From contig WYBR01000070.1 of NCBI GenBank assembly GCA_011525805.1, forward strand, positions 80,588 to 144,587: a DNA stretch of 64,000 nucleotides, written 5' to 3'. Under the pieces are notes generated by a model. The model saw only the letters and a program-made list of their open reading frames with translations. It ran no database searches and was not told the origin of the DNA. The translations under genes were made by a program, and so were the position numbers. The DNA comes from Vicinamibacteraceae bacterium. Its GTDB lineage: Bacteria > Planctomycetota > Phycisphaerae > Phycisphaerales > UBA5793. This document shows positions 1 through 64,000 of this stretch, piece by piece. Numbering within the stretch: the stretch's first letter is position 1; the number at the start of each line of letters is the position of its first letter.

Positions 1-1
1 G

Positions 2-157
2 GCGTTCCTGAGTTACTTCGTCGATGAAAAAACGCCCTGGGCCCACATCGACATCGCCGGCACAAGCAACATCGACTCCGATCAGTCGCCCTTCGTCGCC
101 GGGCCGACGGGCTTCGGCGTGCGCCTTCTGGCTTCGGTGTTGGAGAACTGGGAGTGA
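2..157 (+). CDS. pepA: Leucyl aminopeptidase (M17 family), C-terminal fragment; the 5' end lies outside the window
   Basis: The frame is open from the window edge and reads AFLSYFVDEKTPWAHIDIAGTSN...GPTGFGVRLLASVLENWE, then TGA at 155-157. WAH-IDIAG and GxTGxGVRLL are typical C-terminal M17 motifs. It is absent from the ORF track because no start lies in the window. Confidence 0.6.
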   Translation, partial: AFLSYFVDEKTPWAHIDIAGTSNIDSDQSPFVAGPTGFGVRLLASVLENWE

Positions 158-160
158 GTC

Positions 161-424
161 GTGCCTCTCAGCGACGACGATTTCGACCCTGAGGAGGAGG
201 GGCCGAGCGAGGCAGACCTCGGCCGCTTCAGCGACAGCACGATTCGATGCCGCGAGTGCGGGGCGATGCTCTACGCTGGAGTGGACCTGTGCAGCCGCTG
301 CGGGGCGGTGCAATTCCACGAACGAGACGCAGGCGGGCTGCGCAACCCCCTCCTGCGGCATCCCTGGCTGCTGCTGGCGGTCGTCATTGTGACGCTCATC
401 GCCTTCGTGCTCATCGTGCTCTGA
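161..424 (+). CDS. Small zinc-ribbon membrane protein (hypothetical)
   Basis: 87-aa ORF with a GTG start 3 nt after the upstream stop. It has a CxxC...CxxC pair (CRECG...CSRCG), a C-terminal hydrophobic helix (WLLLAVVIVTLIAFVLIVL) and GC-rich third codon positions. Confidence 0.45.
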   Translation: MPLSDDDFDPEEEGPSEADLGRFSDSTIRCRECGAMLYAGVDLCSRCGAVQFHERDAGGLRNPLLRHPWLLLAVVIVTLIAFVLIVL

Positions 425-548
425 GACGGAATGGGGGCGGGGCGATAGTCGATCCGCCCTATTCGGGCGTTTCCGACCGAGTTCTCTCGATCCTGATCGA
501 CCGCCCGCGCATAACCTTGGGCGGGTGGAATCCGAAGGGAGCAATGAC

Positions 549-1421
549 ATGAACACCATCAGACCCGTCCTGGGGCTTGGAATGCTGGCCGCGGCCGCAC
601 TGCTGGCCGTGGGCTGCGACCGCAGCGAATCGGCCTCGACCGACTCGACCGCGAAGTCGCCGGAGTTTCAGAGCGCGACGGGGGAAGTTCCGGAGTGCTG
701 TGCGCCGCCGGACACGATCATCCGCCGCACGCCCGGCGAGACCGCGGCTGAGGCTGAGGCGGAGGCGGCATCTGTGGCCGAGGCGGCCGACGAGGCCATC
801 TTCGCCGAGAACACGGCGGACCTCATCGCGAAAATCGGCTCGATCCAGACTTCCGCCGATGCGTCCATCGACGGGACGATCATCGGCCGCAAGGTCAATT
901 TCGATCTCGAGTTCACGAACGAGGATGGGCAGAAGGTCAATCTCGCCAGGGACTACGCGGGTCAGACGCTCGTCATCTCGACGATCTTCACGTCATGTCC
1001 GACGCCGACCGCCTGCCCGCGAATCACGGCGGACTTCGCCGAGATGGCGCGGAACCTGCCGTCCGAGTATGCGGACAAGGTCCGGTTCCTGCTCATCAGT
1101 TTCGATCCTCTTAATGACACGCCCGAGGTGCTCCGGGCGTTCGGGCGCACGCACGGCGTGGACTTCGACCGGGTGGACCTGCTCGTTTCGGACGTGGAGA
1201 CGATCAAGCGGCTGATGGTGCGTGAACTGGAGATTCCGATCTCGATCGACGCGTCGAACGACTCTTTTGCGAACCACGCGCTGATGGCGCACATCGTGAA
1301 CGCGGATGGTTATGTGGTCGTGGAGCGGACGGCGTCGAGCAGCGCGAAGATCGCGATGCTGCTGGACGAAGCGCTCCGTGCGGCGAGGATGCCCTTCACG
1401 CCACCCGATAACGGCCAGTAG
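549..1421 (+). CDS. SCO1/SenC-family thioredoxin-fold copper chaperone-like lipoprotein
   Basis: Lipobox LLAVGC lies near the N-terminus. The core reads LVISTIFTSCPTPTACPRI...FLLISFDPLNDTP...ANHALMAHIVNADGYVV, with an SCO-like Cys pair and a downstream His. The Cys spacing is CxxxxxC rather than the canonical CxxxC. I chose the ATG at 549 (GGGAG Shine-Dalgarno upstream) over the track start at 525. Confidence 0.7.
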   Translation: MNTIRPVLGLGMLAAAALLAVGCDRSESASTDSTAKSPEFQSATGEVPECCAPPDTIIRRTPGETAAEAEAEAASVAEAADEAIFAENTADLIAKIGSIQTSADASIDGTIIGRKVNFDLEFTNEDGQKVNLARDYAGQTLVISTIFTSCPTPTACPRITADFAEMARNLPSEYADKVRFLLISFDPLNDTPEVLRAFGRTHGVDFDRVDLLVSDVETIKRLMVRELEIPISIDASNDSFANHALMAHIVNADGYVVVERTASSSAKIAMLLDEALRAARMPFTPPDNGQ

Positions 1422-1607
1422 GCGCCGTTGATGCCGATGGCGCGGGCTCGCGGGCCTAGGGGGGCTGATCCGCCGGGCGGATGCTAAACCAGACAAACTG
1501 TGCCGCCGATGAACGCCGAGGAGTACCGGCGTCGGGCGACGGCTGCGCGGTGAGCCTGCGCGTGCCGGACGCGGGCGCTGAGCGCGCCGAGATGGAGGCG
1601 GCAGAAG

Positions 1608-2873
1608 ATGGCCCTGGGCTTTTTCAAATCGAGCATCGCGCCGGTGGCGATCGACTTCGGCTATGCCGAGTTGAAGTTGCTCCAGGTGCAGCCCGGTGAG
1701 CCGGCGACGCTCGTCGCCGCGGCGCGCGAGGTCATTCCCGAGGCCGCGCGAAACGACCCCGCCGCCCGCCAGAGTTTCCTCGCCGATCGACTGCCCCGTC
1801 TGATCCGCGACGGCGGGTTCAAGGGCAAGACGGCGATCTGCTCCATCCCGGCGTGGCAGACGTTCGTGCAGCACATGCAGGTCCGCGCGGGCGAAGGGTC
1901 CGACGGCGTGACGAACCAACTCAAGATCCAACTCCAGGCCGTTATCGCCTGCGACCCCAACAACGTCGTGGTCCGCCACGTCGAGGTCGGCGAAGTGTTC
2001 CGCGAGAACCAGCCGATGCTCGAAGTGATCTGCTTCGCGGTGGCGCGCGACGTGGTGATGCGGCAGATTGAACTGCTCAACCGCTGCCGCATGGAGATCG
2101 GCGGCTTCCACGCCGAACCCATCGCCGTCGTCAAGTCCTTCCAGCACCTCTTCCGGCGCGACGGCGATGAACTGACGACGACGCTCTACGTCGATCTCGG
2201 GGTGAGCGGCACCAAGGCGATGATCGCGCACGGGCGCGACATCCGATTCGCCAAGTCAATCCCGGTGGGGGGGCGCCACTTCGACCAGCGGATCGCCGAA
2301 GTGCTCAACTGCGACACCGCGGCGGCGCGGGCGCATCGGCAGGCGGAGAGTCGCGGGGGAGTCGCCGCGCCGGCGACGTCCGTGCCGGTTCGCGCCGGAG
2401 CCGGCGCGTTGCTGACGGCTGCGGCGCCGGCCGCGGCCCGCGGGACCCCCGCCGCCGGCACGATCCACGATCGCCGGGCCGGCAACACGCCCAGGGAGTT
2501 CGCCCCGCTCGCCGGGGGCGCCGACGCGCCGCAGTCGCCCGAGGAGGGCGGCGAGCGCGAGCCGGGCGTGCGCCAGGCGATGCAGCCGCTCGTCGAGCAA
2601 CTCATCGACGAACTGCGGCTGTGCGAGCGGTATCACCACCGCCTCTTCGCCGACCGGCCGGTGGATCGGCTGGTGTTCGTCGGCGGCGAGAGCATGGACC
2701 GCACGCTGTGCCGGATGGTCGCGGAGGCGATGGGAGTGGTGACGTACCAGGGCAATCCGTTCGGCCGGCTTCGCCGGACGGGCGAGGAGCGCTTCGTCGG
2801 CTTCGACGGGACGCACGCGGAGACGGGCTGGTCCGTTGCGCTGGGGTTGTGCGCGTGCGAAGGCGGCGGCTGA
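1608..2873 (+). CDS. pilM: Type IV pilus assembly protein PilM (actin-like ATPase fold)
   Basis: The N-terminus FFKSSIAPVAIDFGYAELKLLQV and the overall length match PilM. It is the first gene of a pilMNO-like block. An Ala/Pro-rich insertion sits around aa 240-320. Confidence 0.75.
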   Translation: MALGFFKSSIAPVAIDFGYAELKLLQVQPGEPATLVAAAREVIPEAARNDPAARQSFLADRLPRLIRDGGFKGKTAICSIPAWQTFVQHMQVRAGEGSDGVTNQLKIQLQAVIACDPNNVVVRHVEVGEVFRENQPMLEVICFAVARDVVMRQIELLNRCRMEIGGFHAEPIAVVKSFQHLFRRDGDELTTTLYVDLGVSGTKAMIAHGRDIRFAKSIPVGGRHFDQRIAEVLNCDTAAARAHRQAESRGGVAAPATSVPVRAGAGALLTAAAPAAARGTPAAGTIHDRRAGNTPREFAPLAGGADAPQSPEEGGEREPGVRQAMQPLVEQLIDELRLCERYHHRLFADRPVDRLVFVGGESMDRTLCRMVAEAMGVVTYQGNPFGRLRRTGEERFVGFDGTHAETGWSVALGLCACEGGG

Positions 2874-2923
2874 GTCGCCGCTGGGGATGACGGGAGAACG
2901 CTCAACGAGGATTGGAGTGACTT

Positions 2924-3739
2924 ATGCCGCATGCCAGTTTCCTTCCTGAGGACTACGTCGCTCAACGGGCTGAGCGGCGCACGAGCCTGCTGAGTCTGAC
3001 GCTCTTCATCGTGGTGATGACGGCGGTGGTCGGCGCGTTCCTCGTCACCAACCGCCAGTGGTCGCGCGTCAAGGTCGAGCAGCAGGAGATCAACGTCCGC
3101 TACACCGAGGCGGCCAAGCGCATCGGCGAACTCGAGGCCCTCGAGCGCCAGAAGCAGCAACTCGTCGAGCGGGCGGAGGTGGCGGCGGCGCTCGTCGAGC
3201 GAGTGCCTCGCTCGATCCTGCTCGCCGAACTCATCAATCGCATGCCCGACGCCGTGAGCCTTCAGGAGTTCGACCTCAAGTCGGAGCGCGAGAAGATCAA
3301 GCGCGTGGCGCCGGCGGCGGCGAAGGTGAAGTCGATCACCACGGCGCCCAAGCCCGGGCGCACGCCGACCAAGGCGGACGAAGCGGAGGAGCGCAAGATC
3401 GAAGTGCCCGTCTACCAGGTGGCGATCGAGATGGAGGGGTACGCGCCGTCGAACCAGCACGTGGCGGAGTATCTCACGAACCTCGGCGCCTGCGCCCTGC
3501 TGCGGGACGTGGAATTGCGCTTCTCGAAGGAGACGAAGGTGGCGGACCAGTCGGTGCGGGTGTTCCGCATCCGGGCTCTGATCGACCCGAAGGCGGACGC
3601 GAAGCAGTTCGAGCCGCTCAAACTCCGCCGCTCGATGCGGGACCCGATGGACAACACGCTGGAGTTCGAGCAGTTCGACCCGAGCCTGATCGAGGTGGAC
3701 CTCGAGGGCGAAGAGCCGCCCACGAACGGGGGGAAGTGA
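2924..3739 (+). CDS. pilN: PilN-like fimbrial assembly protein (bitopic membrane protein)
   Basis: LPEDYV...RR is followed by a single TM helix (LLSLTLFIVVMTAVVGAFLV) and then a coiled region. It sits between pilM and pilO. Confidence 0.6.
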   Translation: MPHASFLPEDYVAQRAERRTSLLSLTLFIVVMTAVVGAFLVTNRQWSRVKVEQQEINVRYTEAAKRIGELEALERQKQQLVERAEVAAALVERVPRSILLAELINRMPDAVSLQEFDLKSEREKIKRVAPAAAKVKSITTAPKPGRTPTKADEAEERKIEVPVYQVAIEMEGYAPSNQHVAEYLTNLGACALLRDVELRFSKETKVADQSVRVFRIRALIDPKADAKQFEPLKLRRSMRDPMDNTLEFEQFDPSLIEVDLEGEEPPTNGGK

Positions 3740-3741
3740 TC

Positions 3742-4305
3742 ATGCGATTCGGAGTGCGTGAAATGCTGTTCATCGTCGTGCTGCTGGCGGTTCCGGTGGC
3801 GGCGTTCTGGTTCGTCTTCAAGCCGCGCAACGAGGACATCGCCGCCGCCCGCGGCGAGATCGCCGCCAAGCGGCAGACCCTCGAACGACTCAACGAGGCG
3901 TCGCTGAAGATCAAGAACCTCGGCGAGGCCATCGAGCGCGGGCAGGAGGCGATCGAGGTGATCGAGGCGAAACTGCCCGCCGAGCAGAGCGTGGACGAGG
4001 TGCTGCGGCAGGCGTCGGAGATCGCCAACCGCCACAACCTGCGCATCAAGTCCGTCACGCCGGAGAAGAAGGTCCCCGCGTCGCAGTACATGGAGTTGCC
4101 CATCAAGTGGGAACTGAGCGGCAACTTCGACGGGTTCTACGAGTTTCTGCTCAACCTCGAGCAGTTGCCTCGCCTGACGCAGATCCGCAACCTGAACATC
4201 AAGCGGACGGAGCAGGACGAGGGAGAGATGACCGCGTCGTTCACGCTGAGCATCTACTTCCAGCCGCGCACCGCGCCGACGACGCTCGTGGAGGTTTCGC
4301 CATGA
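3742..4305 (+). CDS. pilO: PilO-like pilus assembly protein
   Basis: The ATG at 3742 is in frame inside track ORF 3058-4305. An N-terminal TM helix (MLFIVVLLAVPVAAFWFVF) is followed by a coiled coil, then ...ELSGNFDGFYEFLLNLEQLPRLTQIRNLNI, which matches the PilO C-terminal domain pattern. Confidence 0.7.
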   Translation: MRFGVREMLFIVVLLAVPVAAFWFVFKPRNEDIAAARGEIAAKRQTLERLNEASLKIKNLGEAIERGQEAIEVIEAKLPAEQSVDEVLRQASEIANRHNLRIKSVTPEKKVPASQYMELPIKWELSGNFDGFYEFLLNLEQLPRLTQIRNLNIKRTEQDEGEMTASFTLSIYFQPRTAPTTLVEVSP

Positions 4306-4997
4306 CGATGGAGCACTTCAATCCGCAGGCCGGCCACATCCCCGATGCGTCGGGGGTTGAGGGAACCGACGGCGGGCCCCTTGAGCACATCGACCTCGTC
4401 GGCACGGCCTCGTCCAAGCGACGCGTCAACGACGCCACCATCGTCCTCGTCGGGACCCTCGTCGTCGGCGCCGGCATTCTCGGCGGCATGCGCTGGCTCG
4501 GCACCCAGTCGGGCAACCTCGGCGTCGACAAGGCGATCGAGAAAACCGTCAATGAGTTCCTTGGCCGTTCGACGAAGAGTTCCGCCTCCGGTTCCGTGTC
4601 GGGCGCCGCCCTCGACTCCGACGCCATGCTCGCCTCCCTCACGGAGGATCGGACCGAGGCGCAGGTTCCGCTCGATCAGGTCAAGAAAAACCCGTTCGTG
4701 TTGCGCCTGGCACAGTCGGCGACGACGGGCGGCGAGGAGGCGCCGCTCAACGACACGACCGCGGCGCGCGAGGCGGAGCGAATCCGGCAACTCCAGATGT
4801 CCTACGAGCGCGACGTCAAGCGCATGCGGCTGAGTTCCATCATGGGCCAGGAGGGCAAGCGCGTCGCCGTGCTCGACAACCTCGTCGTGCAGGTGGGTGA
4901 CGTCGTCAAAGACGTGTTCTCGGTCCGGGAGATCACGGCCTTCGAAGTGGTGCTCGTTTCCGAGGGCCTGGAGTTCCGTAAGAGCCTCAAGGACTGA
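4302..4997 (+). CDS. PilP/GspB-like pilus assembly protein (hypothetical)
   Basis: The ATG at 4302 overlaps the pilO stop (ATGA). It has one TM helix (IVLVGTLVVGAGILGG). The C-terminus, LSSIMGQEGKRVAVLDNLVVQVGDVVKDVFSVREITAFEVVL, resembles the small beta domain of PilP/GspB-type proteins. Confidence 0.4.
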   Translation: MTMEHFNPQAGHIPDASGVEGTDGGPLEHIDLVGTASSKRRVNDATIVLVGTLVVGAGILGGMRWLGTQSGNLGVDKAIEKTVNEFLGRSTKSSASGSVSGAALDSDAMLASLTEDRTEAQVPLDQVKKNPFVLRLAQSATTGGEEAPLNDTTAAREAERIRQLQMSYERDVKRMRLSSIMGQEGKRVAVLDNLVVQVGDVVKDVFSVREITAFEVVLVSEGLEFRKSLKD

Positions 4998-5023
4998 CGC
5001 CTGGCGCGCCTGAGCAGCGACTC

Positions 5024-7051
5024 ATGGGAAGATTCGATCTCGACAGTCTGCTGACCGAACTGGGCGTGAGGCGCGCGGGCGAAGGCGCTGCGCCCGCGGC
5101 GGCGGCGCCGACCGAGGCGCCGATCGAGCCACCGATCGATTCCGCGAGCGCCGCAGCCGCGCCGGGGCCGCCGCCCGGCGCCGAGCCCGCCGAAGTGCCG
5201 CGCCCCGCCGCAGGCGCGACGAACGCCAAGCCGACCGCGGCGCGCCGGCCCGAGGCGGCTTCGACGGCGAAGCGCGAGGCGCCGCGTCCCGACGCGGATG
5301 ATGCGCTGGGCCTGCTGTGGGGACCGCCCGAGGGCGGCCGGCCGCGGGAGACGCGAGGGCGCGACCTGGGTGCGGAACTGCACGCTGCGGGCGCCATCGC
5401 CGCCGACCAGTTGAGCAGCCTCCGCACCGTGCTGCGCCAAAGCCCCGGGCGGACCGAGCGGGACGTGCTCCTCGAGATGGGCGTGCCGGAGGAGCAGATC
5501 CAGGAGACCGTGGCGCGGCTGTACGGCCTGCCGTTCGAGCGGATCAATCCCGACGACGGGTACCACGCGTCCTACTTCGAGCGGCTCGGGTCGGAATTCT
5601 GCTCGCGCCACCGCGTCATGCCGCTGCGCAAAGACGGGCCTCGCCTCATCCTCGGAACGGTCGAGCCGGACGACGTGTTCGTCGTGGACGAAGTTCGCCG
5701 TGTCCTCGGCGTGTCGGCGATCCGGCAGGTCATCGTCACCCAGTCTGACGTCAACCTCATCATCGAGGTGCAGTCGCAGGGCGAGGAGCAGGAACTCGCC
5801 GTCAACGACATTCTCGCGGACATTGACGAGGGCGACGTCGAGGTCGTGGAGAACGACCAGGAGGACGTCGACTTCGCCAAGCAGGCGGGCGAGTCGCCGG
5901 TCATCCGCTACGTCAACTTCATCATCCAGACGGCGCTCAAAGAAGGCGCGTCCGACATCCACATCGAGCCGGCGGAGAAGAAACTCAAGGTCCGATTCCG
6001 GATCGACGGCATCCTCTTTGACATGATGAACCCGCCGTACAAGATGCACGCGGCGATCATCTCGCGCCTCAAGATTATGGCGAACCTCGACATCTCCGAG
6101 CGCCGCCTGCCGCAGGACGGGCGCATCCGCGCCGTCGTCGCCGGGCGCAAACTCGATCTGCGCGTCTCCACGCTTCCGACGGTGACGGGGGAGAAGTGCG
6201 TCCTGCGCATCCTCGACGCGCGCTCGATCGCGGTGGGCCTCGAGCAACTCGGCTTCGACGAAGAGACCCTGCACATCTGGCGGCGCCAGATCAAGCAGCC
6301 GCACGGCATCATCCTCGTCACCGGCCCGACGGGCTCGGGCAAGACGACGACGCTCTACTCGTCGCTGCGCGAGATGGACACGAAGCGCCTGAACGTCTCG
6401 ACGACGGAGGACCCGGTCGAGTACCACCTCGACGGGATCACGCAGGTGCAGATCCACGACAAGATCGGCATGTCCTTCGCGGCCGCGCTGCGCAGCCTGC
6501 TTCGCCAGGATCCGGACGTGGTGATGGTGGGCGAAATCCGCGACGCCGAGACGGCCCGGATCGCCATTCAGGCCTCGCTCACCGGCCACCTCGTGTTGAG
6601 CACGCTGCACACGAACGATGCGCCCAGTTCGGTGACGCGCATGATCAACATCGGCGTCGAGCCGTTCCTCCTCGGGGCCGCGATCAACGCCGTGCTCGCG
6701 CAGCGCCTCGTCCGCCGCATCTGCTCGCACTGCAAGGCCGAGGAGACGCCCAGCGAGGACGTGCGCGAGTTCCTCATGACGCAGGGCCTCAGCGGCGACC
6801 GCGTGAGCAAAGGCAAGGGATGCGACCGCTGCCGCCAGACGGGTTACGGCGGGCGATTGGGCATCTACGAACTCCTCGTGCTCGACGACGTGACGCGTGA
6901 CGCCATCGCCCGCAGCCCGTCGGTCACCGAGTTCCGCCGCATGTGCGTCGAGCGGGGCATGGTGACGCTGAGGCAGGATGGTCTCGCAAAGGTCGTTCGC
7001 GGACTCACCACGGTCGAGGAAGTGCTGCGCGTGACCGAAGCGACGATCTGA
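5024..7051 (+). CDS. pilB: Type IV pilus assembly / type II secretion ATPase (PilB/GspE family)
   Basis: Walker A GPTGSGKTTT, Asp box, Walker B VVMVGEIRD, His box LTGHLVLSTLHTND and a tetracysteine CSHC...CDRC motif are present. An Ala/Pro-rich extension of about 110 aa sits at the N-terminus. Confidence 0.9.
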   Translation: MGRFDLDSLLTELGVRRAGEGAAPAAAAPTEAPIEPPIDSASAAAAPGPPPGAEPAEVPRPAAGATNAKPTAARRPEAASTAKREAPRPDADDALGLLWGPPEGGRPRETRGRDLGAELHAAGAIAADQLSSLRTVLRQSPGRTERDVLLEMGVPEEQIQETVARLYGLPFERINPDDGYHASYFERLGSEFCSRHRVMPLRKDGPRLILGTVEPDDVFVVDEVRRVLGVSAIRQVIVTQSDVNLIIEVQSQGEEQELAVNDILADIDEGDVEVVENDQEDVDFAKQAGESPVIRYVNFIIQTALKEGASDIHIEPAEKKLKVRFRIDGILFDMMNPPYKMHAAIISRLKIMANLDISERRLPQDGRIRAVVAGRKLDLRVSTLPTVTGEKCVLRILDARSIAVGLEQLGFDEETLHIWRRQIKQPHGIILVTGPTGSGKTTTLYSSLREMDTKRLNVSTTEDPVEYHLDGITQVQIHDKIGMSFAAALRSLLRQDPDVVMVGEIRDAETARIAIQASLTGHLVLSTLHTNDAPSSVTRMINIGVEPFLLGAAINAVLAQRLVRRICSHCKAEETPSEDVREFLMTQGLSGDRVSKGKGCDRCRQTGYGGRLGIYELLVLDDVTRDAIARSPSVTEFRRMCVERGMVTLRQDGLAKVVRGLTTVEEVLRVTEATI

Positions 7052-7228
7052 TGGTCGGCGAGCGGGGGTGCGGCGGGTCCGGAAAACCCGGGAGCCGCGC
7101 GCGGCCAAATCGGGAATCAATGCGGGGTTATGGGTTATCCGGGGGCGTGAAATGACCGATGTAGCGGGCAGCGCCGACCGGCCCGCGGGCCGGACGGGCC
7201 GTCCCGATTCCACGAGGGGTGAGCACCG

Positions 7229-8284
7229 ATGGACTTCAACACGATTCTCAAGACCGCGGCCGAGCACAACGCCTCGGACATTCACATCGTCGCCGGGCAC
7301 CCGCCGCTCATGCGCGTGCACACGATCGTGACGCCGATGGACTATCCGGTCATCACCCCGGAGTCGGCGCAGCGGATTCTCGAGCAGGTGGCGCCGCCCA
7401 ACGCGCTTGAGACGTTCAAGAAGCAGAGCGACTCGGACTTCTCCTACGAGATTCCCGGCGTGGGCCGCTACCGCGTCAACGCGCACATGCAGCGCAAGAG
7501 CGTGGCGATGGCCTTTCGCGCCATCAAGTCCAAGGTGCCGCCGCTCGAAACGCTCAACCTGCCCGACGTGATCGGGCGTCTGACCTACCTGCCGCGCGGC
7601 CTGGTGCTCGTCACCGGCGACACCGGCTCGGGCAAGTCCACCACCCTCGCCGCCATGATCCAGGCGATGAACGAGCGCTACCGCAAGCACATCATCACTC
7701 TCGAAGACCCGATCGAATACGCCTTCGAGTCCAACAAGAGCGTGATCGAGCAGCGGGAACTCGGGGCCGACATGCCGAGTTTCGCCTCGGGCCTCAAGCA
7801 CATCCTCCGCCAGGACCCGGACATCATCCTCGTCGGCGAAATGCGCGACCTCGAGACCACGGCGCTGGCCATCACCGCGGCGGAAACCGGGCACCTCGTC
7901 CTGAGCACCCTGCACACCGTCAACGCGTCGCAGACGGTCGAGCGCATTGTGGACATGTACCCGGCAGACCAGCAGAACCAGATCCGCTCCATGCTCGCGA
8001 ACACGCTCCAGGCGGTCGTCTCGCAGACCCTCTTCAGCCGCATCGACCAGCAGGGCATGGTGCCCGGCGTGGAGATCATGCTCTGCACCCCTGCGGTGCG
8101 CAACATCATCCGCGAGAACCGCTCCTTCGAGATTCCCAACGTCATCGAGACGAACCGCAACCTCGGCATGGTGAGCCTCGACACGTCGATCGGCGAGTTG
8201 TACTTCAACGGCATGATCAGCCGCGAGGATGCGATCGCGCAAGCGGCGTATCCGGACAAACTGGAGCGGGCGCTGGCGGCCTAG
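7229..8284 (+). CDS. pilT: Twitching-motility retraction ATPase PilT
   Basis: ASDIHIVAGHPPLMRVHT, Walker A GDTGSGKSTT, IILVGEMRD, TGHLVLSTLHT and a length of 351 aa are typical of PilT. Confidence 0.9.
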   Translation: MDFNTILKTAAEHNASDIHIVAGHPPLMRVHTIVTPMDYPVITPESAQRILEQVAPPNALETFKKQSDSDFSYEIPGVGRYRVNAHMQRKSVAMAFRAIKSKVPPLETLNLPDVIGRLTYLPRGLVLVTGDTGSGKSTTLAAMIQAMNERYRKHIITLEDPIEYAFESNKSVIEQRELGADMPSFASGLKHILRQDPDIILVGEMRDLETTALAITAAETGHLVLSTLHTVNASQTVERIVDMYPADQQNQIRSMLANTLQAVVSQTLFSRIDQQGMVPGVEIMLCTPAVRNIIRENRSFEIPNVIETNRNLGMVSLDTSIGELYFNGMISREDAIAQAAYPDKLERALAA

Positions 8285-8366
8285 GCGACCGGGCATGCGG
8301 ATCGGATGCGGCGCGTGATCCGCTTGCGTCTTCGCATGTTCCTTCGAGGCGATTGAGGAGGCGGGC

Positions 8367-9593
8367 ATGGCGCTGTATCGATACCAGGCAAAGGGCGGCA
8401 ACGGCGAGGTGCGCTCCGGCACCCTCGCGGCCGACAGCGCCATGATGGCGGCGGCGATCCTGCGCAACCAGGGCCAGCGCGTCGTCAGTCTCTCCCCGAT
8501 CGAGTCGGCGCAGGTCAAGAGCCTCGGCGCCACCTTCAAGAGCCTCAACTACAGCAGCGGCCCGAGCCAGCGCGACGTCCTCGACTTCACCACCCAGATG
8601 GCGGTGATGATCCGCGCCGGCATCTCGATCCGCGCCGCCCTCGAAGGCATCGCCGACCAGGTGCAGAACCCCAAGTGGCGCGAAGTGCTCCGCAACGTCC
8701 GGCAGGACGTCGAGGGCGGCCGGCAGTTCTCCGAGGCCATCGCCAAGTATCCCAAACTTTTCAGCCCCCTCTACGTCAACATGGTCCGCGCGTCGGAGAT
8801 GTCCGGCTCGTTCGCGAAGATGCTCGACCGCATCGCCGCCTACATGAGCCAGCAACTCGAAACGCGCAAGATGGTCATCGGCGCGATGATCTACCCGGGA
8901 ATCATCGGGACCATGGCGGTCGCCGTGACCGTCTTCCTGCTCACCTTCGTCCTGCCGCGCTTCGCCGTCGTCTTCAAGGGCAAGGAGGAGCACCTCCCCA
9001 AGCCGACCGTCTTCCTCATGGCGATCTCGGCCTTCATGGTGCAGTACTGGTACGTGCTCATGATCATCGCCTTCGCCCTCGGCGTCGGACTGTTCATCTT
9101 CATGAGGACGCGCATGGGACGGCTGACCGTCGACCGGCTCAAACTCCGCGTGCCGCTCTTCAAGCGCATGTTCCGCGCGCTCTACATCAACCGCAGCCTG
9201 CACACCATGGGCGAACTGCTCAGCGCCGGCGTGCCCATGCTCGACTCGCTCGCCATCACCGGCGACATCTCGGGCAACTCGGTGTACAAGCAGATGTGGC
9301 GGCAGGTCTACGCCTCGGTCAAGCAGGGCAAGAAACTCGTCCAGCCGCTCCAGAAGTCCGTCCTCCTGCCACGCTCCGTCGTCCAGATGATCGCCGCCGG
9401 CGAGGAGTCCGGCAAGTTGTCGGACGTTCTCCAGGAGATCGCGTCCTATTACTCCAAGGTCCTGCGCGACGCGATAAAGACCGTGACGAGTATGATTGAA
9501 CCGATCATGATCATTGTGATGGGTTCGGTCGTCGGATTCATCGCGATGGCGATCATCCTGCCAATCTTCAAGATGTCCTCGCTCGTTAAGTAG
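8367..9593 (+). CDS. pilC: Type IV pilus / T2SS platform protein (PilC/GspF family)
   Basis: 408 aa with a duplicated GspF-type domain (FTTQMAVMIRAGISI... and ...LHTMGELLSAGVPML), three TM segments and a C-terminal ILPIFKM motif. Confidence 0.9.
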   Translation: MALYRYQAKGGNGEVRSGTLAADSAMMAAAILRNQGQRVVSLSPIESAQVKSLGATFKSLNYSSGPSQRDVLDFTTQMAVMIRAGISIRAALEGIADQVQNPKWREVLRNVRQDVEGGRQFSEAIAKYPKLFSPLYVNMVRASEMSGSFAKMLDRIAAYMSQQLETRKMVIGAMIYPGIIGTMAVAVTVFLLTFVLPRFAVVFKGKEEHLPKPTVFLMAISAFMVQYWYVLMIIAFALGVGLFIFMRTRMGRLTVDRLKLRVPLFKRMFRALYINRSLHTMGELLSAGVPMLDSLAITGDISGNSVYKQMWRQVYASVKQGKKLVQPLQKSVLLPRSVVQMIAAGEESGKLSDVLQEIASYYSKVLRDAIKTVTSMIEPIMIIVMGSVVGFIAMAIILPIFKMSSLVK

Positions 9594-9663
9594 GGAAGGG
9601 TGGAGGGGTTCCAAGCCCTCTGAACCGGGCCTGGACGCTCCGGGAACGAGGAAGGTACGCACC

Positions 9664-10254
9664 ATGCGCCACCCGCAGGACAGGCTCTCAACCCCACAAC
9701 CGGCGCGCGCCCGCCGGGCGCGGCCGACCGGTTTCACCCTCCTCGAAACCGCGCTGGCGATCATCATCGTCGGCAGCGGCGTGCTCGCGATCCTCTACGC
9801 TCAGATGGCCTTCCACCGCCAGAACGACTGGTCGACGCACACCTCGACCGCCACGTTCCTCGCCAACGAGATCCGCGAGATGACCGTGCGCCTCTCGCCC
9901 CACGACCCCGTCACCGGCAGCGTCTACTGGGGGCCCGAGCCGAACGAACTCACTCTCGCCGACTTCGACGATCTCGACGACTTCGACGGCGTCGAGGGGC
10001 TGGGAACCGTCTTCAGCGAAGCCGAGGGCACGGGCCCGGTGAACGCCCAGCGCCTCATCGTCCCCGACATGCCGGGATGGTCGCAGGTCGTGCGCGTCGC
10101 CAAGGTGGCCAAGAACAACATCAGCGGGCCGGAGGATCCCGACCTCGCCCCCGGACTGTACGTGCTGCGCATCGAGGTGGCCGTCTTCTACCAGGGGGCG
10201 AGCGACCCCGAGCCGAGCGAAGTCACCAAGATCGCATGGATCAACGAGGAATAG
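9664..10254 (+). CDS. Prepilin-type N-terminal cleavage/methylation-domain minor pilin
   Basis: The class III signal peptide ...RPTG/FTLLETALAIIIVGSGVLAI has Glu at +5. Confidence 0.7.
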   Translation: MRHPQDRLSTPQPARARRARPTGFTLLETALAIIIVGSGVLAILYAQMAFHRQNDWSTHTSTATFLANEIREMTVRLSPHDPVTGSVYWGPEPNELTLADFDDLDDFDGVEGLGTVFSEAEGTGPVNAQRLIVPDMPGWSQVVRVAKVAKNNISGPEDPDLAPGLYVLRIEVAVFYQGASDPEPSEVTKIAWINEE

Positions 10255-10301
10255 AGATTCGATCGGGCCACGATCGGGCCGGATGGTGAAACGGAGCGGC
10301 G

Positions 10302-12782
10302 ATGAACGGGCGAAACGAACCAAGGGTGCGGAGAATGCGCGATGGTGTCGGCGCTGCGCCGCGCCGGATCGGCGCGGGCGCGTTCCAGCGGCGCCTCGGC
10401 GGACGGCCTCGCGCCCGAGGCGCGCGGCGCCGCGGCGTGGCGTCGGTCCTCTCCATGATGTTCCTGGTCATCTTCGGTTCCCTCGCCGCCGTCATGGCCG
10501 TCGTCGCGCAGGGCAACGTCCGCACGGCCCATTCGCACCTCCAGGTGAACCGGGCGATGAGCGCGGCGGAGACCGGGCTGAGTTTCGCCGGCCGCCGCCT
10601 CACCGGCGCCGCGCAGCGCTTCGTCGTCGAGAAGGGCCTCGTGACCGACGAGTTCGGCGAAAAATTGTGGAACGGAACGTGGGACAGCAGCGACGGCGCC
10701 GTCTCGATCCTCGAACCCGACTTCGTCGAGTCGCCCCCCGCCACCAGCCTCGCGACGGCCCTGCTCAACGCCCACGCCGCCGACGAGCACAACCTCATCC
10801 TCGAACCCCCCGACGAACTCCTCCCCGCCATCGACGAATTCGGCAAACTCGTGGTGCGGCCCATCGCCGTCACCACCGAGGAGCACGCCGCGACGTTCAA
10901 ACTCTCCTACGAGCCCCTCGCCGACGGCCGTTACATCCGCGTCACCAGCGTCGGGCGCGACGGCGAACTGACGCGCACGCTCCAGATGGACTTTCAGATC
11001 GTCAAGCGCCTCGACGCTGCGATCATCTCGCCCAATCGCGTCATGATCGGAAAGAACGTCCACATCGACGGGCCGATCGGAACGCGCTTCGGCGAGGACG
11101 CCGTCGATCTCGAAGACCCCCTCGGCCATCCGATCGTCATGAAGTCCGACTTCCGCCACCTCGACGCGGAACTCGATTCGCGCATCGAGGCGATCATCGC
11201 CTCCATCGGCGAGTTCGACGTCAACGGCGACAACCGCCTCCGACCCGGACACCCGACCGAGTCGGACGGCCTCACCGAGCCATTCATGATCGACGCCAAC
11301 GGCGACGGCTTCGTCGATGACTACGACCTCTGGCTCGATTTCTACGACCAGAACGACGACGGCTGGGTCGTCTACGACCAGGACCTCGCCTACGCCGCCG
11401 GACGCGGCACGCTCAACGTCGAGTTCGCCGGCATCGACGACCAGCTCGCCGAGATGATCGACACCCTCTGCCCCGACCGCAACGGCGACGGCGTCGTCGA
11501 CCTTGAGGACACCGCGCTGGGGTACCTCGACGGCGTCATCGACAACCTCGACGGCTACAGCAAGGTGCGCGGTAACCTCCTCTTCAAGGCCAGCAAGGAC
11601 AACTGGGAGGCCTCAAAGGAAGGCCAGCCCTGGCAGAACTTCGTCAACGGGCCCATTCACGCCGACGTCGAGTACGCCTCCTCCGAGTTCGAAGTGCCCG
11701 ACACGCGGCTCTACGACCTCAGCATCACCGACTTCACCAACGCGCAGAACGCCCTCAAGGCCGTGACGTCCGGCAGCGCCTCGTTCGCCGATCAACTCGA
11801 ATCGCAACTCGGCGGCGACCCCAACTCCCACATCTGGTCCGACCACCCCACCGAGCCGGACTACCTCCGACCCGACCTGGGCGTGTGGGAGCAGATGCCC
11901 CTCGGCTCGCCGGGCTTCTACGACTGGTACCGCCGCCCCATCTACAAGAACATGACCTTCGTCAACGTCGCCGTCCCCGAGGGGATCAACGGCCTGTTCA
12001 TCAACTGCATCTTCATCGGCGGCGTATATGTCAAGACGTACGCCGACAACGACCACGTCAACTGGAACTTCCTCGGCATCAAGGAACTCATCGGCACCGA
12101 GTACGTCGACAAGTACGACTACGAGTCCTGGGAGCCGGTGCTCGAAATCGACGGCAATCCCGTCTACGACACCAAGCCCTTCTCGAACAACGTCCGCTTC
12201 GACTCCTGCACCTTCATCGGGTCCATCGTCTCCGATCCCGCCGACGAACTGACGCACGTGCGCAACAAACTCCAGTTCACCGGCAACACTCGTTTCACAC
12301 TCGACCCGGCGGAGATCGAGAACAGCAACCTCGATCCCCTCGACAAGGAGGCGGCGCTTGAGAGTTTCAACAGCAGTTACGAGCAGCTGCGCCGCAGTTC
12401 GCTCCTCGCCCCGAACTTCTCCGTGGACGTGGGCAACTTCGAGAACGCGGACGAGAAAGTGACGATGCAGGGAACGATCGTCGCCGGCGTGCTCGACGTT
12501 CGCGGCCGGGCCGAGATCATCGGCGCCCTGCTCATGACCTTCAAGCCCGTCATCGGCCAGGGGCCGCTCTTCTACGGCGGCCTCGCCTCCGCCTTCAACA
12601 CCACGCTGGGCTACTTCAGCGTCGAGGAGGGCGACGGCGAAGGCATGGACCCCGATCCCGAGGTCGGCTTCGGAAACATCTACCTCAAGTACGACCCCGA
12701 CATCCCCATGCCCGACGGCATTAACGCGCCCATCAAGGCCGTCCCCGTCAAGGGAACCTACGTCGAAGGAGTCTCGCCATGA
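10302..12782 (+). CDS. Large PilX/GspK-like minor-pilin-associated protein with EF-hand/dockerin-like Ca-binding motifs
   Basis: It has an N-terminal basic stretch plus a hydrophobic helix (VASVLSMMFLVIFGSLAAVMAVVAQG) but no Glu5, as in PilX/GspK-type proteins. It sits between two prepilin genes, and the next start overlaps its stop (ATGA at 12779). DxNGDG-type motifs lie at aa 306-405. The start is uncertain; an alternative ATG is at 10335. Confidence 0.5.
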   Translation: MNGRNEPRVRRMRDGVGAAPRRIGAGAFQRRLGGRPRARGARRRGVASVLSMMFLVIFGSLAAVMAVVAQGNVRTAHSHLQVNRAMSAAETGLSFAGRRLTGAAQRFVVEKGLVTDEFGEKLWNGTWDSSDGAVSILEPDFVESPPATSLATALLNAHAADEHNLILEPPDELLPAIDEFGKLVVRPIAVTTEEHAATFKLSYEPLADGRYIRVTSVGRDGELTRTLQMDFQIVKRLDAAIISPNRVMIGKNVHIDGPIGTRFGEDAVDLEDPLGHPIVMKSDFRHLDAELDSRIEAIIASIGEFDVNGDNRLRPGHPTESDGLTEPFMIDANGDGFVDDYDLWLDFYDQNDDGWVVYDQDLAYAAGRGTLNVEFAGIDDQLAEMIDTLCPDRNGDGVVDLEDTALGYLDGVIDNLDGYSKVRGNLLFKASKDNWEASKEGQPWQNFVNGPIHADVEYASSEFEVPDTRLYDLSITDFTNAQNALKAVTSGSASFADQLESQLGGDPNSHIWSDHPTEPDYLRPDLGVWEQMPLGSPGFYDWYRRPIYKNMTFVNVAVPEGINGLFINCIFIGGVYVKTYADNDHVNWNFLGIKELIGTEYVDKYDYESWEPVLEIDGNPVYDTKPFSNNVRFDSCTFIGSIVSDPADELTHVRNKLQFTGNTRFTLDPAEIENSNLDPLDKEAALESFNSSYEQLRRSSLLAPNFSVDVGNFENADEKVTMQGTIVAGVLDVRGRAEIIGALLMTFKPVIGQGPLFYGGLASAFNTTLGYFSVEEGDGEGMDPDPEVGFGNIYLKYDPDIPMPDGINAPIKAVPVKGTYVEGVSP

Positions 12783-13366
12783 TCGCCCTTCGCCGTTCAC
12801 GCCCCCGCCGCCGCGCCTTCAGCATCATCGAGATGCTCCTGGCCATCTCCATCACCTCGCTCCTGCTCACCTCGCTGCTCGCGGCCCTGAGCGCCTCCTT
12901 CCGCGCCTATCAGGCCACGACGGAGTCCGCCTCGCGCCACACCATCGCCCGCCTCACCATGCACCGGCTGCTGGCGATGATCCGCACCGGGACGCAGTTC
13001 GGGCCCTACCCCGACAACGTCATCACCGACCCCATCATCCAGTCCGACTACCTCGAGTTCGTCGCCGCCGACGGCACCTTCGTGCGCGTCGAGTACCGCG
13101 ACCTCGACGAGTCGCTCTACGTCGTCGTCGATCCGCTCGGCGAGCCGCAGGAGGAACTCCTCCTCACCGGCGTCGCGCCGATCTTCGACGAGAACAACGA
13201 GCGCATCCCGCCCTTCACGCTCCACTACACCCGCGGGCCGCTGCTCTATCGCGCCACCATCGACCTGCTCATCGTCGAAGACAACGAGATCAACCTCGCG
13301 GTCGAAGGCTCGGACGTCCCTCCCCTGCGCATGGTCGCCTCAACCATGCCGCGCAACAACCTCTGA
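12779..13366 (+). CDS. Prepilin-type N-terminal cleavage/methylation-domain minor pilin
   Basis: The class III signal peptide RRRA/FSIIEMLLAISITSLLLTSL has Glu at +5. Confidence 0.7.
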   Translation: MIALRRSRPRRRAFSIIEMLLAISITSLLLTSLLAALSASFRAYQATTESASRHTIARLTMHRLLAMIRTGTQFGPYPDNVITDPIIQSDYLEFVAADGTFVRVEYRDLDESLYVVVDPLGEPQEELLLTGVAPIFDENNERIPPFTLHYTRGPLLYRATIDLLIVEDNEINLAVEGSDVPPLRMVASTMPRNNL

Positions 13367-13378
13367 CGCAGGCGAATG

Positions 13379-13580
13379 CGGGTGCCACTGCACGCTCGCC
13401 ATCGAACTCCGCCCAAAGCGGCGGCGTTCGATGCCACCCAAGCCTTGAACGGGTGCCACTGCACGCTCGCCGCTCTGGGCGAGAGTGCAGTGCGAACGGC
13501 AAGGTTGATCGTCGGTGCTTGGGCGGACGACTGCGCCTGCACGCTCGCCGCTCTGGGCGAGAGTGCAGTGCGGAACGGCA
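13379..13580. repeat. Palindromic repeats (REP-like) between convergent genes: two full copies and one partial copy
   Basis: The shared core CTGCACGCTCGCCGCTCTGGGCGAGAGTGCAGTGCG-AACGGC occurs at 13459-13500 and 13537-13580. A half copy, GGGTGCCACTGCACGCTCGCC, is at 13379-13400. Each full copy folds as a 15-bp stem with one mismatch around the loop GCTCTG. Confidence 0.7.
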
Positions 13581-13609
13581 ACGACGCGCCCCAAGCCGAG
13601 CCCCAAGCC

Positions 13610-15337
13610 TTACTCAATCCTCACCACGTTGCTCGTCTTGCACCGGCTGACATCGACGAGTTGGAGGTATGCGCCGCAGGCGGATCGGGGGATGGTGGTG
13701 ACGAGGCGGCCGGCGCCGAAGTCGCCGGCGGAGCCGATGAAGGCGACTTGCAAATCAAGCGCGCCGAGACCCAGCGGCGTGCCGGCGCAGGGGTTGCCGT
13801 TGGGAATGACAAAGTTGCCGGTGCGCCGGCCGAAGAGAATCGCGATGCGGGCGCGGCGATCCGGCGTGGCCTGGAACCATCTGACTTCAATCTCCCCGCC
13901 CTGCCCGCCGGCGCAGTCGGGAACCTTCTGCAACGTAAGAACCGGCGGCGGACAGTTGCCCGGCTCGCCGGGGTCGAGGTCGAAGGAGTAGACGGCGCCG
14001 ACGGCGTCAATCTGAAGGCCGCCGACGCATTGCGTGGTGTGCGCGCCGATCACGGCTAATGACGCTGACCTGCGATCGCCTAGGGCGACTGTGAACCCGA
14101 ACGCGTCAAGCACATCTTGCTCGGCGCCGTAAAGCGCCTGAACTGCCGACCATTCTCCTGAGGGCCCGATCAGTTCGAAGACATAGACACATCCAGATGA
14201 AACGCCGAAGTCCCTATTCTCGGGTGCGGCGGCAAGCAGTCGCGCTGTCCCTCCAGATTCCAGACATACAGATTGACCAAAGAACATGTCACTCGGGTTT
14301 GCGACAGGCGGAACCAAGTGTGCTTCTTGACGCCATGTACCTTCCGTCGTACGCAGGTAGAGGTATGTCGCTCCCGGACCTGCCGGGAAACCGAAGCCGC
14401 CCTCGTTCGTTCGCCCGACTGCAGCCCGGTGGCTAATGCCCGGAAGGTCAACGACCGGTGCGACCGATACGTCCTGTCCAAAGAGGTCTTGCTCATACGG
14501 ATCTGGCGCCTCGAACTGTGCTTCGAGCATCCATGCATTAGAGACTGAGTCGAATCGGTAGAAATACGCTGCTCCGGGTTGAGTGTTGGGGCCAACATAC
14601 AGGTGTCCTGACGCGCCTACCGTCAGGATGGTCGAACCATCGCTTTCACTCGCCGAGAGTCCGAATCCGAATGCGTCCTCGGGTGATCCGTCGGGCGCCT
14701 GAAGATGAGCCTGCTGCCTCCATGCTCCCAGTCCGTCGCGCTCGAACACGTAGGCAGAACCGATGACGCCCGTCGAATCCGATCCCGGCGCGCCGACGAT
14801 CAGGAAGGTGCGCCCCCCGGCGGTCGCCCAGGCGAGTTCGTTCCCGAACCAGCCGAACGGGACGGAAACGTCCGGGAGCACTTCTCCGTCCTGAACCCAC
14901 TGCATGGAACTGTTCAGCCGGAAAACATAGACCTTGCCAGCGTCGTCGTCGATCAGACTGTTGTATGGGCTGGCACCGGCAAGTAGCCACTCATTGCTAG
15001 ATGAATCGAAGTGGAACGCCACGGCGTTTCCAAAAGCATCGAAGGGGCGCAAGTCGTGGGGGCGAAGATCGGATTCGAAATCCCATTGTTGCGTGATCGG
15101 GTTGAGCACGTAGGTCGAAATGCGGCCGCCGGGAAGGTCGTAACGCCCCACGGCCATGCGGTCGTCGCGCACCGACAGCGACCTCCCGAAGCCGTTGCCG
15201 TCGTTGCAGGGGCTGATGAGACGCTGCAGCTGCGCTGGGGGGCAAGGCGGGGTCTGCGCGACAACTGAGTGCCGCGCGCACATCACGCCGAGCGCGCTGA
15301 GAAGGGCTCCTGAAGCCCGTATGATGATGCGTGCCAT
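13610..15337 (-). CDS. Secreted FG-GAP (integrin-alpha-like) beta-propeller repeat protein with a Cys-containing C-terminal domain
   Basis: Signal peptide MARIIIRASGALLSALGVMCARHSVVAQ, with an AGGGAGA Shine-Dalgarno upstream. FG...GAP-type blades recur (FGNAVAF..AGASP, FLIVGAPGSDSTGVIGSAYVFER, LFGQDVSVA, FFGQSVCLE..LLAAAPENRDFGVSSGCVYVFEL, AFGFTVALGD). Confidence 0.75.
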   Translation of the reverse strand: MARIIIRASGALLSALGVMCARHSVVAQTPPCPPAQLQRLISPCNDGNGFGRSLSVRDDRMAVGRYDLPGGRISTYVLNPITQQWDFESDLRPHDLRPFDAFGNAVAFHFDSSSNEWLLAGASPYNSLIDDDAGKVYVFRLNSSMQWVQDGEVLPDVSVPFGWFGNELAWATAGGRTFLIVGAPGSDSTGVIGSAYVFERDGLGAWRQQAHLQAPDGSPEDAFGFGLSASESDGSTILTVGASGHLYVGPNTQPGAAYFYRFDSVSNAWMLEAQFEAPDPYEQDLFGQDVSVAPVVDLPGISHRAAVGRTNEGGFGFPAGPGATYLYLRTTEGTWRQEAHLVPPVANPSDMFFGQSVCLESGGTARLLAAAPENRDFGVSSGCVYVFELIGPSGEWSAVQALYGAEQDVLDAFGFTVALGDRRSASLAVIGAHTTQCVGGLQIDAVGAVYSFDLDPGEPGNCPPPVLTLQKVPDCAGGQGGEIEVRWFQATPDRRARIAILFGRRTGNFVIPNGNPCAGTPLGLGALDLQVAFIGSAGDFGAGRLVTTIPRSACGAYLQLVDVSRCKTSNVVRIE

Positions 15338-15391
15338 GACTCATCTCCCTTTGTGCGCCCCCGCGTGCTGATTTGACCGAGGGGGGCCGTC

Positions 15392-17151
15392 TCAAAACGG
15401 GATGACATAGACGCCGCCAAGGTCATTCGCGGACCCGTTTCCGTAGTTGGTCGTGTCCCACCCCGGCGCCCCGAACATGATCTCATCGTTATAGTCCTGG
15501 TCGTTGTTGATGTCACCGATGAATATGACGGAGCGACCAAGATACGGGGCTTCGTTGTCGTAGGGGTTTTCGTCGCAGAGAATTTGATAATAACGAAAGG
15601 CACTGCTGGCCGTCCAGGTCTCGTGCCCGCCATTCTCGCCCACGGCCATACTCCCCGAGTACCGGAAGAGATAGGCGAAACCACGGTCGTTTCTGAGCTG
15701 TGGTGGGGTATATGCACAGCTGTTTCCGCGCGGCGCGCCGATCAGGAAGTCGGCGCGGGAGTCGGTTCCCTTGTTCGTGTTGCCGTTGCAGGCCATTGCG
15801 TAGCCGAAGAGGACGTAGTCATCGCCCGTCGGACCGTCGATGATGATGTTGGCGTTCGCCGCCTCCCAGACGTACGGATCCCCGCTCGGCCAGCCTGCGG
15901 AGTAGTTGGGCATGAGAAAGACGTAGACGCGGCCGACATCCGTCCGCGTCGGATTGCCTTCAACATCGTGCAGAAGACTGGCGATGACGATGTCGTTCAC
16001 CCCGTCGCCGTTCAGATCGCCCTGTGAGGCGAGCGATTGGCCCAACTTGTCCTCCGCGTTCTCGCCGGTGAAGATGATCTTCGCGTAGTCGTAGGCCTCC
16101 TGATCTTCCTCCGGATACGTGGAAGCGCCGGCGAAGAGATAGACCGTGCCGACCCGGCAGTCATCCTCCAGTGACTCCGACGTCCAGGGAGGATTGCCGT
16201 CGTACGACCAGTTGAAGTTTTGGCCGGTGCAGCCGCCGGTGTAATTGGTGGACGTGCGGCGCGGAGCGGAGACGATGAAGTCGTCGTAGCCGTCGCCGTT
16301 CAGGTCTCCGACGCTGGCCACGCTCTGGCCGAAGTAGCCCCGCGTCTGCTCGACGGCGGTCCCTGGAACCCAACTCGGTTCGCCACGAATGACCAGTTCG
16401 GCCTCATTGACGTTGCGCCAGTCGGTGGATGTCTCCCAGCCGTCGTGGTCGAAGATGTAGACGGCGCCGGTCCAGTCCTCGACCCATCCCTGATTCTGAA
16501 CGTAGATGCAACCTTCGCACTGGCTCCAGTACCGAGCCCCGACGATGAGGTCGAGGTCGCCGTCGCCGTTGAAGTCGGCGAGAGCGACCGACCAGCCGAA
16601 GTTGTCGCCGAGTTGCCCGCCGTAGGAGGCGTGGCTCTGGAACTTGTGCTTGAGCACGAAGGTCGGCCCGCTCGTGTCGTCATAGTCGAAGATGTAGACC
16701 GCACCGTAGCTTTGCGCGCCAGCGCCGTCGCCGCCCGGCTCGGTCACGATCAGTTCATCCTTGCCGTCGCCATCCACGTCGGCCGCTTCGAGATCCCAAC
16801 CGAAAAAGACGCACACGTTCGGCGTGCCGCTGGGATGAGGGACCGTGATGGGGCTGCTCCATCCGCTGTCGTACTCATAGACGTAGACGTGGCCGCGGCC
16901 TTCGTTATTGCCGAATCCCGTCTCCATGCTCTCGAAGGTTGAGATCGCCACATCGCGTTTCCCGTCGCCGTCGAAGTCGCCTGTGGCCATGGCGTGCCCG
17001 AACTGCGGGCCGTAACCGGAGCCGAGATCAACCCCCGGAATAGTCGGCGTGGTCACCGTCGTCTGCGCGAGCGCTACCCCCCCCCCCCCCCGAGAAGGGC
17101 GACGACCATCGAAGTGACGCGGAGCCACGATGAGTGAGCATTTCCTGCCAT
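15392..17151 (-). CDS. Secreted seven-blade FG-GAP/Ca-binding beta-propeller protein, with the reading frame broken by a G15 homopolymer between the signal peptide and the mature part
   Basis: The mature frame (17077 down to 15392, 561 aa) carries seven FG-GAP blades with DxDGDG loops (GDFDGDGKRDVAIS, ADVDGDGKDELIVT, ADFNGDGDLDLIVGA, GDLNGDGYDDFIVSA, GDLNGDGVNDIVIAS, ...FLIGAP, GDINNDQDYNDEIMFGAP). The ATG at 17151 has GGGAGG 9 nt upstream and encodes MAGNAHSSWLRVTSMVVALLGGGGG, then TAG. That places it one nucleotide out of frame with the mature part. The track ORF extension up to 17551 has no credible start. Confidence 0.7.
17077..17091 (-). repeat. Homopolymer tract, C15 on the plus strand (G15 on the coding strand)
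   Basis: Counted directly: 4 C at 17077-17080, 10 C at 17081-17090 and 1 C at 17091. It lies exactly at the junction between the signal peptide and the mature protein of the FG-GAP gene. Confidence 0.9.
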
Positions 17152-17213
17152 GTGGTCCATCCTCCCGGGCGGGGTTGAGGTGAAAAGGGGCGGGGCCGCA
17201 ATACACGCTATTG

Positions 17214-17241
17214 ATTATCCTGATTTCTGCCCCCTTGTCAA
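17214..17241 (-). promoter_or_regulatory. Candidate sigma-70 promoter for the FG-GAP operon
   Basis: The minus strand reads TTGACA (17241-17236), a 16-nt spacer, then GATAAT (17219-17214). It lies in a locally AT-rich intergenic stretch about 60 nt upstream of the ATG at 17151. Confidence 0.4.
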
Positions 17242-17321
17242 GGGGCTTTTCCGGAATCGCGTGAAGTTCGGCCGCTTTCGGCGGAGGTGGGGCTTTGGCG
17301 TGGGGTGCGGGAGCGGGTTCG

Positions 17322-17975
17322 TCAGCGCGGCCGGGCGGGGATGCCTTGGACGGTGGCGCCGTCGGGGACGTCGCGGCAGACGACCGCGCCGGCGCCGACC
17401 ACGGCCCGGGCGCCGATGCGGCGGCCGGGGAGGATGCGGCAGCCCAGCCCCAGGAGGGCCGACTCGCCGACTTCGACCGATCCGCCGAGCGCAGCGCCGG
17501 GGGCGACGTGGGCCCACGGGCCGATGCGGCAGTCATGCTCGATGATCGCACCGCTGTTGATGATCGCTCCGTCGCCGATGGAAGCGCCCGGGTTGATGAT
17601 CGCGCCGGCGCTGATGAAGACGCCGCGGCCGAGCGTCACGTCGAGGCGGCTGATGATGGCCGTCGGATGCGCCACGAGGGCGAGGCGGTCGGGGCAGCAT
17701 TCGATGATGGGGACGGCGGCGCGGGCGCGTCGGCTGTTGTCGCCCAGGGCGGAGATGAAGCGGCAGCGTGCTTCACAGCGGGTCCACTCGCCCAGCGCGC
17801 CGAGTCGCGGCAGGCCTTCGCGGGCGAGCGCGGCGTCGGGGGCATCATCGAGGAAGCCGGCGATGTTCCAGCCCGAGGCGCGTGCGGCGTCGAGGACGAC
17901 CTTGGCGTGCCCGCCTCCGCCGATGAGCACGAGGGGGGCCGTCGCGTCAGGATGATCGCTCACGCGTGCGTGCAT
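17322..17975 (-). CDS. Sugar O/N-acetyltransferase, NeuD/PglD-like left-handed beta-helix (hexapeptide-repeat) family
   Basis: N-terminal Rossmann-like LVLIGGGGHAKVVLDAARASGWNIAGFLDD is followed by hexapeptide repeats (GVFISAGAIINPGASIGDGAIINSGAIIEHDCRIGPWAHVAPGAALGGSVEVG...). The ATG at 17975 was chosen inside track ORF 17322-18542. Confidence 0.8.
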   Translation of the reverse strand: MHARVSDHPDATAPLVLIGGGGHAKVVLDAARASGWNIAGFLDDAPDAALAREGLPRLGALGEWTRCEARCRFISALGDNSRRARAAVPIIECCPDRLALVAHPTAIISRLDVTLGRGVFISAGAIINPGASIGDGAIINSGAIIEHDCRIGPWAHVAPGAALGGSVEVGESALLGLGCRILPGRRIGARAVVGAGAVVCRDVPDGATVQGIPARPR

Positions 17976-18454
17976 TGCTCTTGCGACTTCGCGGCTTCGA
18001 TCTGACGGATGGGCCGATACTTCTCGCCGATGGCGAGGTCCCACGGCTCGTGAGTCTCGTCGATGACGAGGTCGCGGAACTCGCTGCGGCAACGGTAGCA
18101 GACGAGGCACTGGCCCGTGAAGACATAGATGATGCGATCGACGACGACGGCGGCGAGAAGCAGGAGCATCGCCCAGATGACCTGCCACAGGAAGAGCAGG
18201 AGGACAGCGCCGGCGGCGGTGGCGATGACCAGCGCCAGCCCCAGGCGCTGCGGGAAGTCGTAGCGCTTGAAGATCTCGCGGCAGCCGCAGACCGGGCAAC
18301 GGCGCAGGCGGCCGCGGTCGTCGAGCGCGCCTTCCCATTGGAGGTCGATGCGGCGATCGGAGCCCTCGAGGGCGACGGAGCCCGGGCGGGCATTCTCGTC
18401 GATCGTGACGCGGCCGAGGGGCTCGCGGTGAAGGTCGTTGACGGAGACGCGCAT
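17960..18454 (-). CDS. Zinc-ribbon membrane protein (hypothetical)
   Basis: CPVCGC...CLVCYRC Cys pairs flank two hydrophobic helices (LGLALVIATAAGAVLLLFLW, AMLLLLAAVVVDRIIYVF). Its 3' end overlaps the acetyltransferase start by 16 nt. The opposite-strand ORF 17966-18484 is Asp/Ala-rich antisense-type sequence. Confidence 0.5.
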   Translation of the reverse strand: MRVSVNDLHREPLGRVTIDENARPGSVALEGSDRRIDLQWEGALDDRGRLRRCPVCGCREIFKRYDFPQRLGLALVIATAAGAVLLLFLWQVIWAMLLLLAAVVVDRIIYVFTGQCLVCYRCRSEFRDLVIDETHEPWDLAIGEKYRPIRQIEAAKSQEQCTHA

Positions 18455-18543
18455 GGCTTGAGGTTCCGCGGAGGGAGATCGTAGCGCGGCATGGCGGAGG
18501 GCAGCGGTTGCGCCGGCGGTGGGCGCCGCTACAGTTCCGCACT

Positions 18544-19413
18544 ATGAGCGCTCGACCCGACGGACCGCCCGACGCCCGCCATCGTGTCGGGGTGGTGAGT
18601 TACCTCAACACGCTGCCGCTGATTGACGGCCTGGAGAATCTCGCCGACGTGCATCTCGTGCATGCCGTGCCGAGCCGGCTGATCGACCTGCTGCTGGGCG
18701 GCGAGGTGGAGGTGGGGCTGTGCTCGATCGTGGATTACCAGAGATCGCCCGAGGCGCTCAAGATCGTTCCTGCCGGGCTGCTCGGGTGCGACGGGTCGAC
18801 GATGACGGTGCGGCTGTTCAGCCAGGTTCCTCTCGCACGGCTGACGAGAGTTCACTGCGACACTGAGAGCCACACGTCCGTGATGCTGCTCCGCGTGCTG
18901 CTCGATGCGCAGCACGGCGTGAGGCCGGAACTCGTGAACTACGACGCCGCCGGGCATCGGACCGTGGAGGGGCGCCGCGTGCAGTGGCCCGAAGCGATGC
19001 TCCTCATCGGCGACAAGGTGGTCACGGACGCGACGCCGGCCATCCGCTATCCCTACCAACTCGACCTCGGGGCGGAGTGGAGGGAACTCACCGGCCTGCC
19101 GTTCGTGTTTGCGACGTGGATGGCCCGCCGTGAGACGGACGCCCGTGCGGCCGGCGCCGTGCTCGACCGGCAGCGGCGGCACAACCGCGAGCGGCTCGAC
19201 GCGTTTCTGAGGCGTCAGGCGCCGCGGCACGGCTGGCCGATCGACCTGGCGCGATCCTATCTCAGCGAGATGCTGCGCTTCGAGTGGACGCCGCGCATGG
19301 TGGCGGGAGTCGAGCGCTTCTTCGGGATGGCGCACGACCTCGGGTTGATCGACGAGAACCGGCCGCTGGAGTGGGAGCGCGATGGCGTCGAGGAGTGCGC
19401 CGGCGCGCCGTAG
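18544..19413 (+). CDS. mqnA: Chorismate dehydratase MqnA (futalosine pathway of menaquinone biosynthesis)
   Basis: GVVSYLNTLPLIDGL...VPSRLIDLLLGGEVEVGLCSIVDY...LIGDKVV...YQLDLGAEWRELTGLPFVFATWMAR matches the periplasmic-binding-protein-like MqnA (DUF178) pattern. Confidence 0.75.
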   Translation: MSARPDGPPDARHRVGVVSYLNTLPLIDGLENLADVHLVHAVPSRLIDLLLGGEVEVGLCSIVDYQRSPEALKIVPAGLLGCDGSTMTVRLFSQVPLARLTRVHCDTESHTSVMLLRVLLDAQHGVRPELVNYDAAGHRTVEGRRVQWPEAMLLIGDKVVTDATPAIRYPYQLDLGAEWRELTGLPFVFATWMARRETDARAAGAVLDRQRRHNRERLDAFLRRQAPRHGWPIDLARSYLSEMLRFEWTPRMVAGVERFFGMAHDLGLIDENRPLEWERDGVEECAGAP

Positions 19414-19418
19414 CAGTC

Positions 19419-21101
19419 ATGGCCCGTCCGCCGCGATTCACGATTTCGGCGCTGGCCGACCTCCTTCGGGAACTGCGCTACGCCCCGCCGGAGACGCTGC
19501 ACCGGCAGATGACGACGGCGGAGGCGCTGCTGGGCGAGATCGACCCGGAGCGGAACTACCCGGAAGACTACATCCGTTACCGCATTACGGGTTACCGGGG
19601 CGAATCGGCGGGGGGATCGCTCTTCGTCGGCTCCGCCCTCATCGGCGACCTGGCGATCTTCGTCGAGCGGCTCAGCGCCTCGCTGGCGCTGCCGGTTGCG
19701 GAGTTTGCGCCGCGCCAACCCCTGCTGCCCGAGGAAGTGGCGCGCCGCCTTGGGGTGAGCGCGATCACGCTGCACCGCTACCGCCGGCAGGGCCTGGTGG
19801 CGCACCAGGCGGTGCTGGGCGGCGGCCGGCCGCGGCTGGTCTACTTCACGGATGCGGTGGAGCGCTTCGCCGCTCGGGCGCCGCGGCGGGTGGAGGCGGC
19901 GGGCCGTTTCTCGCGCATCGATCCCGCCACGCGTGAGCGCATGATCCGCCGGGCGCGGCGGTATGCGGCGAGTCTCGATCTTTCGCTCAACGAGGCGGCG
20001 CGGCGGCTGGCCAAGCGCTTCGGCCGCAGCCACGAGGGCATCCGCCGCCTGCTCCAGCAGCACGATCGCCGCCGCCCGGCCGAGGCGATCTTCCACGACG
20101 CCAGGCCGCTGAGCGAGCGCCAGCGCCGCCTGGCTCTGCGGGCGCACGACCGGGCCCTGCCCGCCTCCGAAGTCGCGCAGCGCCTCGGCAAGACGGTCAG
20201 CAGCGTTTACCGCACAACCCTCGAGCAGCGGGCGCAGCGCCTGCGGGCGTGGAACGTCAACGGCCGGGAGTTGCCCACGTTTCGCCTCGAAGGGGCGGGC
20301 GAGGTGATTCTCGCGGCGGATTCGGCGGTTCGCGGTCTGCCGGTCGTGCTCGACGTCGGCGGCGAACTGACCGCGTGGATCGGCGATGCGGCGGCGCTGG
20401 AGATCCGGCGCGAGGTCGAAGAGGCGCAACTCGCCGCGGCGCTGCACTACCTGCTCTGGTCGACCCGCAGGATCATCGACGACCTGCCCCGGCATCAGCC
20501 CCGGGCGGCGGAGATCGACGAGGCGGAGACGAGGCTGCGCTGGGCGACGCGGCTGAAGGTGCGGCTGCTCACGGGGCTCCGGGCCGCGGCGCTCTCGACC
20601 ATCGAGATCCATCTCGGTCGCAAACTGCTTCAGTGTGCGGCGGGGGAGATCGACGCGGCGTACCGGCTCGCGCTCGGCTCGCTCAGCCGCAGCATCGACG
20701 CCTTTGACGCAAGTCGGCAAGGGCGGCTGCGCGCCGTCGCCGTGCATGCGTTGCGCACGGAACTGGCGCGCGGCGGTTCGCGGAGCGGCCCGCCTTCCAC
20801 GGCCCGGGCCCGGCACGATCAACGGTCGCTCGTGCTGCCGGACCTGCCCGCGCTGGTCTTTGCGTGGCGGAGCGTGCTCGAGCCGCGGGCAGGAGCGATT
20901 GCTGCGGCGGAGGCGCTGAGCGAGGAGGACCGGCGGATCCTCGCGGCTCGCTTCGGCTGGACCGGCGGTGCGCCGCAGACGCATGCGGCGATCGCGGCCG
21001 CGCTCGGCCGGCCGGTGCATCGCATTGCCGCGGCGGAGCATCGCGCCCGCCGGCGCCTGGCGCAACAACTGCGCCGGGAGAGTCAAGACGGCGCCCGCTG
21101 A
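19419..21101 (+). CDS. Sigma-70 family protein with an N-terminal extension of about 330 aa carrying three helix-turn-helix-like segments
   Basis: Region 2-like AYRLALGSLSRSIDAFDASRQGRLRAVAVHALRTELAR. Region 4-like LSEEDRRILAARFGWTGGAPQTHAAIAAALGRPVHRIAAAEHRARRRL. N-terminal HTH-like segments: EEVARRLGVSAITLHRYRRQG, LNEAARRLAKRFGRSHEGIRRLL and ASEVAQRLGKTVSSVYR. The ATG at 19419 lies 5 nt after the mqnA stop. Confidence 0.55.
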   Translation: MARPPRFTISALADLLRELRYAPPETLHRQMTTAEALLGEIDPERNYPEDYIRYRITGYRGESAGGSLFVGSALIGDLAIFVERLSASLALPVAEFAPRQPLLPEEVARRLGVSAITLHRYRRQGLVAHQAVLGGGRPRLVYFTDAVERFAARAPRRVEAAGRFSRIDPATRERMIRRARRYAASLDLSLNEAARRLAKRFGRSHEGIRRLLQQHDRRRPAEAIFHDARPLSERQRRLALRAHDRALPASEVAQRLGKTVSSVYRTTLEQRAQRLRAWNVNGRELPTFRLEGAGEVILAADSAVRGLPVVLDVGGELTAWIGDAAALEIRREVEEAQLAAALHYLLWSTRRIIDDLPRHQPRAAEIDEAETRLRWATRLKVRLLTGLRAAALSTIEIHLGRKLLQCAAGEIDAAYRLALGSLSRSIDAFDASRQGRLRAVAVHALRTELARGGSRSGPPSTARARHDQRSLVLPDLPALVFAWRSVLEPRAGAIAAAEALSEEDRRILAARFGWTGGAPQTHAAIAAALGRPVHRIAAAEHRARRRLAQQLRRESQDGAR

Positions 21102-21253
21102 CGGGCTTGCGGAGCGGCGGCTCAGCAGCGATCGCCCGCTCAAATCGAAGACAGACAATGACTTGCGCGCGAAGTGATCCGGCATGGCTGGCTCGGGCAC
21201 GTTCGTTGCTCTTCGCCTCGGCCAACGACGGAGCAGGCAAGGAGTGCCGCATC

Positions 21254-21490
21254 ATGCTCGCCGATCGCACGGAGGCGATTCAGTCAGGGCGCCCGGTTGA
21301 CCGCGAGTCTCGCGGGCGGGAAGTGGCGCGCCTGGTGCTGGATGGCGCGGCCGGCCCGGACCGGCGGCTCGATGAGCGCCTCGGTCGCCGCATTGCCGCT
21401 CTGGCGGCGATGGCGGCCGCGATGCACGTCGGCGAAGCGACGGCACGACGCCGAAGCGCGGCGGGCGACGGCGAAGGGAGCGCGGCATGA
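21254..21490 (+). CDS. Small hypothetical protein translationally coupled to flgF
   Basis: 78-aa ORF with AAGGAG 10 nt upstream of the ATG at 21254. Its stop overlaps the flgF start (ATGA at 21487-21490). The Arg/Ala-rich composition means it could be a chance ORF. Confidence 0.3.
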   Translation: MLADRTEAIQSGRPVDRESRGREVARLVLDGAAGPDRRLDERLGRRIAALAAMAAAMHVGEATARRRSAAGDGEGSAA

Positions 21491-22266
21491 ACTACGGCCT
21501 CTACGTCGCGGCGTCCGGCATGCTCGTCAACATGTATCGCATGGACGTCCTCGGCAACAACCTCGCCAACATCAACACGACCGCCTTCAAGCCGGAGGCC
21601 ACGGCCTTTCACTGGCGCGAGGCGGAGCGACTCGAGGCCGGCCTGACCAACATGCCTCCCAAGCGCCTGCTCGAGCGACTCGGCGGAGGCGTCCATCTCA
21701 GCCCGAACGTCACGCTCTTCAAGGATGGCCAACTTGTCGAGACGGGCAATCCGCTTGACCTCGCCATCCAGGGCGAGGGCCTCTTCAAGTTCGCCAAGGG
21801 CCGCGGCGAGGGCAACGAGCGCCTGCGATTCAGCCGTGACGGCCGCTTCACCATCGGGGCCGACGGCTACCTCACCCATGCGGCCTCGGGGATGCGCGTG
21901 CTGGACGAGGGAGACAACCCGATCCGGCTCGAACCGACCGGCAAGGTCATGATCCAGCCGGACGGCGCGGTGATGCAGGACGGCCAGCGCGTGGCCCGGC
22001 TGGGGGTCGTCGTCCCGCCGCGAATGGACATGCTCGCCAAGGCCGGAGCCAACACCTTCACGCTCAGCAACACCGCCCAGGAGAGCCTCTTGCCCAGCAG
22101 CGCCAACCTCAAGCAAGGCTGGCTCGAATCGAGCGCCGTGGACGGAATGAGCATGATGATGGAACTCGCATCCGCCAACGGCGCCATCGGCGCCAATGCG
22201 CGGATGATCCGCATGCATGATGAACTGATGAACACCGCGATCAACCGCTTCGGCCGCGTGGCCTGA
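21487..22266 (+). CDS. flgF: Flagellar basal-body rod protein FlgF
   Basis: N-terminal MNYGLYVAASGMLVNMYRMDVLGNNLANINTTAFK (rod-protein signature) and C-terminal LESSAVD...ELMNTAINRF. Confidence 0.8.
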   Translation: MNYGLYVAASGMLVNMYRMDVLGNNLANINTTAFKPEATAFHWREAERLEAGLTNMPPKRLLERLGGGVHLSPNVTLFKDGQLVETGNPLDLAIQGEGLFKFAKGRGEGNERLRFSRDGRFTIGADGYLTHAASGMRVLDEGDNPIRLEPTGKVMIQPDGAVMQDGQRVARLGVVVPPRMDMLAKAGANTFTLSNTAQESLLPSSANLKQGWLESSAVDGMSMMMELASANGAIGANARMIRMHDELMNTAINRFGRVA

Positions 22267-22295
22267 TCGCCCGGACGCCAAGGAGGACCAGCCGC

Positions 22296-23105
22296 ATGTC
22301 CGTCACCGCACTGCACTCGGCCGCCACGGGCCTGACCGCGCTGAGCACCGAACTCGACGTGATCGCCAACAACCTGGCGAACCTGAACACGACGGGATTC
22401 AAGGGCAGCCGCGCCAACTTTCAGGACCTGCTCTACATCGAGAAGAAGCAGGCGGGCGTCGAGAACCTCAACGGCGACCAGCGGCCGATGGGCCTCTACG
22501 TCGGCCTGGGCACGCAGGTCTCGGGAACGCAGAAGAACTTCGAGAACGGCCCGGCCGAGGCCACCGGCCGCTCGCTCGACGTCATGATCGAAGACGCGGG
22601 CTTTCTCCAGGTGCGCATCGAGCCCGACCGCGGGCCCGACGGCATCGGCTACACCCGCGCCGGCAACCTGACCATCAACGGCCTGGGGCAACTCGTCCTC
22701 GCCACCGACCAGGGTCGCGTGATCGAGCCGCCCATCACCATTCCCGAGGAAGCGGAGAAGATCTCCATCACGCCGGACGGCCAGGTCCTCGTGAGCCTGC
22801 CTGGCGGACAGGTGGACAACGTCGGCCAGTTTGAACTGGCGACCTTCATCAACCCGGCCGGCCTCAAGGAGATCGGCGAGAACCTCTTCGTGCGCACCGA
22901 CGCCTCTGGCGACGCCATCACCGGCGCGCCGGCGTCGGACAATCGCGGCGCCATCCGCCAGGGATTCCTCGAAGGCTCGAACGTCGAGCCCGTGCGCGAA
23001 CTCGTCCACCTCATCAAGAGCCAGCGAGCGTTCGAACTCAACGGCCAGGTCGTGCGGGCGGCCGACGAGGCCCTTCAGCAGATCAATCAACTCCGCCGGG
23101 GATAG
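22296..23105 (+). CDS. flgG: Flagellar distal rod protein FlgG
   Basis: ALHSAATGLTALSTELDVIANNLANLNTTGFK at the N-terminus, and LEGSNVEPVRELVHLIKSQRAFELNGQVVRAADEALQQINQL at the C-terminus. Confidence 0.9.
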   Translation: MSVTALHSAATGLTALSTELDVIANNLANLNTTGFKGSRANFQDLLYIEKKQAGVENLNGDQRPMGLYVGLGTQVSGTQKNFENGPAEATGRSLDVMIEDAGFLQVRIEPDRGPDGIGYTRAGNLTINGLGQLVLATDQGRVIEPPITIPEEAEKISITPDGQVLVSLPGGQVDNVGQFELATFINPAGLKEIGENLFVRTDASGDAITGAPASDNRGAIRQGFLEGSNVEPVRELVHLIKSQRAFELNGQVVRAADEALQQINQLRRG

Positions 23106-23112
23106 GTGAATC

Positions 23113-24183
23113 ATGAGTAACCGCCGTCATCTCGCGCCGGCCCTTCTCCCACTTGCTCTGCTCGCGGCGCTCCTGGCGCCGGCGGGCGCGGCGGCGGCCG
23201 GCGGCTCGGACTCGATCGACCTGCGGCCGTCGGTGCGGCTCGACGCGGACTGCCTCGTCGTGCGCCTCTCGGACGTGGCGGACCTGGCCGGCCCGCTCGC
23301 TCAGGCGCTCGCGGACTCGGTGGTGTATGAGGCTCCGGCGGCGCCGCTGCGGCCGGTGTCGCTCCACGTGGACGCCCTGCGCCGCCGGCTGGATGGCGAC
23401 GGCGTGAATCTCGGCCTCGTGTCGCTCAGCGGGCGCGAGTGCGTCATGCGCTGGCGTGCCGCAGCGACGCCGGCGCCGCCGGCCGCGGAAAGATCGGCTC
23501 CCGTCGAGAACGGTTCGCCCGCGGAGTTCGCCGATCGGTGGATCGGCCAAGCGACGCTGCGGGGCGTCGTGGCGGACTACCTCGCACGCCACCTCCTCGG
23601 CGCCGACCCCGCCGACGTGCAGTTGCGCTTCCGAGCGGAGGATGCGGCGGCGCTGGATCGGCCGCGGGCGGGATTCGACTTTGAGATCAGGCCGATGGCC
23701 TCGGCGCTCTCGCCGGTGATCCCGCTTGAGGTGAACGTGTACGAGCGTGGCGCGCTGGCGGCCAGGGAGCGGCTGAGCGTGGAAGTGGCGCTTCGGCGTC
23801 CGGTGGTGGTGGCGCAGCGCTATGTGGCGCGCGGCGCGGTCATCGGGGTCGAAGACGTCGTCGAGGAGGTTCGCCTGGTCGAGCCGGGCCTGCGCACCGC
23901 GCCGAGCCGCGCCGCCGAAGTGGTCGGGCGCGAGGCGCGCGGCCGGCTCGTGCCCGGCGAAGCGCTGCGCGACGGCGATGCGCTGGCGCCCGTCGCCATC
24001 ACCCGAAACAGCGAGGTGTGGGTGCGGGCCCGCCACGGACTGTTCGTCCTGCGCCTTCGCGCCCGCGCCCTTGACGAGGGCCGCACCGGCGAGGTCATCC
24101 GCGTCCGCCGCCTCTCCGACCGCGCCGAGTTCACAGGCGTCGTGACTGCGGACGGCGAAGTGGTGATCGAGGTCGGCGGCTGA
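23113..24183 (+). CDS. flgA: Flagellar P-ring assembly chaperone FlgA (long form)
   Basis: Signal peptide, then a C-terminal SAF-like domain (VVVAQRYVARGAVIGVEDV...GRLVPGEALRDGDL) and ...ITRNSEVWVRARHGLFVLRLRARALDEGRTGEVIRVRRL.. as in FlgA. It sits between flgG and flgH. Confidence 0.7.
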   Translation: MSNRRHLAPALLPLALLAALLAPAGAAAAGGSDSIDLRPSVRLDADCLVVRLSDVADLAGPLAQALADSVVYEAPAAPLRPVSLHVDALRRRLDGDGVNLGLVSLSGRECVMRWRAAATPAPPAAERSAPVENGSPAEFADRWIGQATLRGVVADYLARHLLGADPADVQLRFRAEDAAALDRPRAGFDFEIRPMASALSPVIPLEVNVYERGALAARERLSVEVALRRPVVVAQRYVARGAVIGVEDVVEEVRLVEPGLRTAPSRAAEVVGREARGRLVPGEALRDGDALAPVAITRNSEVWVRARHGLFVLRLRARALDEGRTGEVIRVRRLSDRAEFTGVVTADGEVVIEVGG

Positions 24184-24218
24184 GCAGGCATCGCGGCCAG
24201 GCCGCGGGGAGCAATACC

Positions 24219-24971
24219 ATGAACGCGAGAACTCAGAATAAACGAGGTCGCAAGTCCAAGACTCATCATCCCGCCCGGCTGGCGCTCATGTGCGGGGCCG
24301 CGTGGCTGGCGGCGGCGACGGCCGCTTCGGCGCAGACCGGCTCCGTGCTCGCCCAGCGCCGCGCCAATCCCCCGACGCCCCCGCCCGCGGATGTCGATCC
24401 CGCCCTCGCGCTCCAGGCCTATTCCTGGTTCACCGTCCCCCAGCCCCAGCCCGTCGTCTGGCGCAAGCACGATCACGTGCAGATCATCATCCGCGAGACG
24501 AGTACGGCGCGGCTGCAGCAGGGCATCGACACGTCCAAGGAGTACGACCTCAAGGGCGAGATCAAGGACTTCCCGCAACTGACCATCAACGACCTCCTCG
24601 AAGGCGTGCTCAAGGGAAGCGAGAACGCCAACCCCGCCAAACTCGAACTCGAATACGAGAACGAGTTCAAGGGCGACGGCCGCTACTCGCGCACCGACGA
24701 CCTCTCCGCCCGCGTGACGGCCGAAGTGATCGAAGTCTGGCCCAACGGCCACCTCGTGCTCGAAGCGCGCACCGTCATCCAGACCGACGACGAGACCTCG
24801 ACCATCCTGCTCTCGGGCGTCTGCGATCCTCAGCAGGTCTCACCGGCCGGCACGATCCTGAGCAACCAACTCTTCGACCTGCGCGTCATGAAGATGCACG
24901 AAGGGCAACTGAAGAAGACCACGAAGAAGGGGTTCATCCCCCGCGTACTCGAGACCATCTTTGCGTTCTGA
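24219..24971 (+). CDS. flgH: Flagellar L-ring protein FlgH
   Basis: VQIIIRETSTARLQQGIDTSKEYDLKG...GDGRYSRTDDLSARVTAEVIEVWPNGHLVLEARTVIQTDDETSTILLSGVCDPQQVSPAGTILSNQLFDLRV matches the FlgH core. Confidence 0.85.
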   Translation: MNARTQNKRGRKSKTHHPARLALMCGAAWLAAATAASAQTGSVLAQRRANPPTPPPADVDPALALQAYSWFTVPQPQPVVWRKHDHVQIIIRETSTARLQQGIDTSKEYDLKGEIKDFPQLTINDLLEGVLKGSENANPAKLELEYENEFKGDGRYSRTDDLSARVTAEVIEVWPNGHLVLEARTVIQTDDETSTILLSGVCDPQQVSPAGTILSNQLFDLRVMKMHEGQLKKTTKKGFIPRVLETIFAF

Positions 24972-25016
24972 GCGCGGCGCCTCGCGGCCGCGACGCCCTT
25001 CCCCGGAGAGACTGAA

Positions 25017-26156
25017 ATGACACGACGTGCATGGATGGAATACGGACGATCAAGGCGGGCCCTCGGCCTGGCGGCGCCGGCCGTCGCGGCGGCGTGCCTC
25101 GTCGCGGCCGCCGGCGCCTCGGCCAGCGACGTGCAGAGCATGGTCCGCGTCAAGGGACTCGAACAGAACGAACTCAACGGCATGGGCATCGTCGTCGGCC
25201 TGCCGGGCACCGGTGACCAGACCAAGCGCACCCTCCACGTTGCTCGCTACCTGCACGAACTGCACCGCAACAACGGCCTGGGCGTGCAGTCGCCCGTCGA
25301 ACTCCAAGGCTCCGACAGCGTCGCCGTCGTCACCGTGACCTGCACGATTCCCGGCACCGGCGCCCGCGAGGGAGATCAACTTGACGCCGTGGTTTCCGTC
25401 GTCGGCAACGCCAAGAGCCTCAAAGGCGGCACGCTGCTTCAGACCTTCCTGCGCCTCACCAAGGACGGGCCCGCCGACGCCTGGGTCTCCGGCCCCATCG
25501 ACATCGATCCTTCCAACCAGCGGCGCGGCACCATTCGCGGCGGCGTGCAACTGCTCACCGACTTCCGCACCAGCGCCTTTCGCGACGGCTCGCGCGAGGT
25601 CACGCTCATCATCAACCCCGAGTACGCCGGCTACCCCGTCGCCAACATGCTCGCCGACCAGATCACGCAGCAACTTCAGATCGGCGCATCCGGCGGCGAG
25701 GGCCGGGCGGAAGTCCGCTCGCCCAACGAGGTCGTCCTCACCATCAGCGAGTGGGCGTGGGAGCGCCGCGCCGCCACGCTCAACTACGTCCTCACCATGC
25801 CCATCGACCGCAGCCTGCTCGAATTGCCCGCCCGCGTCGTCATCAACCGCCGCGCGGGCGTGATCGTCCTCTCCGGCGACGTGCAGATCTCGCCGGCGGT
25901 GATCTCGACGCGCACGCTTTCAATCACGCGCATCGTGCCGCCCCCGGAGCCGACCCCAGCCGACCCGATCTTCTACACCGATCAACACGTCAAGGTGGGC
26001 ACCGTGGACGACGGCCTGCCGACGACGCGGGCGCGCCTCGCGGACCTCATCGAGGCGCTCGACGCCCTGAAGGTGGACTTCGAGACGCGCGTCGATGTGC
26101 TCTACGAACTGCACCGCATTGGCAAGCTGCACGCCCAACTGGTGGACCTGCCGTGA
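25017..26156 (+). CDS. flgI: Flagellar P-ring protein FlgI
   Basis: VRVKGLEQNELNGMGIVVGLPGTGD..., ...VVINRRAGVIVLSGDVQISP... and LIEALDALKV...DVLYELHRIGKLHAQLV are typical of FlgI. Confidence 0.9.
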   Translation: MTRRAWMEYGRSRRALGLAAPAVAAACLVAAAGASASDVQSMVRVKGLEQNELNGMGIVVGLPGTGDQTKRTLHVARYLHELHRNNGLGVQSPVELQGSDSVAVVTVTCTIPGTGAREGDQLDAVVSVVGNAKSLKGGTLLQTFLRLTKDGPADAWVSGPIDIDPSNQRRGTIRGGVQLLTDFRTSAFRDGSREVTLIINPEYAGYPVANMLADQITQQLQIGASGGEGRAEVRSPNEVVLTISEWAWERRAATLNYVLTMPIDRSLLELPARVVINRRAGVIVLSGDVQISPAVISTRTLSITRIVPPPEPTPADPIFYTDQHVKVGTVDDGLPTTRARLADLIEALDALKVDFETRVDVLYELHRIGKLHAQLVDLP

Positions 26157-26650
26157 TCACCCTCGACGTCGCGCCGGCGCCCCATCCCTTCGCTGCGGCG
26201 GATCCGACGCGGCGATTCGACGCCGCGGAACTGCTCCGCGCCGCCCCCGCCGAGGCGGCGCCCGACTCCGCCGAGGCGGATCGCGCCGCGGATGCGCCCG
26301 CGTCCTTCGCCCGCATCCTCAGCCAGCGCATGAAGTCGGACCTTTCCCCGCAGCGCCGCCGCGAGCAGGTGTACCGCAACGTCGAGGAACTCGTGGCCCA
26401 GACGCTCGTGGTGCCGGTGCTCGAGCGGCTGGGCAGCGATCCGCTCAACAGCGGCCTGTTCGAGCGCGGCGACGCCGAGAAGGCGCTGCGGCCGCTGCTC
26501 GAGGCGGAGGTGTCCAAGAAGATCGTCGCGGGAATGCGAACGCGGCTGGTGGATCACATGGCGCGCCGTTTGCTCGCCAGCGCGCAGGCAACGGGCGCGC
26601 CGCCGACCGCGGGCGCCGCCGAGCCCCAGCAGAGGTTGAATCATGCCTGA
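26153..26650 (+). CDS. Rod-binding protein (FlgJ N-terminal-domain-like, no muramidase domain)
   Basis: The GTG at 26153 overlaps the flgI stop (GTGA). ...VEELVAQTLVVPVLERL....GLFERGDAEKALRPLLEAEVSKKIV resembles the Rod_binding pattern. The position after flgI matches flgJ in proteobacterial clusters. Confidence 0.5.
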   Translation: MITLDVAPAPHPFAAADPTRRFDAAELLRAAPAEAAPDSAEADRAADAPASFARILSQRMKSDLSPQRRREQVYRNVEELVAQTLVVPVLERLGSDPLNSGLFERGDAEKALRPLLEAEVSKKIVAGMRTRLVDHMARRLLASAQATGAPPTAGAAEPQQRLNHA

Positions 26651-27173
26651 ATTGCGCACAGGAAACTCGGTGCAGGTCTGCGTGCATCGAATCGAGCAGA
26701 TTCTGCGCGAAGCGACGAACCTGAACCGCGACCTGCTCGCGTGCATCACGGAATCGCAGCAGTGTCTGCGCAACGCCGACACGCCGCGCCTGGCGGCGTG
26801 CCTGAAGCGCGAGCGCGACCTGGTGAACACGATCGACGGCCTGGAGCAGCGGCGCAAGGTGGTGGCGGCGACGCTCGCCACGGCGCTGGGCCTCGCGTCG
26901 GAGGGCGAGATCCGCCTGGGACATCTCGCCGAGGCCCTCGGCGAACCCAGCCGCTCGCGCCTGCTCGAACTCGGCGAAGACCTGCGCGCGGGCATCGTGC
27001 AGGTGCGCGAGGCGGGGGGCGTGCTGCGCGAGAGTTGCGAGGCCCTGCTCGGCCACGTCTCGGGGCTGCTCCAGTCGATCCACGCCGGGCTGAGCCGGAC
27101 CAAGGTGTACGGGCGGGACGGGCGGATCGGACTCGGCGCGGCGACGTGCGGCGGACTGGACCTGCGGACGTGA
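26643..27173 (+). CDS. flgN: FlgN-like flagellar export chaperone
   Basis: All-helical 176-aa protein lying directly upstream of flgK/flgL. NRDLLACITESQQCLRNADTPRLAACLKRERDLVNTIDGLEQRR fits the FlgN family pattern. It overlaps the previous gene by 8 nt. Confidence 0.5.
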   Translation: MPELRTGNSVQVCVHRIEQILREATNLNRDLLACITESQQCLRNADTPRLAACLKRERDLVNTIDGLEQRRKVVAATLATALGLASEGEIRLGHLAEALGEPSRSRLLELGEDLRAGIVQVREAGGVLRESCEALLGHVSGLLQSIHAGLSRTKVYGRDGRIGLGAATCGGLDLRT

Positions 27174-27183
27174 GGAGGCCGGC

Positions 27184-28890
27184 ATGGGCTTGACGAGCGC
27201 GCTTCAGATCGGCCGGTCCGCCCTGCACTACGCCCAGGCGGCGCTGCAGGTGACCGGCAACAACATGGCCAACGCCACTACGCCGGGATTCACGCGGCAG
27301 ACCGCCATCGCCTCGCCGCTGCGCGGCGAGCGCCTCGGGGCCGCCTCCTTCACCGGCGGCGGCGTCATGCTCGCCGCCATCCAGCGCCACGTCGATGAAG
27401 CCATCAACACCCGCATCCGCAACGCGCTCGGCGACGAGCGCCACGCCCTCACGCGCCAGAATCTCTTCAGCCAGATCGAGTCAATCCAGAACGAACTTAC
27501 CGATGCCGACCTCTCCAGCGCCCTGACGCGATTCTTCAACGCCTGGTCCGAACTGGCGAACAACCCCGGCGACCTTTCGGTGCGGACGCTGGTGATCGAA
27601 GAGGGCGTGAGCCTCGCCGGGCGGCTGCGCGACGTCCGCGGGGAGTACACGACGGTGCGCGACCAGATTGACCGCGACGCGGCGCTCCAGGTCGGCCGGG
27701 CGGACGAACTGCTCACCGAGGTCGCCGCGCTCAACCTCTCGATTGCCCAGGCGGAGCAGGGGCAGGGGACTGCTTCGTCGCTGCGCGACCAGCGCGACCA
27801 GTTGATCGACGAACTCGCCGGGATCATGGACCTCACCGTCGTGGCGCAGGAGTCCGGCACCGTCGATCTCTTCGTCGGCTCGACGCCGATCCTCCTCGGC
27901 TCGACGTCGCGCGGCATCACGATGCGCACCATCTCCGAGAACGGCGAGCCGCGGCTGCTCATCGAGACGCGGGTGGACGGATCGGACCTCAATGTCACCA
28001 CCGGCAGCCTCGGCGCCCTCGTCACGGCCCGCGACGACATCGTCAGCGGCGTCATCGACGATCTCGACCAACTCGCCGCGTCGCTCATCTTCGAGGTCAA
28101 CCGCATTCACTCGCAGGGGCAATCGGGCAAGGGATTCGAGAGCGTGGAGGGAACGTACCGCGTCGTCGATCCGGCTGCGGCGCTCAACAGCGCCGCCGCA
28201 GGCCTGCCCTTCACCATCGTCAACGGCAGCGTGCAGATCCACCTCACCCACGCCTCCACCGGCGAGCGCACGACGTGGCAGATCGACGTCGATCTCGACG
28301 GCGTCGGCGCGGACATGAGCCTCAATGACCTCGTCAACGCGATCAACACGACCATCGGCGCCGGCAACATCACCGCCGCCGTCACGTCGGACGGACGGCT
28401 GAGCCTCGCGGCCGCGGACGGCTTCACGCTTTCGTTCAGCGACGACACCGCGGGCGTGCTTGCGGGCCTGGGCGTGAACACCTACTTCACGGGCGAGGAC
28501 GCCTCGGACATCGGAGTGAACGAGATTCTCGTGGCCGACGCCGGCTTCCTCGCCGCCGGGAGCGATCACCTCCAAGGCTCAAACGGCACGGCGCTGGGAA
28601 TCGCCGATCTCAAGACGCGGGCGCTCGATTCGCTCGACGGGCGCACGCTCATCCAGGTGTGGACCTCGAGCGTCGAGTCGCTGGCGATCCGGTCGCGCAC
28701 CGCGATCGGGCAGGCGGCCTCGTCGCGCCTGGTGCGCGAGAGCCTCGAAGCCCAGCGAGCCGCGGTGAGCGGCGTGAGCCTCGACGAGGAGGCGGTGAAC
28801 CTCCTCAACTTTCAACGGCAGTACGAAGCGGCGGCGCGGTACATCAGCGCCGTCGATGAACTCATGCAGGTGCTGATCTCGATCGTGTGA
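27184..28890 (+). CDS. flgK: Flagellar hook-associated protein 1, FlgK
   Basis: N-terminal GLTSALQIGRSALHYAQAALQVTGNNMANATTPGFTRQ and C-terminal GVSLDEEAVNLLNFQRQYEAAARYISAVDELMQVL. Confidence 0.85.
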   Translation: MGLTSALQIGRSALHYAQAALQVTGNNMANATTPGFTRQTAIASPLRGERLGAASFTGGGVMLAAIQRHVDEAINTRIRNALGDERHALTRQNLFSQIESIQNELTDADLSSALTRFFNAWSELANNPGDLSVRTLVIEEGVSLAGRLRDVRGEYTTVRDQIDRDAALQVGRADELLTEVAALNLSIAQAEQGQGTASSLRDQRDQLIDELAGIMDLTVVAQESGTVDLFVGSTPILLGSTSRGITMRTISENGEPRLLIETRVDGSDLNVTTGSLGALVTARDDIVSGVIDDLDQLAASLIFEVNRIHSQGQSGKGFESVEGTYRVVDPAAALNSAAAGLPFTIVNGSVQIHLTHASTGERTTWQIDVDLDGVGADMSLNDLVNAINTTIGAGNITAAVTSDGRLSLAAADGFTLSFSDDTAGVLAGLGVNTYFTGEDASDIGVNEILVADAGFLAAGSDHLQGSNGTALGIADLKTRALDSLDGRTLIQVWTSSVESLAIRSRTAIGQAASSRLVRESLEAQRAAVSGVSLDEEAVNLLNFQRQYEAAARYISAVDELMQVLISIV

Positions 28891-28997
28891 TGCGCCTGGA
28901 TGTGACGGCGCAAGCGGTCTCGGAGGGTTTTTCAGATTCGATAGTGCAGCGCTTCAACGCCTCGATCCCCTGATGCCTTGATCTCTCATTCTCTCCC

Positions 28998-30989
28998 ATG
29001 AGCGCCATTCCCAGCAATCTCGCACGCGTTCCCGTCTCACTCTCCTCGCAGGCGATGCTCAGCAACCTGACCCGGACGAGCGCGCGGCTGCTCGAGGCGC
29101 AGGTGCAACTGGCGTCGGGGCGGCTGGTGAACAAGCCCAGCGACAACCCCATCGGCGCCTCGCTGATGCTCGGCCTGCAGCGATCGATGGACATCCGCGA
29201 GCAGCGGTTCATCAACTTCGACCGGGCCGAGTCCCTCATGAACGTGGCGGACGCGGCCATGGGCGAGGCGACGGACATTGTCCTCCAGGCCCGCGACATC
29301 GCCTCGCAGATGATCGGCATCGGCGGCGACCCCGAGACTCGCCGCAACCAGGCCGAAGTCATCAACGCCATGATCAATGAGATGGTCGATCTCGCCAACA
29401 CGAAGTTCGGCGACCTCTATCTCTTCGGCGGCGCGCAGACCGGCCGCGCCCCGGTCGAGGCGACGCTCGGTGGATATCGATACACCGGGGCGGACTACGG
29501 CCTGAGCCTCGATCTCGGCGTCGGCGAGCCGCTGGAAGTCACCCTCCCCCTCGATCGCGCCTTCGGCGCCATGTCCACCCGCGTCGAGGGCGATCGCGAC
29601 CTCAATCCCGACCTCGTCGGCGCCACGCGCGTCAGCGACCTCAACGGCGCGCGCGGCCTGGGCGTAACGCTGGGCACCGTCAGCATCGACGTCGGCGGCG
29701 TCGGGTCGATCGACGTCGATCTCACCTCCGCCGACAGCGTGCAGGACGTCATCGACCTCATTGACGACGCCATCGCCACCCTTGAAGCCGACACAAGCAC
29801 GGCGATCCTCGGCCCAGGACGCGTCAGCATCAACTCGACCTCGAACGGCCTGGCGCTGGATGTGCTCCCCGGCCTGACGGTGACCTTCAGTGACGTCGGC
29901 GCCGGGACGGCCGCGGCGGACCTGGGACTCTCTCAGGCGTCGTTCACCAGCGCCACGCCCGACGGCGCGGACGTCGACTCCCGCCTGACGATGCTCACCG
30001 CGATCGCCGACCTCCCGGGCGTCAGCCCGCTGGGCGACTTCGTCATCACCAACGCCGGCCAGACGCGCACGGTGGACACGACCGGGGTCACGACCCTCCA
30101 GGACCTCGCCAACGCCATCGCCCGGACCGGCATCGGCGCCCGCCTGACCATCTCGAACAACGGGGAGCGCATCAACGTCGTCAGCGAGTTGTCCGGTACG
30201 GCCATGTCGATCTCGGAGACGGTCGGCGGCACGAGCGCGACCGACCTGGGCATCCGCTCCTTCACCGGCTCGACGCGCCTCGACTCGTTCAACAACGGCC
30301 GGGGCGTTCACATCCTCAGCGGCTCCATCGATCCGCAGACGGGCCTGCCCGATCCGACGCTCGACATCGACTTCCGGGTTCACCTCAGCGACGGGACGTT
30401 CTTCGACGTCGACCTGGCGGGAGCGGAGACGGTGCAGGACGTGATCGACATGGTGACGACCGCGGCGCCGCCCGGTACGCTGACGATCGCGCTCACCGAC
30501 GGCCCGAACGGGCTGACGCTGACCGACCTGACGGGCGGCGCGGGGACGTTCCGCATCGAGAGCCGCAACGGCTCACGGGCGGCGGAGGACCTGGGCATCC
30601 TCATGGAGTCGGCAGGCGCAATTCTTACCGGCGAAGACCGCGCGACGATCGAGGTGGACAGCGTTCTCACGCATCTCGTGCGCCTTCGCGAGGCGCTTCT
30701 CGCGGATGATTCGCTTGGCATCACGTTTGCTGGGGAGGCGTTGACCGCCGACGTCGATCGTCTGGCGCAGGCCCGGGCGGTGCTCGGGCAGAGATCCAAC
30801 CGCGTGTCGGCGATCCGCACGCGCGAGGAGGACCGACAGTTGCTGGACCAGAGCCTGATGAGCCAGATTCGAGACCTGGACTACAACGAAGCGACGATCC
30901 GCTTCACGAGCCTTCAGGCGCAGTTGCAGGCGGCGATGTTGACCACGTCTCAGTTGGGGAGCCTGAGCCTCTTTCGATTCCTTGGTTGA
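28998..30989 (+). CDS. flgL: Flagellar hook-associated protein 3, FlgL (long, 663 aa)
   Basis: Flagellin-like termini: LSNLTRTSARLLEAQVQLASGRLVNKPSDNPIGAS at the N-terminus and DLDYNEATIRFTSLQAQLQAAMLTTSQLGSLSLFRFL at the C-terminus. It follows flgK. Confidence 0.75.
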   Translation: MSAIPSNLARVPVSLSSQAMLSNLTRTSARLLEAQVQLASGRLVNKPSDNPIGASLMLGLQRSMDIREQRFINFDRAESLMNVADAAMGEATDIVLQARDIASQMIGIGGDPETRRNQAEVINAMINEMVDLANTKFGDLYLFGGAQTGRAPVEATLGGYRYTGADYGLSLDLGVGEPLEVTLPLDRAFGAMSTRVEGDRDLNPDLVGATRVSDLNGARGLGVTLGTVSIDVGGVGSIDVDLTSADSVQDVIDLIDDAIATLEADTSTAILGPGRVSINSTSNGLALDVLPGLTVTFSDVGAGTAAADLGLSQASFTSATPDGADVDSRLTMLTAIADLPGVSPLGDFVITNAGQTRTVDTTGVTTLQDLANAIARTGIGARLTISNNGERINVVSELSGTAMSISETVGGTSATDLGIRSFTGSTRLDSFNNGRGVHILSGSIDPQTGLPDPTLDIDFRVHLSDGTFFDVDLAGAETVQDVIDMVTTAAPPGTLTIALTDGPNGLTLTDLTGGAGTFRIESRNGSRAAEDLGILMESAGAILTGEDRATIEVDSVLTHLVRLREALLADDSLGITFAGEALTADVDRLAQARAVLGQRSNRVSAIRTREEDRQLLDQSLMSQIRDLDYNEATIRFTSLQAQLQAAMLTTSQLGSLSLFRFLG

Positions 30990-31153
30990 GGAGAGAGATG
31001 AGTGAGAGCATCCGGGCGTGCCTCGGCCGCACCTCCGGAGAAGTCATGGACGAGGGGCCTGCGACGCTCGGACGCGAGACGGGCCCCGTACGCCGGTTCA
31101 AGGAGTGGACCGGTGCGACCAGGATGGTTCGGCCGAACAAGTGGAGCGTTCAC

Positions 31154-31600
31154 ATGAACGTGAAGACGAGTCGTTTTGGCACCGTGGAGATCGATGCCGA
31201 TCGCATCATCACCTTCAAGTCGGGTCTGCTGGGCTTCGCGAACCAGACGCGCTTCGCGCTGCTCCAGCCGAATCCGGAGGGCGTGTTCTACTGGCTTCAG
31301 GCCGTGGACGCTCCGGATCTGGCTTTTGTGGTGACGGATCCGAGCCTGTTCGTGACGGGCTACGAAGTGCCCATTCGCGACGACCAGGCGGCGGCGCTGG
31401 GTCTCAAGTCGCTCGAAGAGGCGCAGGTGCTGGTGATTGTGAACCGGTACGGCGAGAGCCTGACGGGCAACCTCCAGGGCCCGCTGGTGATCAACGTGGA
31501 CAGCCGCGTCGGGGAGCAACTCGTGCTCGCCGACCAGCGCTGGTCCACGCGGCACCGGCTCGTGGACGTCGGCGCAGCGGCGCACGCGGCGTCGGCCTGA
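31154..31600 (+). CDS. fliW: Flagellar assembly factor FliW
   Basis: VKTSRFGTVEIDADRIITFKSGLLGFANQTRFALL...FYWLQAVDAPDLAFVVTDP...NLQGPLVINVDSRVGEQLVL matches FliW. The ATG at 31154 was chosen inside track ORF 30986-31600. Confidence 0.85.
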   Translation: MNVKTSRFGTVEIDADRIITFKSGLLGFANQTRFALLQPNPEGVFYWLQAVDAPDLAFVVTDPSLFVTGYEVPIRDDQAAALGLKSLEEAQVLVIVNRYGESLTGNLQGPLVINVDSRVGEQLVLADQRWSTRHRLVDVGAAAHAASA

Positions 31601-31712
31601 GGGCCGCCGGCCCGGGCCGCGCAGGGCGCCCGGCCGCGAGGCCTGGCGCATGTGGGTTGGAATGCTGGCGATTCGGCGCAGGGAGTGCGCCCGGATCCAA
31701 CGGAGCAACGGA

Positions 31713-32030
31713 ATGCTTGTGCTCTCACGTCAGCGCGATGAAACGATCATGATCGGCGACCACATCGAGGTCACCGTCGTGGATGTGCGGGGAGACAAGG
31801 TGCGCCTGGGCATCAACGCCCCCACCAGCGTCGCCGTCCATCGCAAAGAAGTCTACGACGCCATCAAGAGGGAGAACGAGGAGGCCGCCCGATTCGACCA
31901 GCGCCAACTCGAAGGGCTGGCCGTCCGGCCCGCGACGCCCCAGGGAGGGCGCGCCGCCGGCCCCTCGAAACGAACCAACCGTAACCCCCGCGCTTCAGGA
32001 CTCGAAGCGCTCAGATGCAGGACCGCATGA
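31713..32030 (+). CDS. csrA: Carbon storage regulator CsrA with an extended C-terminal tail
   Basis: MLVLSRQRDETIMIGDHIEVTVVDVRGDKVRLGINAPTSVAVHRKEVYDAIKREN is a near-textbook CsrA core. It is followed by a tail of about 50 aa rich in Arg, Pro and Gly. Confidence 0.85.
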   Translation: MLVLSRQRDETIMIGDHIEVTVVDVRGDKVRLGINAPTSVAVHRKEVYDAIKRENEEAARFDQRQLEGLAVRPATPQGGRAAGPSKRTNRNPRASGLEALRCRTA

Positions 32031-32119
32031 ACCTCGCCTCGCGCCGCACGACGGCCGCGACGCCCCGCGCCCCGGAACGGGCGCCACTCGACCAGTAGCC
32101 TCAATCAAGGAGGATTGTC

Positions 32120-33589
32120 ATGGCTCGGATCAACACCAACATCGCTTCCATGATCGCTCAGGCGAGCCTCAGTCGATCCTACCAGGATCTCAACATCAGG
32201 CTCGAACGGCTCTCGACCGGCCTGCGAATCAATCGCGGCGCCGACGATCCCGCGGGACTCATCACCTCCGAGCGGCTGCGCAGCGAGATGTCCGCCATCG
32301 GCAAGGCCGTCTCCAACTCGGAGCGGGCCGCCTCCGTGATCGCCACGACGGAAGGGGCGCTGAGCGAAGTTTCCGAACTGCTCAACTCCATCAAGGGCCT
32401 CATCATCGAGGCGTCGAACACCGGCGGCATCTCCCCGGAGGAACTCGAAGCCAACCAGTTGCAGATCGACTCCGCCATCGATGCGATCACCCGCATCAGC
32501 AACACGGCGAGTTTCGCCGGCCTGCAACTGCTCAACGGCACCCTCGACTACCTCACCTCCGGCGTCCCGACCTCCGCCATCGCCAACGCGAAGATCCTCG
32601 GCGCGAGTTTCGGCACCGCGAGCAACGTCCCCGTGAACGTCCAGGTGCTCGGCTCGGCGCTCACCGCCGAGATCACCCTCACCGCCGACTACCCCGGCAC
32701 GACCAACGACGGCACCCTGCTCAGCAGCATCACCCTCGAAATCGCCGGCAGGGACGGCGTGACCGTCATCCAGTTCACTTCCGGAACCTCGATCTCCGAC
32801 GTCGTCACCGCCATCAACAGCCGCCGCGACACCACCGGCGTCGAGGCGAGCCTCGTCAGCGCGGGCGACCTGAGTTCGGGAATGGTCTTCACGAGCATCG
32901 AGTACGGCTCGAACGCCTTCGTGAGCGTGAAGAAACTGGGCAGCGGCGGCGAGTTCTTCGACTCGCGCATCAGCGCCCAGCGCGAGACGGGTCAGGACGT
33001 GACGGCCATCGTCAACGGCGTCCTCGCCACGGGCAAGGGCCTCGAGATCGCCGTCAAGTCCCCGGCGCTCAACATCGAGATGCTCCTCACCGCCGACTAC
33101 GCGCAGGACACGACCAACGTCAAGACCTTCTACATCACCGGCGGCGGCGCCAAGTTCCAACTCGGCCCGGCCGTCAACGTCAACCAGCAGATCAACTTCG
33201 GCGTGCGCTCCGTCGCGGCCTCGCGCCTCGGGGCCACCTACATCAGCGACGAACTCCAGTTCCTCAACTCAATCCAGTCGAGCGGGAACAACAGCCTCAA
33301 CTCCGGCAACTTCCTCAACGCCAGCAAGATCATCGACTCGGCCATCGACGAGGTCGCGGTCCTGCGCGGTCAACTCGGCGCCATCGAACGCAACACGATT
33401 CAGCCGAACATCCGCTCGCTCAACGTCGCGCTCGAGAACATCACCGCCGCCGAGTCGAAGATCAGGGACGCGGACTTCGCGCTGGAGACGAGCCAGTTGA
33501 CGCGAGCGCAGATCCTGGTGCAGGCGGGCACCGCGGTGCTGGCGACGGCGAACAGCAACGCCCAGAGCGTGCTCCAGTTGCTCGGGTAG
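32120..33589 (+). CDS. fliC: Flagellin (489 aa), copy 1
   Basis: MARINTNIASMIAQ...LERLSTGLRINRGADDPAGLITSERLRSEM at the N-terminus and IRDADFALETSQLTRAQILVQAGTAVLATANSNAQSVLQLL at the C-terminus. The Shine-Dalgarno context is CAAGGAGGA. Confidence 0.92.
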   Translation: MARINTNIASMIAQASLSRSYQDLNIRLERLSTGLRINRGADDPAGLITSERLRSEMSAIGKAVSNSERAASVIATTEGALSEVSELLNSIKGLIIEASNTGGISPEELEANQLQIDSAIDAITRISNTASFAGLQLLNGTLDYLTSGVPTSAIANAKILGASFGTASNVPVNVQVLGSALTAEITLTADYPGTTNDGTLLSSITLEIAGRDGVTVIQFTSGTSISDVVTAINSRRDTTGVEASLVSAGDLSSGMVFTSIEYGSNAFVSVKKLGSGGEFFDSRISAQRETGQDVTAIVNGVLATGKGLEIAVKSPALNIEMLLTADYAQDTTNVKTFYITGGGAKFQLGPAVNVNQQINFGVRSVAASRLGATYISDELQFLNSIQSSGNNSLNSGNFLNASKIIDSAIDEVAVLRGQLGAIERNTIQPNIRSLNVALENITAAESKIRDADFALETSQLTRAQILVQAGTAVLATANSNAQSVLQLLG

Positions 33590-33684
33590 CGCTGATAGAG
33601 AAGGATGGTGAAGGCGCCGCCCTTGTGGTGACGCTGCCGAATCCCGCTTGCGTCTTCGCCTCACGGCCTGGTCCGCGTAACTCG

Positions 33685-33692
33685 GCCGATAA
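33685..33692 (+). promoter_or_regulatory. Sigma-28 (FliA)-type -10 box candidate, GCCGATAA
   Basis: This is an 8/8 match to the enterobacterial/Bacillus sigma-28 -10 consensus, in the 400-nt spacer between the two flagellin genes. No TAAA-like -35 lies at the expected 15-nt spacing, and a strong hairpin follows it, so the function is uncertain. Confidence 0.25.
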
Positions 33693-33716
33693 CTCCACAC
33701 TCACGAAGAGCCCCGC

Positions 33717-33768
33717 GCGGCTCCCGATAATCCGGGAGCCGCCATTCGTTTTGGCGGCCGACCGCCAA
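33717..33768 (+). terminator. Tandem hairpins downstream of flagellin 1 (candidate intrinsic terminator)
   Basis: GCGGCTCCCG-ATAATC-CGGGAGCCGC (10-bp perfect stem, 33717-33742) is followed by CATTCGTTTTGG. A second hairpin, TTGGCGG-CCGA-CCGCCAA, follows. Confidence 0.5.
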
Positions 33769-33989
33769 GGGCGCAGGATTCGGAAAGCGCAAGGAAAACG
33801 ATGTTCCGGATCAATGGACTTAACCCGGTTGCCATAGCGGACGATAGCAGTGCGTGGCCGATCTGGGTGGATGCCCGCAGTGGGCGCAAGACGGCTGACG
33901 CATCTGACCGGCTTCGAAGGAGCGAGGTCGATTAGAGGCCAACAAGCAAACGCCCCGAGAAGGGCACACTTCCAGTCACGGAGGATGGC

Positions 33990-35459
33990 ATGAGTCGCAT
34001 CATCACCAATGTTCCGTCTCTGATCGGACAGCGCAACCTCGGGTTGCAAAACCGGTCCCTCAACACCACGCTCGAACGGTTGAGCACCGGCTTGCGCATC
34101 AACCGCGGCGGCGACGATCCCGCTGGCCTGATCGCGTCGGAAAACCTGCGCGCCGAGATGAAGGCGATCTCCGCCGCCATCAAGAACGGCGAGCGGGCCG
34201 AGCAGGTCGTCAACGTCGCCGAGGGCGGCCTCCAGGAAATCAGCAACCTCCTGCAGGAACTCCAGGGCCTCGTCGGCCAGTCCGCCAACGAAGCCGGCCT
34301 GAGCACCGAGGAACGCGAAGCGAACCAGCAGCAGATCGACTCGATCCTGCAGACGATCGACCGCATCAGCAACGCGACGTCCTTCCAGGGCACCAAACTG
34401 CTCAACGGCAACTTCGACTACACGACCTCCGCCGTCAACAGCACGCTGCTCTCCGACGTCACGATCAACTCGGCCAAACTGCCCACGACCTCCGGCGCGT
34501 ACCTCACCGCGACCGTGGACGTGCTCACTTCGGCCCAGACGGCGGAAGTCTACCTCTCGACCGCGGCCAACCTCGACGGCAACGGCGGCTCCTACACCAT
34601 CGAGATCACCGGCAACGTCGGCACGCAGCAGATCACCGTCGCCTCCGGCACCAGCCAGGCGGACATCATCTCCGCGATCAACCAGTTCAAGGATGTCACC
34701 GGCGTCTCCGCCGCACAGAGCGCGACGAACACCGCCCGCATCGAGTTCCGCTCGGCCGGCTTCGGCAGCGACGCCTTCGTCCGTGTGAAGGAACTCTCCG
34801 GCAGCACCTCAGACCTCATCTTCGACGCCGCGTCGGGAGGCACGGCCCGATCCGACTACAAGGACACGGGTCGAGACGCGACCCTCCTGATCAACGGCAT
34901 TCAGGCCACTACGAACGGCCTGACGGCCCGGGTCTCGAGCGACGGCTTCGACGTCTCCGTCACCATCGATGGCACGAGCGCGGTCAACACCACCAACGGC
35001 ACGACCTCGTTCTACATCACCGGCGGCGGCGCGACCTTCAGCCTCAACCCCGACGTCAACCTCGCCGGCAAGGTCAGCCTCGGAATCAAGTCCGTCTCCT
35101 CGGGCAACCTCGGAGACGCCGTCACCGGCTACCTCGCCGACCTCAAGTCGGGTCAGACCGCCAACGTGACCACCGGCGACATCGACAAGGCCCAGACCAT
35201 CATCGACACCGCGATCAAGCAGGTCTCCGGCCTGCGCGGCCGCCTCGGCGCCTTCCAGTCCAACACCGTCGGCGCCACCGTCCGTTCGCTGGGCATCTCC
35301 TTCGAGAACACCGCTGCGGCGGAAAGCCAGATCCGCGACACCGACTTCGCCGCGGAAACGGCCAACCTCACCCGGTCGCAGATCCTCGTCCAGGCCGCGA
35401 CCACGGTGCTCTCGCTCTCCAACGCCCAGCCCCAGGCCGTCCTGGCGCTGCTCGGCTAA
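33990..35459 (+). CDS. fliC: Flagellin (489 aa), copy 2
   Basis: MSRIITNVPSLIGQ...LERLSTGLRINRGGDDPAGLIASENLRAEM at the N-terminus and IRDTDFAAETANLTRSQILVQAATTVLSLSNAQPQAVLALL at the C-terminus. The central region differs from copy 1. Confidence 0.92.
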   Translation: MSRIITNVPSLIGQRNLGLQNRSLNTTLERLSTGLRINRGGDDPAGLIASENLRAEMKAISAAIKNGERAEQVVNVAEGGLQEISNLLQELQGLVGQSANEAGLSTEEREANQQQIDSILQTIDRISNATSFQGTKLLNGNFDYTTSAVNSTLLSDVTINSAKLPTTSGAYLTATVDVLTSAQTAEVYLSTAANLDGNGGSYTIEITGNVGTQQITVASGTSQADIISAINQFKDVTGVSAAQSATNTARIEFRSAGFGSDAFVRVKELSGSTSDLIFDAASGGTARSDYKDTGRDATLLINGIQATTNGLTARVSSDGFDVSVTIDGTSAVNTTNGTTSFYITGGGATFSLNPDVNLAGKVSLGIKSVSSGNLGDAVTGYLADLKSGQTANVTTGDIDKAQTIIDTAIKQVSGLRGRLGAFQSNTVGATVRSLGISFENTAAAESQIRDTDFAAETANLTRSQILVQAATTVLSLSNAQPQAVLALLG

Positions 35460-35540
35460 GCGAGGGCGCTCCTCCGGCGGGCCGGGGGTCTCCCCGACTC
35501 CGCCCACCGCCCCCAAGGGCGAGTTTCCTCCGTGACTTCG

Positions 35541-35576
35541 AGCGCGGCGGCCGAAAGGCCGCCGCGCTTCCTTTCC
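35541..35576 (+). terminator. Intrinsic terminator after flagellin 2
   Basis: GCGCGGCGGCC-GAAA-GGCCGCCGCGC is an 11-bp perfect stem with a GNRA-type loop (35542-35567). It is followed by TTCCTTTCC. Confidence 0.6.
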
Positions 35577-35604
35577 AGCCGACGTCGACGAATAGGATTC
35601 CCCC

Positions 35605-36720
35605 ATGCACCCGCCCAGGGAGTTCGAGTCGTTCTACTGCGGCCTGCCCGTCCTCGTGACCGGCGGCGCCGGGTTCATCGGCTCGCACCTCGTCCGCGCC
35701 CTTGCCGGCCTCGGCGCCGCCGTCCGCGTGATCGACGACCTCTCGGGCGGCACGCTCGACAACCTGGCGCCCCTGCGCGTTGAGGAGGCGAAGACGCAAC
35801 CGGGCGCGGGGGATGCGCCTCCTTCGCGTGGGTCTTCGCCTTCGCGATCACCGGCGTCGCATGCCTCTTCGCCTGCCGCGATTCAGTTCTTCCGCGCGTC
35901 GATCCTCGACGCCGACGCCCTGGCGCGCTGCTGCCAGGGGGTGGCGGTGATCTTTCACGAGGCGGCCCTTGCCTCCGTCCCCGCCAGCATCGAGCAGCCG
36001 CGGCGCTACCTCGAGGTCAACGTCCTCGGGACGCAGCAGGTGCTCGAAACGGCGGTCAACTGCGGCGTCAAGCGCATCGTCTTCGCCTCCTCGAGCAGCG
36101 TCTACGGCGACCAGCCGGCCCTGCCGAAGGTCGAGACGCAACTGCCCGATCCGCTCAGCCCCTACGCCCAGCAGAAACTCACCGGCGAGCACCTGATGCG
36201 CGTCTGGTCGCTGTGCTACGGCCTGAGCACGGTGTGCCTGCGATACTTCAATATCTTCGGGCCGCTCCAGCGCGCTGACTCCGCCTACGCCGCGGTCGTG
36301 GCCGCCTTCGCCAAGGCGCTGCTGAGCGGGCGGCGACCTCGCATCTTCGGCGACGGCTCGGCCTCGCGCGACTTCACCGCCGTCGACGACGTCGTTCAGG
36401 CGAACCTGCGCGCGGGGGCGATGCACGGCCTCGACGCTCGGCCACGGGACATCCCCCAACTCGCCGGACAGGCAATCAACATCGCCCGCGGCGAGCGCGT
36501 GACCGTCCTCGAACTGGCGCGCCTCATGGCCGAGATCGTCGGCATCGACGCGCCGCCGCTCTTCGAGCCGCCCCGGGCTGGCGACGTGCTCCACAGCCTC
36601 GCGGACATCACCCGTGCGCGGCAGTGGCTCGCGTACGAACCGCAAACCCCGGTGCGCAGCGGGCTGGAACAGACGATCGCGTGGTACCGCGAGGCCCTCG
36701 GACAGCGGGAAGCGCGCTGA
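35605..36720 (+). CDS. NAD-dependent sugar-nucleotide epimerase/dehydratase (extended SDR family)
   Basis: VLVTGGAGFIGSHLV Rossmann motif and the YAQQK catalytic YxxxK are present. A low-complexity Ser/Pro insertion of about 35 aa (aa 59-92) follows the second beta strand. Confidence 0.85.
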   Translation: MHPPREFESFYCGLPVLVTGGAGFIGSHLVRALAGLGAAVRVIDDLSGGTLDNLAPLRVEEAKTQPGAGDAPPSRGSSPSRSPASHASSPAAIQFFRASILDADALARCCQGVAVIFHEAALASVPASIEQPRRYLEVNVLGTQQVLETAVNCGVKRIVFASSSSVYGDQPALPKVETQLPDPLSPYAQQKLTGEHLMRVWSLCYGLSTVCLRYFNIFGPLQRADSAYAAVVAAFAKALLSGRRPRIFGDGSASRDFTAVDDVVQANLRAGAMHGLDARPRDIPQLAGQAINIARGERVTVLELARLMAEIVGIDAPPLFEPPRAGDVLHSLADITRARQWLAYEPQTPVRSGLEQTIAWYREALGQREAR

Positions 36721-36762
36721 GCCGCACGCCCCGCCCCGCCGCGTTCGCGTACAATCCGGGCG

Positions 36763-38055
36763 ATGAACGCCGCGCCGCCGAAGATCGACCGAAGCGCCCG
36801 CATCCTGAGTGCGGCTGCGATCCTGCTGTGGCTCGCGTCTCCGGTTCCGCCAGCGCTGGCTCAGGACGCGGCGGGCGGCGGCGCCGCTCCGGCGACCGTC
36901 GCGCCGGACTTCGATCGCTCAGTCGATGGCGTCTCGCGCGGCAACGCGCTCTTCGAGGCCGTGATGGACGTCTACCGCAAGGCGCCGGCCATACGCGACA
37001 AGGCGACGGTCATCGTCCGCACCGTGTTGGATGAGCCGGGCCCCGAGCAGCGCGCCGAAGTGCCGCTGATCATCAGCCGCCAGGGCACGCGAGTCGTCCT
37101 CCAGGACCTCACCTTCACCGCGATCGACGGCACGCTCTATGGCGAATACGGGCCCAAGCCCGACCGCCTCTACGCCGAGGACTACGATGGCCCGCTCTCG
37201 GCCGGCCTCTTCACCACGCAACTTTCCATCTTCGCGCTGCCGCACTTCGGCCTGTGCCTCTCGACGCATCCCATCGACGACCTCTTCTTCTTCTGCTTTG
37301 ACGCGCGCATCGTCGGGCACCGCGCGCTGACCGACCCCGACCTCGGCCCCGTCGAGCAGATCCGGATCGAATCGACCACCGACGGCGCGCCCTGCACGCT
37401 CACCATCGACCCGGCCACGAAACTCGTGCGCCGGTTTCAGTCCGAGGTCCGCGACCTGCTCGACCCCACACGGGGCTGGGACGTCATCACTGACATGAAC
37501 CCGCAGATTCTCGACGAATTCCCCCACGAGGAGTTCGTCGTGCGCACGGAGGATCGCAAGGAGGTTCCCTCGATCGGGTTCCTCACGGCCGAGTCGGTAA
37601 CCTCCGACCTCATCGGCGCCGCCGCGCCGGACTTCTCTTTCTCCGATCCTCAGGGAAAGGCCATCACGCTGGAGGGCTGCTTCGGCAAGGCCGTCGTGCT
37701 CGTCTTCTGGTGGATCCCCTCCGAAGCGCAGTTCCCGATACTCGACATGCTCAAGGAGATTGAGTCGTGGGTCGCACAGGAGGAGTTGAACGCGCTGGTC
37801 GTGCCCGTAAACTGCGGCGACCGGCCGGAAGACCTCGACCTCTACCTTCAGGGCCGGAAGATCGAAGTGTCGCTGTGGCGCGATGAGGGCGGGCGCGCGT
37901 CGATCGAGGACTTTCACGCGCCGATCTGGCCGACGACGGTGGTCATCTCCCCGGCCGGCAAGGTGACGCACGCCTTCATCACGACCGACCCCGGCGCCAC
38001 GTTCGTCGAGCGCGTGCGCAACGCCGTGAAGCGGTCGCTGCAAGAGGATCTGTGA
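36763..38055 (+). CDS. Secreted two-domain protein with a C-terminal thioredoxin-fold (TlpA/AhpC-like) domain lacking the CxxC motif
   Basis: Signal peptide ILSAAAILLWLASPVPPALAQ. The C-terminal APDFSFSDPQGKAITLEGCFGKAVVLVFWWIPSEAQFP aligns with the TlpA/ResA pattern, but WCxxC is replaced by WIPSE. Confidence 0.55.
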   Translation: MNAAPPKIDRSARILSAAAILLWLASPVPPALAQDAAGGGAAPATVAPDFDRSVDGVSRGNALFEAVMDVYRKAPAIRDKATVIVRTVLDEPGPEQRAEVPLIISRQGTRVVLQDLTFTAIDGTLYGEYGPKPDRLYAEDYDGPLSAGLFTTQLSIFALPHFGLCLSTHPIDDLFFFCFDARIVGHRALTDPDLGPVEQIRIESTTDGAPCTLTIDPATKLVRRFQSEVRDLLDPTRGWDVITDMNPQILDEFPHEEFVVRTEDRKEVPSIGFLTAESVTSDLIGAAAPDFSFSDPQGKAITLEGCFGKAVVLVFWWIPSEAQFPILDMLKEIESWVAQEELNALVVPVNCGDRPEDLDLYLQGRKIEVSLWRDEGGRASIEDFHAPIWPTTVVISPAGKVTHAFITTDPGATFVERVRNAVKRSLQEDL

Positions 38056-38080
38056 CGCACGAGCGCCTGGCGCGCCGGCC

Positions 38081-41000
38081 ATGACCTCCACTTCCCTTCC
38101 CGTCATTCCGACGCCGGACGCCGAACTGATGCGGCACGCGGAGGCGCTGCGGTCCCTCGTGCGCGGCGAGGTGCGCTTCGGCCGCCACGACCGCATGCTC
38201 TACTCCACCGACGCGAGCATCTATCAGGTCGAGCCGCTCGGCGTCGTCGTCCCCGCGGATGAGGACGATGTGGCAAAGGTGATCGGCTATGCGCGCGAGC
38301 ACGCCCTGCCGATCCTGCCGCGCGGCGGAGGCACAAGCCTCGCCGGCCAGTGCGTGAACCGGGCCATCGTCATCGACACGTCGGTGAACCTGCGCGGATT
38401 GGGGTGGATTCATAAGCCGACGAAGGCGTGCTACGCCGCCGCCGGCACGACGATCGACGATCTCAACGATGAGTTGCGTCCGGAGGGATTGTTCTTCGCT
38501 CCCGATCCCGCGACGTCGCGGCAGGCGAACATCGGCGGATGCATCGGCAACAACGCCGCGGGAACGCGGTCGATCAAGTACGGCCGGACGGTCGAGAACG
38601 TCGAGGCGGTGCATGTCACGCTCTCGACTGGCGAGCAGGTGACACTCGCAAAGGGCGACGCCTCCGACGTTCACTTCCGAGGAGTCGCTATCCCTGAGCC
38701 GCTCATACCGCGCATCGAAGGTCATCGCGCCATCATCCGTCGCCTCACGGAAGGCGTCATCGATATCGTCCGGCGCCACGAGCGCCTCATCCGCGAGCGC
38801 TACCCGAAGACGCTGCGCCGCAACGCGGGTTATGCGCTCGACATGATTCTCGCCGATCTCGACGAGGCGCAGGCTAAGGGCGTCGATCCCCTCGAAGTCG
38901 TAGACCTGTCGAAACTGATCTGCGGCTCGGAAGGCACGCTCGCGTTCGTGACGGCCGCGACGCTCTGGCTGCATCCGATCCCGAAGGCGACGGGGCTGGC
39001 GGTGCTCGGTTTCGCCTCGCTCGAAGAGGCGATCGACGCGGTTGTGCCCCTGCTCACGCTTAGCCCATCGGCCGTCGAACTGCTCGATGATCTCATTCTC
39101 AGCCTGGCGAACGAGAACGCGGAGTACCGGCAGTACGTGCAGTTGATGCCGCGCCCGGGTCGGGCTGAAGATGCGAACCCGCCGCCGCTCAAGGCGGTGC
39201 TGTACGTCGAGTTCCAGAGCGAGCACGGCCGCGACGAGATCGAGGAGCGTTTCGCGGCGCTGCGGGCGCTCGCCGCGTCGCATTTCCCGGGTGCGGCGCT
39301 GGCGGCCTACAGCGACCAGGCTGCGATCCTCCAGGCGCTCAAACTCCGAAAGGCCGGCGAGCCACTTCTTCACGGCATTCCCGGCCGGCGCAAGCCCGTC
39401 GGCTTCGTCGAGGACAACGCCGTGCCCGTCGAGCGCCTCAGCGAGTTCGTGAGGCAATTCAGAGGCATCGTCGAGTCACGCGGCACCATCGCCTCCTTCT
39501 ACGCCCACGCCTCGGTGGGTGTGCTGCACGTGCGGCCGCTGCTGGACCTGCGCGACGGGCAGGACCGCCGGCGCATGGAGGAGATCGCGATCGAAACGGC
39601 CGACCTCGCCCGCTCCCTTGGCGGCGTCATGTCCGGGGAGCACGGCGACGGACGCGCCCGCGGCCCGCTGCTCGAACGCTTCTACGGGCCGGAACTCATG
39701 AACGCTTTCCGCGAGGTCAAGGCCCTCTTCGACCCGCACAACATCCTCAACCCCGGCAACATCGTCGCGCCGGGGCCGATCGCGTCGATTCACGAGCACA
39801 CGCGCGTTTCGCAGGCGCGTTTTCCGGATGATGCGGCGATTCGTGACGAGACGTTCTTTGATTACACGCGCGAAGGCGGGTTCGATCATGCCGTCGAACT
39901 CTGCAACGGCGCCGGCGTCTGCCGCAAGAAGAGCGGCGGGACGATGTGCCCCTCCTACATGGCCACCCTCGACGAGCGCCACAGCACCCGCGGCCGCGGC
40001 AACGCCCTGCGCCTGGCGATCTCCGGGCAGTTCAGCGGCGCGGGGCGGCCGGACTGGAATGAGGCCGAAACCCTCGCCACGCTCGACCTGTGCCTGAGTT
40101 GCAAGGCGTGCAAGACCGAGTGCCCGAGCAACGTCGATATCAGCAAGTACAAGGCGGAGTATCTCGCGCAGTCGCACCGCGCCTCGGGGCGCATCCCTCT
40201 GAGCGCCCGGCTGCTCGGCCGCGTCGATCGACTCAACCGCCTCGGTTCGTTCTCCCCGGCGTTCAGCAATGCAGTGGCGAATCTTCGCCCCGTGCGGGGG
40301 CTGCTCAATCGGCTGCTGAGTCTGGCGCCGCAGCGCTCGCTGCCTCGCTTCGAGCGATCGCTCTTCAAGCAGGCGCGTGGGTTCAGACCGACCGTGGCGG
40401 CGGATGCGCCGTCCGTCCTGCTCTTTGGCGACTGCTTCACCGCGTTCAACGAGCCGCACGTCGGCTTTTCGGCGCTGCGCCTGCTCGATGCGTTCGGGTA
40501 CCGCGTGATCGTCGCCGACGCCGGCTGCTGCGGGCGCGCCATGGTCTCGACGGGCCTGCTGCCGCAGGCACAGAAAACGATTGCGCGCACGGTGGATCGG
40601 CTCGCGTCGCTGGTAAAGGAGCATGAGGCGCGCGCGGTGCTCGTGTGCGAGCCAAGTTGCCTCGCAAGCATGCACGATGAATGGCAGACGCTGCGGCTGG
40701 ATGGGGCTGGCGCCTCCAACGGGCGGGCCGCCCGTTCCACCTTCGACGGGCGAGACGCCCGTTCTCCGACGGCGGCACTGGCAGAGCGCGCCTGGCTTGT
40801 CGAGGACTTCCTCGCCAGATTCTTCGATCAGCATCCGCGATCGCCGCAGTGGCGGGCGAACCTGCACAGTTTTGACGCCGGGCGGATTCTCCTGCACGGG
40901 CACTGCCACCAGAAGGCGCTGTGGGGCGTGGACACCTCGGCCGCGCTGCTGCGGCGGCTGTACGGCCCGCGCATGCGCATCCTCGACACGGGCTGCTGCG

Positions 41001-41209
41001 GCATGGCGGGCTCGTTCGGCTACGCCGCGCACCGCTACGACCTCTCGATAAGGATCGGCGAACTGGCGCTCTTCCCCGCGGTGCGCGGCCGCGGGGAGGG
41101 GGATGTCATCCTCGCGCCGGGAACGAGTTGCCGCCACCAGGTGCGCGACGGAACCGGCGCCGCGGCGCTGCATCCTGTGGAATTCCTCGCCGCTTCGCTG
41201 CGCCAATAA
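38081..41209 (+). CDS. FAD-linked oxidase fused to 4Fe-4S and CCG (cysteine-rich) domains (GlcD/GlcF-like, D-2-hydroxyacid dehydrogenase-type)
   Basis: FAD_binding_4-like PRGGGTSLAGQ is present. Ferredoxin-type CxxCxxC motifs occur in the middle (LCLSCKACKTECP, and CNGAGVCRK...MCP). C-terminal CCG repeats (GDCF...DAGCCG, HGHCH...TGCCGMAG) follow. Confidence 0.85.
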   Translation: MTSTSLPVIPTPDAELMRHAEALRSLVRGEVRFGRHDRMLYSTDASIYQVEPLGVVVPADEDDVAKVIGYAREHALPILPRGGGTSLAGQCVNRAIVIDTSVNLRGLGWIHKPTKACYAAAGTTIDDLNDELRPEGLFFAPDPATSRQANIGGCIGNNAAGTRSIKYGRTVENVEAVHVTLSTGEQVTLAKGDASDVHFRGVAIPEPLIPRIEGHRAIIRRLTEGVIDIVRRHERLIRERYPKTLRRNAGYALDMILADLDEAQAKGVDPLEVVDLSKLICGSEGTLAFVTAATLWLHPIPKATGLAVLGFASLEEAIDAVVPLLTLSPSAVELLDDLILSLANENAEYRQYVQLMPRPGRAEDANPPPLKAVLYVEFQSEHGRDEIEERFAALRALAASHFPGAALAAYSDQAAILQALKLRKAGEPLLHGIPGRRKPVGFVEDNAVPVERLSEFVRQFRGIVESRGTIASFYAHASVGVLHVRPLLDLRDGQDRRRMEEIAIETADLARSLGGVMSGEHGDGRARGPLLERFYGPELMNAFREVKALFDPHNILNPGNIVAPGPIASIHEHTRVSQARFPDDAAIRDETFFDYTREGGFDHAVELCNGAGVCRKKSGGTMCPSYMATLDERHSTRGRGNALRLAISGQFSGAGRPDWNEAETLATLDLCLSCKACKTECPSNVDISKYKAEYLAQSHRASGRIPLSARLLGRVDRLNRLGSFSPAFSNAVANLRPVRGLLNRLLSLAPQRSLPRFERSLFKQARGFRPTVAADAPSVLLFGDCFTAFNEPHVGFSALRLLDAFGYRVIVADAGCCGRAMVSTGLLPQAQKTIARTVDRLASLVKEHEARAVLVCEPSCLASMHDEWQTLRLDGAGASNGRAARSTFDGRDARSPTAALAERAWLVEDFLARFFDQHPRSPQWRANLHSFDAGRILLHGHCHQKALWGVDTSAALLRRLYGPRMRILDTGCCGMAGSFGYAAHRYDLSIRIGELALFPAVRGRGEGDVILAPGTSCRHQVRDGTGAAALHPVEFLAASLRQ

Positions 41210-41279
41210 TCACCGCCGATGCAAAGACGCATGCGGTTGAGGCGATGGCGCAAGTGGTCTCGGATGTGCAAGGATCAAA

Positions 41280-42623
41280 ATGGACCAGTTCAATTACCGT
41301 GACGGGCGGCTGCACTGCGAAGAGGTGGCGGTCGAGGAGATCGCGGCCGCGGCGGGCACGCCGGTCTACATCTACAGCGCCGCCACGATCACCGATCACT
41401 ACCGCAAACTCGTCGCCGCGTTCAAGCGCGTCGATCCGCTCATCTGCTACTCGATCAAGAGTTGCTCGAACCTCTCGATCCTGCGCCTGCTCGCCGACCT
41501 CGGCGCGGGGATGGACGTCGTGAGCGGGGGCGAACTCTTCCGCGCAGGACTGGCGAAGGTTCACGGCCACCGCATCGTCTACGCCGGCGTGGGCAAGACC
41601 GACGAGGAGATTATCGAAGCGATCGACTACAGCCCCGACGGCTCGACGCGCCACGGCATCCGCCTCTTCAACATCGAGTCCGAGGCGGAGTTCGAGAACA
41701 TCGCCTCGCTGGCGCGGGCGCGCGGCGTGATCTGCGAAGCAACGTTGCGCGTCAATCCCGATGTTGATCCGAAGACCCACGTCTACACGACCACGGGCAA
41801 GAAGGAGACGAAGTTCGGCGTCGATCTGGAACGCGCCCGCGCCTTCTTCCGCAAGTACGGCCGCAACGAGCACTGCCGCCTCACCGCGATTCACCTGCAC
41901 ATCGGCTCGCCGGTTTACACCGTCGAGCCGTACATTGAAGCGGTGAAGCGCGCGCTGGCGCTGATTGACGAAATCGCCGCGGAGGGCTTCAAGGTCACCG
42001 CGCTCAACCTCGGCGGCGGCTTTGGCGCGGACTACACCTCGTCCCAGTCGCCGCTCGCCGCGGACTATGCCTCGGCGATCGTGCCGCTGCTCCAGGGCCA
42101 CGTCGATCGCGGGCTGAAGATCATCCTCGAGCCGGGGCGCAGCATCATCGCCAACGCCGGGATTCTCCTGACGCGCGTGCAGTACCTCAAGAAGTCGGGA
42201 CAGCGCCACTTCGTCATCATCGACGGGGGAATGCACACGCTGATCCGCCCGGCGCTGTACGGCTCGTTCCACTTTATCTGGCCCGCGCGGGTGGCGCGGA
42301 TGCACGTGCCGGCCAAGCGCGAGCAGGAGATGGACCTGCCGGGCCTGGACCTGTGCGACGTGGTCGGCCCGATCTGCGAGAGCAGCGACTTCCTGGCCAA
42401 GGACCGCCGCCTTCCTCCCCTGGTGCGCGGCGACCTGCTCGCGGTGTTTTCCGCCGGGGCGTACGGGATGGTGATGGCGAGCCACTACAACTCGCACCCC
42501 CTGCCGGCCGAGGTGCTCGTGAGCGGATCGCGGGCCACGACGGTGCGGTCGCGCGAGACGTATGATGACCTGGTGGGCCGCGAGCGGGAGGCGACGCTGC
42601 TTCTCGGCCGCGAAGAGGACTGA
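41280..42623 (+). CDS. lysA: Diaminopimelate decarboxylase
   Basis: GTPVYIYS..., YSIKSCSNLSIL (PLP Lys), HLHIGS, LNLGGGFG, EPGRSIIANAG and CESSD are the fold-III decarboxylase motifs, in LysA order and length. Confidence 0.9.
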   Translation: MDQFNYRDGRLHCEEVAVEEIAAAAGTPVYIYSAATITDHYRKLVAAFKRVDPLICYSIKSCSNLSILRLLADLGAGMDVVSGGELFRAGLAKVHGHRIVYAGVGKTDEEIIEAIDYSPDGSTRHGIRLFNIESEAEFENIASLARARGVICEATLRVNPDVDPKTHVYTTTGKKETKFGVDLERARAFFRKYGRNEHCRLTAIHLHIGSPVYTVEPYIEAVKRALALIDEIAAEGFKVTALNLGGGFGADYTSSQSPLAADYASAIVPLLQGHVDRGLKIILEPGRSIIANAGILLTRVQYLKKSGQRHFVIIDGGMHTLIRPALYGSFHFIWPARVARMHVPAKREQEMDLPGLDLCDVVGPICESSDFLAKDRRLPPLVRGDLLAVFSAGAYGMVMASHYNSHPLPAEVLVSGSRATTVRSRETYDDLVGREREATLLLGREED

Positions 42624-42629
42624 GAGGCC

Positions 42630-43448
42630 GTGAACGATCATGCCGGGTCAGAGCGCTGCGGTTTGGTGCAGGTGCTGCACACGCTGCCGCTGTCGCCGGC
42701 CCATCCGTGCGCCTATCTGCCCGGCCGGGCGGCGCGAGACCGCGGCTTCATCGTGAACCACATGGAGCCGGCGACATGGGAGGCGCTCCTGAGCGAAGGC
42801 TGGCGCCGATCGGGCATGACGATCTACCAGCCGGCGTGCGCGTTCTGCACCGCCTGCCGTTCGCTGCGCCTGCCGGCGGGAGAGTTGCGGCCGGACCGCA
42901 CCATGCGCCGCCTTCTGCGCCGCAACGCCGACCTGTCGGTGCGCCTCACGCCGGTCACGATCGACGAGGAGCGCTACGACCTTTACCGCCGCTACATCAC
43001 GCGAAGGCACGACGGGATGATGAGCGGCTCGAGGCGTGAGTTCGAACTCTTCCTCGGCCAGTCGCCCGTCGACACTTGCGAACTGGAGATGCGGCTCGAC
43101 GGGCGGCTCTTGTCGATCGGCACGATCGACCGCGTGCCGGGCGGATGGAGTTGCGTCTACTGCTACTACGACCCCGACGAGCCGCGCCGCTCGCTCGGCA
43201 CGTTCAACATTCTCACGGCGGCGCAGTGGTGCGTGCGGCACAGCGCGGCGGGGCGCGAGGCGCGCCTCTACCTCGGCTACTGGGTCGATGGGTCGAAGAC
43301 GATGGCGTACAAGGCGCGATTCACGCCGCACGAGGTCCTTCAGCCCGACGGGCGCTGGCGCCGCGAGTCGTCGCTCATCCGCAGCGAGCCGCCGCGTCCT
43401 CGCGGCGCGGTCGCGCACAACGTTCACATCCCGCGTACGCGCAGTTGA
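42630..43448 (+). CDS. bpt: Arginyl/leucyl-tRNA-protein transferase family (ATE/Bpt, N-degron pathway)
   Basis: CAYLPGRAARDR...EGWRRSGMTIYQPACAFCTACRSLRL...YDLYRRYITRRH...SCVYCYYDP...SLGTFNIL...LYLGYWV matches the ATE_N/ATE_C pattern. GTG start. The last 22 codons or so lie inside a repeat element. Confidence 0.8.
   Translation: MNDHAGSERCGLVQVLHTLPLSPAHPCAYLPGRAARDRGFIVNHMEPATWEALLSEGWRRSGMTIYQPACAFCTACRSLRLPAGELRPDRTMRRLLRRNADLSVRLTPVTIDEERYDLYRRYITRRHDGMMSGSRREFELFLGQSPVDTCELEMRLDGRLLSIGTIDRVPGGWSCVYCYYDPDEPRRSLGTFNILTAAQWCVRHSAAGREARLYLGYWVDGSKTMAYKARFTPHEVLQPDGRWRRESSLIRSEPPRPRGAVAHNVHIPRTRS
43383..43442 (+). repeat. Composite palindromic repeat, copy A (3' end of bpt, next to the der stop)
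   Basis: AGCGAGCCGCCGCGTCCTCGCGGCGCGGTCGCGCACAACGTTCACATCCCGCGTACGCGC. It contains the hairpin CGCCGCG-TCCT-CGCGGCG and the palindrome CGCGTACGCG. It is repeated at 45011-45097. Confidence 0.7.
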
Positions 43449-43455
43449 CGCGTGC

Positions 43456-44994
43456 TCACGCGACGGCGCCCGGCGTATCCTCGTCTTGAAAACGGTCGGG
43501 CACTTCGCCCTCGATCTCTTCCAACTCGTCGAAGGCGTCATTCCCCTCCGCCGCCTCGACGGACGGCAACTCGCCGCGTCGCGGTCCGTGCTTGAGGTCG
43601 TGCAGCGCCTTGCGCTTGCGGTCGCGGAAGATCAGCCGGATCGGCACCTCGCTGAAGGGCAGTTCCTCGCGCAGACGGTTGAGCAGGTAGCGCTCGTACT
43701 GCCCGTCGAAGAGTTCAGTGCGGTTGACGACGAGCACGATCGTCGGCGGATGGACGGCGATCTGGCTGACGTAGAAGATGCGGGCCTGGCGTCCGAGGCG
43801 GCTGCTCGGGCCGCGCGCTTCGAGGATGCGCTGAAAGGCCGCATTGAGCGACCCGGTCGTCTCGCGGTGCCCCGCCTGCTGAAAGAGGTTGAACGCCATC
43901 GCCGCCGCGTCGCGCACCCCTTCGCCCGTCGCGGCCGAGATGAACACGCACGGCGCGTAGTCCAGCCCGCCGAGTTCCTTCGTGAGATAGTCGAGATAGT
44001 CCTCCGGTGTGATCGGCTCGCCCTTGCGGTTGGTCTTCCCGGCCGTGAGGTCCCACTTGTTCACGACGATGACGCAGGGCTTGTAGTGGGTTTGGATCTC
44101 CTGCGTGAGTTGCTTGTCCACCTGGCTGACCGGAACCGTCGCGTCGATGAGCAGGGCGACGACATCCGCCCGGCGGATCGAGCGCAGGGCGCGGTGCTGC
44201 GAGTAATACTCGACGTCGCTCTGGAGGCTCTTGCCCTTGCGCACACCGGCGGTGTCGATGGCGGTGAAAGCCCGGCCGTCGATCTCGAAGCGGACGTCGA
44301 CGCTGTCGCGCGTCGTGCCGGGAATCTCGGAGACGATGACGCGCCGCTCGCCGGCGAGGGCGTTGATAAGCGTGCTCTTGCCCGCGTTGCGCTTGCCGAC
44401 GATGGCGACCTTCATCTCCGGCTCGCGCTCCTCGGGCGCCTCGGGGACGAGGTCGTAGAGCATCTCGAAGAAGCGGCGGCGGTTGTAGCCGTTGAGTGCT
44501 GAGACGGGCATCGCGGGGCCGAAGCCCAGCGCGGCCGCCTCCGCCGCGTGAACCTCCCACGACTCGGCATCGACCTTGTTGGCGATGAGGCGCACGCGGT
44601 CGGAGGCGCCCTGACGGCGGAGCAGTTCGGCGACGGTGCGGTCCAGCGGCGTCAGGCCGCTCTGGGCATCGAGGACGAAGAAGATGAAATCGGCCTTGGC
44701 GATGGCCTGGCCGATCTGGAACTCGACATCGCCGATGAGGGCCTTCGAGTCGGCGTCGTCCTCCTCGCCCGAGTAAATGCCGTACCCCCCGGTGTCGATG
44801 ATCTCGACTTTCCGGGCCGGCAGGCCGTCGCGCCGGTCGGTGGGGGGCTGGAGGTCGACGATGACGGAGATGCGGTCGCGCGTGACGCCGGGGGTGGGAT
44901 CGACGATCGCGACGCGGTGGCGTGCGATCATGTTGAGCAGGCTGCTCTTGCCGACGTTGGGCCGGCCGACAATGGCGATGCGCGGAAGTGGCAT
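43456..44994 (-). CDS. der: Ribosome-associated GTPase Der (EngA), double G-domain
   Basis: Two G domains are present: IAIVGRPNVGKSSLLN...DTGG...NKVD, and VAIVGKRNAGKSTLINAL...DTAG...NKWD. A KH-like C-terminus and an acidic tail follow. The ATG at 44994 was chosen; the track ORF start at 45111 runs into a repeat. Confidence 0.9.
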   Translation of the reverse strand: MPLPRIAIVGRPNVGKSSLLNMIARHRVAIVDPTPGVTRDRISVIVDLQPPTDRRDGLPARKVEIIDTGGYGIYSGEEDDADSKALIGDVEFQIGQAIAKADFIFFVLDAQSGLTPLDRTVAELLRRQGASDRVRLIANKVDAESWEVHAAEAAALGFGPAMPVSALNGYNRRRFFEMLYDLVPEAPEEREPEMKVAIVGKRNAGKSTLINALAGERRVIVSEIPGTTRDSVDVRFEIDGRAFTAIDTAGVRKGKSLQSDVEYYSQHRALRSIRRADVVALLIDATVPVSQVDKQLTQEIQTHYKPCVIVVNKWDLTAGKTNRKGEPITPEDYLDYLTKELGGLDYAPCVFISAATGEGVRDAAAMAFNLFQQAGHRETTGSLNAAFQRILEARGPSSRLGRQARIFYVSQIAVHPPTIVLVVNRTELFDGQYERYLLNRLREELPFSEVPIRLIFRDRKRKALHDLKHGPRRGELPSVEAAEGNDAFDELEEIEGEVPDRFQDEDTPGAVA

Positions 44995-45010
44995 GAGGGA
45001 GGATGGTAGG

Positions 45011-45097
45011 AGCGAGCCGCCGCGTCCTCGCGGCGCCGTGAGCCGCCGCGTCCCCGCGGCGTGGTCGCGCACGACGTCCACGCCGCGCGTACGCGCC
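45011..45097 (+). repeat. Composite palindromic repeat, copy B (upstream of der), with its first module duplicated
   Basis: AGCGAGCCGCCGCGTCCTCGCGGCGCCGT|GAGCCGCCGCGTCCCCGCGGCGTGGTCGCGCACGACGTCCACGCCGCGCGTACGCGCC. It has the same orientation as copy A at 43383-43442. Confidence 0.7.
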
Positions 45098-45146
45098 ATT
45101 GCCCGTCGCACGCGACCGCGCGTCGAGGGCGACGCGGCTCGCGGGA

Positions 45147-46364
45147 TTACGACGGCGCCGACGTCGCCGCGTATTCGCCGCAGATTTCGCGCAGGGCGTC
45201 GCAGAGCACATCCACTTCCGCCTCGCTGTTGAAAGCGCCGAAACTGATGCGAGTCGTCCCGCCGAGGCGGTCCGTCCCGAGCGTGCGGTGCGCCAGCGGG
45301 GCGCAGTGGAATCCGGCGCGCGTCAGCACGCTGAACTCGTCTTCGAGGATGGCGGAGAGTTCGTTCGGCTCGATGCCGTCGATGACGATCGAAAACACGC
45401 CGCAGCGGTTCTGGAAGTCGGGCGGGCCTACGAGGCGCAGGCCGGGCATGTCATCTTCATCCAGGCGCTGGAGCATGTGGTTGATGAGTTCTTCCTCGTG
45501 CTCCCAGAGGTGCTCGACGCCCTGCTCGAGAATCCACTGGACCCCGGCGCTCAGGCCCGCGACGCCGATGGCGTTCTGGCTGCCGGCCTCGAACTTGTCG
45601 GGCATGTTGAGCGGCTGCACATCGCTCTCGGAGAGACTTCCCGTGCCGCCCTCGCGCATGGTGCGCATCTGCTCTTCGAGGCCCGGTCGAATGTAGAGCA
45701 CGCCGGTGCCCAGCGGGCCCATGAGGCCCTTGTGGCCGGGCATGGCGAGCAGATCGATGTTCATCTCGCGCACGTCGATGGGAACGTGCCCCGCCGTCTG
45801 GGCGGCATCGACGAGCAGCGGCACGCCGCGCTCCCGGCAGATCGCGCCGATCTCGCGGAGGGGCATGAGCGTCCCCGAGACGTTGGAGCCGTGAACGATC
45901 GCGACGAGTCGGGTGTGCGGTGTGATGGCGCGGGCGATGTCGTCGGGATCGACCAGGCCGGTCTTCGGATCGCAGGGCAGGCGCGTCTGCTCCATGTGGC
46001 CGCGCTCGGCGAGGGCGTTGAGGGGGCGGAGGACGGAGTTGTGCGCCATCCAGGTGGTGATCGCGTGATTACGCATGCCCTGGATGACCAGGCCCTTGAT
46101 GGCGATGTTGAGCGAATCGGTCCCGTTGAGCGTAAAGACGACGTGGTCGGGCGAGGCGCCGTTGATGAGGCGATTGATTCGTTCGCGGCACTCGTGCATG
46201 AGGCGCCCTGCCTCGCGCGCCTCGGCGTAGCCGCCACGGCCGGCGGAGGCGTCCACGTCGGTGGCGAAGCGCATCATCGCCTGGTACACCTCGACCGGCT
46301 TGGGATGGCTGGTCGCGGAATTGTCGAGGTAGATTCGAGCGCGAGTTGGACGTTCAGTCTTCAC
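45147..46364 (-). CDS. Class V aminotransferase, cysteine desulfurase / selenocysteine lyase-like
   Basis: IYLDNSATSHPKP, HGSNVSGT, the PLP-lysine context MPGHKGLMGP and the C-terminal RAGFHCAPLAH (catalytic Cys loop) are present. Confidence 0.8.
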   Translation of the reverse strand: MKTERPTRARIYLDNSATSHPKPVEVYQAMMRFATDVDASAGRGGYAEAREAGRLMHECRERINRLINGASPDHVVFTLNGTDSLNIAIKGLVIQGMRNHAITTWMAHNSVLRPLNALAERGHMEQTRLPCDPKTGLVDPDDIARAITPHTRLVAIVHGSNVSGTLMPLREIGAICRERGVPLLVDAAQTAGHVPIDVREMNIDLLAMPGHKGLMGPLGTGVLYIRPGLEEQMRTMREGGTGSLSESDVQPLNMPDKFEAGSQNAIGVAGLSAGVQWILEQGVEHLWEHEEELINHMLQRLDEDDMPGLRLVGPPDFQNRCGVFSIVIDGIEPNELSAILEDEFSVLTRAGFHCAPLAHRTLGTDRLGGTTRISFGAFNSEAEVDVLCDALREICGEYAATSAPS

Positions 46365-46420
46365 TGAGACATTGTATCACCCGCCCGCTGGGGCCACGGC
46401 ACGCTCGGGTGAATTCCCGA

Positions 46421-49400
46421 TCACGACGGGGCAGCCGCCCAGCGGCGCTCGCGCGGGGCCGGCTCGGGGACGCCGCCGGCCGTCACCGTACACGCCCCCT
46501 CGCCGATCGTCTCGCGGAGGAAGCCCAGCAGCGATTCGCTCGCCGCCACTCGCAGACGCGAAGGCTCCAAGATGACGTGCCGACGGTCGGCGTAGAGGTG
46601 AAGCCGCACGGGCACGGGCCGGCCGCCTGAGCCATTGAGCCGCGCCTGGCGCTGGAGTTCGCCGTTGAGAAGGGCGAGAGTCGCTTCGGCCTGCTCGCCT
46701 TCGTCGAGGTGAATCTCGATCGAGCCGGCGAGTTCAGACGCGGCACGGTTCATCGGAATGACGCGATCGATCTTGATGCTCGCCGCGCCGCGCGACTTGT
46801 CCACCTGCCCGACGATGAAGATCATCGCGTGGTCCGTGAGCGCCTCGCCGCACTCGGCGAACGTGTCGGCGAAGAGCACGCCGTCGATCTGCCCGTGCAG
46901 GTCCTCGATCGTGATCATCGCCATCTTCTGCCCGGCGCTGCGGCCGTTGCGCACGAGCAGCGGGCGCACGCGCGTGAGCATGCCGCCGATGACCACGGGC
47001 TTGTCGTGATCGAGTTCGGCCGCTTCGAGCGTCGTCGCCGAGCCAAACGTCTCGATCTGCGCGCGGTAGCGCTCGAGCGGATGGCTGGAGACGAAGAAGC
47101 CGAGAACTTCTTTCTCGTTCATGAGCGCCTGCTGAACGTCCCACGGCGCGGTGCGGGGAAGGGGCGTCTCGGCGGCGTTCTTCTCCTCGGCGGGAACCGC
47201 CTCGCCGAGACCGAAGAGCGAGCCCTGACCCGAAGCGCGATCGGCGGCGAGGGACTGGCCGGCGCGGACGGCCGCGTCGATCGCCTCCACCATCGCCGCG
47301 CGCTGCGCCATGCCGTGAACCGAATCAAACGCCCCGGCCTTGATGAGCGCCTCGATCGTCGCCTTGTTGACATGGCTCAGCGGCACGCGCTCGCAGAAAT
47401 CGAAGAGCGAGCGGAACGCCCCGCCCCGGCGCCGCTCCTCCACCACAGCCGAAATGGCCTTGTCTCCCGCCCCCTTGAGCGCCCGCAGGCCGAAGCGCAC
47501 GTGCCCGTGGTTGTGATCGCGCGGCTCGTCGGGATCGAAAACGACGGAGAAATCGGCTGCGGAGAGATTGATGTCCGGCGGCTTGACGTCGATGCCCGCG
47601 TGCCCGTCGGGAAAGAGGGCGCGGCGGCAGTCTTCGAGGTACGCGATCCAGTCCGAGACCTTCTGCGCCTGCGATTCATAGGTGAGCACCGCGGCCATGT
47701 ACTGGTTCGGGAAGTACGTCTTGAGGTACGCGGTCTGGTAGGCGACGATGGCGTAGCCCGTCGAGTGGCTCTTGTTGAAACCGTACCCCGCGAACTTGAG
47801 GATGAGATCGAAGAGGTCCTCGGCCTTGCGGCGATCCAGCCCCTGGCGGGCGGCGCCCTCGATGAAGACGGGCCGCTGCTCGTTGATGACCTTCTCCTTC
47901 TTCTTGGAGATGGCCTTGATGAGTGTGTAGGCGGCGCGGAGCGGGATGCCTCCCAGTTCGTGGCAGATCTGCATGACCTGCTCCTGGTAGACCATCACGC
48001 CATACGTCTCGGCCGTGAAGCGATCGACGATGGGATGGACGGTTGGAACCTCTTCCTGTCCGTGTTTGCGGCGGTTGTAGTGGGGAATGAGGTCCATCGG
48101 GCCGGGGCGGTAGAGCGCGTTGGCGGCGATGAGGTCTTCAAGCCGGTCCGGCTTCATCTCCATCAGGAGTTTGCGCATCCCGCCCGACTCAAACTGGAAC
48201 ACACCCGCCGTGTCGCCGCGCGCAAACAACTCGAAGACGCGCGGATCGTCATACTCCAGGCGTTCGAGATCAAGCGGGTCGCGGCTCGGATCGTCAACGC
48301 CCAGCGCCGCGCGGATCGCCTCTTCGCCGAGCGATTCGCGGATGAGTTGCCTGGCCCGTTCGATGATCGAGAGCGTGCGCAGGCCGAGGAAGTCCATCTT
48401 CAGCAGGCCGAACTTCTCGACCGTCGGCCCGTCCCACTGCGTGAGCGCTTCGCCTTCCCCGGCCTTGGCGCCGGTGGGGCGGCAGAGGGGGATGATGTTG
48501 TCGAGCGGCTGTGTGGCGATGACGACGCCCGCGGCGTGCACCCCCGCGTGACGAACCTGACCCTCCAGCGCCCGGGCCGTGTCGATGAGCGTGCGGATCT
48601 CCTCGCGCGAGTCGTACTCCTTGCGGAGGTCCGGCTCCTTTTCGAGGGCATCATCGATGGAGACGTTGAGCCCCTCGGGCACCATGTTGGCCAGGCGCTG
48701 CGTCTCGCCGGGCGTGAGGCCGAAGACGCGGCCGACGTCCTTGATGGCCGCACGAGCCTTGAGCGTGCCGAAGGTGATGATCTGCGCCACGTGGCCGTAC
48801 TTGTGGCGGACGTACTCGATGACGGCGGCGCGGCCGTCCTGGCAGATGTCGATGTCGATGTCGGGGTACTCACTGCGGTCGGGATCGGTGAAGCGCTCAA
48901 AGAGCAGGCCGTAGCGCACCGGGCAGGCGTTGGAGAGACCGAGCACGTAGCCCACCATCGTTCCCACGCCCGAGCCGCGCGCGTTAGCGGGAATGCCCCG
49001 CTGCCGCGCCCAGTTGACGAAGTCCCACACGATCAGGAAGTACGCCGAGATCGACTTGTCGGCGAGGATGCGCAGTTCGCGGTCGAGGCGGGCGCGGATC
49101 TCCTCCGTCACGCCGTCGGCGCCGTAGCGCCAGATGAGACCGGCTTCGCTCAGTTCGCGCAGGGCGCGGTCGCAGCGCTGCTTGAGTTCCCCGGGCGTCT
49201 CCTGGTCGCGGGTGGCGTCGAAGGGCTCGAGGTCGTAGCGGGCGCAGAACTCGGTGTACCACTTCGTCCGGTCCCCGCCGTTGTATTCGAGCCGATCGGC
49301 CGGAATGACCGGCTTGACGACCGGGGCGTGATTCTGCCCCGCGGGCAACTCGACGTTGCAGCGCTGGGCGATGTGGATCGTGTTCTCGATCGCCGCGGGC

Positions 49401-50227
49401 AGGTCGGCGAAGAGTTCCGCCATCTCCTGCGGACTCTTGACGTAGACATCTTTCGGATAGCGCAGCCGGTTCGCCTCCGTCTTGCCCTTGCTCATCGAGA
49501 TGCAGCAGAGCGTGTCGTGGGCGTCGTAGTCTTGAGCGCGCATGAAGTGGGCGTCGTTGTCGCACACCAGCGGCAGATCGAGGAGGCGCGCCAGGCGAAC
49601 GAGGTGCGGATTGATCGCCTCCTGCTCCGGCACGCCGTTGCGCTGCACTTCGACGTAGAAGCGCGGCTCGCCCTTTTCATTGCGGCCGAAGGTCTCGGCG
49701 TGCCACTTCGCCTCCTCCACCGCTGCATCCCAGTGCGACGTCGTCTCGGGGTTCTGGACGAACCGGAGGAGGTGATGCGCGAGGCTCGAACCGAGGTGCC
49801 CGTTTATCGCGATCAGTCCCTCGCACCACTGCGCCAGCGTGCTCTTGTCCATGCGCGGCTTGAAGTAAAAGCCGTTGCGGTACGAGTCGCTGGTGAGTTT
49901 GAGGATGTTCCGCCAGCCCCGGTCATTCTCGGCGAGGAGGACGAGGTGAAAGCCCCCATCCGCCACGCCGGTGTACTGCCGGTCGCCGCGGTGGCCGGGG
50001 GCGACATACGCCTCGATGCCGAGGATCGGCTTGACGCCCGCCTCGCGCGCCAGCGCGTAGAACTCGACGGCCCCGAAGACGTTGCCGTGGTCCGTCATCG
50101 CCACCGCATCCATGCCGAGGGCCCTGACGTGCTGCATCAGCGCAGGGATGCGATTGCCCCCGTCGAGCAGGCTGTACTCGGTGTGGAGGTGGAGGTGGAC
50201 GAATCGGGGCTGGGTCTGTTCGGTCAT
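46421..50227 (-). CDS. dnaE: DNA polymerase III alpha subunit
   Basis: PHP domain FVHLHLHTEYSLLDG, polymerase core (...GRPGPMD..., FNKSHSTGYA), OB-fold and C-terminal tail are present. About 1268 aa if the ATG at 50227 (MTEQTQPRFVHLH) is used. Alternative starts lie at 50236 and 50281. Confidence 0.95.
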   Translation of the reverse strand: MTEQTQPRFVHLHLHTEYSLLDGGNRIPALMQHVRALGMDAVAMTDHGNVFGAVEFYALAREAGVKPILGIEAYVAPGHRGDRQYTGVADGGFHLVLLAENDRGWRNILKLTSDSYRNGFYFKPRMDKSTLAQWCEGLIAINGHLGSSLAHHLLRFVQNPETTSHWDAAVEEAKWHAETFGRNEKGEPRFYVEVQRNGVPEQEAINPHLVRLARLLDLPLVCDNDAHFMRAQDYDAHDTLCCISMSKGKTEANRLRYPKDVYVKSPQEMAELFADLPAAIENTIHIAQRCNVELPAGQNHAPVVKPVIPADRLEYNGGDRTKWYTEFCARYDLEPFDATRDQETPGELKQRCDRALRELSEAGLIWRYGADGVTEEIRARLDRELRILADKSISAYFLIVWDFVNWARQRGIPANARGSGVGTMVGYVLGLSNACPVRYGLLFERFTDPDRSEYPDIDIDICQDGRAAVIEYVRHKYGHVAQIITFGTLKARAAIKDVGRVFGLTPGETQRLANMVPEGLNVSIDDALEKEPDLRKEYDSREEIRTLIDTARALEGQVRHAGVHAAGVVIATQPLDNIIPLCRPTGAKAGEGEALTQWDGPTVEKFGLLKMDFLGLRTLSIIERARQLIRESLGEEAIRAALGVDDPSRDPLDLERLEYDDPRVFELFARGDTAGVFQFESGGMRKLLMEMKPDRLEDLIAANALYRPGPMDLIPHYNRRKHGQEEVPTVHPIVDRFTAETYGVMVYQEQVMQICHELGGIPLRAAYTLIKAISKKKEKVINEQRPVFIEGAARQGLDRRKAEDLFDLILKFAGYGFNKSHSTGYAIVAYQTAYLKTYFPNQYMAAVLTYESQAQKVSDWIAYLEDCRRALFPDGHAGIDVKPPDINLSAADFSVVFDPDEPRDHNHGHVRFGLRALKGAGDKAISAVVEERRRGGAFRSLFDFCERVPLSHVNKATIEALIKAGAFDSVHGMAQRAAMVEAIDAAVRAGQSLAADRASGQGSLFGLGEAVPAEEKNAAETPLPRTAPWDVQQALMNEKEVLGFFVSSHPLERYRAQIETFGSATTLEAAELDHDKPVVIGGMLTRVRPLLVRNGRSAGQKMAMITIEDLHGQIDGVLFADTFAECGEALTDHAMIFIVGQVDKSRGAASIKIDRVIPMNRAASELAGSIEIHLDEGEQAEATLALLNGELQRQARLNGSGGRPVPVRLHLYADRRHVILEPSRLRVAASESLLGFLRETIGEGACTVTAGGVPEPAPRERRWAAAPS

Positions 50228-50308
50228 TGTCAGCATCGTAGGCGGGGTGGTGGGAAGACGAACGCCGCCGCGGCGACCCACCAGATATGGGAGCGGGGAC
50301 CAGACTTG

Positions 50309-50339
50309 ATACTATGACTGGAGTTGATTAGTCTGTCAA
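50309..50339 (-). promoter_or_regulatory. Candidate sigma-70 promoter upstream of dnaE
   Basis: The minus strand reads TTGACA (50339-50334), a 17-nt spacer, then CATAGT (50316-50311), with the overlapping TAGTAT. The site is locally AT-rich and about 80 nt upstream of the dnaE start. Confidence 0.35.
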
Positions 50340-50489
50340 GGTGCGAACAGGTTGTCCACACCCTTCCCACGGCCGGGGCACGGCAAAGCGCTTCGCGCCA
50401 GCGAAGCGCACGAGCCGCGCCTGTGAGGAAGCGGTGCTCGCCGAACACCAGCGCGGCGCCGCCCCGGCAGCGCGATCGCGCTGTCATCG

Positions 50490-50625
50490 CCTCCCTCCCC
50501 CGGCTCTGCGGGGAGGGCTGGGGTGGGGGTGCTTCGCCGACACGTTCGTGGCGCACTCGTCGAATGCCTCACATCATACCGTCGCCCCCACCCCTTCCCC
50601 TCCCCCGCAAAGCCGGGGGAGGGGC
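50490..50625. repeat. Inverted pair of G/C-tract palindromic elements
   Basis: Copy 1 (50490-50531) is CCTCCCTCCCCCGGCTCTGCGGGGAGGGCTGGGGTGGGGGTG. Copy 2 (50584-50625), read on the other strand, is GCCCCTCCCCCGGCTTTGCGGGGGAGGGGAAGGGGTGGGGGC. Each has an internal CCCTCCCC...GGGGAGGG hairpin. Confidence 0.7.
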
Positions 50626-50715
50626 ATGCAAACTCACGCTTTCGCGAATCGTGATGGCCCTGACAACCCTGCGAATCGCGACAATCCGCCGCGCGGCAAT
50701 CCCTATGATCCATCG

Positions 50716-51009
50716 ATGCGAGTCGAGTTCCGAACGTTGAACGCCCAGCGCCTGCGGCAGGTCCGCGAGCGCATCGCCGCCCAACCCAACTGGGTCGTCC
50801 GGGCGGCGGCGCTGACCTTCGCGATCATCGTCCTTCTCCCAGTGGTCCTGCTCGTGGCCGTCGCGTTCGTCCTGGCCGCGCTGGTGCTGCTCGCACTGGG
50901 GCTGGTCAATCGCGTGGCCGGTCTGTTCGCGGGCCGGGCGGACGGTCTGTGGCGCGGCCGCGACCCGCAGGGCCGGCGCAACGTCAAAGTCCTGCCGCGC
51001 GAGGGGTGA
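50716..51009 (+). CDS. Small membrane protein (hypothetical)
   Basis: The ATG at 50716 lies inside track ORF 50341-51009. It encodes MRVEFRTLNAQRLRQVRERI... followed by a long hydrophobic stretch (AAALTFAIIVLLPVVLLVAVAFVLAALVLLALGLV). The upstream part of the track ORF crosses repeat elements and is rejected. Confidence 0.4.
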   Translation: MRVEFRTLNAQRLRQVRERIAAQPNWVVRAAALTFAIIVLLPVVLLVAVAFVLAALVLLALGLVNRVAGLFAGRADGLWRGRDPQGRRNVKVLPREG

Positions 51010-51038
51010 GGCGCCTTCGGGCTTCCGCCTCCTCACAT

Positions 51039-52406
51039 TCAGCGCCTCAGAAGCACCGCCTGGCCGGTGGTGAGTCGGATCGGCCGCACACCGCTGCCGG
51101 CGGCGAACTCATCCACCGCCTGCCGCGCGCCCGGGCACGTCAGAAACCCGTCATCATCGATGATGATGATCCCGCCGGGAGTGAGGCGAGGGTAGAAGAA
51201 CGCGAGCGCAGCGCGCGTCGGTTCGTAGAGATCCACATCGACGTGGACGAAAGCGAAGCGCGCCTCGCACGCCGCCTCGAAGCACGCAGGGATCCAGCCT
51301 TGATGAAACGCCAGGTCGCTCCAGCGCGCCAGGGCGGCCCGCACATCTTCAATTCCCCATCTCATGTCGCCCGGCCGCCATGGTCTCACTCCCGGCTCGG
51401 GGCGGTCGGCGGGCGTCGGCGTCGAGAGGCCCGCGAAGGAGTCGAAGAGGTGGTGGGCGTAGGCGGCGTGGCGCGGCAGCATCTCGGCGTAGCGGCGGAT
51501 GATCCACGAGCCGAGGCCGCGGTAGACGCCGCACTCGGCCGTGTCGCCGTCGAGCCGGCCCAGCGAGAGCAGGCATTCCTTGATCGTGTAGTAGCGGTCG
51601 CGCGGCCCGGGGCCGCAGAGCGCTTCGCCCTCGGCGCAGATGCGGTTGAACTCCTCCTCGCGCGGCCAGTAGAGCAGATCGTCGCGCAACTTCGCCGCGC
51701 CGCGCGCCGCCTCGGGCTGGTGCGTGTCGATGGGAGTCGTGATGATCGAGACCTCTTCACGCTTGCGCGCCGCGAAGAGAAGCAGCGTGTATTCGCGCAG
51801 CGAGTCCGTCTGGAAGGGCGCTTCGAGGCAGCCGATCGCTTCGATCTCACCAAGGCGCAGCGAGCCGCTGCGGGGCAGGCGGGCCAGCCAGCCTCCATCG
51901 ATCTCGAAGCCGTTGGCGCGATAGAACTGGTCGAGCACGCGGGGCTGCAGGGAGTAGAAGCCGTGGTTCTCCCAGCCGGCGACGGGTGAGACATGCAGGA
52001 CGGTCCCGCCGGTTCGGAGCATCGCGACGATGCCGCGAAGGGCCGCGGGAATGTCGAAAATGTGCTCAATCGTTCCGCCGTCGATAATCAGATCGAAGCG
52101 GCCGCGCCACGGCTGCGGCGGAGGCTGCGAGAGGTCGTGGAGGATCGAGGCGCCTTCGCCGCCGAACAGATCGAGCGCGTGATACTCCCGAAAGCCCAGG
52201 AGAGAGAAGAAGCGATCCGCGGCAACGCCGGATCCCGGCGCGAGCGCCTGGATCGGCGCGGCGACGGGCCGCCCCTCGAGCAGGTCGCGGACCTCCGACT
52301 CTGTGGCGCCGATGTCCTGCACGCCCAGCGTGAGCACCGACCTCCCCGGCGCGCGGGCACGCTGCCGCTCGATGAGCCAGCGGACGATCGGCAGCGCCAG
52401 GCCCAT
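51039..52406 (-). CDS. Two-domain methyltransferase: N-terminal class I SAM-MTase-like domain plus C-terminal TylF/MycF-type O-methyltransferase domain
   Basis: The N-terminal half has VLTLGVQDIG...ASILHDL...FDLIIDGGTIEHIFD...GGTVLHVSP. The C-terminal half has DTAECGVYRGLGSWII...LFDSFAGL...FAFVHVDVDLYEPTRAALAFFYPRLTPGGIIIIDDDGF, the macrocin-O-methyltransferase family pattern. Confidence 0.7.
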   Translation of the reverse strand: MGLALPIVRWLIERQRARAPGRSVLTLGVQDIGATESEVRDLLEGRPVAAPIQALAPGSGVAADRFFSLLGFREYHALDLFGGEGASILHDLSQPPPQPWRGRFDLIIDGGTIEHIFDIPAALRGIVAMLRTGGTVLHVSPVAGWENHGFYSLQPRVLDQFYRANGFEIDGGWLARLPRSGSLRLGEIEAIGCLEAPFQTDSLREYTLLLFAARKREEVSIITTPIDTHQPEAARGAAKLRDDLLYWPREEEFNRICAEGEALCGPGPRDRYYTIKECLLSLGRLDGDTAECGVYRGLGSWIIRRYAEMLPRHAAYAHHLFDSFAGLSTPTPADRPEPGVRPWRPGDMRWGIEDVRAALARWSDLAFHQGWIPACFEAACEARFAFVHVDVDLYEPTRAALAFFYPRLTPGGIIIIDDDGFLTCPGARQAVDEFAAGSGVRPIRLTTGQAVLLRR

Positions 52407-52442
52407 CAGCGACTCCCCTCCATCACGCGCGAATGTCCTCGT

Positions 52443-53975
52443 TCAGGCGGTGCGGGGGCACTCATGCGCCGCTTTGCTCCACCGAGAGGGCGGGTCATAG
52501 ATCTGCTTGAAGGGAAGGTCATCGCGGTAGAAGCCCAGTGACGCAACGCGCCACCGTCGCAGCAACTGATCGGCCGGAGTGAAGTGCCGCGCCTTGGGTG
52601 CGATGCCCACTCCCACATGGTACTTGCCGTCGCACAGGAACAGCCTCGGGAACTCGACGCGGAAGACCTGCCGGCCGCGCCGGAGGTTGAGACGCTGCGG
52701 CGAGGGTCGCCCCGTCTCGTTGAGTTGTGTGAGGTTCGTCGAAGTGAGCACGTGAATGTCCGCCTCGTTGAAGATCTGCACGCCGATGGCGACGTTGTCC
52801 TTGCGCACGCTGCTGTCCACGGTGATTTCGACCGTCACGGGCTCGCCGGTGTGGAAGCGGTCTCGCGGCTCGCCCGTGGCGTCCAGCACGCGCACCGAGG
52901 CGAGGCGGACGAGATTGAGATGCAGGATCGGCGGGCAGCGGTCTTCGGGATCGTCAAGCAGCGCCTGCACCTCCGGCGACAGCGGCGGCACCGAAGGATC
53001 ATCCTCATCAACGGGCGGCGCGCCGCGAGCCGCGGCGTCCTCGTCGCGGATCGCCCCCGAATCACCCAACGCCCCCGCCGCCCTCGCCCCAGCCACCCCC
53101 GCGCCGCGCCCCTTCGTCGTCTTCGCAAACTCCGCGAGCAGTTCCTTCTCGTACATCTGCGTAATCTCACGGCTCGGGCCGTCGGCCGCGAGTTCGCCTC
53201 GCCGCAGGTAGAGCGAGCGCGAGCAGAGCGTCTCGATGAAGAACATGCTGTGCGAGACGACCAGCGCCGTCGCCCCGCCGGTGCACAGGTCAAGGATGTG
53301 GTTCGTACACTTCTGCTGAAAGGCGAGATCGCCCGTCGCCAGGGCTTCATCGACGATGAGAATGTCCGGTCGGCGGCAAAAGGTGACGGCGAAAGTAAGG
53401 CGAGACTTCATCCCGCTGGAATACGTGCGAAACGGCTGGTCGATGACGTGCCCCAGGCCGGAAAAGTCGATGATCCAGTCGATCGACTCTTCAATCTCGG
53501 CCTTGGTGTAACCGAGGCAGTAACCGCCCATGAAGATGTTCTCGCGGCCGGTGTACTCCTCGTGGAAGCCGGTCCCGAGTTGGAGAATGGCGCGGAGGTT
53601 GCCGGCGATGCGGAACGAGCCTTGAGTGTGGTCGAGCGTGCCGGCGAGGATGCGCAGGAGCGTGCTCTTGCCCGCGCCGTTGGCGCCGACGACGCCGACG
53701 ATCTCCCCGCGCTTCACCGTGAACGACACGTCGCGCAACGCCCAGTGCGGCTTGTAGAGCGGGCGGCGGACGATCAGTTCCTTGAGAATCTGCGAAGGGC
53801 TGGAGTAGATCTTGTAGAGTTTGGAGAGGCCGCTCACGGCAATCGCGGCGCGAGGCTCGGGGCTTGAGGACTGAGAAGCAGCCTGCGGCGGGAGCCGCAG
53901 GTTGACGGCCGAAGCCCCCGTCGCGGACGCGGCGACTTCAACGGGTTGGCGCGATGGAGTGAGCACTTCCGTCAT
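52443..53975 (-). CDS. wzt: Wzt/TagH-type polysaccharide-export ABC transporter ATP-binding protein with a C-terminal beta-sandwich (Wzt_C-like) domain
   Basis: Walker A GANGAGKST, signature YSSGMKSRLTFAV and Walker B ILIVDEALATGD are present. After an Ala/Gly/Asp-rich linker, the C-terminal 160 aa or so (VRLASVRVLDATGEPRDRFHTGEPVTVEITV...LCDGKYHVGVGI) fit the carbohydrate-binding domain pattern of Wzt proteins. Confidence 0.85.
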   Translation of the reverse strand: MTEVLTPSRQPVEVAASATGASAVNLRLPPQAASQSSSPEPRAAIAVSGLSKLYKIYSSPSQILKELIVRRPLYKPHWALRDVSFTVKRGEIVGVVGANGAGKSTLLRILAGTLDHTQGSFRIAGNLRAILQLGTGFHEEYTGRENIFMGGYCLGYTKAEIEESIDWIIDFSGLGHVIDQPFRTYSSGMKSRLTFAVTFCRRPDILIVDEALATGDLAFQQKCTNHILDLCTGGATALVVSHSMFFIETLCSRSLYLRRGELAADGPSREITQMYEKELLAEFAKTTKGRGAGVAGARAAGALGDSGAIRDEDAAARGAPPVDEDDPSVPPLSPEVQALLDDPEDRCPPILHLNLVRLASVRVLDATGEPRDRFHTGEPVTVEITVDSSVRKDNVAIGVQIFNEADIHVLTSTNLTQLNETGRPSPQRLNLRRGRQVFRVEFPRLFLCDGKYHVGVGIAPKARHFTPADQLLRRWRVASLGFYRDDLPFKQIYDPPSRWSKAAHECPRTA

Positions 53976-53998
53976 GATCGGCAGCGCGCCGGGCGCGG

Positions 53999-56900
53999 CT
54001 ACGCTCCTCCCACCAATCGTCTCACGAACGATCCGATCCCGCGGCGCCGCTCGAAGGACTCGGTCGGGGCGGGCTGCGCGGTGCGGCGCACGAAAATGCG
54101 ACTCGAAAGCACGAGCAACTGCTCATCGCTCATCGCCGCGAAGCGGGCCGAGAGCAGAGGCCGGACCGCCGCCAGTTGCTCCCGCGTCCCCAGCAGGTTC
54201 TCATCCACGCGATCGATCGAGAACCCGGCGCGGCGGAAGTCCTCCACGAGTTCGTGCGAGCGCACTCGGTTGCCGTTCTCGTTGCGGCTGCGCAGGAAGA
54301 TGCGGCGATACTCCTCGTCGTCGTAACGGAGGAAGTCGTAGGGGCGGTCGAAGTTCTGGTGGTCGCGGAAATCGACCTGGTGAACGCCCAGGCCGCCGCC
54401 CCTTGTGAGACGCGCCAGTTCGCACGCGGTCAGGTACGTGTCGCCGACGTGTTCGAGCACGGCGTTGGAGACGATGACGTCAAACGAGCTGTCCGGCAGG
54501 TCGCTCGGCGGCGCGGCGAGGTCGCAGGCGTGCTGGGCGATCGTCTCTCTGAGGTGCCGCCCCGCGGCGACGATCGCGGCCAGCCCGTCCCACTTCGCGC
54601 GCGGCAGGCGCCTGGCCGCCGCCGCCCTCAGGCCCGCGTAGAAGCGCGGATGATACGACGGATCCCACTTCGCGAGATACTTGTCGAGCACCGCGACGCG
54701 CGCGCCCAGCGCCTGGCAGATGAGCATGCTGCCGAAGTTGCGCCCGGGGCCGAGTTCGAGCACGCTCAGGCCCGTGAGATCGGGAATGTCGTCAAGCACG
54801 GTCACCTTGGCGAAGTCGGGCAGTTCGCCGGAAAAGCGGCCGAAGTGCCGGCCGATGCAGTAGGCGTAGTCGATCGCGTTGCGCAGGCAGTAGCCGACCT
54901 GGTCGTTGAGGACGTCGGTGAACTCGTCGCCGTCGGTGCCCGCCGCGGCTGCGGCGGCCTCATCCGCGCGCGGCTGGGCGAAGACGCGCGCGATGGCGTC
55001 GTCGGCGCCCGCCCCCTGCTCCGCGCCGCTTCGCCGGACGAAGAAGCGGGCGCTGACGATCATCAACTGCTCATCGCCCATCGCGGCAAAACGGTCGATG
55101 AGGTGCGCCCGGACTTCGGCGAGATGCTCGGGCGAAGCGAACATGTTGGGCTCGACGCTCTCGACGACGAACCCCGCCGCGGCGAAGTCCGACGCCAGTT
55201 CGTGCGGGCGCACCCGGTTGCCCTGGCTGTTGCGCGATGTGAGAAACGTCTGCGCCGCGCTCTCTTCCGGAATGGTGAGGAAGGTCAGCGGACGATCCTG
55301 CGCGCGGTGGTCTCGGAAGTCGACCTGGTGGACGCCGACGCCGCCGGGCCGCGTCAGCCGCGCGAGTTCACCCGCCATCGCGGCCGTGTCGCCGATGTGC
55401 TCAAGCACGGCGTTGGAGACGATCGCGTCGAAGGAGGCGTCGTCGAAGGAGCAGGGAGGCTCGGCGAGGTCGCCGGCGGCGGCGCGGACGATCGACTCAT
55501 CGTGCCGCGACGCCCCGATGATCCGGTCGAGGCCCGACCAGTCGGCGTAGGGAAAGTGCGACTCGCACTCGCGCTTGAGGGCGCGATAGAAGTGGGGGTG
55601 ATACTTCGCGTCCCACTGCGCGAGGTACTTGTCGAAGACGGCGACCTGGGCGCCGCAGGCGCGGCAGAGGAGCATCGTGCCGAAGTTCGGCCCGGGGCCG
55701 AGTTCGAGAATCGACAGGCCACGCAGGTCCGGCAGCACGCCGTAGCGCTTGGAGTAGTGATCGCTCGACCCCGGCATCGCGCCGCGCCCGAACTGCTGCG
55801 CCACTGCCGAGGCGTAGTACACGCCGTTGACGATCGCGTAGCGCACGTGCTCGTCGAGGGCGCCCTCGACGGCCCAGCGGTCGTCGGTCAGGTCGATGGC
55901 CGCCACCTTCTTGGCGATCGGCCCCTCGCCGAGGCGCTTGAGAAAGAAGCGGCCGCTCACCACCGCCAGTTGCGCATCGCTCAGCGCGGCGAACCGGGGC
56001 TGCAACCGCGGCCGGACCTCGGCGAGGTGCTCGGCCGGCGCCCAGATGTTGGCGTCAAAGCGCCTTATCTCGAAGCCGCTGCGCCGGAAATCCTCCCCCA
56101 TCGCCTCGTGGCGCACCCGGTTGCCGTTGCCGTTCATCATCTCGTCAAAGAGCCGCCGGTACGCCTCGTCGGGCATGGTGAGGAACTCGAGCGGGCGCGA
56201 AAAGTCTCGGTGGTCGCGGAAGTCGACCTGGTGGATGTTGATCCCGCCCGGCGCGGTCAGGCGCGCCATCTCCGCCGCCGTTTTGGGAACGTCGCCCACG
56301 TGCTCGAGCACCGCGTTGGAGACGATCACGTCAAACGACGCGTCGGCATAGCCGCTGGGCGGCTCGGCGAGGTCGGTCCGATCCTGCGCGATGATGTCGG
56401 GCAGGTGGTCGGCTGCATTGATGATGCGGTCGAGCGAAGACCAGTCGCGCCGCGGCCACTTCGCCCCCACCGCCTCGCGCAGGAAGCGGTAGAAGCGCGG
56501 GTGATAGACCTCGTCCCAGTCGGCCAGGTACTTGTCGAGCACGGCGACGCGCGCGCCGAAGGCGTGGAGGATCAGCGGCGTGCCGAAGTGCCGGCCGGGG
56601 CCGAGTTCGAGCAGGCGCAGCCCCGCCACTGAATGGACACTATCGGCCCTCGACGTTGAACGGTCTCCGCGTCCATTCAATGGCGGGGCGAGCGGCATCG
56701 CCTCATCGCTGCGCCGGCCCAGTTCGCCGCAGATGAGTTGCACGTACTCATCCGCCACGCGCACGGCATACTCGACATCTTCGCGCACCTGCGCATCGGT
56801 GATCGCGCGGAGGTAGAAGCGGCCGCTGATGGGACGCAACTGCTCATCGCGCATCGCGGCAAAGCGCGGCGCCAGCCGAGGCCGCAGCGACGCCAGATAG

Positions 56901-57658
56901 CCCTCTTCGGCGAGCAGGTTCGGCCCGAAGTGCTCCACGCGGAATCCCACCTTGCGGAACAGGTCGCGCATCTCGTCGGGACGCAGCCGGTTGCCGCGCG
57001 TCCAGCGACCCGCCGCCCGCTCCTTCGCGACCGCTTCGTCCGCGAAGGTAAGGAACTCGAGTGGCCTGGCGTAGTCGCGCGAGTCACGGAAGTCGACCTG
57101 ATGGATGCCGAAGCCGTTGGGCCGGGTGATGCGGCACAACTCCGGCAGCAGGCTCGGCAGGTCCACCTGGTTGAGGATCGCGTTGCTCACGATGCAGTCG
57201 AACGAAGCGTCGTCGATCGCCAGCGGACCGGAGAGCGAGGCGATCGTGTGCAGCGCCAGCGCCGGCGATTCGTACGAACCGGCAGCGAGAACGTCATCGA
57301 TGAAGGACCAGTCGGCTTCGGGATACTCCTCCGCCCCGACGCGGGCCAGCGCGCGGAGACAGGCCGGGCTGCCCTCGCTCCACTTCACGAAGTGCGTATT
57401 GATCGCGGCGATCTCCGCGCCGAAGGCGCGGCAGACGAGCATCGGGCCGAAGCGATTCGGCGTGCCCAGTTCCGCGATGCGCAGCCCCGAGAGGTCGGGG
57501 AAAGGGTGCATCCGCCGCGCGAGGTGGTTCGCCATCGTCTTGGCGCACTCAAAGCCGTTGTCGATCGCGTATCGAACCTCCGCGAGCGCGGCGGGATCAA
57601 GGGGCGCATCGACGGCCAGAGCGTGGGTGGAAGCGTGGTGCATCGTCTGCGACATCAA
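53999..57658 (-). CDS. Tetra-modular SAM-dependent methyltransferase (four tandem paralogous MTase modules in one 1219-aa protein)
   Basis: Modules of about 290-315 aa repeat four times. The anchors are L(E/A)ELG(P/T)GxxFG (aa 63, 351, 652, 968), ASFD.IVSNA.L(E/N), HQVDFRD (aa 186, 476, 777, 1093), GNRxR..E....F...GF and RFAAM.DEQL...S.RFF..R. Confidence 0.8.
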   Translation of the reverse strand: MMSQTMHHASTHALAVDAPLDPAALAEVRYAIDNGFECAKTMANHLARRMHPFPDLSGLRIAELGTPNRFGPMLVCRAFGAEIAAINTHFVKWSEGSPACLRALARVGAEEYPEADWSFIDDVLAAGSYESPALALHTIASLSGPLAIDDASFDCIVSNAILNQVDLPSLLPELCRITRPNGFGIHQVDFRDSRDYARPLEFLTFADEAVAKERAAGRWTRGNRLRPDEMRDLFRKVGFRVEHFGPNLLAEEGYLASLRPRLAPRFAAMRDEQLRPISGRFYLRAITDAQVREDVEYAVRVADEYVQLICGELGRRSDEAMPLAPPLNGRGDRSTSRADSVHSVAGLRLLELGPGRHFGTPLILHAFGARVAVLDKYLADWDEVYHPRFYRFLREAVGAKWPRRDWSSLDRIINAADHLPDIIAQDRTDLAEPPSGYADASFDVIVSNAVLEHVGDVPKTAAEMARLTAPGGINIHQVDFRDHRDFSRPLEFLTMPDEAYRRLFDEMMNGNGNRVRHEAMGEDFRRSGFEIRRFDANIWAPAEHLAEVRPRLQPRFAALSDAQLAVVSGRFFLKRLGEGPIAKKVAAIDLTDDRWAVEGALDEHVRYAIVNGVYYASAVAQQFGRGAMPGSSDHYSKRYGVLPDLRGLSILELGPGPNFGTMLLCRACGAQVAVFDKYLAQWDAKYHPHFYRALKRECESHFPYADWSGLDRIIGASRHDESIVRAAAGDLAEPPCSFDDASFDAIVSNAVLEHIGDTAAMAGELARLTRPGGVGVHQVDFRDHRAQDRPLTFLTIPEESAAQTFLTSRNSQGNRVRPHELASDFAAAGFVVESVEPNMFASPEHLAEVRAHLIDRFAAMGDEQLMIVSARFFVRRSGAEQGAGADDAIARVFAQPRADEAAAAAAGTDGDEFTDVLNDQVGYCLRNAIDYAYCIGRHFGRFSGELPDFAKVTVLDDIPDLTGLSVLELGPGRNFGSMLICQALGARVAVLDKYLAKWDPSYHPRFYAGLRAAAARRLPRAKWDGLAAIVAAGRHLRETIAQHACDLAAPPSDLPDSSFDVIVSNAVLEHVGDTYLTACELARLTRGGGLGVHQVDFRDHQNFDRPYDFLRYDDEEYRRIFLRSRNENGNRVRSHELVEDFRRAGFSIDRVDENLLGTREQLAAVRPLLSARFAAMSDEQLLVLSSRIFVRRTAQPAPTESFERRRGIGSFVRRLVGGA

Positions 57659-57670
57659 GGTCTCCAGCGG

Positions 57671-59707
57671 TCAGGTGCGCACGGGTTGGGCGGCGATGGT
57701 GTGGATCGCGGGCGGGCCGTCGTCGCTCGCGGCCGGCGCTGCCTCGGCGCTTGGCGCGCGGCTGAGGGTCCGGGCGGGCGTTTCGATCCGCGCACCGCCG
57801 CCGCGCAGCGCCGTTTCGTAGACGCCGCAGGTCAGGTCCACCATCCGGTCGAGGTTGAAGCGATCATCGACGTACGCCTGCGCCGCGCGGCCGAAGCGCT
57901 CGCGCAGCCCGGAGTCCTGCAGGAGTTTCTGGAGGCTGATGACCAGCCCGGCCACGTCATCGACGCCGCAGACAAAGCCAGTCTCGCCGTGGGCGACGGC
58001 GTCGGGCGTGCCGCCGGCGTCGGTCGCGACCACGGGGATGCCGACGTGCTGGGCCTCGAGCGCGACGTTGGGACAGCCCTCGTAGCGGCTCGTGAGCAGC
58101 AGAACGTCAGCGGCGCTCATGATCTCGACGACGTTGTCCACGCGCCCCAGCAGGGCGATGTTCCGCGCCAGGCCACGCCGCGCGATGATGGCGCGGACGT
58201 CGGCCTCGAGCGGGCCGCTCCCCGCGACCGCGACGCGCAGGCCCGGCAGCCGTTCGCGAAGCAGGGCGATGACCTTGAGCATCAGTTCCGGCTGCTTCTC
58301 CTCATCGAGACGGTTGACGACCGCGACGACCGGCGCCTCGGGCGGCAGGCCCAGCCGCCGCCGCGCCGCGAGGCGCTGTGCCGGCGTCGGCCGGTCAAAG
58401 TGCTCGCGGAACAGGCCGTTGAACACGATGTGAAAGCGCGACTCGTCCAGCCCGACGTACTCGGCGTAACTCGCCGCGCCGCGATGCGAGTTGGCCATCC
58501 AGTGAATGCGCCGGCTCGGCGCCGCGACGCGGTACCAGTCCACGAAGGGCGAGTAAAAGCGCGGAAAGTGCGTCGGGTTGTAGTTGCGCGTGCTCAGGAT
58601 CACGCTGGGCACGCCCGCCGCGATCCCCGCCAGGCCCGCGATCACATTCGGATGATCGAGCCATGCGTGCAGCACGTCGGGCCGGTGCGCGGCGAGTTCG
58701 AGCGCGAGGTTGGCGACGTAGGAGCGAATCGCGTCCGGGGCCGCGGCGATGAGGTCCCACCGGACGCGCTCCAGCGCCGCGGCATCGACGCGCAGGCCGC
58801 TCCCGGCGCGCCGGGCGTCAACGCCCGCCCGGCTCAGCAGCGGCAGGTAGTGCCCATGCTGGCCGACGAGATCGTGCTGCGTGCGCACCAGGCACTCATG
58901 GCCGCGCTGCACCAGGCCCAGCGCGGTGTTGCACAATTGCCGCTCCGCCCCGCCGCTGTAGAGGCAACCGGTGTATTGAATGATGCGCAGAGGCCGCTCC
59001 GGAAGCGCCGCCGCCGGCTTGAACGAAGCGTTGTCGCGCTCGATGAACTGCCTCCACGCCGACTCGGCGTCGCCGCCGCGCTTCGACGCGATCGGATGCA
59101 CGATCACTTCGCCCTCGGGCAAGGCGGGCGCCGGCTCGGCGCGGCGCAGCCAGCGGCCCAGGCCCGCGGCGGCTTGCTCGTGGTCGATGAGCAGGCCGGG
59201 GAAAAGGCGGCGAAGCAGCGGCTTGATGCGCCGGCGCGCCAGCAGGTCGGCGAGCACCTCGGCCACGTGTACGCGCACCCAGCCGCGATCGTCGAGAAGC
59301 CACAGGTCCGTCACCCCGGCGCGGCGGAGCCACATCATCGCCTTGATGGAGAGATTGGCTCGCGACGTCGGAACGACCGCCGTCAACTCACCCGGCGGCA
59401 GCGGCGCCAGGCGCGTCAGCGACGGCAGCGGGCCGGAGACGTCCAGTCGCCACAGCGGCGCGTGGCTGCCGATCGGCCGCGCCCCGCACGCCGCCACCTG
59501 CGCCAGCACGAAGGCGCTGAAGAGATCGAGCCAGGGGCCGGCCGCCAGCGTGCCGGAATGCACCGCCACGCCGCCTTCGTCGTGCCACTGGCGCACCGCC
59601 AGCGCCAGCGCATCGAGGTCGGCCGCGCCGGCCATGCCGGCGGGGGACGGAACAGAGGCATCGGCGCCGCGGCCTTCAGGGCCGGCGATCGAGGGCGGAA
59701 GCGTCAC
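57671..59707 (-). CDS. GT4-family glycosyltransferase with an uncharacterised N-terminal extension of about 270 aa
   Basis: The C-terminal two-thirds has RIIQYTGCLYSGGAERQ...(GT-B N domain) and LLTSRYEGCPNVALEAQHVGIPVVATDAGGTPDAVAHGETGF (the EX7E-type GT4 motif). The GTG at 59707 overlaps the upstream stop (GTGA). An alternative ATG is at 59635. Confidence 0.75.
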   Translation of the reverse strand: MTLPPSIAGPEGRGADASVPSPAGMAGAADLDALALAVRQWHDEGGVAVHSGTLAAGPWLDLFSAFVLAQVAACGARPIGSHAPLWRLDVSGPLPSLTRLAPLPPGELTAVVPTSRANLSIKAMMWLRRAGVTDLWLLDDRGWVRVHVAEVLADLLARRRIKPLLRRLFPGLLIDHEQAAAGLGRWLRRAEPAPALPEGEVIVHPIASKRGGDAESAWRQFIERDNASFKPAAALPERPLRIIQYTGCLYSGGAERQLCNTALGLVQRGHECLVRTQHDLVGQHGHYLPLLSRAGVDARRAGSGLRVDAAALERVRWDLIAAAPDAIRSYVANLALELAAHRPDVLHAWLDHPNVIAGLAGIAAGVPSVILSTRNYNPTHFPRFYSPFVDWYRVAAPSRRIHWMANSHRGAASYAEYVGLDESRFHIVFNGLFREHFDRPTPAQRLAARRRLGLPPEAPVVAVVNRLDEEKQPELMLKVIALLRERLPGLRVAVAGSGPLEADVRAIIARRGLARNIALLGRVDNVVEIMSAADVLLLTSRYEGCPNVALEAQHVGIPVVATDAGGTPDAVAHGETGFVCGVDDVAGLVISLQKLLQDSGLRERFGRAAQAYVDDRFNLDRMVDLTCGVYETALRGGGARIETPARTLSRAPSAEAAPAASDDGPPAIHTIAAQPVRT

Positions 59708-61983
59708 GAGGCGGGACTCCCGTTGCGGTGGGGACTCACGGCCGGTCGGTCCAGGCCATCCTCCAGATCGTAGACCTTTCCCTCGACCGTCAAACACCGG
59801 CGATCGACCTGTTCGAGCGACTGTTCCAGCAGCGACTCGATCCGTCGGAGAAGTTGGCGCCGGTCGTCGTCGAGGCGGGCCGAGAGGCGGCTGATCTGGG
59901 CCGTCAGTTCCGTGTGCATCTGCTCGCGGCGGCGCTGCTCGGCCTCGCGCTCAGCGAGGTGTTCGGCCGCAGTGGTTTCAAGGCGCAGGCGGAGGCGCTC
60001 GTTTTCCGCGCTCAGCCCGGCCGCCCGCGCTTCCGCGGCAGCGAGGGCGGCGCGGCCTTCGGCGTCCTGCACTCGCAGCGATTCGAACCGGGCGGCCGCC
60101 TCGCGCAGCGCCGCTTCCTGTCGCGCCGCCTGCCCGCGCGCCGCTTCGAGATCGCGCGTCAGGTGCTCCAGGCGCTCCGCCAGGCGCTGCTCGCCGGACT
60201 GCCGCTCGGCGAGCGCCTGCTGCGCGGCCCGGAGTTCGCCGGCCGTCTCGCTTCGCTGCCGCTGCGCCTCGTTGAACACGTTGGCGTGGTGGTTGATCTC
60301 CTTGAGCCAGTTGGCCGCCTCGCGCTCGCGCTGGGCTCGGGCGGCCGCGAGTTCCGCGGCGATCGCCTCGACGGCCGCCTGCGTCTGGTCGAAGCGCTGC
60401 TGCAGCGCCGCGACCTGCTCGTCGGTCTTCACCCGGCCGCGCCACTGCTCCGTCTCGCGCTTCGCCGCTTCCAGACCCGCGTTCACCTCGTGCAACTGAC
60501 CCTCGAGGGCGTTGGCGCGGCTCCACCATTCGAATCGCTCCTCGCGCACGCGGCGCTGCAGCGCCGTTTCGTCGCGGCGAAGTTCGAGAATGCGATCGGA
60601 CTGGCTGGTATGGAGGCGAAGTTCCGACAGCAGCGCCGCGGCTTTCCTCGCTCGCAAGCGACCCTTGCCCCTCGCGCCGGCCTTGGCGCACACCGCCATG
60701 ATGACCTGCGGCCCCGCCGCCTCGACGGACCACGGCCGTTGAACCTCGAAACGGCCTCCTCCCGGCGCGCTTGAAGCCTCCTCCTCGAAAACGAGCGAGC
60801 CCGTAACGTCCGCCTGCCGCAGCCAGCGAATCGAATCGAAGCGATCGAGCCACTGCCCAAGTTCCTCGCGCGACGGGATGTGGAGGTGGAACGCGTTGCG
60901 GTGCTGGTTGATCCGGTCCCACGACGTCTCGAAATCTCGATCCGGCACGGAGATCAGCAGCAACCCGCCGGGCGAGAGCAGGCGATCAAACTCCGCGATC
61001 GCCTCGCGCTGGCCGCTGAGATGCTCGAGCGCTTCGAGGCAGACGATGAGATCGAAGGCGTCGTCATCGAAGGGGAGCGGTGTTTCGTTGAGATCCCACT
61101 GCACGAACTCCGCCCGTTCATCGTCACCGAGGCGCTCGCGGCCGAGCCTGATCGCCTCGGGCGATATGTCCAAATTGACGACGTGCTTGGCCCCCGCCTT
61201 GAGATACTCCTCCGCCCCGAGCCCCGCCCACCCGCCCGCGTCGAGCACGCGGCGGCCCTTCGCCAGCGCGGCGGCAATGTCCAGCCGCGCCCGGCAATGG
61301 GCCATGATCGTCGCATCGTCGAGCACCGGGTGGTCCGACATCGGCGCCGAAAGGCGCACGAGACTCAACCCCGCCAGCGCCGCTGCGGCAGCGGAATTGT
61401 CCGGCGGGCGCACGCCGAATCCCACGGCGACGGCGGCTTGTTCGATCCTCCGCAGCGCCGCCTCAACATCCGCATCGCTCTCGCGCGGCACGATCTCGAT
61501 CGACGAACTCCACTGCGTGCGCCCGTGGATCAGCCGGAGCATCGCCTCGGGGTCGCGGCCGAGGCGCGCGAGGCCGTCGAAGATGACGATCTCGACGGGC
61601 CCTTCGATCTGATCGGAGAGACCCTCGTCGGTCCCGTGGAGATACGCGAAGCCCCAGCGGCGGTGGTAGTTGTCGTGCTGGAGGCCGTCGAGGGGGTGGG
61701 TGAGGAGGCGCGGCTCGCGCTGAACGATGGCGTCGCGCAGCGCGGGCATCAGGGCGTCGTCGCGCGGCCGGACCCACGGCCGCTCATCGGGGCAGCACAC
61801 CTGCACCTGAGAGCCGGCGCAGGCAAACCACAGGCCCAGCGCGAGGTCGGCCGGCTCATCCTGGATGATGGTGAGGCGCTGCCACAGCGACCGCCCGCAG
61901 CCGCCCGGCCAGCGAGCAATGATCCCCTCCGCTCGACCGATGATGTTGCGGGCCGCTGCGCCGCTCTCCGGGCCAGCAGGCAT
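59704..61983 (-). CDS. Methyltransferase with an N-terminal unknown domain and a C-terminal coiled coil of about 280 aa (WbdD-like chain-terminator/ruler architecture)
   Basis: Class I MTase motifs are RVLDAGGWAGLGAEEY...VVNLDIS...DAFDLIVCLEALEHL...LLSPGGLLLISVP (aa about 235-350). From about aa 450 to 730 the sequence is continuous Ala/Arg/Glu/Gln/Leu-rich and heptad-like (ALQRRVREE...LEAAKRETEQW...LAERLEHLTRDLEAARGQAARQEAALREAAARFESL...). Confidence 0.75.
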   Translation of the reverse strand: MPAGPESGAAARNIIGRAEGIIARWPGGCGRSLWQRLTIIQDEPADLALGLWFACAGSQVQVCCPDERPWVRPRDDALMPALRDAIVQREPRLLTHPLDGLQHDNYHRRWGFAYLHGTDEGLSDQIEGPVEIVIFDGLARLGRDPEAMLRLIHGRTQWSSSIEIVPRESDADVEAALRRIEQAAVAVGFGVRPPDNSAAAAALAGLSLVRLSAPMSDHPVLDDATIMAHCRARLDIAAALAKGRRVLDAGGWAGLGAEEYLKAGAKHVVNLDISPEAIRLGRERLGDDERAEFVQWDLNETPLPFDDDAFDLIVCLEALEHLSGQREAIAEFDRLLSPGGLLLISVPDRDFETSWDRINQHRNAFHLHIPSREELGQWLDRFDSIRWLRQADVTGSLVFEEEASSAPGGGRFEVQRPWSVEAAGPQVIMAVCAKAGARGKGRLRARKAAALLSELRLHTSQSDRILELRRDETALQRRVREERFEWWSRANALEGQLHEVNAGLEAAKRETEQWRGRVKTDEQVAALQQRFDQTQAAVEAIAAELAAARAQREREAANWLKEINHHANVFNEAQRQRSETAGELRAAQQALAERQSGEQRLAERLEHLTRDLEAARGQAARQEAALREAAARFESLRVQDAEGRAALAAAEARAAGLSAENERLRLRLETTAAEHLAEREAEQRRREQMHTELTAQISRLSARLDDDRRQLLRRIESLLEQSLEQVDRRCLTVEGKVYDLEDGLDRPAVSPHRNGSPAS

Positions 61984-62158
61984 ATGGGTTCCCTTGCGGT
62001 CTGCTCCGCTTTTCCCAGCCGAATCTAAGGATTCCGTCGCCGGCCAGTCAACACGAACCCGGCGAAAGTGGACATCCGCCGCCAGCGCGTCATGATGCTG
62101 GGAAAGGGGCCCTCGCCCCGGACCGCCCCGTGGACACGATCTGAGGAGGTTCCCTTCG

Positions 62159-64000
62159 ATGAAGGCGCCCCGTCCCCGCGATCGCCGGAACTTCGTCCTG
62201 GCCCGCGGCCCGGCGCTTCATCCGCGGCCGCGCTTCGAGGCGCTCGAGAAACGGGCGCTGCTCTCCGCCGCTGTTCTCGGCGGCGACCTGCGGCGATTCG
62301 AGTTCCACGACGCCGACGGCGATACGGTTCTCGTACGGCTCATCGGCCGCGGTACGGCCGAACTCACTCTCTCCAATGATGCGGCCGACTTCGCAGACCT
62401 TGAACGCGTCGAGTTGCGCGGCGTAGATGCGGGCACGACACTGCGCATCGACGTACTCCGCGACCACGAGGGAGACGAGGCAACGACCCTCGGCTCGCTC
62501 ACCGCCGATGGGGCGCTCAATCGACTCGATCTGCGCCGCGTCACGCTCATCGGCGCGGGCATCGACGTCAACGGCCCGCTCAATCGACTCGATCTCGCCG
62601 CAGTCCGCGGCGAACTCAGCGATCGCACGGCAATGAGCATCCGCGGCGACCTGGGCCTCGCGCGATTCCTTGGCGACGTCGTCGGGGCCGACGTGGCGAT
62701 CGCCGGCGCCGCCGGCGCCATCATCATCCGCTCGGGCAATCTCGCTTCGAGCGCGATCACCGCCGGCGGAGACCTCGGCCGCTGCATCACGCTTGATCGC
62801 GGCGGCCTGGCCGGTCTCATCCTCGACACCGAACTCGTCATCGGCGGCTCAATCGAAACATGGCGGACGCAGGGACTCTCAAACGTCTCGGGACGGATCG
62901 GCGGCGATCTCGCTCGCCTTGGTGTCACCGGCAACCGCACCGAGACTTTCGGCACAATCGATCGAACGCGCCTTGCCGTCGAAGGTGAACTGACGCACCT
63001 GCGCCTCGGACGCGACGTGCAGGCCGACTCGATCCTCGCGGCAGAGCGCGGCTTCGGACGCATCACCATCAAGGGCGGCGTCCGCGACTCGATGATCCTC
63101 GCGGGCGCGGCCCTCGATGCGGACCTGTCTCTCGACCATGCGACCTTCGCCGTCGCGCCCATCGGCAGCGGTCGCATTGGCGGCGACCTGCTCGACTCCA
63201 TCCTCGCCTCGGGAGGCGATCCCGGCGAAGACGGCCTCTTTCGCAACCACGAGATTCTCGAAGGCGGCTCCATCGGGCGACTGACCATCGGCGGCTACGT
63301 CGCCGGCGTCCACAGCGAGCATCCGAATCCCGGCGTTTACGCGGCGCAGATCGATCGCCTCAGCGTGCGCGGCTGGCGCCTCGACGGCAAGAGCGATGAC
63401 CTGCGCGCGGGGATTCTCGGCACGGCGGTGATCGATCCCCTGCCCGATGCCGCCGCAGCGCTGACCGAACTTGACGTGCGGCAGATTCTCGAACAGATGA
63501 TCGCCCGCGCGACGCAACTGGGCGTGAACGCAACGCTCGCCGTGACCGACCGCGAGGGCAACATCCTTGCCGCCGTGCGCATGACCGACGGCTCACTCGC
63601 GCCCGACCCCGGCACATCGACGATCACCGGCGGGGGCAGCGGCGGACTTGAAGGCGTGACCGTCGCCTCATCCATCACGGCCGTGACGAAAGCGGGCACC
63701 GCCGCGTTTCTCTCGACGACGGGCAATGCGTTCACGACGCGCACGGCCGGTCAGATCATCCAGCCCAACTTCCCGCCGGGCGTGCGCTTCCAGGATTCCG
63801 GGCCGCTCTTCGGCGTGCAGTTCTCCTCGCTGCCCACGAGCGACATCAACCGCCTGCCGCTGGGCTTGTCGGCCGATCCCGGCGGCGTGCCGCTCTACCG
63901 CAACGGGCAACTCCTCGGCGGCGCGGGCGTTGAACTCGACGGCACGTACACGTTTGACCCCAGCCCGATCGGCGGGCGGGCGACGCTCGAAGAGCGCATC
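62159..64000 (+). CDS. Secreted repeat protein with a C-terminal GlcG/DUF336 (haem-binding-like) domain; the 3' end lies outside the window
   Basis: GAGGAGG lies 9 nt upstream of the ATG at 62159. I translated 614 codons to the window edge and saw no stop. The N-terminus MKAPRPRDRRNF...RPRFEALEKRALLSAA has the LExRxLLSA-type motif. The middle has Gly/Leu/Asp-rich repeats (GRIGGDL..., GRLTIGG...). From about aa 455, LTELDVRQILEQMIARATQLGVNATLAVTDREGNILAAVRMTDG...GGVPLYRNGQLLGGAGV matches DUF336. It is absent from the ORF track because it has no stop in the window. Confidence 0.65.
   Translation, partial: MKAPRPRDRRNFVLARGPALHPRPRFEALEKRALLSAAVLGGDLRRFEFHDADGDTVLVRLIGRGTAELTLSNDAADFADLERVELRGVDAGTTLRIDVLRDHEGDEATTLGSLTADGALNRLDLRRVTLIGAGIDVNGPLNRLDLAAVRGELSDRTAMSIRGDLGLARFLGDVVGADVAIAGAAGAIIIRSGNLASSAITAGGDLGRCITLDRGGLAGLILDTELVIGGSIETWRTQGLSNVSGRIGGDLARLGVTGNRTETFGTIDRTRLAVEGELTHLRLGRDVQADSILAAERGFGRITIKGGVRDSMILAGAALDADLSLDHATFAVAPIGSGRIGGDLLDSILASGGDPGEDGLFRNHEILEGGSIGRLTIGGYVAGVHSEHPNPGVYAAQIDRLSVRGWRLDGKSDDLRAGILGTAVIDPLPDAAAALTELDVRQILEQMIARATQLGVNATLAVTDREGNILAAVRMTDGSLAPDPGTSTITGGGSGGLEGVTVASSITAVTKAGTAAFLSTTGNAFTTRTAGQIIQPNFPPGVRFQDSGPLFGVQFSSLPTSDINRLPLGLSADPGGVPLYRNGQLLGGAGVELDGTYTFDPSPIGGRATLEERI

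Follow-up and report, generated by a model that had tools for sequence, protein, structure and literature searches.

The G15 homopolymer at positions 17077-17091 (minus strand; C15 on the plus strand) is a candidate slipped-strand switch, and we estimate at roughly 70%, from sequence comparisons, the probability that it is a real phase-variation switch in the signal-peptide coding region of an FG-GAP propeller gene. It lies in the window, that is, the whole 64-kb stretch of DNA analyzed here, and its ON lengths are predicted to be 13 and 16. The loci share three features with known contingency loci: a simple sequence repeat (SSR) in the 5' coding region, an intact reading frame toggled by repeat units, and a repeat length that differs between alleles.

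The initial annotation had described a GGGAGG on the minus strand, a 9-nt spacer, an ATG at 17151, a TAG right after the G15 run, and a 561-codon FG-GAP frame starting in the run, out of frame with the leader; each of these elements was found in place, the GGGAGG, which is Shine-Dalgarno-like, at 17161-17166. The leader (17092-17151, minus strand; ATG at 17151-17149) encodes the n- and h-regions of a Sec-type signal peptide, MAGNAHSSWLRVTSMVVALL, and its open reading frame is translated as MAGNAHSSWLRVTSMVVALLGGGGG up to the terminator TAG at 17076-17074 (minus strand). The FG-GAP frame (GTA GCG CTC GCG CAG, encoding VALAQ...) runs from 17077 to the stop at 15392 with no internal stop codon. 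Fusion of the two parts by a tract of 16 or 13 G, also claimed there, was reproduced by in-silico resizing, which yields proteins of 586 and 585 aa, respectively; the non-fusing lengths G14, G15, and G17 give only 40, 25, and 41 aa. As read from the sequence, the fused N-terminus has an Arg in the n-region, a hydrophobic core, and ALA|Q, all features of a Sec signal peptide. The predicted signal-peptidase site is VALA|QTT at the start of the gene 1 body, and the mature propeller would begin with QTTVTTPTIPGVDLGSGYGPQFGHAMATGDFDGDGK. No other homopolymer in the window is longer than 7 (the runner-up is G7 at 2267-2273), and counts of C/G runs across the window drop about 4-5 fold with each added base. 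The length of this G15 tract could be off by 1-2, and therefore the ON/OFF state of the window gene itself is uncertain.

The predicted upstream promoter and the lower-GC context were likewise borne out. The sigma-70-like promoter TTGACA-16 nt-GATAAT (17214-17241, minus strand) matches 11 of 12 consensus positions; three promoter-like sites were found, compared with an expectation of 0.6 from shuffled sequence. The -35 element lies within the palindrome CCCTTGaCAAGGG (17244-17232). The -35 block CCTTGAC is kept upstream of 12/12 aligned family loci covering that region, and GG(G/A)AGG is present in all aligned leaders. The G+C content is 59-64% over 14000-17000 versus 68-74% in the flanks. A search of the whole window against Rfam found no RNA family, and gene 1 is thus preceded by no known riboswitch or leader RNA.

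Two other start codons were considered and rejected. An alternative ATG at 17139-17141 (minus strand) opens the +1 frame (MLTHRGSASLRWSSPFS...) within a 57-aa ORF (17028-17201) that a tract of 14 or 17 G would join to the propeller frame, and the called proteins P0121, P0005, P0129, and P0130 from other assemblies begin at an N-terminus of this type. The N-terminus from ATG 17141 is non-hydrophobic and unlike a signal peptide, and the relative L001, which has a type-B leader, reads TGA in the same frame just 5' of the tract; therefore the alternative ATG is not a general second ON state. The annotated start Met 16990 (P0001, 532 aa) is an artefact, located inside the first FG-GAP repeat without a Shine-Dalgarno sequence, and would yield a cytoplasmic, truncated propeller. 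Gene callers systematically mis-annotate this propeller family: most database entries have an internal Met start, a start just past the tract, or a wrong-frame N-terminus (MLTHRGSASLRW...), so that the signal peptide is lost from the annotation.

The body of gene 1 (15392-17077, minus strand, stop codon counted; 561 codons from VALA|QTT) encodes a seven-bladed integrin-alpha-like FG-GAP beta-propeller. It matches the Pfam family PF01839 (FG-GAP) with five repeats (E = 6e-44), and its AlphaFold2 model has a pTM of 0.83. The best PDB matches of this model in Foldseek are the headpieces of integrins alpha5, alphaV, and alphaIIb (E from ~1e-15 to 1e-13; TM-score ~0.53, normalised to query). The resemblance to the integrin alpha propeller extends to the DxDxDG-type loops, the five Pfam FG-GAP repeats, and the predicted fold, whereas the sequence identity is ~16% and the gene 1 product is bacterial and has no thigh and calf domains, transmembrane segment, or beta subunit. 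No anchor motif was found in the product, and an NCBIfam search returned nothing relevant. The protein is predicted to be secreted, and it may be displayed at the cell surface after export. Gene 2 (13610-15337, minus strand) starts 54 nt past the gene 1 stop and encodes a 575-aa FG-GAP_2 protein (Pfam FG-GAP_2, E = 3e-29) that carries a separate signal peptide. Genes 1 and 2 are probably co-transcribed, and all family loci retrieved have a gene of this type 3' of gene 1.

Comparison of tract length in relatives, a check put forward by the initial annotation, turned out in favor of the switch: the tract keeps its position but ranges from G7 to G15 and is mostly out of frame. Fourteen G-tract loci were read as DNA (the window, L001, L002, L004, L005, L006, L008, L088, L090, L097, L098, L102, L104, and L105, the sequence of L104 beginning within the leader so that its tract was read by hand), and all 14 have a tract of G7-G15 at the same leader codon position. 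In 13/14, an ORF that opens at the leader start and exceeds 450 aa is obtained by resizing the tract alone, and toggling of the frame by tract length holds in the 23 related sequences tested by script. The position is kept across members with 53-79% identity. L103, which diverges most from the others (53-56% identity), lacks a G tract and carries at the same spot an out-of-frame (CT)12 repeat; (CT)11 or (CT)14 restores its frame. The most common length is G9 (7/14), and the ON lengths are 8 or 11 for most loci. Tracts are broken by A in L105 (G9-A-G5) and L097, and L102 combines a '-1' tract (G7) with ATT where the start ATG is expected. The assemblies are mostly short-read and independent, and comprise a UBA MAG, JGI metagenomes, SPAdes NODE contigs, and Logan contigs of 10 or more sequencing runs; some related ones are perhaps long-read (1.4-Mb contigs), where homopolymer lengths are unreliable, and tracts of G14-G15 are also difficult to size by short reads.

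The repeat appears to be maintained by selection and not by an amino-acid or codon preference. Only 13-18% of the glycines in the gene bodies are encoded by GGG, and therefore five consecutive GGG would have p ~2e-4 from codon usage alone. Other homopolymers of at least 8 nt are rare: the family loci contain three in 91 kb, and unrelated FG-GAP loci contain seven G/C runs of this length in 410 kb, this background consisting of 79 distant propeller genes from a metagenome contig scan with generic FG-GAP motifs. The same scan yielded one true relative, L008, and a genome contig scan for the family yielded three loci. The values of dN/dS between family bodies are 0.09-0.32.

Taken with L103, 15 loci were read as DNA, and only one of them is ON while 14 are out of frame (p = 0.019 against an expected one third). 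By state, the 14 G-tract loci comprise one ON (L088), ten '+1 G', and three '-1' (the window, L008, and L102); the excess of '+1 G' is significant at p = 0.004, and at p = 0.019 with near-identical leaders collapsed. An unbiased switch does not predict this deficit and this excess, and either mutational bias, selection for OFF, or recoding is needed.

Additional states (P0121, P0129, P0130, P0132, P0136, P0004, P0016, and P0018) come from called proteins, so the tract lengths of same-locus alleles in these clusters are inferred from protein sequences, not DNA. The P0121 body is identical to that of the window gene (561/561) and implies G14, compared with G15 in the window. P0132 is full-length and ON and P0016 is OFF, the two being identical at 547/548 positions. 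In one 90% cluster, P0006 and P0136, both ON, imply G8 and G11, respectively. Consensus lengths at loci recovered repeatedly are constant: G9 in 6/6 runs at one locus, G10 in 4/4 assemblies at another, and 2/2 G12, 2/2 G9, and 2/2 G8 at three more, with the reservation that recovery was by the exact called product, which ON alleles would escape and other OFF lengths would not. ON alleles of this leader type on short contigs were also searched for with the 77-aa fused N-terminus, and we take the lack of a match to reflect the limit of the word index and not absence.

Sequence comparison shows that the family is multi-copy, each locus with its own repeat, and that its alleles are mosaic by recombination. 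Two MAGs contain at least three paralogues each: L001, L002, and L088 in UBA5793, of which two have a G9 tract (OFF) and the third has G8 (ON), and L004, L005, and L097 in GCA_048499635.1. The window and the syntenic L004 locus are 99.9% identical in the flank and about 94-100% identical in the rest, but only 72-85% identical over a 1.55-kb block (15800-17350, minus strand) that takes in roughly three quarters of gene 1 together with its promoter, leader, and tract. The cassette ends are conserved between paralogues and the bodies are variable. For instance, the leader and 5'UTR of the window are 96-98% identical to those of L004, L005, and L090 in 100-nt and 50-nt bins, while the gene bodies of these loci are ~55-75% identical to that of the window. 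At the other end, the last ~400 nt of gene 2 (about 13600-14000) show 86-98% identity among paralogues with a type-A leader and 79-90% identity to L006. A transposase adjoins the cassette in L004. The window has a GspF/pseudopilin cluster near the cassette (8367-13366, plus strand), and elsewhere in the family the cassette stands in unrelated gene contexts.

Under the phase-variation reading, slipped-strand mispairing during DNA replication would alter the number of G. With 13 or 16 G, the Shine-Dalgarno sequence, ATG, and signal-peptide leader would be joined to the propeller frame, and the protein would be made and exported (ON); at other lengths translation would end after about 25-40 codons (OFF), which would probably also lower expression of the co-transcribed FG-GAP_2 gene by polarity. 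The glycines added or lost belong to the cleaved signal peptide, so length changes are expected to leave the mature protein unharmed. Such switching may be reversible and of high frequency within clones. Recombination between the conserved cassette ends would shuffle the variable bodies, each copy retaining a tract; with an own tract per copy and shuffled bodies, a population could therefore vary the surface propellers it displays, much as Neisseria does with opa and pilC.

Recoding is the most probable of the other explanations, and we regard it as unlikely. It holds that the out-of-frame DNA is normal and is corrected in expression by RNA-polymerase slippage or ribosomal +1 frameshifting; in a version similar to prfB, the G run would serve as both slippery site and Shine-Dalgarno-like stimulator with the TAG or TAA stop in the A site. 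Tract length would then tune the protein level and not set ON or OFF. The preponderance of out-of-frame loci (14/15), ten of 14 G-tract loci with one G too many, the purifying selection on OFF bodies, and the stable consensus lengths across samples all fit this explanation. So do the stops: TAG or TAA directly follows the run in the window, L001, L002, L006, L090, L098, and L104, and the L105 leader frame stops after the interrupted G9-A-G5 run. There is also a precedent, cited by PMC3711429 as its reference 15, in homopolymer frameshifts that are maintained and rescued by transcriptional slippage, although that case concerns A/T runs; such slippage is documented for A/T runs and not for G runs (PMC3711429). 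Like many family members, prfB has a G-rich Shine-Dalgarno-like stretch, a slippery codon, an in-frame stop (GGG TAA/GGG TAG in the family), and a +1 shift. The conserved context of a prfB-type programmed +1 frameshift was nevertheless not found, the G-tract loci being split among one ON, ten '+1', and three '-1' states with the window at '-1'. The frame relation is broken by the ON alleles L088, P0136, and P0132 and by the '-1' alleles of the window, L008, and L102. L004, L005, and L097 lack the prfB-like context, as no stop directly follows their runs. The window tract would need a -1 (or +2) correction and not +1, alleles of the same locus differ (G14 versus G15), and L103 has a (CT)12 repeat; we know of no programmed ribosomal or transcriptional slippage on a repeat of the CT type. 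A combination of both, with OFF as a designed resting state and a low, tunable read-through on the G run (loss of a G by RNA polymerase or a prfB-like +1 ribosomal shift) layered on the DNA-level switch, would explain the ten one-G-too-many loci under purifying selection; we think it improbable to a similar degree.

The initial annotation had left the choice between a slipped-strand switch and a lone assembly error, and the relatives support the former by their length-variable tract, differing alleles, (CT)12 repeat, and intact bodies. An error of sequencing or assembly, which would make the true tract in-frame (e.g., G16) and the gene simple and intact, is a rather improbable account. Its basis is that G14-G15 is hard to size on any platform, that the same gene body has 15 G in one assembly (the window) and 14 in another (P0121), which could be noise, and that the 1.4-Mb contigs in some related assemblies suggest long reads. 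On the other hand, reliably sized G7, G9, and G10 tracts in SPAdes, Logan, UBA, and JGI assemblies are out of frame, with 2-6 independent runs per locus, and so is the (CT)12 repeat. Since tracts as short as G7-G10 are out of frame in short-read assemblies too, miscalling cannot explain the family-wide pattern. Nor would error alone account for a conserved stretch of glycines that are all encoded by GGG, contrary to codon usage, and even with the length wrong in this case the tract stays a hypermutable site.

A decaying pseudogene, in which the frameshift is a fixed inactivating mutation of an accessory gene being lost, is highly improbable: the gene as assembled cannot yield a secreted protein, and the G7 (-1) tract with the ATT start in L102, the A-interrupted tracts of L105 and L097, and the transposase beside the L004 cassette point the same way, but the decay elsewhere in the ORF that the initial annotation had named as its mark was looked for and not found, with no internal stop in the window body and no second lesion in about 14 OFF bodies (535-556 codons), dN/dS is low, the promoter, Shine-Dalgarno sequence, and leader are conserved, ON alleles exist in the same clusters, and only a hypermutable site would make it plausible that every paralogue was inactivated independently at exactly one and the same codon. 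A role of a G-quadruplex was also rejected: G15 could in principle fold, but the G7-G12 tracts and the CT repeat of the relatives cannot form three-tetrad quadruplexes, so this structure does not explain the family.

Among known systems, the G tract of pilC in Neisseria gonorrhoeae/meningitidis, which encodes a PilY1-family pilus-associated protein, was reportedly placed in the signal-peptide coding region by Jonsson et al. in 1991, the location it also has in the window gene. Like the candidate switch of the window gene, a G tract of similar length in the 5' coding region of pilC turns its secreted or surface product ON and OFF by frameshift, and there is more than one copy per genome; the pilC tract is G(9-20) inside the reading frame (PMC5953494). 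The window gene has no sequence homology to pilC; it encodes FG-GAP repeats, heads a two-gene propeller cassette, and belongs to an uncultured planctomycete of the Phycisphaerales (68% G+C) rather than to a pathogen restricted to its host. Identity with PilC/PilY1 was considered and rejected, as the PilC/PilY1 domain was not found in the window gene product by Pfam and NCBIfam searches and the cassette contexts are unrelated across loci despite the nearby GspF/pseudopilin cluster.

The repeat of the Neisseria opa genes sits in the leader-peptide coding region. The propeller family resembles opa in having a repeat in each copy, most copies OFF at any time, and mosaicism by recombination; opa itself has CTTCT repeats and multiple, recombining copies with mosaic alleles (PMC5953494). 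The repeat is mononucleotide (a CT dinucleotide in one member) in the propeller family versus a pentamer in opa, and the product is a soluble beta-propeller versus an eight-stranded outer-membrane barrel, with no host or immune system involved here. Homology to the Opa outer-membrane beta-barrel was rejected, since the product matches only FG-GAP families in Pfam and its predicted fold is a beta-propeller. The polyG tracts of Campylobacter jejuni most often contain nine G, and their mutational pattern depends on length, with a bias toward insertions at G8 and toward deletions at G11 (PMC3401435). These G8-G11 tracts in reading frames share the modal G9 with the propeller family, in which, by contrast, G9 is OFF for most loci, so that the commonest length is silent, and the genome is high-GC and not AT-rich.

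The family, with its G7-G15 tracts and a CT repeat, is a natural data set for studying repeat dynamics in metagenomic reads. If recoding were true, it would be the first G-run-based recoding signal in bacteria, none earlier being known to us. SSR contingency loci are known mainly from host-adapted pathogens and commensals, and our literature search found no paper joining Phycisphaerae and phase-variable. The observations presented here suggest that the SSR contingency strategy is at work in uncultured high-GC Phycisphaerales (UBA5793-like MAGs, Planctomycetota). If this is confirmed, stochastic surface variation would matter in these environmental bacteria too, perhaps driven by phage, grazers, or attachment trade-offs.

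On the minus strand of the window, the SD-like motif GGGAGG (17166-17161) is followed, after a 9-nt spacer, by an ATG at 17151 that opens 20 leader codons, MAGNAHSSWLRVTSMVVALL; these run directly into 15 consecutive G (17091-17077), and a TAG immediately after the run (17076-17074) ends the frame. A second frame begins within the run, GTA GCG CTC GCG CAG (VALAQ), and continues for 561 codons to a stop at 15392. The initial annotation had described this arrangement, and each of its elements was found. It had also proposed that one extra G or two fewer would fuse the leader to the FG-GAP frame; in-silico resizing bears this out, G16 and G13 yielding 586 and 585 aa, respectively, both starting MAGNAHSSWLRVTSMVVALLGGGG(G)VALAQTTV, and G14, G15, and G17 yielding 40, 25, and 41 aa. 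Judged by its residues, the fused N-terminus is laid out like a Sec signal peptide, with an n-region Arg, a hydrophobic core, and ALA/Q. No other homopolymer in the 64-kb window (G+C 67.7%) exceeds 7 bases, and the exact length of the run is uncertain by one or two bases. The sigma-70-like promoter and the lower-GC context noted earlier were likewise recovered: TTGACA-16-GATAAT (17241-17214) matches 11 of 12 consensus positions, and G+C is 59-64% in the cassette region against 68-74% in the flanks. The palindrome CCCTTGaCAAGGG overlaps the -35 hexamer (17232-17244, minus strand); type-B leaders, a leader class in the family, carry CCCTGAtTCAGGG between -35 and -10 instead, and both may be operator sites.

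The fused product of gene 1 contains five Pfam FG-GAP repeats (E = 6e-44), and in its AlphaFold2 model (pLDDT 76.7, pTM 0.83) the beta-propeller matches the headpieces of the alpha5, alphaV, and alphaIIb integrins (E about 1e-15 to 1e-13). Gene 2, the other member of the cassette, lies 54 nt downstream (15337-13610, minus strand) and encodes an FG-GAP_2 protein of 575 aa that has a signal peptide of its own. Just downstream of its stop, two identical 34-nt elements (13459-13492 and 13537-13570, minus strand) contain an imperfect inverted repeat, CTGCACTCTCGCC ... GGCGAGCGTGCAG, and are REP-like or terminator-like; in L097, another locus of the family, a 55-nt stretch after the cassette is 98% identical to that of the window. 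A cluster resembling type II secretion or type IV pilus genes (8367-13366, plus strand) is convergent to the cassette. Its products are a platform protein of the GspF/PilC type (8367-9593), two proteins that look like pseudopilins and have prepilin N-termini (9664-10254 and 12779-13366), and one of 826 aa without a family match (10302-12782).

A protein search returned about 18 close relatives (53-77% identity), the named ones from Phycisphaerales MAGs. Since almost all of the called proteins lack a signal peptide, starting with MATGDFDG, MAQTTV, MLGPNLG, MGGGNTL, or a wrong-frame N-terminus MLTHRGSASLRWSSPFSGGG, their DNA was examined. The two-gene cassette is common to all family loci fetched, and its settings vary: one is syntenic with the window, and others lie after rpoC, a peptidase S8 gene, an OEP gene, a sigma-factor gene, etc. 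At least three copies are present in each of two MAGs, UBA5793 (L001, L002, L088) and GCA_048499635.1 (L004, L005, L097).

All tracts in the DNA-verified loci occupy the same leader position. The window (G15, in frame or ON at 13/16) is OFF with one G too few (-1), as are L008 (G10, ON at 8/11) and L102 (G7, 5/8; start codon also ATT). One G too many (+1) is found in L004 (G15, 14/17), L005 (G11, 10/13), L096/L097 (G12-A-G, 11/14; L097 tract 2467-2480), L098-L101 (G10, 9/12), L105 (G9-A-G5 at 79-93, 8/11 for the first run), and, with G9 (8/11), in L090-L095, L006/L007, L001, L002, and L104, where the sequence begins inside the leader and the tract was read by hand. L088/L089 (G8, 5/8/11) are ON. 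At every locus covered by a script, an ORF of >450 aa that starts with the leader is recovered by changing nothing but the tract. L103, the most divergent member, lacks a G run; its signal-peptide region contains (CT)12 (2443-2466), the frame of its leader ATG does not match that of the body, and (CT)11 or (CT)14 restore the frame. Two repeat types at one functional position in diverged members argue for selection of a mutable site. Single A residues interrupt the tracts of L097 and L105, for which slower slippage is expected and which may be partly locked alleles. L102 (2400-2500) combines an ATT, in place of the ATG of other type-B leaders, with an out-of-frame G7, and may be a decaying copy. 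Gene 2 of L105, which is split into two called ORFs of 336 aa and 83 aa, contains a G8 run (2767) and may carry a second frameshift.

For members of 90%-identity clusters the tract was inferred from the protein sequence. P0121 is identical to the window gene over the body (561/561), and its N-terminus implies G14, against G15 in the window; P0132 is full-length with a signal peptide and P0016 truncated, at 547/548 identity; P0136 and P0006 imply in-frame tracts of G11 and G8. Tract length thus differs between samples at individual loci, and, on these protein readings, ON and OFF states both occur among alleles of the family.

The family also appears mosaic. The window and L004 (GCA_048499635.1) are 99.9% identical over 17600-19990 and thus represent one strain or two nearly identical ones. 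Identity is only 72-85% in a 1.55-kb block (~17350 to 15800) that takes in the promoter, the leader, the tract, and three-quarters of the gene 1 sequence, and rises again to about 94-100% through gene 2; the block looks like the outcome of allelic replacement or of gene conversion. At 13609 synteny is lost, and there, immediately downstream of the cassette, L004 carries a transposase gene, Transposase_mut (PF00872; 6583-7605). High conservation between paralogues is confined to two parts, the leader and the 3' end of gene 2. The leader bin of the window is 97-98% identical to those of L005 and L090, with 45-75% in the bodies between conserved parts. The last ~400 nt of gene 2 (13600-14000), without a Pfam or NCBIfam match, are 86-98% identical among type-A-leader paralogues and 79-90% to L006, the remainder of the gene only 45-65%. 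This 3' end could encode a conserved C-terminal domain or be a recombination anchor, and the paralogue pattern is, by these comparisons, that of a family of cassettes in which recombination between conserved ends does the shuffling.

Comparison with relatives supports the switch suggested in the initial annotation, and DNA-level slipped-strand phase variation of the putatively secreted propeller is the best-supported reading (probability about 0.7). The main rival, recoding at the expression level, is unlikely. The states are skewed: one of 15 DNA-verified loci is ON (p = 0.019 versus one third), and in 10 of the 14 loci with a G tract the run is exactly one G over an in-frame length (p = 0.004, or 0.019 when near-identical leaders are collapsed), many of these +1 loci with TAG or TAA immediately 3' of the run. 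A mutational bias favouring G9, like that of the polyG genes of Campylobacter jejuni, with modal length 9 and a length-dependent insertion/deletion bias (PMC3401435), explains the G9 loci but leaves the +1 state at G10, G11, G12, and G14/15 unaccounted for. Expression-level slippage is a possible source of the skew, as is selection for OFF, e.g., through cost or phage-receptor avoidance. Four observations make a strictly programmed frameshift unlikely: the family includes ON and -1 alleles, the window itself needs -1, three loci lack a stop directly after the run, and L103 has a CT repeat. Sequencing error alone is an unlikely explanation, since G7-G10 tracts, which short reads should size reliably, are also out of frame, in SPAdes, Logan, UBA, and JGI contigs and in 2-6 independent runs per locus. 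Decay is very unlikely given a dN/dS of 0.09-0.32 between members and gene bodies in which a script over the loci found no second lesion. Codon usage fails too, GGG being 13-18% of Gly codons in the gene bodies and five in a row therefore having p about 2e-4. Homopolymers of at least 8 are otherwise rare: the family loci contain three in 91 kb, and the unrelated loci seven of G/C in 410 kb.

Entries P0001-P0018, P0121, P0129, and P0130 are called from an internal Met, from a start just past the tract, or from an ATG in the wrong frame (MLTHRGSASLRW...). Owing to such wrong starts, the signal peptide is missing from most public annotations of the family.

The tract of Neisseria pilC was reportedly located in the signal-peptide region by Jonsson and colleagues in 1991. 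As a switch type, the closest precedents are pilC, whose reading frame contains G(9-20), opa, a gene of many copies that each have repeats and that recombine (PMC5953494), and the C. jejuni polyG genes. Pfam and NCBIfam searches revealed no PilC or Opa homology of the cassette proteins, which makes this a new case of a known kind of switch outside those protein families. Literature searches returned no paper naming both Phycisphaerae and phase-variable, and nothing relevant for Planctomycetes. The mechanism itself is already textbook; its occurrence in this lineage and gene family is new, as are the OFF bias across the family and the systematic mis-annotation of its members. We suggest that slipped-strand length changes at the G tract would switch a secreted propeller ON and OFF at the DNA level, that polarity probably extends the switch to the second, presumably co-transcribed propeller, and that it would operate within a multi-copy recombining family.

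Follow-up and report, generated by a model that had tools for sequence, protein, structure and literature searches.

In the O-polysaccharide loci of Escherichia coli O9a and Klebsiella pneumoniae O3 (WbdD-WbdA-Wzm-Wzt), the terminating methyltransferase (MT) is N-terminal to a long coiled coil, Wzt carries a C-terminal carbohydrate-binding domain, and the genes for initiation and ligation lie outside the cluster, features that the locus described here shares (PMC11231755, PMC3482155). In the published framework, terminators are marked by their coiled coil, and glycans with a terminator go together with a CBM-bearing Wzt; in ORF6 of K. pneumoniae O7, composed of MT, kinase, CBM, coiled-coil and GT2 modules, and in the O4, O5 and O12 terminators, the terminator, ruler and polymerase modules are spread over one or several proteins (PMC11231755). 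The mycobacterial methylmannose polysaccharide (MMP) cluster (ManT, MeT1, pMeT3, MmpH), like the present one, combines one GT4 with dedicated sugar O-methyltransferases, and its product is a homopolymer methylated per residue (PMC9883506).

The window, by which we mean the whole 64-kb stretch of DNA analysed, from a planctomycete (Phycisphaerae), contains five tightly packed genes on the minus strand between positions 51039 and 61983, here named g1 to g5 (Table 1). The g1/g2 pair is joined by a GTGA overlap at 59704-59707, and the intergenic gaps are 12-15, 23 and 36 nt. All five ORFs were found at the coordinates in the table, with coding-type GC3 (0.82-0.89), and gene calling carried out independently on identical metagenome contigs yielded the same five (759, 678, 1218, 510 and 455 aa), confirming the compact co-directional arrangement described in an earlier interpretation made from the letters alone (the sequence-only reading). 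A promoter consensus scan returned three sites against 0.4 expected in the region, which is weak evidence, including one upstream of g1.

Table 1. Features of the five-gene locus and its flanks (positions in the window; residues of the encoded protein).
Feature	Position (nt)	Strand	Residues (aa)	Basis or remark
dnaE	46421-50281			flank
g5, 455-aa, two-domain protein	51039..52406	-		Pfam, PDB sequence matches
g5 atypical MT-like N-domain			~1-230	motif VLTLGVQDI
g5 TylF-type metal-dependent sugar O-methyltransferase	51042-51578	-	277-455	Pfam
g4, 510-aa Wzt-type ABC ATPase	52443..53975	-		Pfam, NCBIfam, PDB match
g4 nucleotide-binding domain	53136-53840	-	46-280	ABC_tran (Pfam)
g4 C-terminal Wzt_C, carbohydrate-binding-type	52587-52910	-	356-463	Pfam
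g3, 1218/1219-aa, four tandem MT modules	53999..57658	-		module alignment, DNA repeats
g3 module m1	56771-57658	-
g3 module m2	55904-56770	-
g3 module m3	55001-55903	-
g3 module m4	54002-55000	-
g2, 678-aa GT4	57671..59707	-		Pfam, NCBIfam, AF2, Foldseek; start overlaps g1 stop (GTGA)
g2 N-terminal domain, folded and conserved			28-230	AF2; kept in homologs
g2 GT-B core			~241-634	EX7E motif E543-E551
g1, 759-aa terminator-like protein	59704..61983	-		Pfam/NCBIfam, AF2 model, Foldseek
g1 N-terminal MT-fold domain without Gly loop			1-210	AF2 pLDDT ~85; Foldseek
g1 canonical class I methyltransferase			225-435	Pfam methyltransferase match aa 230-385
g1 coiled-coil segment, ~270 residues	59794..60600	-	462-730	AF2/DSSP, SMC matches, heptad periodicity
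g1 conserved C-terminus, ~60 aa			after coiled coil	ortholog alignment
sigma-70-like promoter match, TTGACT-18-TAGATT	62022..62051	-		upstream of g1; consensus scan
gene for 1302-aa protein	start ~62096	divergent		flank

The top Foldseek matches of g1 are two-domain PMT methyltransferases. Because g1 has an extra N-terminal Rossmann/MT-fold domain, recognized by AF2 and Foldseek, the locus contains eight MT-fold domains rather than the seven of the sequence-only reading. The canonical Gly-rich SAM loop is absent from three of the eight (g1-N, module 1 of g3 and g5-N), and these may not bind SAM. Beyond the methyltransferases, g1 forms helices at residues 462-516 and 521-730 (AF2/DSSP; modelled as a monomer only, with pLDDT 55-72), SMC-like NCBIfam models match residues 458-742, and the hydrophobic periodicity peaks at 3.5 residues, i.e. 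a heptad. In the ortholog alignment, indels give this spacer lengths of 251 to 332 aa, whereas both ends are conserved, including the C-terminal motif VDRRCLTVEGKVYDLED. A homology between g1 and WbdD was considered and rejected, as the kinase domain is absent and no similarity is detectable beyond the class I MT fold; a sequence search with g1 gave no match to WbdD at E<=0.01, and WbdD is missing from the top 50 Foldseek matches of g1.

The product of g2 matches Glycos_transf_1 (125.7 bits) as well as Glyco_transf_4 in Pfam, and its AF2 model (pLDDT 85.8, pTM 0.83) retrieves retaining GT4s in Foldseek, among them BshA, HepE, MshA and PimB', with ManT (7qsg) at rank 50. Its homologs retain the N-terminal domain, and some are fused to an MT or to a GDP-mannose 4,6-dehydratase. 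In g3, Pfam detects Methyltransf_11/23 in up to four stretches, and the tandem repeats are visible both in the protein and in the DNA (spacing 948/903/864-870 nt, 70-78% identity). A LELGPGxxFG motif and an acidic beta2 end characterize modules 2-4, in place of which module 1 has AELGTPxRFG and an Asn, both conserved in orthologs. The modules are orthologous by position, each sharing 61-73% identity with its counterpart in orthologs as against 47-55% among the paralogous modules 2-4, and module 1 is conserved to the same degree as the others. Sequence searches gave no solved-structure relative of g3. The methyltransferase-dominated make-up proposed earlier is both real and extreme: in a set of 1.84 billion representative proteins, no clade but this one combines four modules of the g3 MT family in a single protein.

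The remaining two genes encode the ATPase and a further methyltransferase. The product of g4 has TagH/Wzt matches in NCBIfam; its nucleotide-binding domain matches the Aquifex Wzt 8dku (1.7e-58) and contains Walker A (GANGAGKST), signature (YSSGM) and Walker B (ILIVDE) motifs, and Wzt_C scores 40.8 bits in Pfam against a cut-off of 30.4. Pfam, the 8dku match and AF2 together establish the presence of the three signature parts named in the sequence-only reading, namely a long coiled coil with an enzyme at its N-terminal end, a Wzt with a C-terminal Wzt_C, and a GT4. The C-terminal domain of g5 resembles the TylF/NovP/MycF family: it passes the Pfam TylF threshold (65.4 bits, cut-off 23), its PDB sequence matches are the sugar O-methyltransferases NovP, MycF and CalS11, and its Asp-rich metal-site motifs HVDVDLYEPT and IIDDDG are kept in orthologs.

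In relatives with ~50-70% identity, the five-gene set makes up the distal half of a cluster of 10-11 genes located between trpE and dnaE, in the order [sulfotransferase-like]-[unknown ~457 aa]-Wzm-rSAM/SPASM-small protein-AsnB-g1-g2-g3-g4-(g5), where AsnB is an AsnB-type amidotransferase. The co-conservation envisaged for all five genes holds for g1-g4, whose order is kept in every related locus reaching that far (L018, L019 and L021 stop within g3), but g5 is an accessory that varies, with sulfotransferases taking its place in L015, L016, L023 and L024 (Sulfotransfer_3 in L015 and L016). Wzm, g1, g2 and Wzt are still together in remote versions in which g1 is just 31-34% identical; L025 keeps g1, a 735-aa gene at the g2 position and a Wzt fusion, and ends upstream before any Wzm. 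The MT gene at the g3 position has 0, 1, 3 or 4 modules among relatives, a g3-type module is fused to Wzt in P0011, and a Wzt-sulfotransferase fusion also occurs; decoration differs between relatives.

This genome and its 87% relative have a split layout in which the Wzm half has moved away; in the latter, Wzm lies on a different contig. As the sequence-only reading had noted, the window lacks Wzm: Pfam scans of its ORFs of coding composition detected none, and tblastn with the relatives' cluster-specific Wzm gave no match. Neither the window nor 7.8 kb upstream on a longer identical contig contains Wzm, an initiating transferase or a ligase, and the radical-SAM/SPASM and AsnB genes of the relatives' clusters are likewise missing here. 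Because relatives carry Wzm upstream of g1, its absence represents a rearrangement in this lineage and not a feature of the system. The five genes are a split-off fragment of a larger conserved cluster. Of the components whose adjacency had been raised (Wzm, glycosyltransferases and initiation genes), the relatives supply only Wzm, and no version of the cluster has a second GT or an initiating transferase.

The locus is best read as a novel form of the established glycan pathway that depends on an ABC transporter and a coiled-coil terminator. We assign a probability of roughly 60% to the five genes being the half of such a pathway, specific to the Phycisphaerae, that assembles and decorates the glycan in the cytoplasm and supplies the energy; the larger cluster probably serves the synthesis, methylation, capping and export of a surface sugar polymer. 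Besides the domains, synteny and selection, this reading draws on the operon-like packing, on the fusions that link the parts, on the ruler-like variation of the g1 spacer and on the presence of Wzm on a different contig in the 87% relative. The proposal of an undescribed variant of terminator/ruler logic gains from the parts, synteny and selection, and needs amendment in that the locus is a fragment and g1 is not a WbdD homologue. We infer each catalytic role from the domain content and gene organization presented above. The retaining-type GT4 g2 would extend a lipid-linked chain, probably a homopolymer, given that every cluster version lacks further GTs. This chain would be O-methylated by g3, with its three canonical and one non-canonical modules, and decorated further by g5, a predicted TylF-type sugar O-methyltransferase. 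The active MT of g1 would be held at the far end of the ~270-residue coiled coil, and its conserved C-terminus, translationally coupled to g2, is probably docked there; the coiled coil could therefore act as a ruler, with only sufficiently long chains receiving the terminating methyl cap. Wzt_C of g4 would then recognize the modified terminus and license export via its partner Wzm permease, which, since the ancestral cluster was split, is presumably encoded elsewhere in this genome. Several points count against this reading: lipid-linked O-polysaccharides do not usually rely on one GT with no adaptor GTs, the window lacks Wzm, an initiating transferase and a ligase, g1 has no detectable similarity to WbdD outside the class I MT fold, and three of the MT-fold domains may not bind SAM.

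The single GT of every cluster version would also suit a decorated glycolipid or small glycoside with no polymer, in which g2, like the GT4s PimA, MshA and BshA, transfers one or a few sugars to a lipid or metabolite, the head group is decorated by the MT and sulfotransferase modules, Wzm/Wzt flips the product, and the coiled coil is a scaffold rather than a ruler. The closest solved GT4s to g2 (BshA, MshA, PimB') use small acceptors, and an abundance of MT domains for a small number of hydroxyls would suit exhaustive methylation of one residue. We nevertheless regard this as unlikely: a coiled coil with a distal terminating enzyme and a CBM-bearing Wzt are markers of chain-length-controlled polymers (PMC11231755), the g1 spacer varies in length between conserved ends, and in NCBIfam g2 is matched best by the homopolymer synthase TviE, at 166 bits but short of the 733-bit cut-off. 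Slightly less likely again is a lipid-linked glycan meant not for lipid A but for a surface protein such as an S-layer protein or flagellin, for which the same machinery would be expected; it would resemble the S-layer glycans of Geobacillus, which are methyl-capped and depend on an ABC transporter. The locus has no ligase that could tell the acceptors apart, and two flagellin genes and a TviC-like epimerase lie 15 kb away in the window; however, housekeeping genes separate the cluster from the flagellar genes, the relatives' cluster is located between trpE and dnaE, and no oligosaccharyltransferase is nearby.

An intracellular polymethylated polysaccharide of the MMP/MGLP kind, retained in the cytoplasm, is improbable. 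The analogy, drawn in the sequence-only reading, captures the MT-rich gene set with one GT4, as in the MMP cluster (PMC9883506), and ManT is among the Foldseek matches of g2, but this likeness is generic for GT4s, an MmpH-like hydrolase is absent, and a Wzt with a CBM-type domain occurs in every version, adjoined by Wzm where loci reach far enough. Least probable of all is a decaying remnant, non-functional since its parting from Wzm, rSAM and AsnB. The missing upstream half of the cluster would agree with decay, yet all five reading frames and the catalytic motifs are intact, an identical protein of the set is found on 13 metagenome contigs, and Ka/Ks values of 0.16-0.25, obtained in a comparison that includes the other split-layout genome, point to purifying selection on all five genes.

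The polymerase WbdA of the O9a/O3 systems is of the GT4 type, as is g2. Relative to these systems, g1 lacks a kinase domain, its MT shows no detectable relationship to WbdD, and it has one more MT-fold domain ahead of the active MT; there is one GT domain without adaptor GTs, g3 and g5 contribute five further MT-fold domains, and Wzm is unlinked in this genome. The g1-g2 pair with its GTGA overlap fits the separate-polypeptide format of the K. pneumoniae terminators; the published O7, O4, O5 and O12 cases have a methyl, methyl-phosphate or Kdo cap and one terminator enzyme, and none of them has an MT protein of several modules or exchangeable MT/sulfotransferase accessories joined to Wzt. The common polysaccharide antigen locus of Pseudomonas aeruginosa combines Wzm/Wzt with several GTs, including the GT4s WbpX/Y/Z, and with the methyltransferases PA5457 and PA5459, which, unlike those described here, are single-domain proteins without coiled coils; the present cluster uses one GT. 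The MMP system is cytoplasmic and requires the MmpH hydrolase, with neither an ABC exporter nor a coiled-coil protein. Finally, known members of the TylF/NovP/MycF family act on natural-product deoxysugars or nucleotide sugars, whereas the corresponding domain of g5 shares its polypeptide with an atypical MT-like domain and belongs to a glycan-export cluster.

Between dnaE and the gene for a divergent 1302-aa HbpS-like protein lie five closely packed genes, g1 (the most upstream) to g5. In this window of ~68% GC, genuine genes are recognisable in a composition scan by a GC3 of 0.8-0.9; all five reading frames have coding-type composition, and metagenome contigs that are 100% identical yielded the same genes when called independently. 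A GTGA overlap joins g1 to g2, the remaining intergenic gaps are 12-15, 23 and 36 nt, and a weak sigma-70-like match is found upstream of g1. Each of the five genes is under purifying selection (Ka/Ks 0.16-0.25). The sequence-only reading was right about these genes and their domains; its count of seven methyltransferase (MT) domains has to be raised, as we found eight MT-fold domains, five of them canonical-looking and three probably non-catalytic.

Coordinates of the features discussed; positions are those of the window, unless prefixed by a locus of a relative (L007-L025; L011 is a longer contig identical to the window)
Feature	Position	Strand	Description
g1	59704-61983	minus	MT plus coiled coil
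g2	57671-59707	minus	GT4
g3	53999-57658	minus	four-module MT
g4	52443-53975	minus	Wzt
g5	51039-52406	minus	MT-like plus TylF
sigma-70-like match	62022-62051		upstream of g1
dnaE	46421-50281		border of the g1-g5 set
HbpS-like protein gene	start ~62096	plus	other border
dnaE-g5 gap	50282-51038		757 nt
small membrane ORF	50626-51009	plus	convergent with g5
inverted repeat	50493-50532, 50584-50623		between dnaE and the small ORF
short repeat family	43380, 45008, 45034
divergent operon	62096-64000; L011:207-7606	plus (window part)	in place of the Wzm half
flagellar cluster	21487-35459
flagellins	32120-33589; 33990-35459		two paralogs
SDR epimerase	35605-36720		right after the flagellins
type IV pilus/T2SS-type genes	1608-9593; 13610-17551
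Wzt::sulfotransferase fusion	L024:15647-18238		863 aa
MT-module::Wzt fusion	L025:10001-12490		829 aa
rSAM/SPASM and small protein	L009:1569-3511; L007:1800-3775; L017:1672-3749		homologous N-terminal domain
six small ORFs	L015:2693-5568		between AsnB and g1

The small open reading frame facing g5 has one long hydrophobic segment. All relatives have an ortholog of it (96-127 aa) that separates the cluster from dnaE, including those in which g5 is replaced or absent. The inverted repeat beside dnaE is G/C-rich, with 40-nt arms that are 75% complementary and 51 nt apart; it may represent a REP-like element or else a terminator. No riboswitch or other RNA in the window matched Rfam.

Residues 225-435 of g1 form a canonical class I methyltransferase (Pfam Methyltransf_11/23/25) with the motif VLDAGGWAGLGA, behind which the AF2 model places helices at 462-516 and 521-730; matches to SMC models and a hydrophobic periodicity peak at 3.5 residues agree on a coiled coil. 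Judged from sequence and model, the enzyme-on-coiled-coil feature of the terminator-capped pathway appears to be present, making g1 a putative terminator. Residues 1-210, which have no Pfam assignment, are modelled as a seven-stranded Rossmann/MT-type domain (pLDDT ~85), and the best Foldseek matches to the whole model are two-domain phosphoethanolamine N-methyltransferases (~450 columns aligned). The Gly-rich loop is missing from this N-terminal domain, which we infer to be a pseudo-MT or scaffold. The spacer from the end of the MT to the C-terminal motif measures 251-332 residues and is varied by indels between conserved ends, as a ruler under diversifying length would look. The C-terminal ~60 residues are strongly conserved, and the end of g1 overlaps the start of g2.

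A likeness of this arrangement to the WbdD-type terminator had been proposed. It survives as a functional resemblance and falls as homology: g1 matched no kinase family in Pfam or NCBIfam, no WbdD chain was present among its PDB sequence matches at E<=0.01 or its best 50 Foldseek matches, and the two have only the generic class I fold in common. In WbdD, membrane binding and recruitment of the polymerase are tasks of the C-terminal region.

The single glycosyltransferase, g2, scores 125.7 bits as a GT4 and contains an EX7E motif; in the terminator-capped pathway, it would be the candidate for the polymerising enzyme, which works on a polyprenol-linked acceptor. Its AF2 model is confident (pLDDT 85.8, pTM 0.83), and Foldseek superposes its GT-B core on retaining GT4s, namely BshA, HepE, MshA and PimB'. 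Residues 28-230 constitute a separate folded domain, retained by about 40 homologs, to which no fold was assignable, the listed Foldseek matches being to GT-B over ~400 columns. The best NCBIfam model is the Vi-antigen polymerase TviE; at 166 bits against a cut-off of 733, we rejected membership of that family.

The third gene, g3, encodes four modules of ~290-330 aa each, a repetition also seen in the DNA. In modules 2-4 the motif reads LELGPGxxFG and beta2 ends in Asp; in module 1 these are replaced by AELGTPxRFG and an Asn, an altered form that is conserved in most orthologs, and the module as a whole is as conserved as the others (70-85% identity). In comparison with a 63%-identical ortholog, modules 2-4 are closer to their positional counterparts (61-73% identity) than to paralogous modules (47-55%), indicating that the array is old and its modules individually maintained. 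No related solved structure was detected by phmmer, and a profile search gave only marginal matches around motif II. Among 1.84 billion representatives, the module profile identified 284 clusters at E<=1e-30, most of them stand-alone proteins of ~290 aa; four modules per protein are restricted to this clade.

The g4 product is a Wzt/TagH-type ATPase (TagH/Wzt NCBIfam matches, 2.5e-58; Aquifex Wzt structures, 1.7e-58) with intact Walker A, signature and Walker B motifs. Its Wzt_C domain at residues 356-463 (Pfam, 40.8 bits; cut-off 30.4) is a predicted carbohydrate-binding module (CBM), and the records of all relatives list it for their Wzt. In g5, an atypical MT-like domain (motif VLTLGVQDI) is joined to a C-terminal domain that passes the Pfam TylF model (65.4 bits, cut-off 23), matches the sugar O-methyltransferases NovP, MycF and CalS11, and conserves the Asp-rich metal motifs HVDVDLYEPT and IIDDDG.

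Homologs of g1 and g3 are few, and their sources are Phycisphaerae/Planctomycetota assemblies. The full layout, found at ~60-70% similarity in L007, L009, L018, L019 and L021 (UBA5793, KLAP200, PE_seawater30; the last three loci stop within g3), runs from trpE through a sulfotransferase-like gene (458 aa), a gene of ~457 aa (u457), Wzm, a radical-SAM/SPASM gene (rSAM, 503 aa), a small protein and an AsnB-type amidotransferase to g1-g5, the small membrane ORF and dnaE. At 50% similarity, L017 has the same layout with a three-module g3 and no g5; in L015 (80%) and L016 (87%), g5 is swapped for a convergent Sulfotransfer_3 gene. g5 is, then, an exchangeable accessory. In L016 and in the window's own lineage (L011, 100%), the place of the entire upstream half is taken by a PssA-like operon together with the divergent 1302-aa gene. 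Three stretches of the 1302-aa protein are HbpS-like; the divergent operon also encodes a protein of 503 aa, a CDP-alcohol phosphatidyltransferase that is PssA-like, and a class IV aminotransferase.

In remote versions (g1 31-34% identical), the core is retained and the decoration genes vary. L023 lacks g3, L024 has one 295-aa module and a Wzt::sulfotransferase fusion, and L025 has an N-terminal g3-type MT module fused to Wzt. The order in L023 and L024 is Wzm-rSAM-small protein-MT330-AsnB-g1-g2-Wzt; L025 begins at the rSAM gene. The sulfotransferase of L024 is C-terminal of Wzt, and in both L024 and L025 the exporter ATPase and a decoration enzyme share one polypeptide. Every cluster version has only the one glycosyltransferase, and neither an initiating transferase nor nucleotide-sugar genes are present in any of them. 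What had been proposed from the window, a logic of terminator, ruler and CBM, is real and conserved across the relatives, and the extreme bias toward methylation is likewise real and conserved.

The absence of Wzm, as first noted, is true of the window; as a feature of the system it is not, being a lineage-specific split of a larger cluster. Pfam and tblastn searches found no Wzm in the window or in the 7.8 kb upstream on the longer identical contig, and tblastn with the relatives' Wzm, rSAM and AsnB proteins gave no match over the window. We discarded the idea that a Wzm is concealed, or broken by a frameshift, between dnaE and g5: the six-frame ORFs of this gap do not include one, and only the small membrane ORF is present, on the opposite strand. 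Wzm adjoins the cluster in relatives, and in the L016 genome it lies on another contig (L020), beside u457 and a sulfotransferase gene. GCA_039794345.1 is an assembly with such a u457-Wzm pair away from the cluster.

The rSAM and AsnB genes of the relatives, together with a marginal transglutaminase match in one ortholog (E = 0.0037), could be read as a lasso-peptide or other RiPP pathway. Such a cluster would be expected to have an Asn-synthase-like cyclase that lacks glutaminase function, a precursor peptide and a B protease. We rejected this reading because GT4, Wzm and Wzt belong to the cluster and its AsnB homolog is a genuine glutamine amidotransferase: the homolog begins with MCGIAG and scores 420 bits with TIGR01536 (cut-off 267), its closest model being the EPS amidotransferase TIGR03108. 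The small protein (130-155 aa) after the rSAM/SPASM gene has no family match; it is a homolog of the rSAM/SPASM protein's own N-terminal domain, and the two share the motif FSTSDNSDPRxNGRxY. In the 80% relative, six small ORFs (105-350 aa) without family matches are inserted between AsnB and g1. A primary link to the flagellar cluster of the window was also considered and rejected, since housekeeping genes lie in between and the syntenic neighbours are trpE and dnaE. That cluster includes flgF/G-like rod genes, flgA, flgH, flgI, flgN, flgK and a flgL-like gene, and its two flagellins are 70-73% identical in DNA over repeat blocks. Elsewhere in the window are genes for PilM, PilN, two T2SSE ATPases and T2SSF, as well as two large FG-GAP repeat proteins.

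The mechanism we propose builds on domain identities, intact motifs, operon packing, gene co-conservation, the fusions and the variable g1 spacer, all directly observed. In this scheme, g2 would polymerise a lipid-linked and probably homopolymeric chain, which g3, and in this lineage also g5, would methylate; g1 would cap chains that reach its distal MT, while its conserved C-terminus, translationally coupled to g2, could dock the polymerase; and Wzt_C would recognise the cap and license export via a putative unlinked Wzm. By analogy, such a mechanism would follow the published rules for pathways of this kind. Weak hints at the sugar come from the AsnB-type amidotransferase that accompanies the system in relatives, from TviE as best model for g2 with a TviC-like epimerase 15 kb away, and from one g2 homolog fused to a GDP-mannose 4,6-dehydratase; they diverge toward a uronic acid or a 6-deoxyhexose, and we choose neither. 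The epimerase, an SDR protein whose best NCBIfam model is TviC (UDP-GlcNAcA 4-epimerase; 180 bits, below cut-off), could with the TviE-like g2 weakly hint at uronic-acid chemistry or, alternatively, at flagellin glycosylation.

A bolder reading, which we consider unlikely, is that an exported polymethylated polysaccharide, the first of its kind to be known, is the product of this cluster family, with modification and export as one machine. The single GT4 would build a homopolymer on which the diverged MT modules would write a per-residue methyl pattern, replaced by a sulfate pattern in sister lineages. The MT::Wzt and Wzt::sulfotransferase fusions suggest that decoration modules are physically tethered to the exporter; if the Wzt CBM reads the decoration as an export licence, modification and export would therefore form a single machine.

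The logic of coiled-coil terminator and CBM-bearing Wzt was worked out in enterobacteria, and to our knowledge the surface glycans of Planctomycetota are almost unstudied; when we searched the literature for the cluster and for Wzt/MT systems of Planctomycetes, nothing specific came up. In the cluster family, that logic would be at work in a distant phylum and with other components: one GT4 alone, a terminator made of a pseudo-MT plus MT, a uniquely expanded four-module methyltransferase, rSAM and amidotransferase partners, and modules for methyl and sulfate decoration that are swapped or attached to the transporter by fusion. Should this be confirmed, versions with 0, 1, 3 or 4 MT modules and with spacers of 251-332 residues would form a natural series in which to test what sets decoration density and chain length and what gates export; it would also suggest that marine and soil Phycisphaerae have an envelope polymer that is heavily methylated and therefore hydrophobic. 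We regard the cluster as a moderately interesting lead, both on the envelope glycans of Planctomycetes and on the coupling of modular decoration to export.

Among known systems, those of O9a/O3, O7 and O12 are the ones that g1-g5 would, by analogy, resemble in their working. WbdD of O9a carries a kinase beside its MT, whereas g1 has neither a kinase nor detectable homology to it. The mycobacterial MMP system has the hydrolase MmpH and no exporter; here, in contrast, Wzt is always present, Wzm is adjacent in most versions and no version contains an MmpH-like hydrolase, placing the cluster outside that system. The P. aeruginosa CPA system is a further point of contrast: the cluster has only one glycosyltransferase, and its MTs are borne on a coiled coil or arrayed as four modules.

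Follow-up and report, generated by a model that had tools for sequence, protein, structure and literature searches.

What does a bacterium gain by joining four copies of one methyltransferase domain in a single polypeptide, and what is the substrate on which such an array would act? The question is posed by MT4x, a gene from a marine, as yet uncultured bacterium of the Phycisphaerales (Planctomycetota) that lies within the 64,000-nucleotide stretch of DNA analysed here as a whole (the window), among genes for a coiled-coil methyltransferase (MTcc), a glycosyltransferase (GT4), the ATPase of an ABC transporter (Wzt) and a two-domain methyltransferase (dual MT) (Table 1). The answer favoured here, with moderate confidence and from sequence, is that MT4x works in the cytoplasm as a multi-site glycan O-methyltransferase, three of its modules being active and the remaining one serving for binding without catalysis.

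Table 1. Position of the MT4x operon genes in the window, and of the modules and tail of MT4x.
Feature	Position	Strand	Basis or content
MTcc, coiled-coil methyltransferase, 759 aa	59704..61983	-	Pfam MTase, SMC-like matches, synteny
GT4 glycosyltransferase	57671..59797	-	Pfam Glycos_transf_1, Glyco_transf_4
MT4x, four-module methyltransferase gene	53999..57658	-	ORF, 1219 aa from TTG 57658; stop 53999-54001
Module 1, aa 9-292	56783..57634	-	class I MTase fold, remodelled SAM pocket
Module 2, aa 293-581	55916..56782	-	family-invariant residues complete: ELGPGRHFG, AVLDKYL, SNAVLEHV, HQVDFRD
Module 3, aa 593-882	55013..55882	-	family-invariant residues complete; structure modelled
Module 4, aa 906-1195	54074..54943	-	family-invariant residues complete
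C-terminal tail, aa 1196-1219	54002..54073	-	orthologue tail alignment
Wzt, ABC-transporter ATPase with C-terminal carbohydrate-binding domain	52443..53975	-	ABC_tran aa 80-212; Wzt_C aa 356-463
Dual MT	51039..52406	-	N-terminal MTase-like domain and C-terminal TylF-type O-methyltransferase (Pfam)

The fourfold repeat and its fold

The codon directly after the TTG of MT4x is an ATG at 57655, and since a GGAG lies 6 nt upstream of it and the stop of the preceding gene occupies 57671-57673, this ATG is probably the true start, with a product of 1218 aa; an orthologue that is 98% identical (P0001) has this very length, in agreement with the ATG. Within the protein each of the conserved anchors named in the preliminary description occurs four times, 288-316 aa apart: ELG[TP][GP]..FG at aa 63, 351, 652 and 968, SNA[VI]L at aa 158, 447, 748 and 1064, HQVDFRD at aa 186, 476, 777 and 1093, GNR[VL]R at aa 222, 512, 813 and 1129, and RFAA[ML] at aa 265, 555, 856 and 1172. 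The modules are paralogous units of about 290 aa, with pairwise BLASTP identities of 36-52% over 238-286 aa and E-values of 1.6e-52 to 8.5e-97, a similarity that far exceeds chance. The anchors and the module comparisons confirm the tandem array in one reading frame that had been described beforehand, the approximate module boundaries given then agree with those drawn here, and module 1 is, as stated, the most divergent, with 36-41% identity to the others.

A repeat at the DNA level had also been claimed. It is real and weak: codon-aligned identity between modules is 52-62%, identities of 70-82% are confined to stretches of 61-173 nt whose start-to-start spacings are 948, 903 and 864-870 nt, and near-identical copies were not found among the four modules. 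The antisense reading frames that had been offered as confirmation only mirror the high GC content and provide no independent evidence.

All four modules belong to the class I SAM-methyltransferases. Pfam matches MT4x with Methyltransf_23 (135 bits, cutoff 27) and with Methyltransf_11 (114.5 bits, four stretches matched), and the family HMM recovers four full-length domains of 235-338 bits each. An AlphaFold2 model of module 3 (pLDDT 90.8, pTM 0.89) has as its best Foldseek matches in the PDB class I methyltransferases throughout (2o57, AtmM 6uvq, MitM and RebM), with E-values of 1e-12 to 1e-10, query TM-scores of 0.37-0.42 and target TM-scores of 0.26-0.61; the possibility of some other fold, on which the initial description would have fallen, was thus checked and did not materialise. 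Only generic methyltransferase families match, no specific NCBIfam model reaching its cutoff for MT4x; Pfam gives no TylF (PF05711) match in the protein, and a phmmer search of the PDB with MT4x returned 0 matches.

In a model of a full-length orthologue the same order of secondary structure recurs four times, and the protein consists of four alpha/beta domains only, a coiled coil being absent. This model, built on a 10-sequence alignment, has a pTM of 0.43 and hardly informs the arrangement of the modules. About 2 residues join modules 1 and 2; the linkers between M2 and M3 and between M3 and M4 have low model confidence and are poorly conserved. The earlier suggestion of a rigid scaffold with critical spacing is left unsupported by this pTM and by these low-confidence, variable linkers.

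The SAM pocket and the conservation of the array

Which of the four modules are likely to bind and use SAM? The family-invariant residues are E62, G64, S158, A160, H187 and D190, and G66, D86, E163 and H164 are at least 90% conserved; all of these are kept by modules 2-4 in every orthologue, and ELGPGxxFG together with AV(L/F)DKY is found in modules 2-4 of all nine four-module proteins. Across 301 family domains the glycine-rich positions of motif I and the acidic position of beta2 are 96-99% conserved. Module 1 departs from this pattern in three places. Its motif I reads ELGTPNRFG in MT4x (ELGTPxRFG generally), such that G-x-G becomes G-T-P with the second Gly replaced by Pro; the segment after beta2 reads AAINTHF (AA(I/V)(N/H)THF generally), with Asp replaced by Asn or His; and after beta4 it has SNAILNQV, where E-H has become N-Q. 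It still carries HQVDFRD, RPLEFL, GNRLR and SGRFYLR. The combination T65/P66/N(H)86/N163/Q164 occurs only in module 1 of arrays with three or four modules, where it is present in ten out of ten proteins; the other 291 of the 301 domains are canonical, save three single-site exceptions. Of the 43 module-specific conserved substitutions 22 belong to module 1, concentrated in motif I and in the segments that follow beta2 and beta4.

The degeneracy of module 1 noted in the preliminary description is conserved in all ten of the three- and four-module proteins examined, and module 1 probably has the methyltransferase fold without a working cofactor site. Some methyltransferases bind SAM via non-canonical motif I loops, and the Asn that replaces the beta2 Asp could still hydrogen-bond ribose. 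For these two reasons catalytic inactivity of module 1 is put no higher than probable.

The intact four-module single reading frame is present in five Phycisphaerales/Planctomycetota genomes, with orthologues that are 63-98% identical; the fusion was also recovered from nine protein clusters drawn at 90% identity, and from dozens of contigs that come from different samples. Split genes, which would have spoken for a fusion artefact, are absent from the six loci examined. The array had been called rare, and rightly so: among 1.84 billion representative proteins there is one four-module cluster, and ordinary parts are combined here in a very rare layout. Every module has a dN/dS of about 0.1-0.3, module 1 (0.11-0.30) being comparable to the others, and judged by these ratios all four are under purifying selection. 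Compared pairwise, orthologues have a mean identity of 0.75 in module 1, as against 0.72-0.79 in modules 2-4, and the linkers reach 0.55-0.60; on these sequence measures module 1 is not decaying. The modules form clades with 96-100% bootstrap, each being a positional orthologue, and M1 and M2 are joined in their clades by the first two modules of a three-module protein (P0009).

The operon and its known counterparts

Five genomes share the gene order MTcc, GT4, MT4x, Wzt and, variably, dual MT, the last being absent from the closest relative (L001), and a relative with three modules keeps the same order with Wzm upstream. MTcc comprises an N-terminal domain of about 230 aa, a class I methyltransferase domain (aa 238-385) and a coiled coil (aa 455-728) of about 270 residues that is proline-free and rich in A/E/R/L/Q, as judged by a heptad heuristic and by composition, with SMC-like matches at aa 458-742. 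GT4, the sole glycosyltransferase of the operon, has an N-terminal extension of about 250 aa (its start codon is uncertain), and its best named match is TviE at 166 bits against a model cutoff of 733. Wzt is also matched by TagH/Wzt-type NCBIfam models. Next to the operon the window has neither Wzm nor genes for an initiating transferase or for sugar nucleotides; Wzm is absent from both the window and L001, heads the same operon in L002-L006, and in this genome is presumably encoded elsewhere.

A coiled-coil terminator and a carbohydrate-binding domain on Wzt are described as the hallmark of ABC-transporter-dependent assembly (PMC11231755, PMC3482155, PMC9445017). By its gene content the operon is such a pathway for a surface polysaccharide, and this context strongly suggests the repeating substrate proposed at the outset. 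The family to which the modules belong points the same way. One member (P0011) is a single module fused directly to Wzt, within an AsnB-MTcc-X-module cassette, and in three others (P0015, P0019 and P0023) modules are fused to GT4 enzymes. Outside the orthologue group, six of the seven contexts examined are glycan clusters with Wzm/Wzt, GT4, AsnB-like proteins and more methyltransferases, with rml genes in one; the gene for P0070 has no obvious glycan cluster around it.

The operon follows the logic of the WbdD-type termination systems of E. coli O8/O9a and Klebsiella O3/O5/O7/O12, in which a methyltransferase with a coiled coil is combined with a polymerase-type GT4 and a Wzt with a carbohydrate-binding domain (PMC11231755, PMC3482155). 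MTcc is a candidate for a chain terminator or molecular ruler of the WbdD kind, and is better read as such a separate protein than as the spacing partner of the four modules that had been envisaged. MT4x, unlike WbdD, has neither coiled coil nor kinase domain. In the phmmer search of the PDB WbdD was not matched by MT4x, and MTcc gave 32 generic methyltransferase matches, none labelled WbdD. MT4x was itself considered as a WbdD-like terminator and rejected for want of a coiled coil, that role being assigned to MTcc. A literature search found no multi-methyltransferase protein in the WbdD-type systems described. To our knowledge, methylation in ABC-transporter-dependent systems falls to single-domain enzymes or to the coiled-coil terminator.

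Other systems resemble MT4x in part, the first two being compared by description. Pseudomonas aeruginosa encodes PA5457 and PA5459 in its common polysaccharide antigen locus; the two are redundant in part and are needed together to produce the rhamnan (PMC3560663). Both are likewise class I methyltransferases that lack a coiled coil and are encoded in a Wzm/Wzt locus, but they are separate single-domain proteins, whereas MT4x has four fused domains of which one is degenerate. In the mycobacterial 3-O-methylmannose polysaccharide (MMP) system a GT4 enzyme, ManT, and the regiospecific SAM-methyltransferases MeT1 and pMeT3 yield a heavily methylated homopolymer (PMC9883506), again with many methyltransferase domains per glycosyltransferase; however, MMP is a cytoplasmic product that Wzm/Wzt does not export, and its methyltransferases stand alone. 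Duplication of a class I domain within one chain, with sequential methylations, is found in nematode PMT-1/PMT-2, plant PEAMT and PRMT7/PRMT9, although these have two domains rather than four and act on small molecules or proteins. PMT/PEAMT chains are among the PDB profile and Foldseek matches, the sequence match being limited to the generic beta4-beta5 region. A vestigial copy in these tandem enzymes can be inactive yet retained. A further likeness is to stand-alone members of the subfamily (about 270-330 aa; from Nitrospira, Hyphomonadaceae, Planctomycetota, WOR-3 and others), which show 34-51% identity to module 3 and have in common with it the ELGPGxxFG, D(K/R)(Y/F)L, SNAVLEH, HQVDFRDH, RPLEFL and GNR.R motifs and the glycan-cluster context; they differ in being single-domain, none has a pocket of the module 1 type, and their annotations are generic only.

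A proposed multi-site glycan methyltransferase and its rivals

In the mechanism that we propose, MT4x would be a soluble cytoplasmic enzyme made of four copies of one uncharacterised class I SAM-methyltransferase subfamily (of the Pfam Methyltransf_23/11 type). The single GT4 would polymerise a chain borne by a lipid carrier on the inner side of the membrane, MTcc would cap and terminate it in the fashion of WbdD, and the finished chain would be recognised by the carbohydrate-binding domain of Wzt and exported by Wzm/Wzt. Modules 2, 3 and 4, predicted to be catalytically competent from their intact residues, would methylate different positions on the same glycan, at a hydroxyl or possibly a carboxyl or amide; a difference in position is the most likely reading, because they are separate positional orthologues with their own signatures beside the catalytic motifs. 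Module 1 has lost the canonical SAM residues, retains the motifs of the probable acceptor site and is rigidly joined to module 2, so that it would most likely serve as a non-catalytic glycan-binding or docking domain. The glycan substrate, the regiospecificities of the modules, the role of module 1 and the binding by the tail are all what we infer.

How far might methylation go? The operon holds some 7-8 methyltransferase-like domains, of which MT4x supplies four, MTcc one or two and the dual MT two, against one glycosyltransferase, and for this reason the product could be an exported, near per-O-methylated and unusually hydrophobic homopolysaccharide, an equivalent at the cell surface of the polymethylated polysaccharides of mycobacteria, with MT4x as an assembly line whose three regiospecific sites act on each new residue while the SAM-dead module 1 reads the chain or the methylated product and holds the enzyme on the polymer. 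This elaboration is speculative, and we consider it improbable.

Alternatively, the array may serve avidity or processivity: modules 2-4 would all have one regiospecificity and would methylate a single position in one repeat unit of the polymer after another, the flexible linkers raising the local concentration of active sites along a long chain. Their catalytic and cofactor residues are all held in common and they differ at only 21 of 93 conserved columns, so that identical specificity is possible, and the long M2-M3 and M3-M4 linkers, given their low confidence and poor conservation, suit a beads-on-a-string layout. This account is nevertheless rather unlikely, as the modules are kept apart in their bootstrap-supported clades with no sign of homogenisation, bear orthologue-conserved signatures beside the invariant motifs (GNGNRVR, SQGNRVR and ENGNRVR, with differing residues after HQVDFRDH), and the same cassette works in relatives with one or three modules.

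The three active modules might instead poly-methylate only the non-reducing terminal sugar, for instance as a tri-O-methyl cap that is the export signal for the carbohydrate-binding domain of Wzt. The operon already holds a coiled-coil methyltransferase of the kind that terminates known systems (PMC11231755) and MT4x is without a coiled coil, which makes such a cap distinctly unlikely, even though Wzt possesses a Wzt_C domain, domains of this type being described as recognising modified termini (PMC9445017), and the P0011 module is fused directly to Wzt. Very unlikely indeed is that one active module is accompanied by three structural pseudo-enzymes, or that the substrate is a lipid, protein or small molecule: the generic matches, with no NCBIfam model at its cutoff, and the position of P0070 outside any obvious glycan cluster would allow it, but every invariant residue is kept in modules 2-4 under purifying selection, and the Wzt and GT4 fusions and six of seven contexts tie the family to glycan pathways. 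Finally, an artefact of assembly collapse, or of a frameshift or mis-assembly fusing separate genes, has a negligible chance of being the explanation, since modules with only 52-62% DNA identity could not collapse and the intact frame recurs in independent genomes, clusters and contigs, truncated fragments being confined to very short contigs (P0024, 376 aa on 2.3 kb; P0286, 274 aa on 2 kb).

Methylated sugars affect the way in which transporters, phages, grazers and antibodies recognise the polysaccharides on bacterial surfaces. For the multi-site glycan methyltransferase, the many methyltransferase domains around one glycosyltransferase point to a heavily methylated glycan in abundant, uncultured marine Phycisphaerales. 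MT4x would offer a natural case of how domain duplication partitions regiospecificity among copies and of how a cofactor-dead copy of an enzyme is recruited as a binding module, with relatives that have one, three or four modules at the same operon position forming a comparative series; if confirmed, the modules could be used as regiospecific glycan-methylating tools.

The tail of MT4x also carries a conserved feature. Aligned orthologue tails share a basic amphipathic motif, (K/R)R..IGSFV(K/R)RLV, with a hydrophobic moment of up to 0.87, and the full-length orthologue model places a helix at 1178-1194 in the tail region, with low pLDDT; the tail is possibly a membrane- or partner-binding helix.

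The four-module gene and its family

MT4x, the gene that encodes four tandem class I SAM-methyltransferase modules of ~290 aa (M1 to M4) in one chain, is open for 1219 codons. The listed start is a TTG and the following codon is an ATG at 57655, preceded at 6 nt by a GGAG and lying 13 nt past the stop of the upstream gene; because of this GGAG and the gene-end spacing the product is probably 1218 aa, and the 98% identical database protein P0001 also has 1218 aa. Each anchor motif named in the preliminary description is present in exactly four copies, at a spacing of 288-316 aa, and when the protein is cut at aa 292/293, 590/591 and 905/906 the pieces display pairwise identities of 36-52% (E 1.6e-52 to 8.5e-97), which bears out both the fourfold repeat and the view of module 1 as the most divergent copy. 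At the nucleotide level the codon-aligned modules are 52-62% identical, and direct repeats are confined to the most conserved stretches of 61-173 nt (70-82% identical), whose starts are 948, 903 and 864-870 nt apart. The repeat is evidently real and ancient, with no sign of recent DNA duplication.

With each species represented by one genome, a scan recovers the intact four-module ORF from five genomes of Planctomycetota, most of them under the label Phycisphaerales or Phycisphaerae, where the orthologues have 63-86% protein identity to that of the window. Four-module proteins fall into nine clusters at 90% identity, and the clusters examined draw their members from dozens of contigs in different samples, under the sole public annotation of 'methyltransferase domain-containing protein'. 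Orthologues split into separate ORFs, which had been suggested as a mark of an assembly or fusion artefact, were never seen in a six-frame scan of all the fetched loci, where the four (or three) domains always lie in a single frame; the single-chain fusion stands, and the probability of an artefact is negligible. In a neighbour-joining tree every module groups with its positional counterparts at 96-100% bootstrap, and P0009, a three-module protein, has its first module with M1 and its second with M2, while the deeper branching of the four modules has a bootstrap of only 20-42%. The duplications are therefore older than the split of these lineages, and the copies have persisted without homogenisation. 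Rarity, too, had been anticipated: in an exhaustive profile search of 1.84 billion representatives, where scores sum across modules and hence any multi-module protein ranks at the top, there are one four-module cluster, one three-module cluster and a handful of two-module proteins. On these counts the four-module arrangement is very rare and lineage-restricted.

What kind of methyltransferase is repeated here? Pfam assigns all four modules to generic class I families, and an AlphaFold2 model of module 3, made with an 86-sequence family alignment, has a pLDDT of 90.8 and a pTM of 0.89. The best structural matches of this model in the PDB are all class I methyltransferases (E ~1e-12 to 1e-10), including the sugar O-methyltransferases AtmM and RebM, and the predicted fold is thereby upheld. 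The TM-scores, only 0.4-0.6, fit a Rossmann-type core to which an N-terminal helix and a C-terminal subdomain have been added. A sequence search of the PDB with the whole of MT4x gives zero matches and the profile of 86 family members matches many methyltransferases, but in the generic beta4-beta5 region alone; as far as such searches reach, no solved close relative exists. No NCBIfam model is matched at cutoff, and functional names from that source were set aside as the matches are sub-threshold and to unrelated named methyltransferases. A tblastn search of 72,556 plasmids with module 3 returns nothing at 1e-10, and so offers no route to a cultured, annotated homologue. The module is a member of an uncharacterised subfamily, represented at E <= 1e-30 by 1303 clusters out of the 1.84 billion representatives searched. 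Most members stand alone as proteins of 270-330 aa, they come from several phyla, and the signature motifs of the subfamily are ELGPGxxFG, D(K/R)(Y/F)L, SNAVLEH, HQVDFRDH, RPLEFL and GNRxR.

A remodelled first module

Within the family alignment E62, G64, S158, A160, H187 and D190 (module 3 numbering) are invariant, and conservation reaches 90% or more at G66, D86, E163 and H164. Modules 2-4 hold every one of these residues in all orthologues. In module 1 the family P65-G66 is replaced by T-P, D86 by N (H in one orthologue) and E163-H164 by N-Q, with HQVDFRD, RPLEFL, GNRLR and SGRFYLR retained, so that the degeneracy proposed for this module in the preliminary description is confirmed. The combination is found in 10/10 first modules of three- and four-module proteins and nowhere else among 301 family domains, the other 291 of which are canonical except for three single-site exceptions. 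Furthermore, 43 columns are conserved within each module yet differ between modules, and 22 of these are specific to module 1, concentrated in motif I and downstream of beta2 and of beta4, where proteins of this fold usually contact SAM. Module 1 is not in decay: its mean pairwise orthologue identity of 0.75 matches that of the other modules (0.72-0.79; linkers 0.55-0.60), as does its dN/dS of 0.11-0.30. We conclude from these sequence comparisons that the cofactor pocket of module 1 underwent a single remodelling, which has been kept ever since, and that the module is functionally required, although probably not as a working methyltransferase.

A full-length AlphaFold2 model, made from a shallow alignment on the orthologue P0002 (87% identical to the window protein), has the identical secondary-structure order four times over, with an overall pLDDT of 75 and a pTM of 0.43, the latter too low to tell a linear array from a compact pseudo-tetramer. 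Only ~2 highly conserved residues join M1 to M2, whereas long stretches modelled with low confidence link M2 to M3 and M3 to M4; this speaks in favour of M1 and M2 as a rigid unit, with modules 3 and 4 on flexible tethers. In the C-terminal 24 residues of MT4x lies a conserved motif, basic and amphipathic (hydrophobic moment up to 0.87), and this tail might bind a membrane or a partner.

The operon and a proposed role in glycan methylation

The tightly packed operon around MT4x (see the table) keeps its gene order in all five genomes. In four of the relatives' loci (L002-L005) and in that of the three-module relative (L006) the operon is headed, at positions ~600-5600 of these loci, by Wzm (the permease partner of Wzt), a radical-SAM/SPASM protein, a 130-aa protein that resembles part of the SPASM protein, and an AsnB-like amidotransferase. 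This Wzm-SPASM-AsnB block is absent from the window and from the relative's locus L001, both of which have a divergently transcribed gene with an HbpS-like domain in its place, and no Wzm is encoded anywhere within the 64-kb window.

Table. Coordinates of the MT4x operon and of other features in the window
Feature	Position (nt)	Strand	Content
Pilus/secretion set	1554-13366	+	type IV pilus / type II secretion-like genes
Large ORF	9520-10254	+	no Pfam match
Large ORF	10290-12782	+	no Pfam match
Low-GC segment	13610-17551	-	GC 0.61
Low-GC segment	17322-18542	-	GC 0.61
Flagellar region	21376-36720	+	flagellar block (flgF/G-like rod genes, flgA, flgH, flgI, flgN, flgK), then the genes of the next four rows
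Flagellin-family gene	28974-30989	+	after the flagellar block
Flagellin-family gene	32099-33589	+	after the flagellar block
Flagellin-family gene	33936-35459	+	after the flagellar block
NAD-dependent sugar epimerase/dehydratase	35596-36720	+	after the flagellin-family genes
dnaE-dual MT gap	50311-51039		no convincing ORF
Dual MT	51039-52406	-	methyltransferase-like domain and TylF-type domain
Wzt	52443-53975	-	ABC ATPase with Wzt_C carbohydrate-binding domain
MT4x	53999-57658	-	four-module methyltransferase
GT4	57671-59797	-	glycosyltransferase with N-terminal extension
MTcc	59704-61983	-	methyltransferase with ~270-residue proline-free coiled coil
Divergent gene	62096-64000	+	HbpS-like domain

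A coiled-coil terminator together with a Wzt carbohydrate-binding domain is the recognised signature of chain-length-controlled, ABC-transporter-dependent polysaccharide assembly (PMC11231755; PMC3482155; PMC9445017). Family members elsewhere point the same way: one module is fused to Wzt (P0011) within the same AsnB-MTcc-X-module cassette, further modules are fused to GT4 enzymes, and glycan clusters make up 6/7 of the contexts examined outside the orthologue group. These observations tie the module family independently to such assembly.

We consider it probable, with moderate confidence, that MT4x acts in the cytoplasm, where it would methylate the lipid-linked glycan product of the adjacent GT4 ahead of chain capping by MTcc and export by Wzm/Wzt, with modules 2-4 providing three active sites and module 1 serving as a non-catalytic acceptor-binding or docking domain. 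That the three sites methylate different positions is a more tentative suggestion, perhaps the case because of the positional orthology without homogenisation and the module-specific conserved residues found beside invariant motifs. An avidity array, in which modules 2-4 would all have one specificity, is unlikely; a protein that builds a poly-methylated terminal cap is less likely again, and a non-glycan substrate, or modules that are mostly structural, is very improbable beside the glycan contexts and the intact residues of modules 2-4.

The building blocks are ordinary, in that the methyltransferase fold is generic and the export pathway familiar, and the arrangement includes a well-supported candidate for a conserved pseudo-enzyme module. 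Tandem methyltransferases with a vestigial copy are known in the two-domain PMT/PEAMT and PRMT7/9, which are architectural precedents with two domains rather than four. The operon resembles WbdD/Wzt systems in pathway logic, yet MT4x is not a WbdD, the known chain terminator and molecular ruler, as it has neither a coiled coil nor detectable homology. The nearest functional analogues are PA5457 and PA5459, stand-alone accessory methyltransferases of the Pseudomonas aeruginosa common antigen (PMC3560663), and the several methyltransferases that work with one GT4 polymerase when mycobacteria make methylmannose polysaccharide (PMC9883506). Searches of open-access text turned up no glycan pathway with three or four methyltransferase domains in tandem, and nothing relevant on methylated LPS in Planctomycetes. 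Against a single glycosyltransferase the operon has about seven or eight methyltransferase-like domains, a ratio that hints at an unusually methylated surface glycan. Overall, the four-module observation of the preliminary description was correct and much of its interpretation also holds.

Variation at the locus and other features of the window

Identities between the window and L005 are 88% for Wzt, 95% for dual MT and 91% for dnaE, against only 63-67% for MT4x, GT4 and MTcc, whereas with L001 they are 87% for MT4x, 83% for GT4, 77% for MTcc and only 79% for Wzt, with dual MT missing. As the identities reverse across it, a recombination breakpoint near the MT4x/Wzt boundary is suggested, in a mosaic locus like those that determine serotype. 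The interval matching the dnaE-dual MT gap (~730 bp in the window) is longer by roughly 1.9 kb in L002 and L004.

Residues 1-230 of MTcc have no Pfam match, and its homologues in L006 and L007 display a second, partial match to the methyltransferase-family HMM over the N-terminal ~230-residue region, which may be another degenerate methyltransferase-like domain. The AsnB-like amidotransferase adjoins family methyltransferases and GT4 enzymes across phyla in the contexts L007, L008, L011 and L012; L011 has two copies of it along with the rmlCBDA genes, and in L012 it is fused to a GT4 in a 1307-aa protein. The AsnB-methyltransferase-GT4 set looks like a widespread cassette, apparently not yet described, for a glycan that is modified and methylated.

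Searches for tRNA genes and Rfam families give no match anywhere in the window. Flagellin glycosylation is possible within the flagellar region, and was rejected as a role for the MT4x operon, which lies 16 kb away, past housekeeping genes, and whose Wzt has a carbohydrate-binding domain. The pilus/secretion set comprises PilM, PilN, two T2SSE ATPases, a T2SSF platform protein and a prepilin-type N-methylation-motif protein. The low-GC stretch, set against a GC of ~0.68 elsewhere in the window, encodes two large FG-GAP-repeat proteins and then a PglD-like hexapeptide sugar acetyltransferase.
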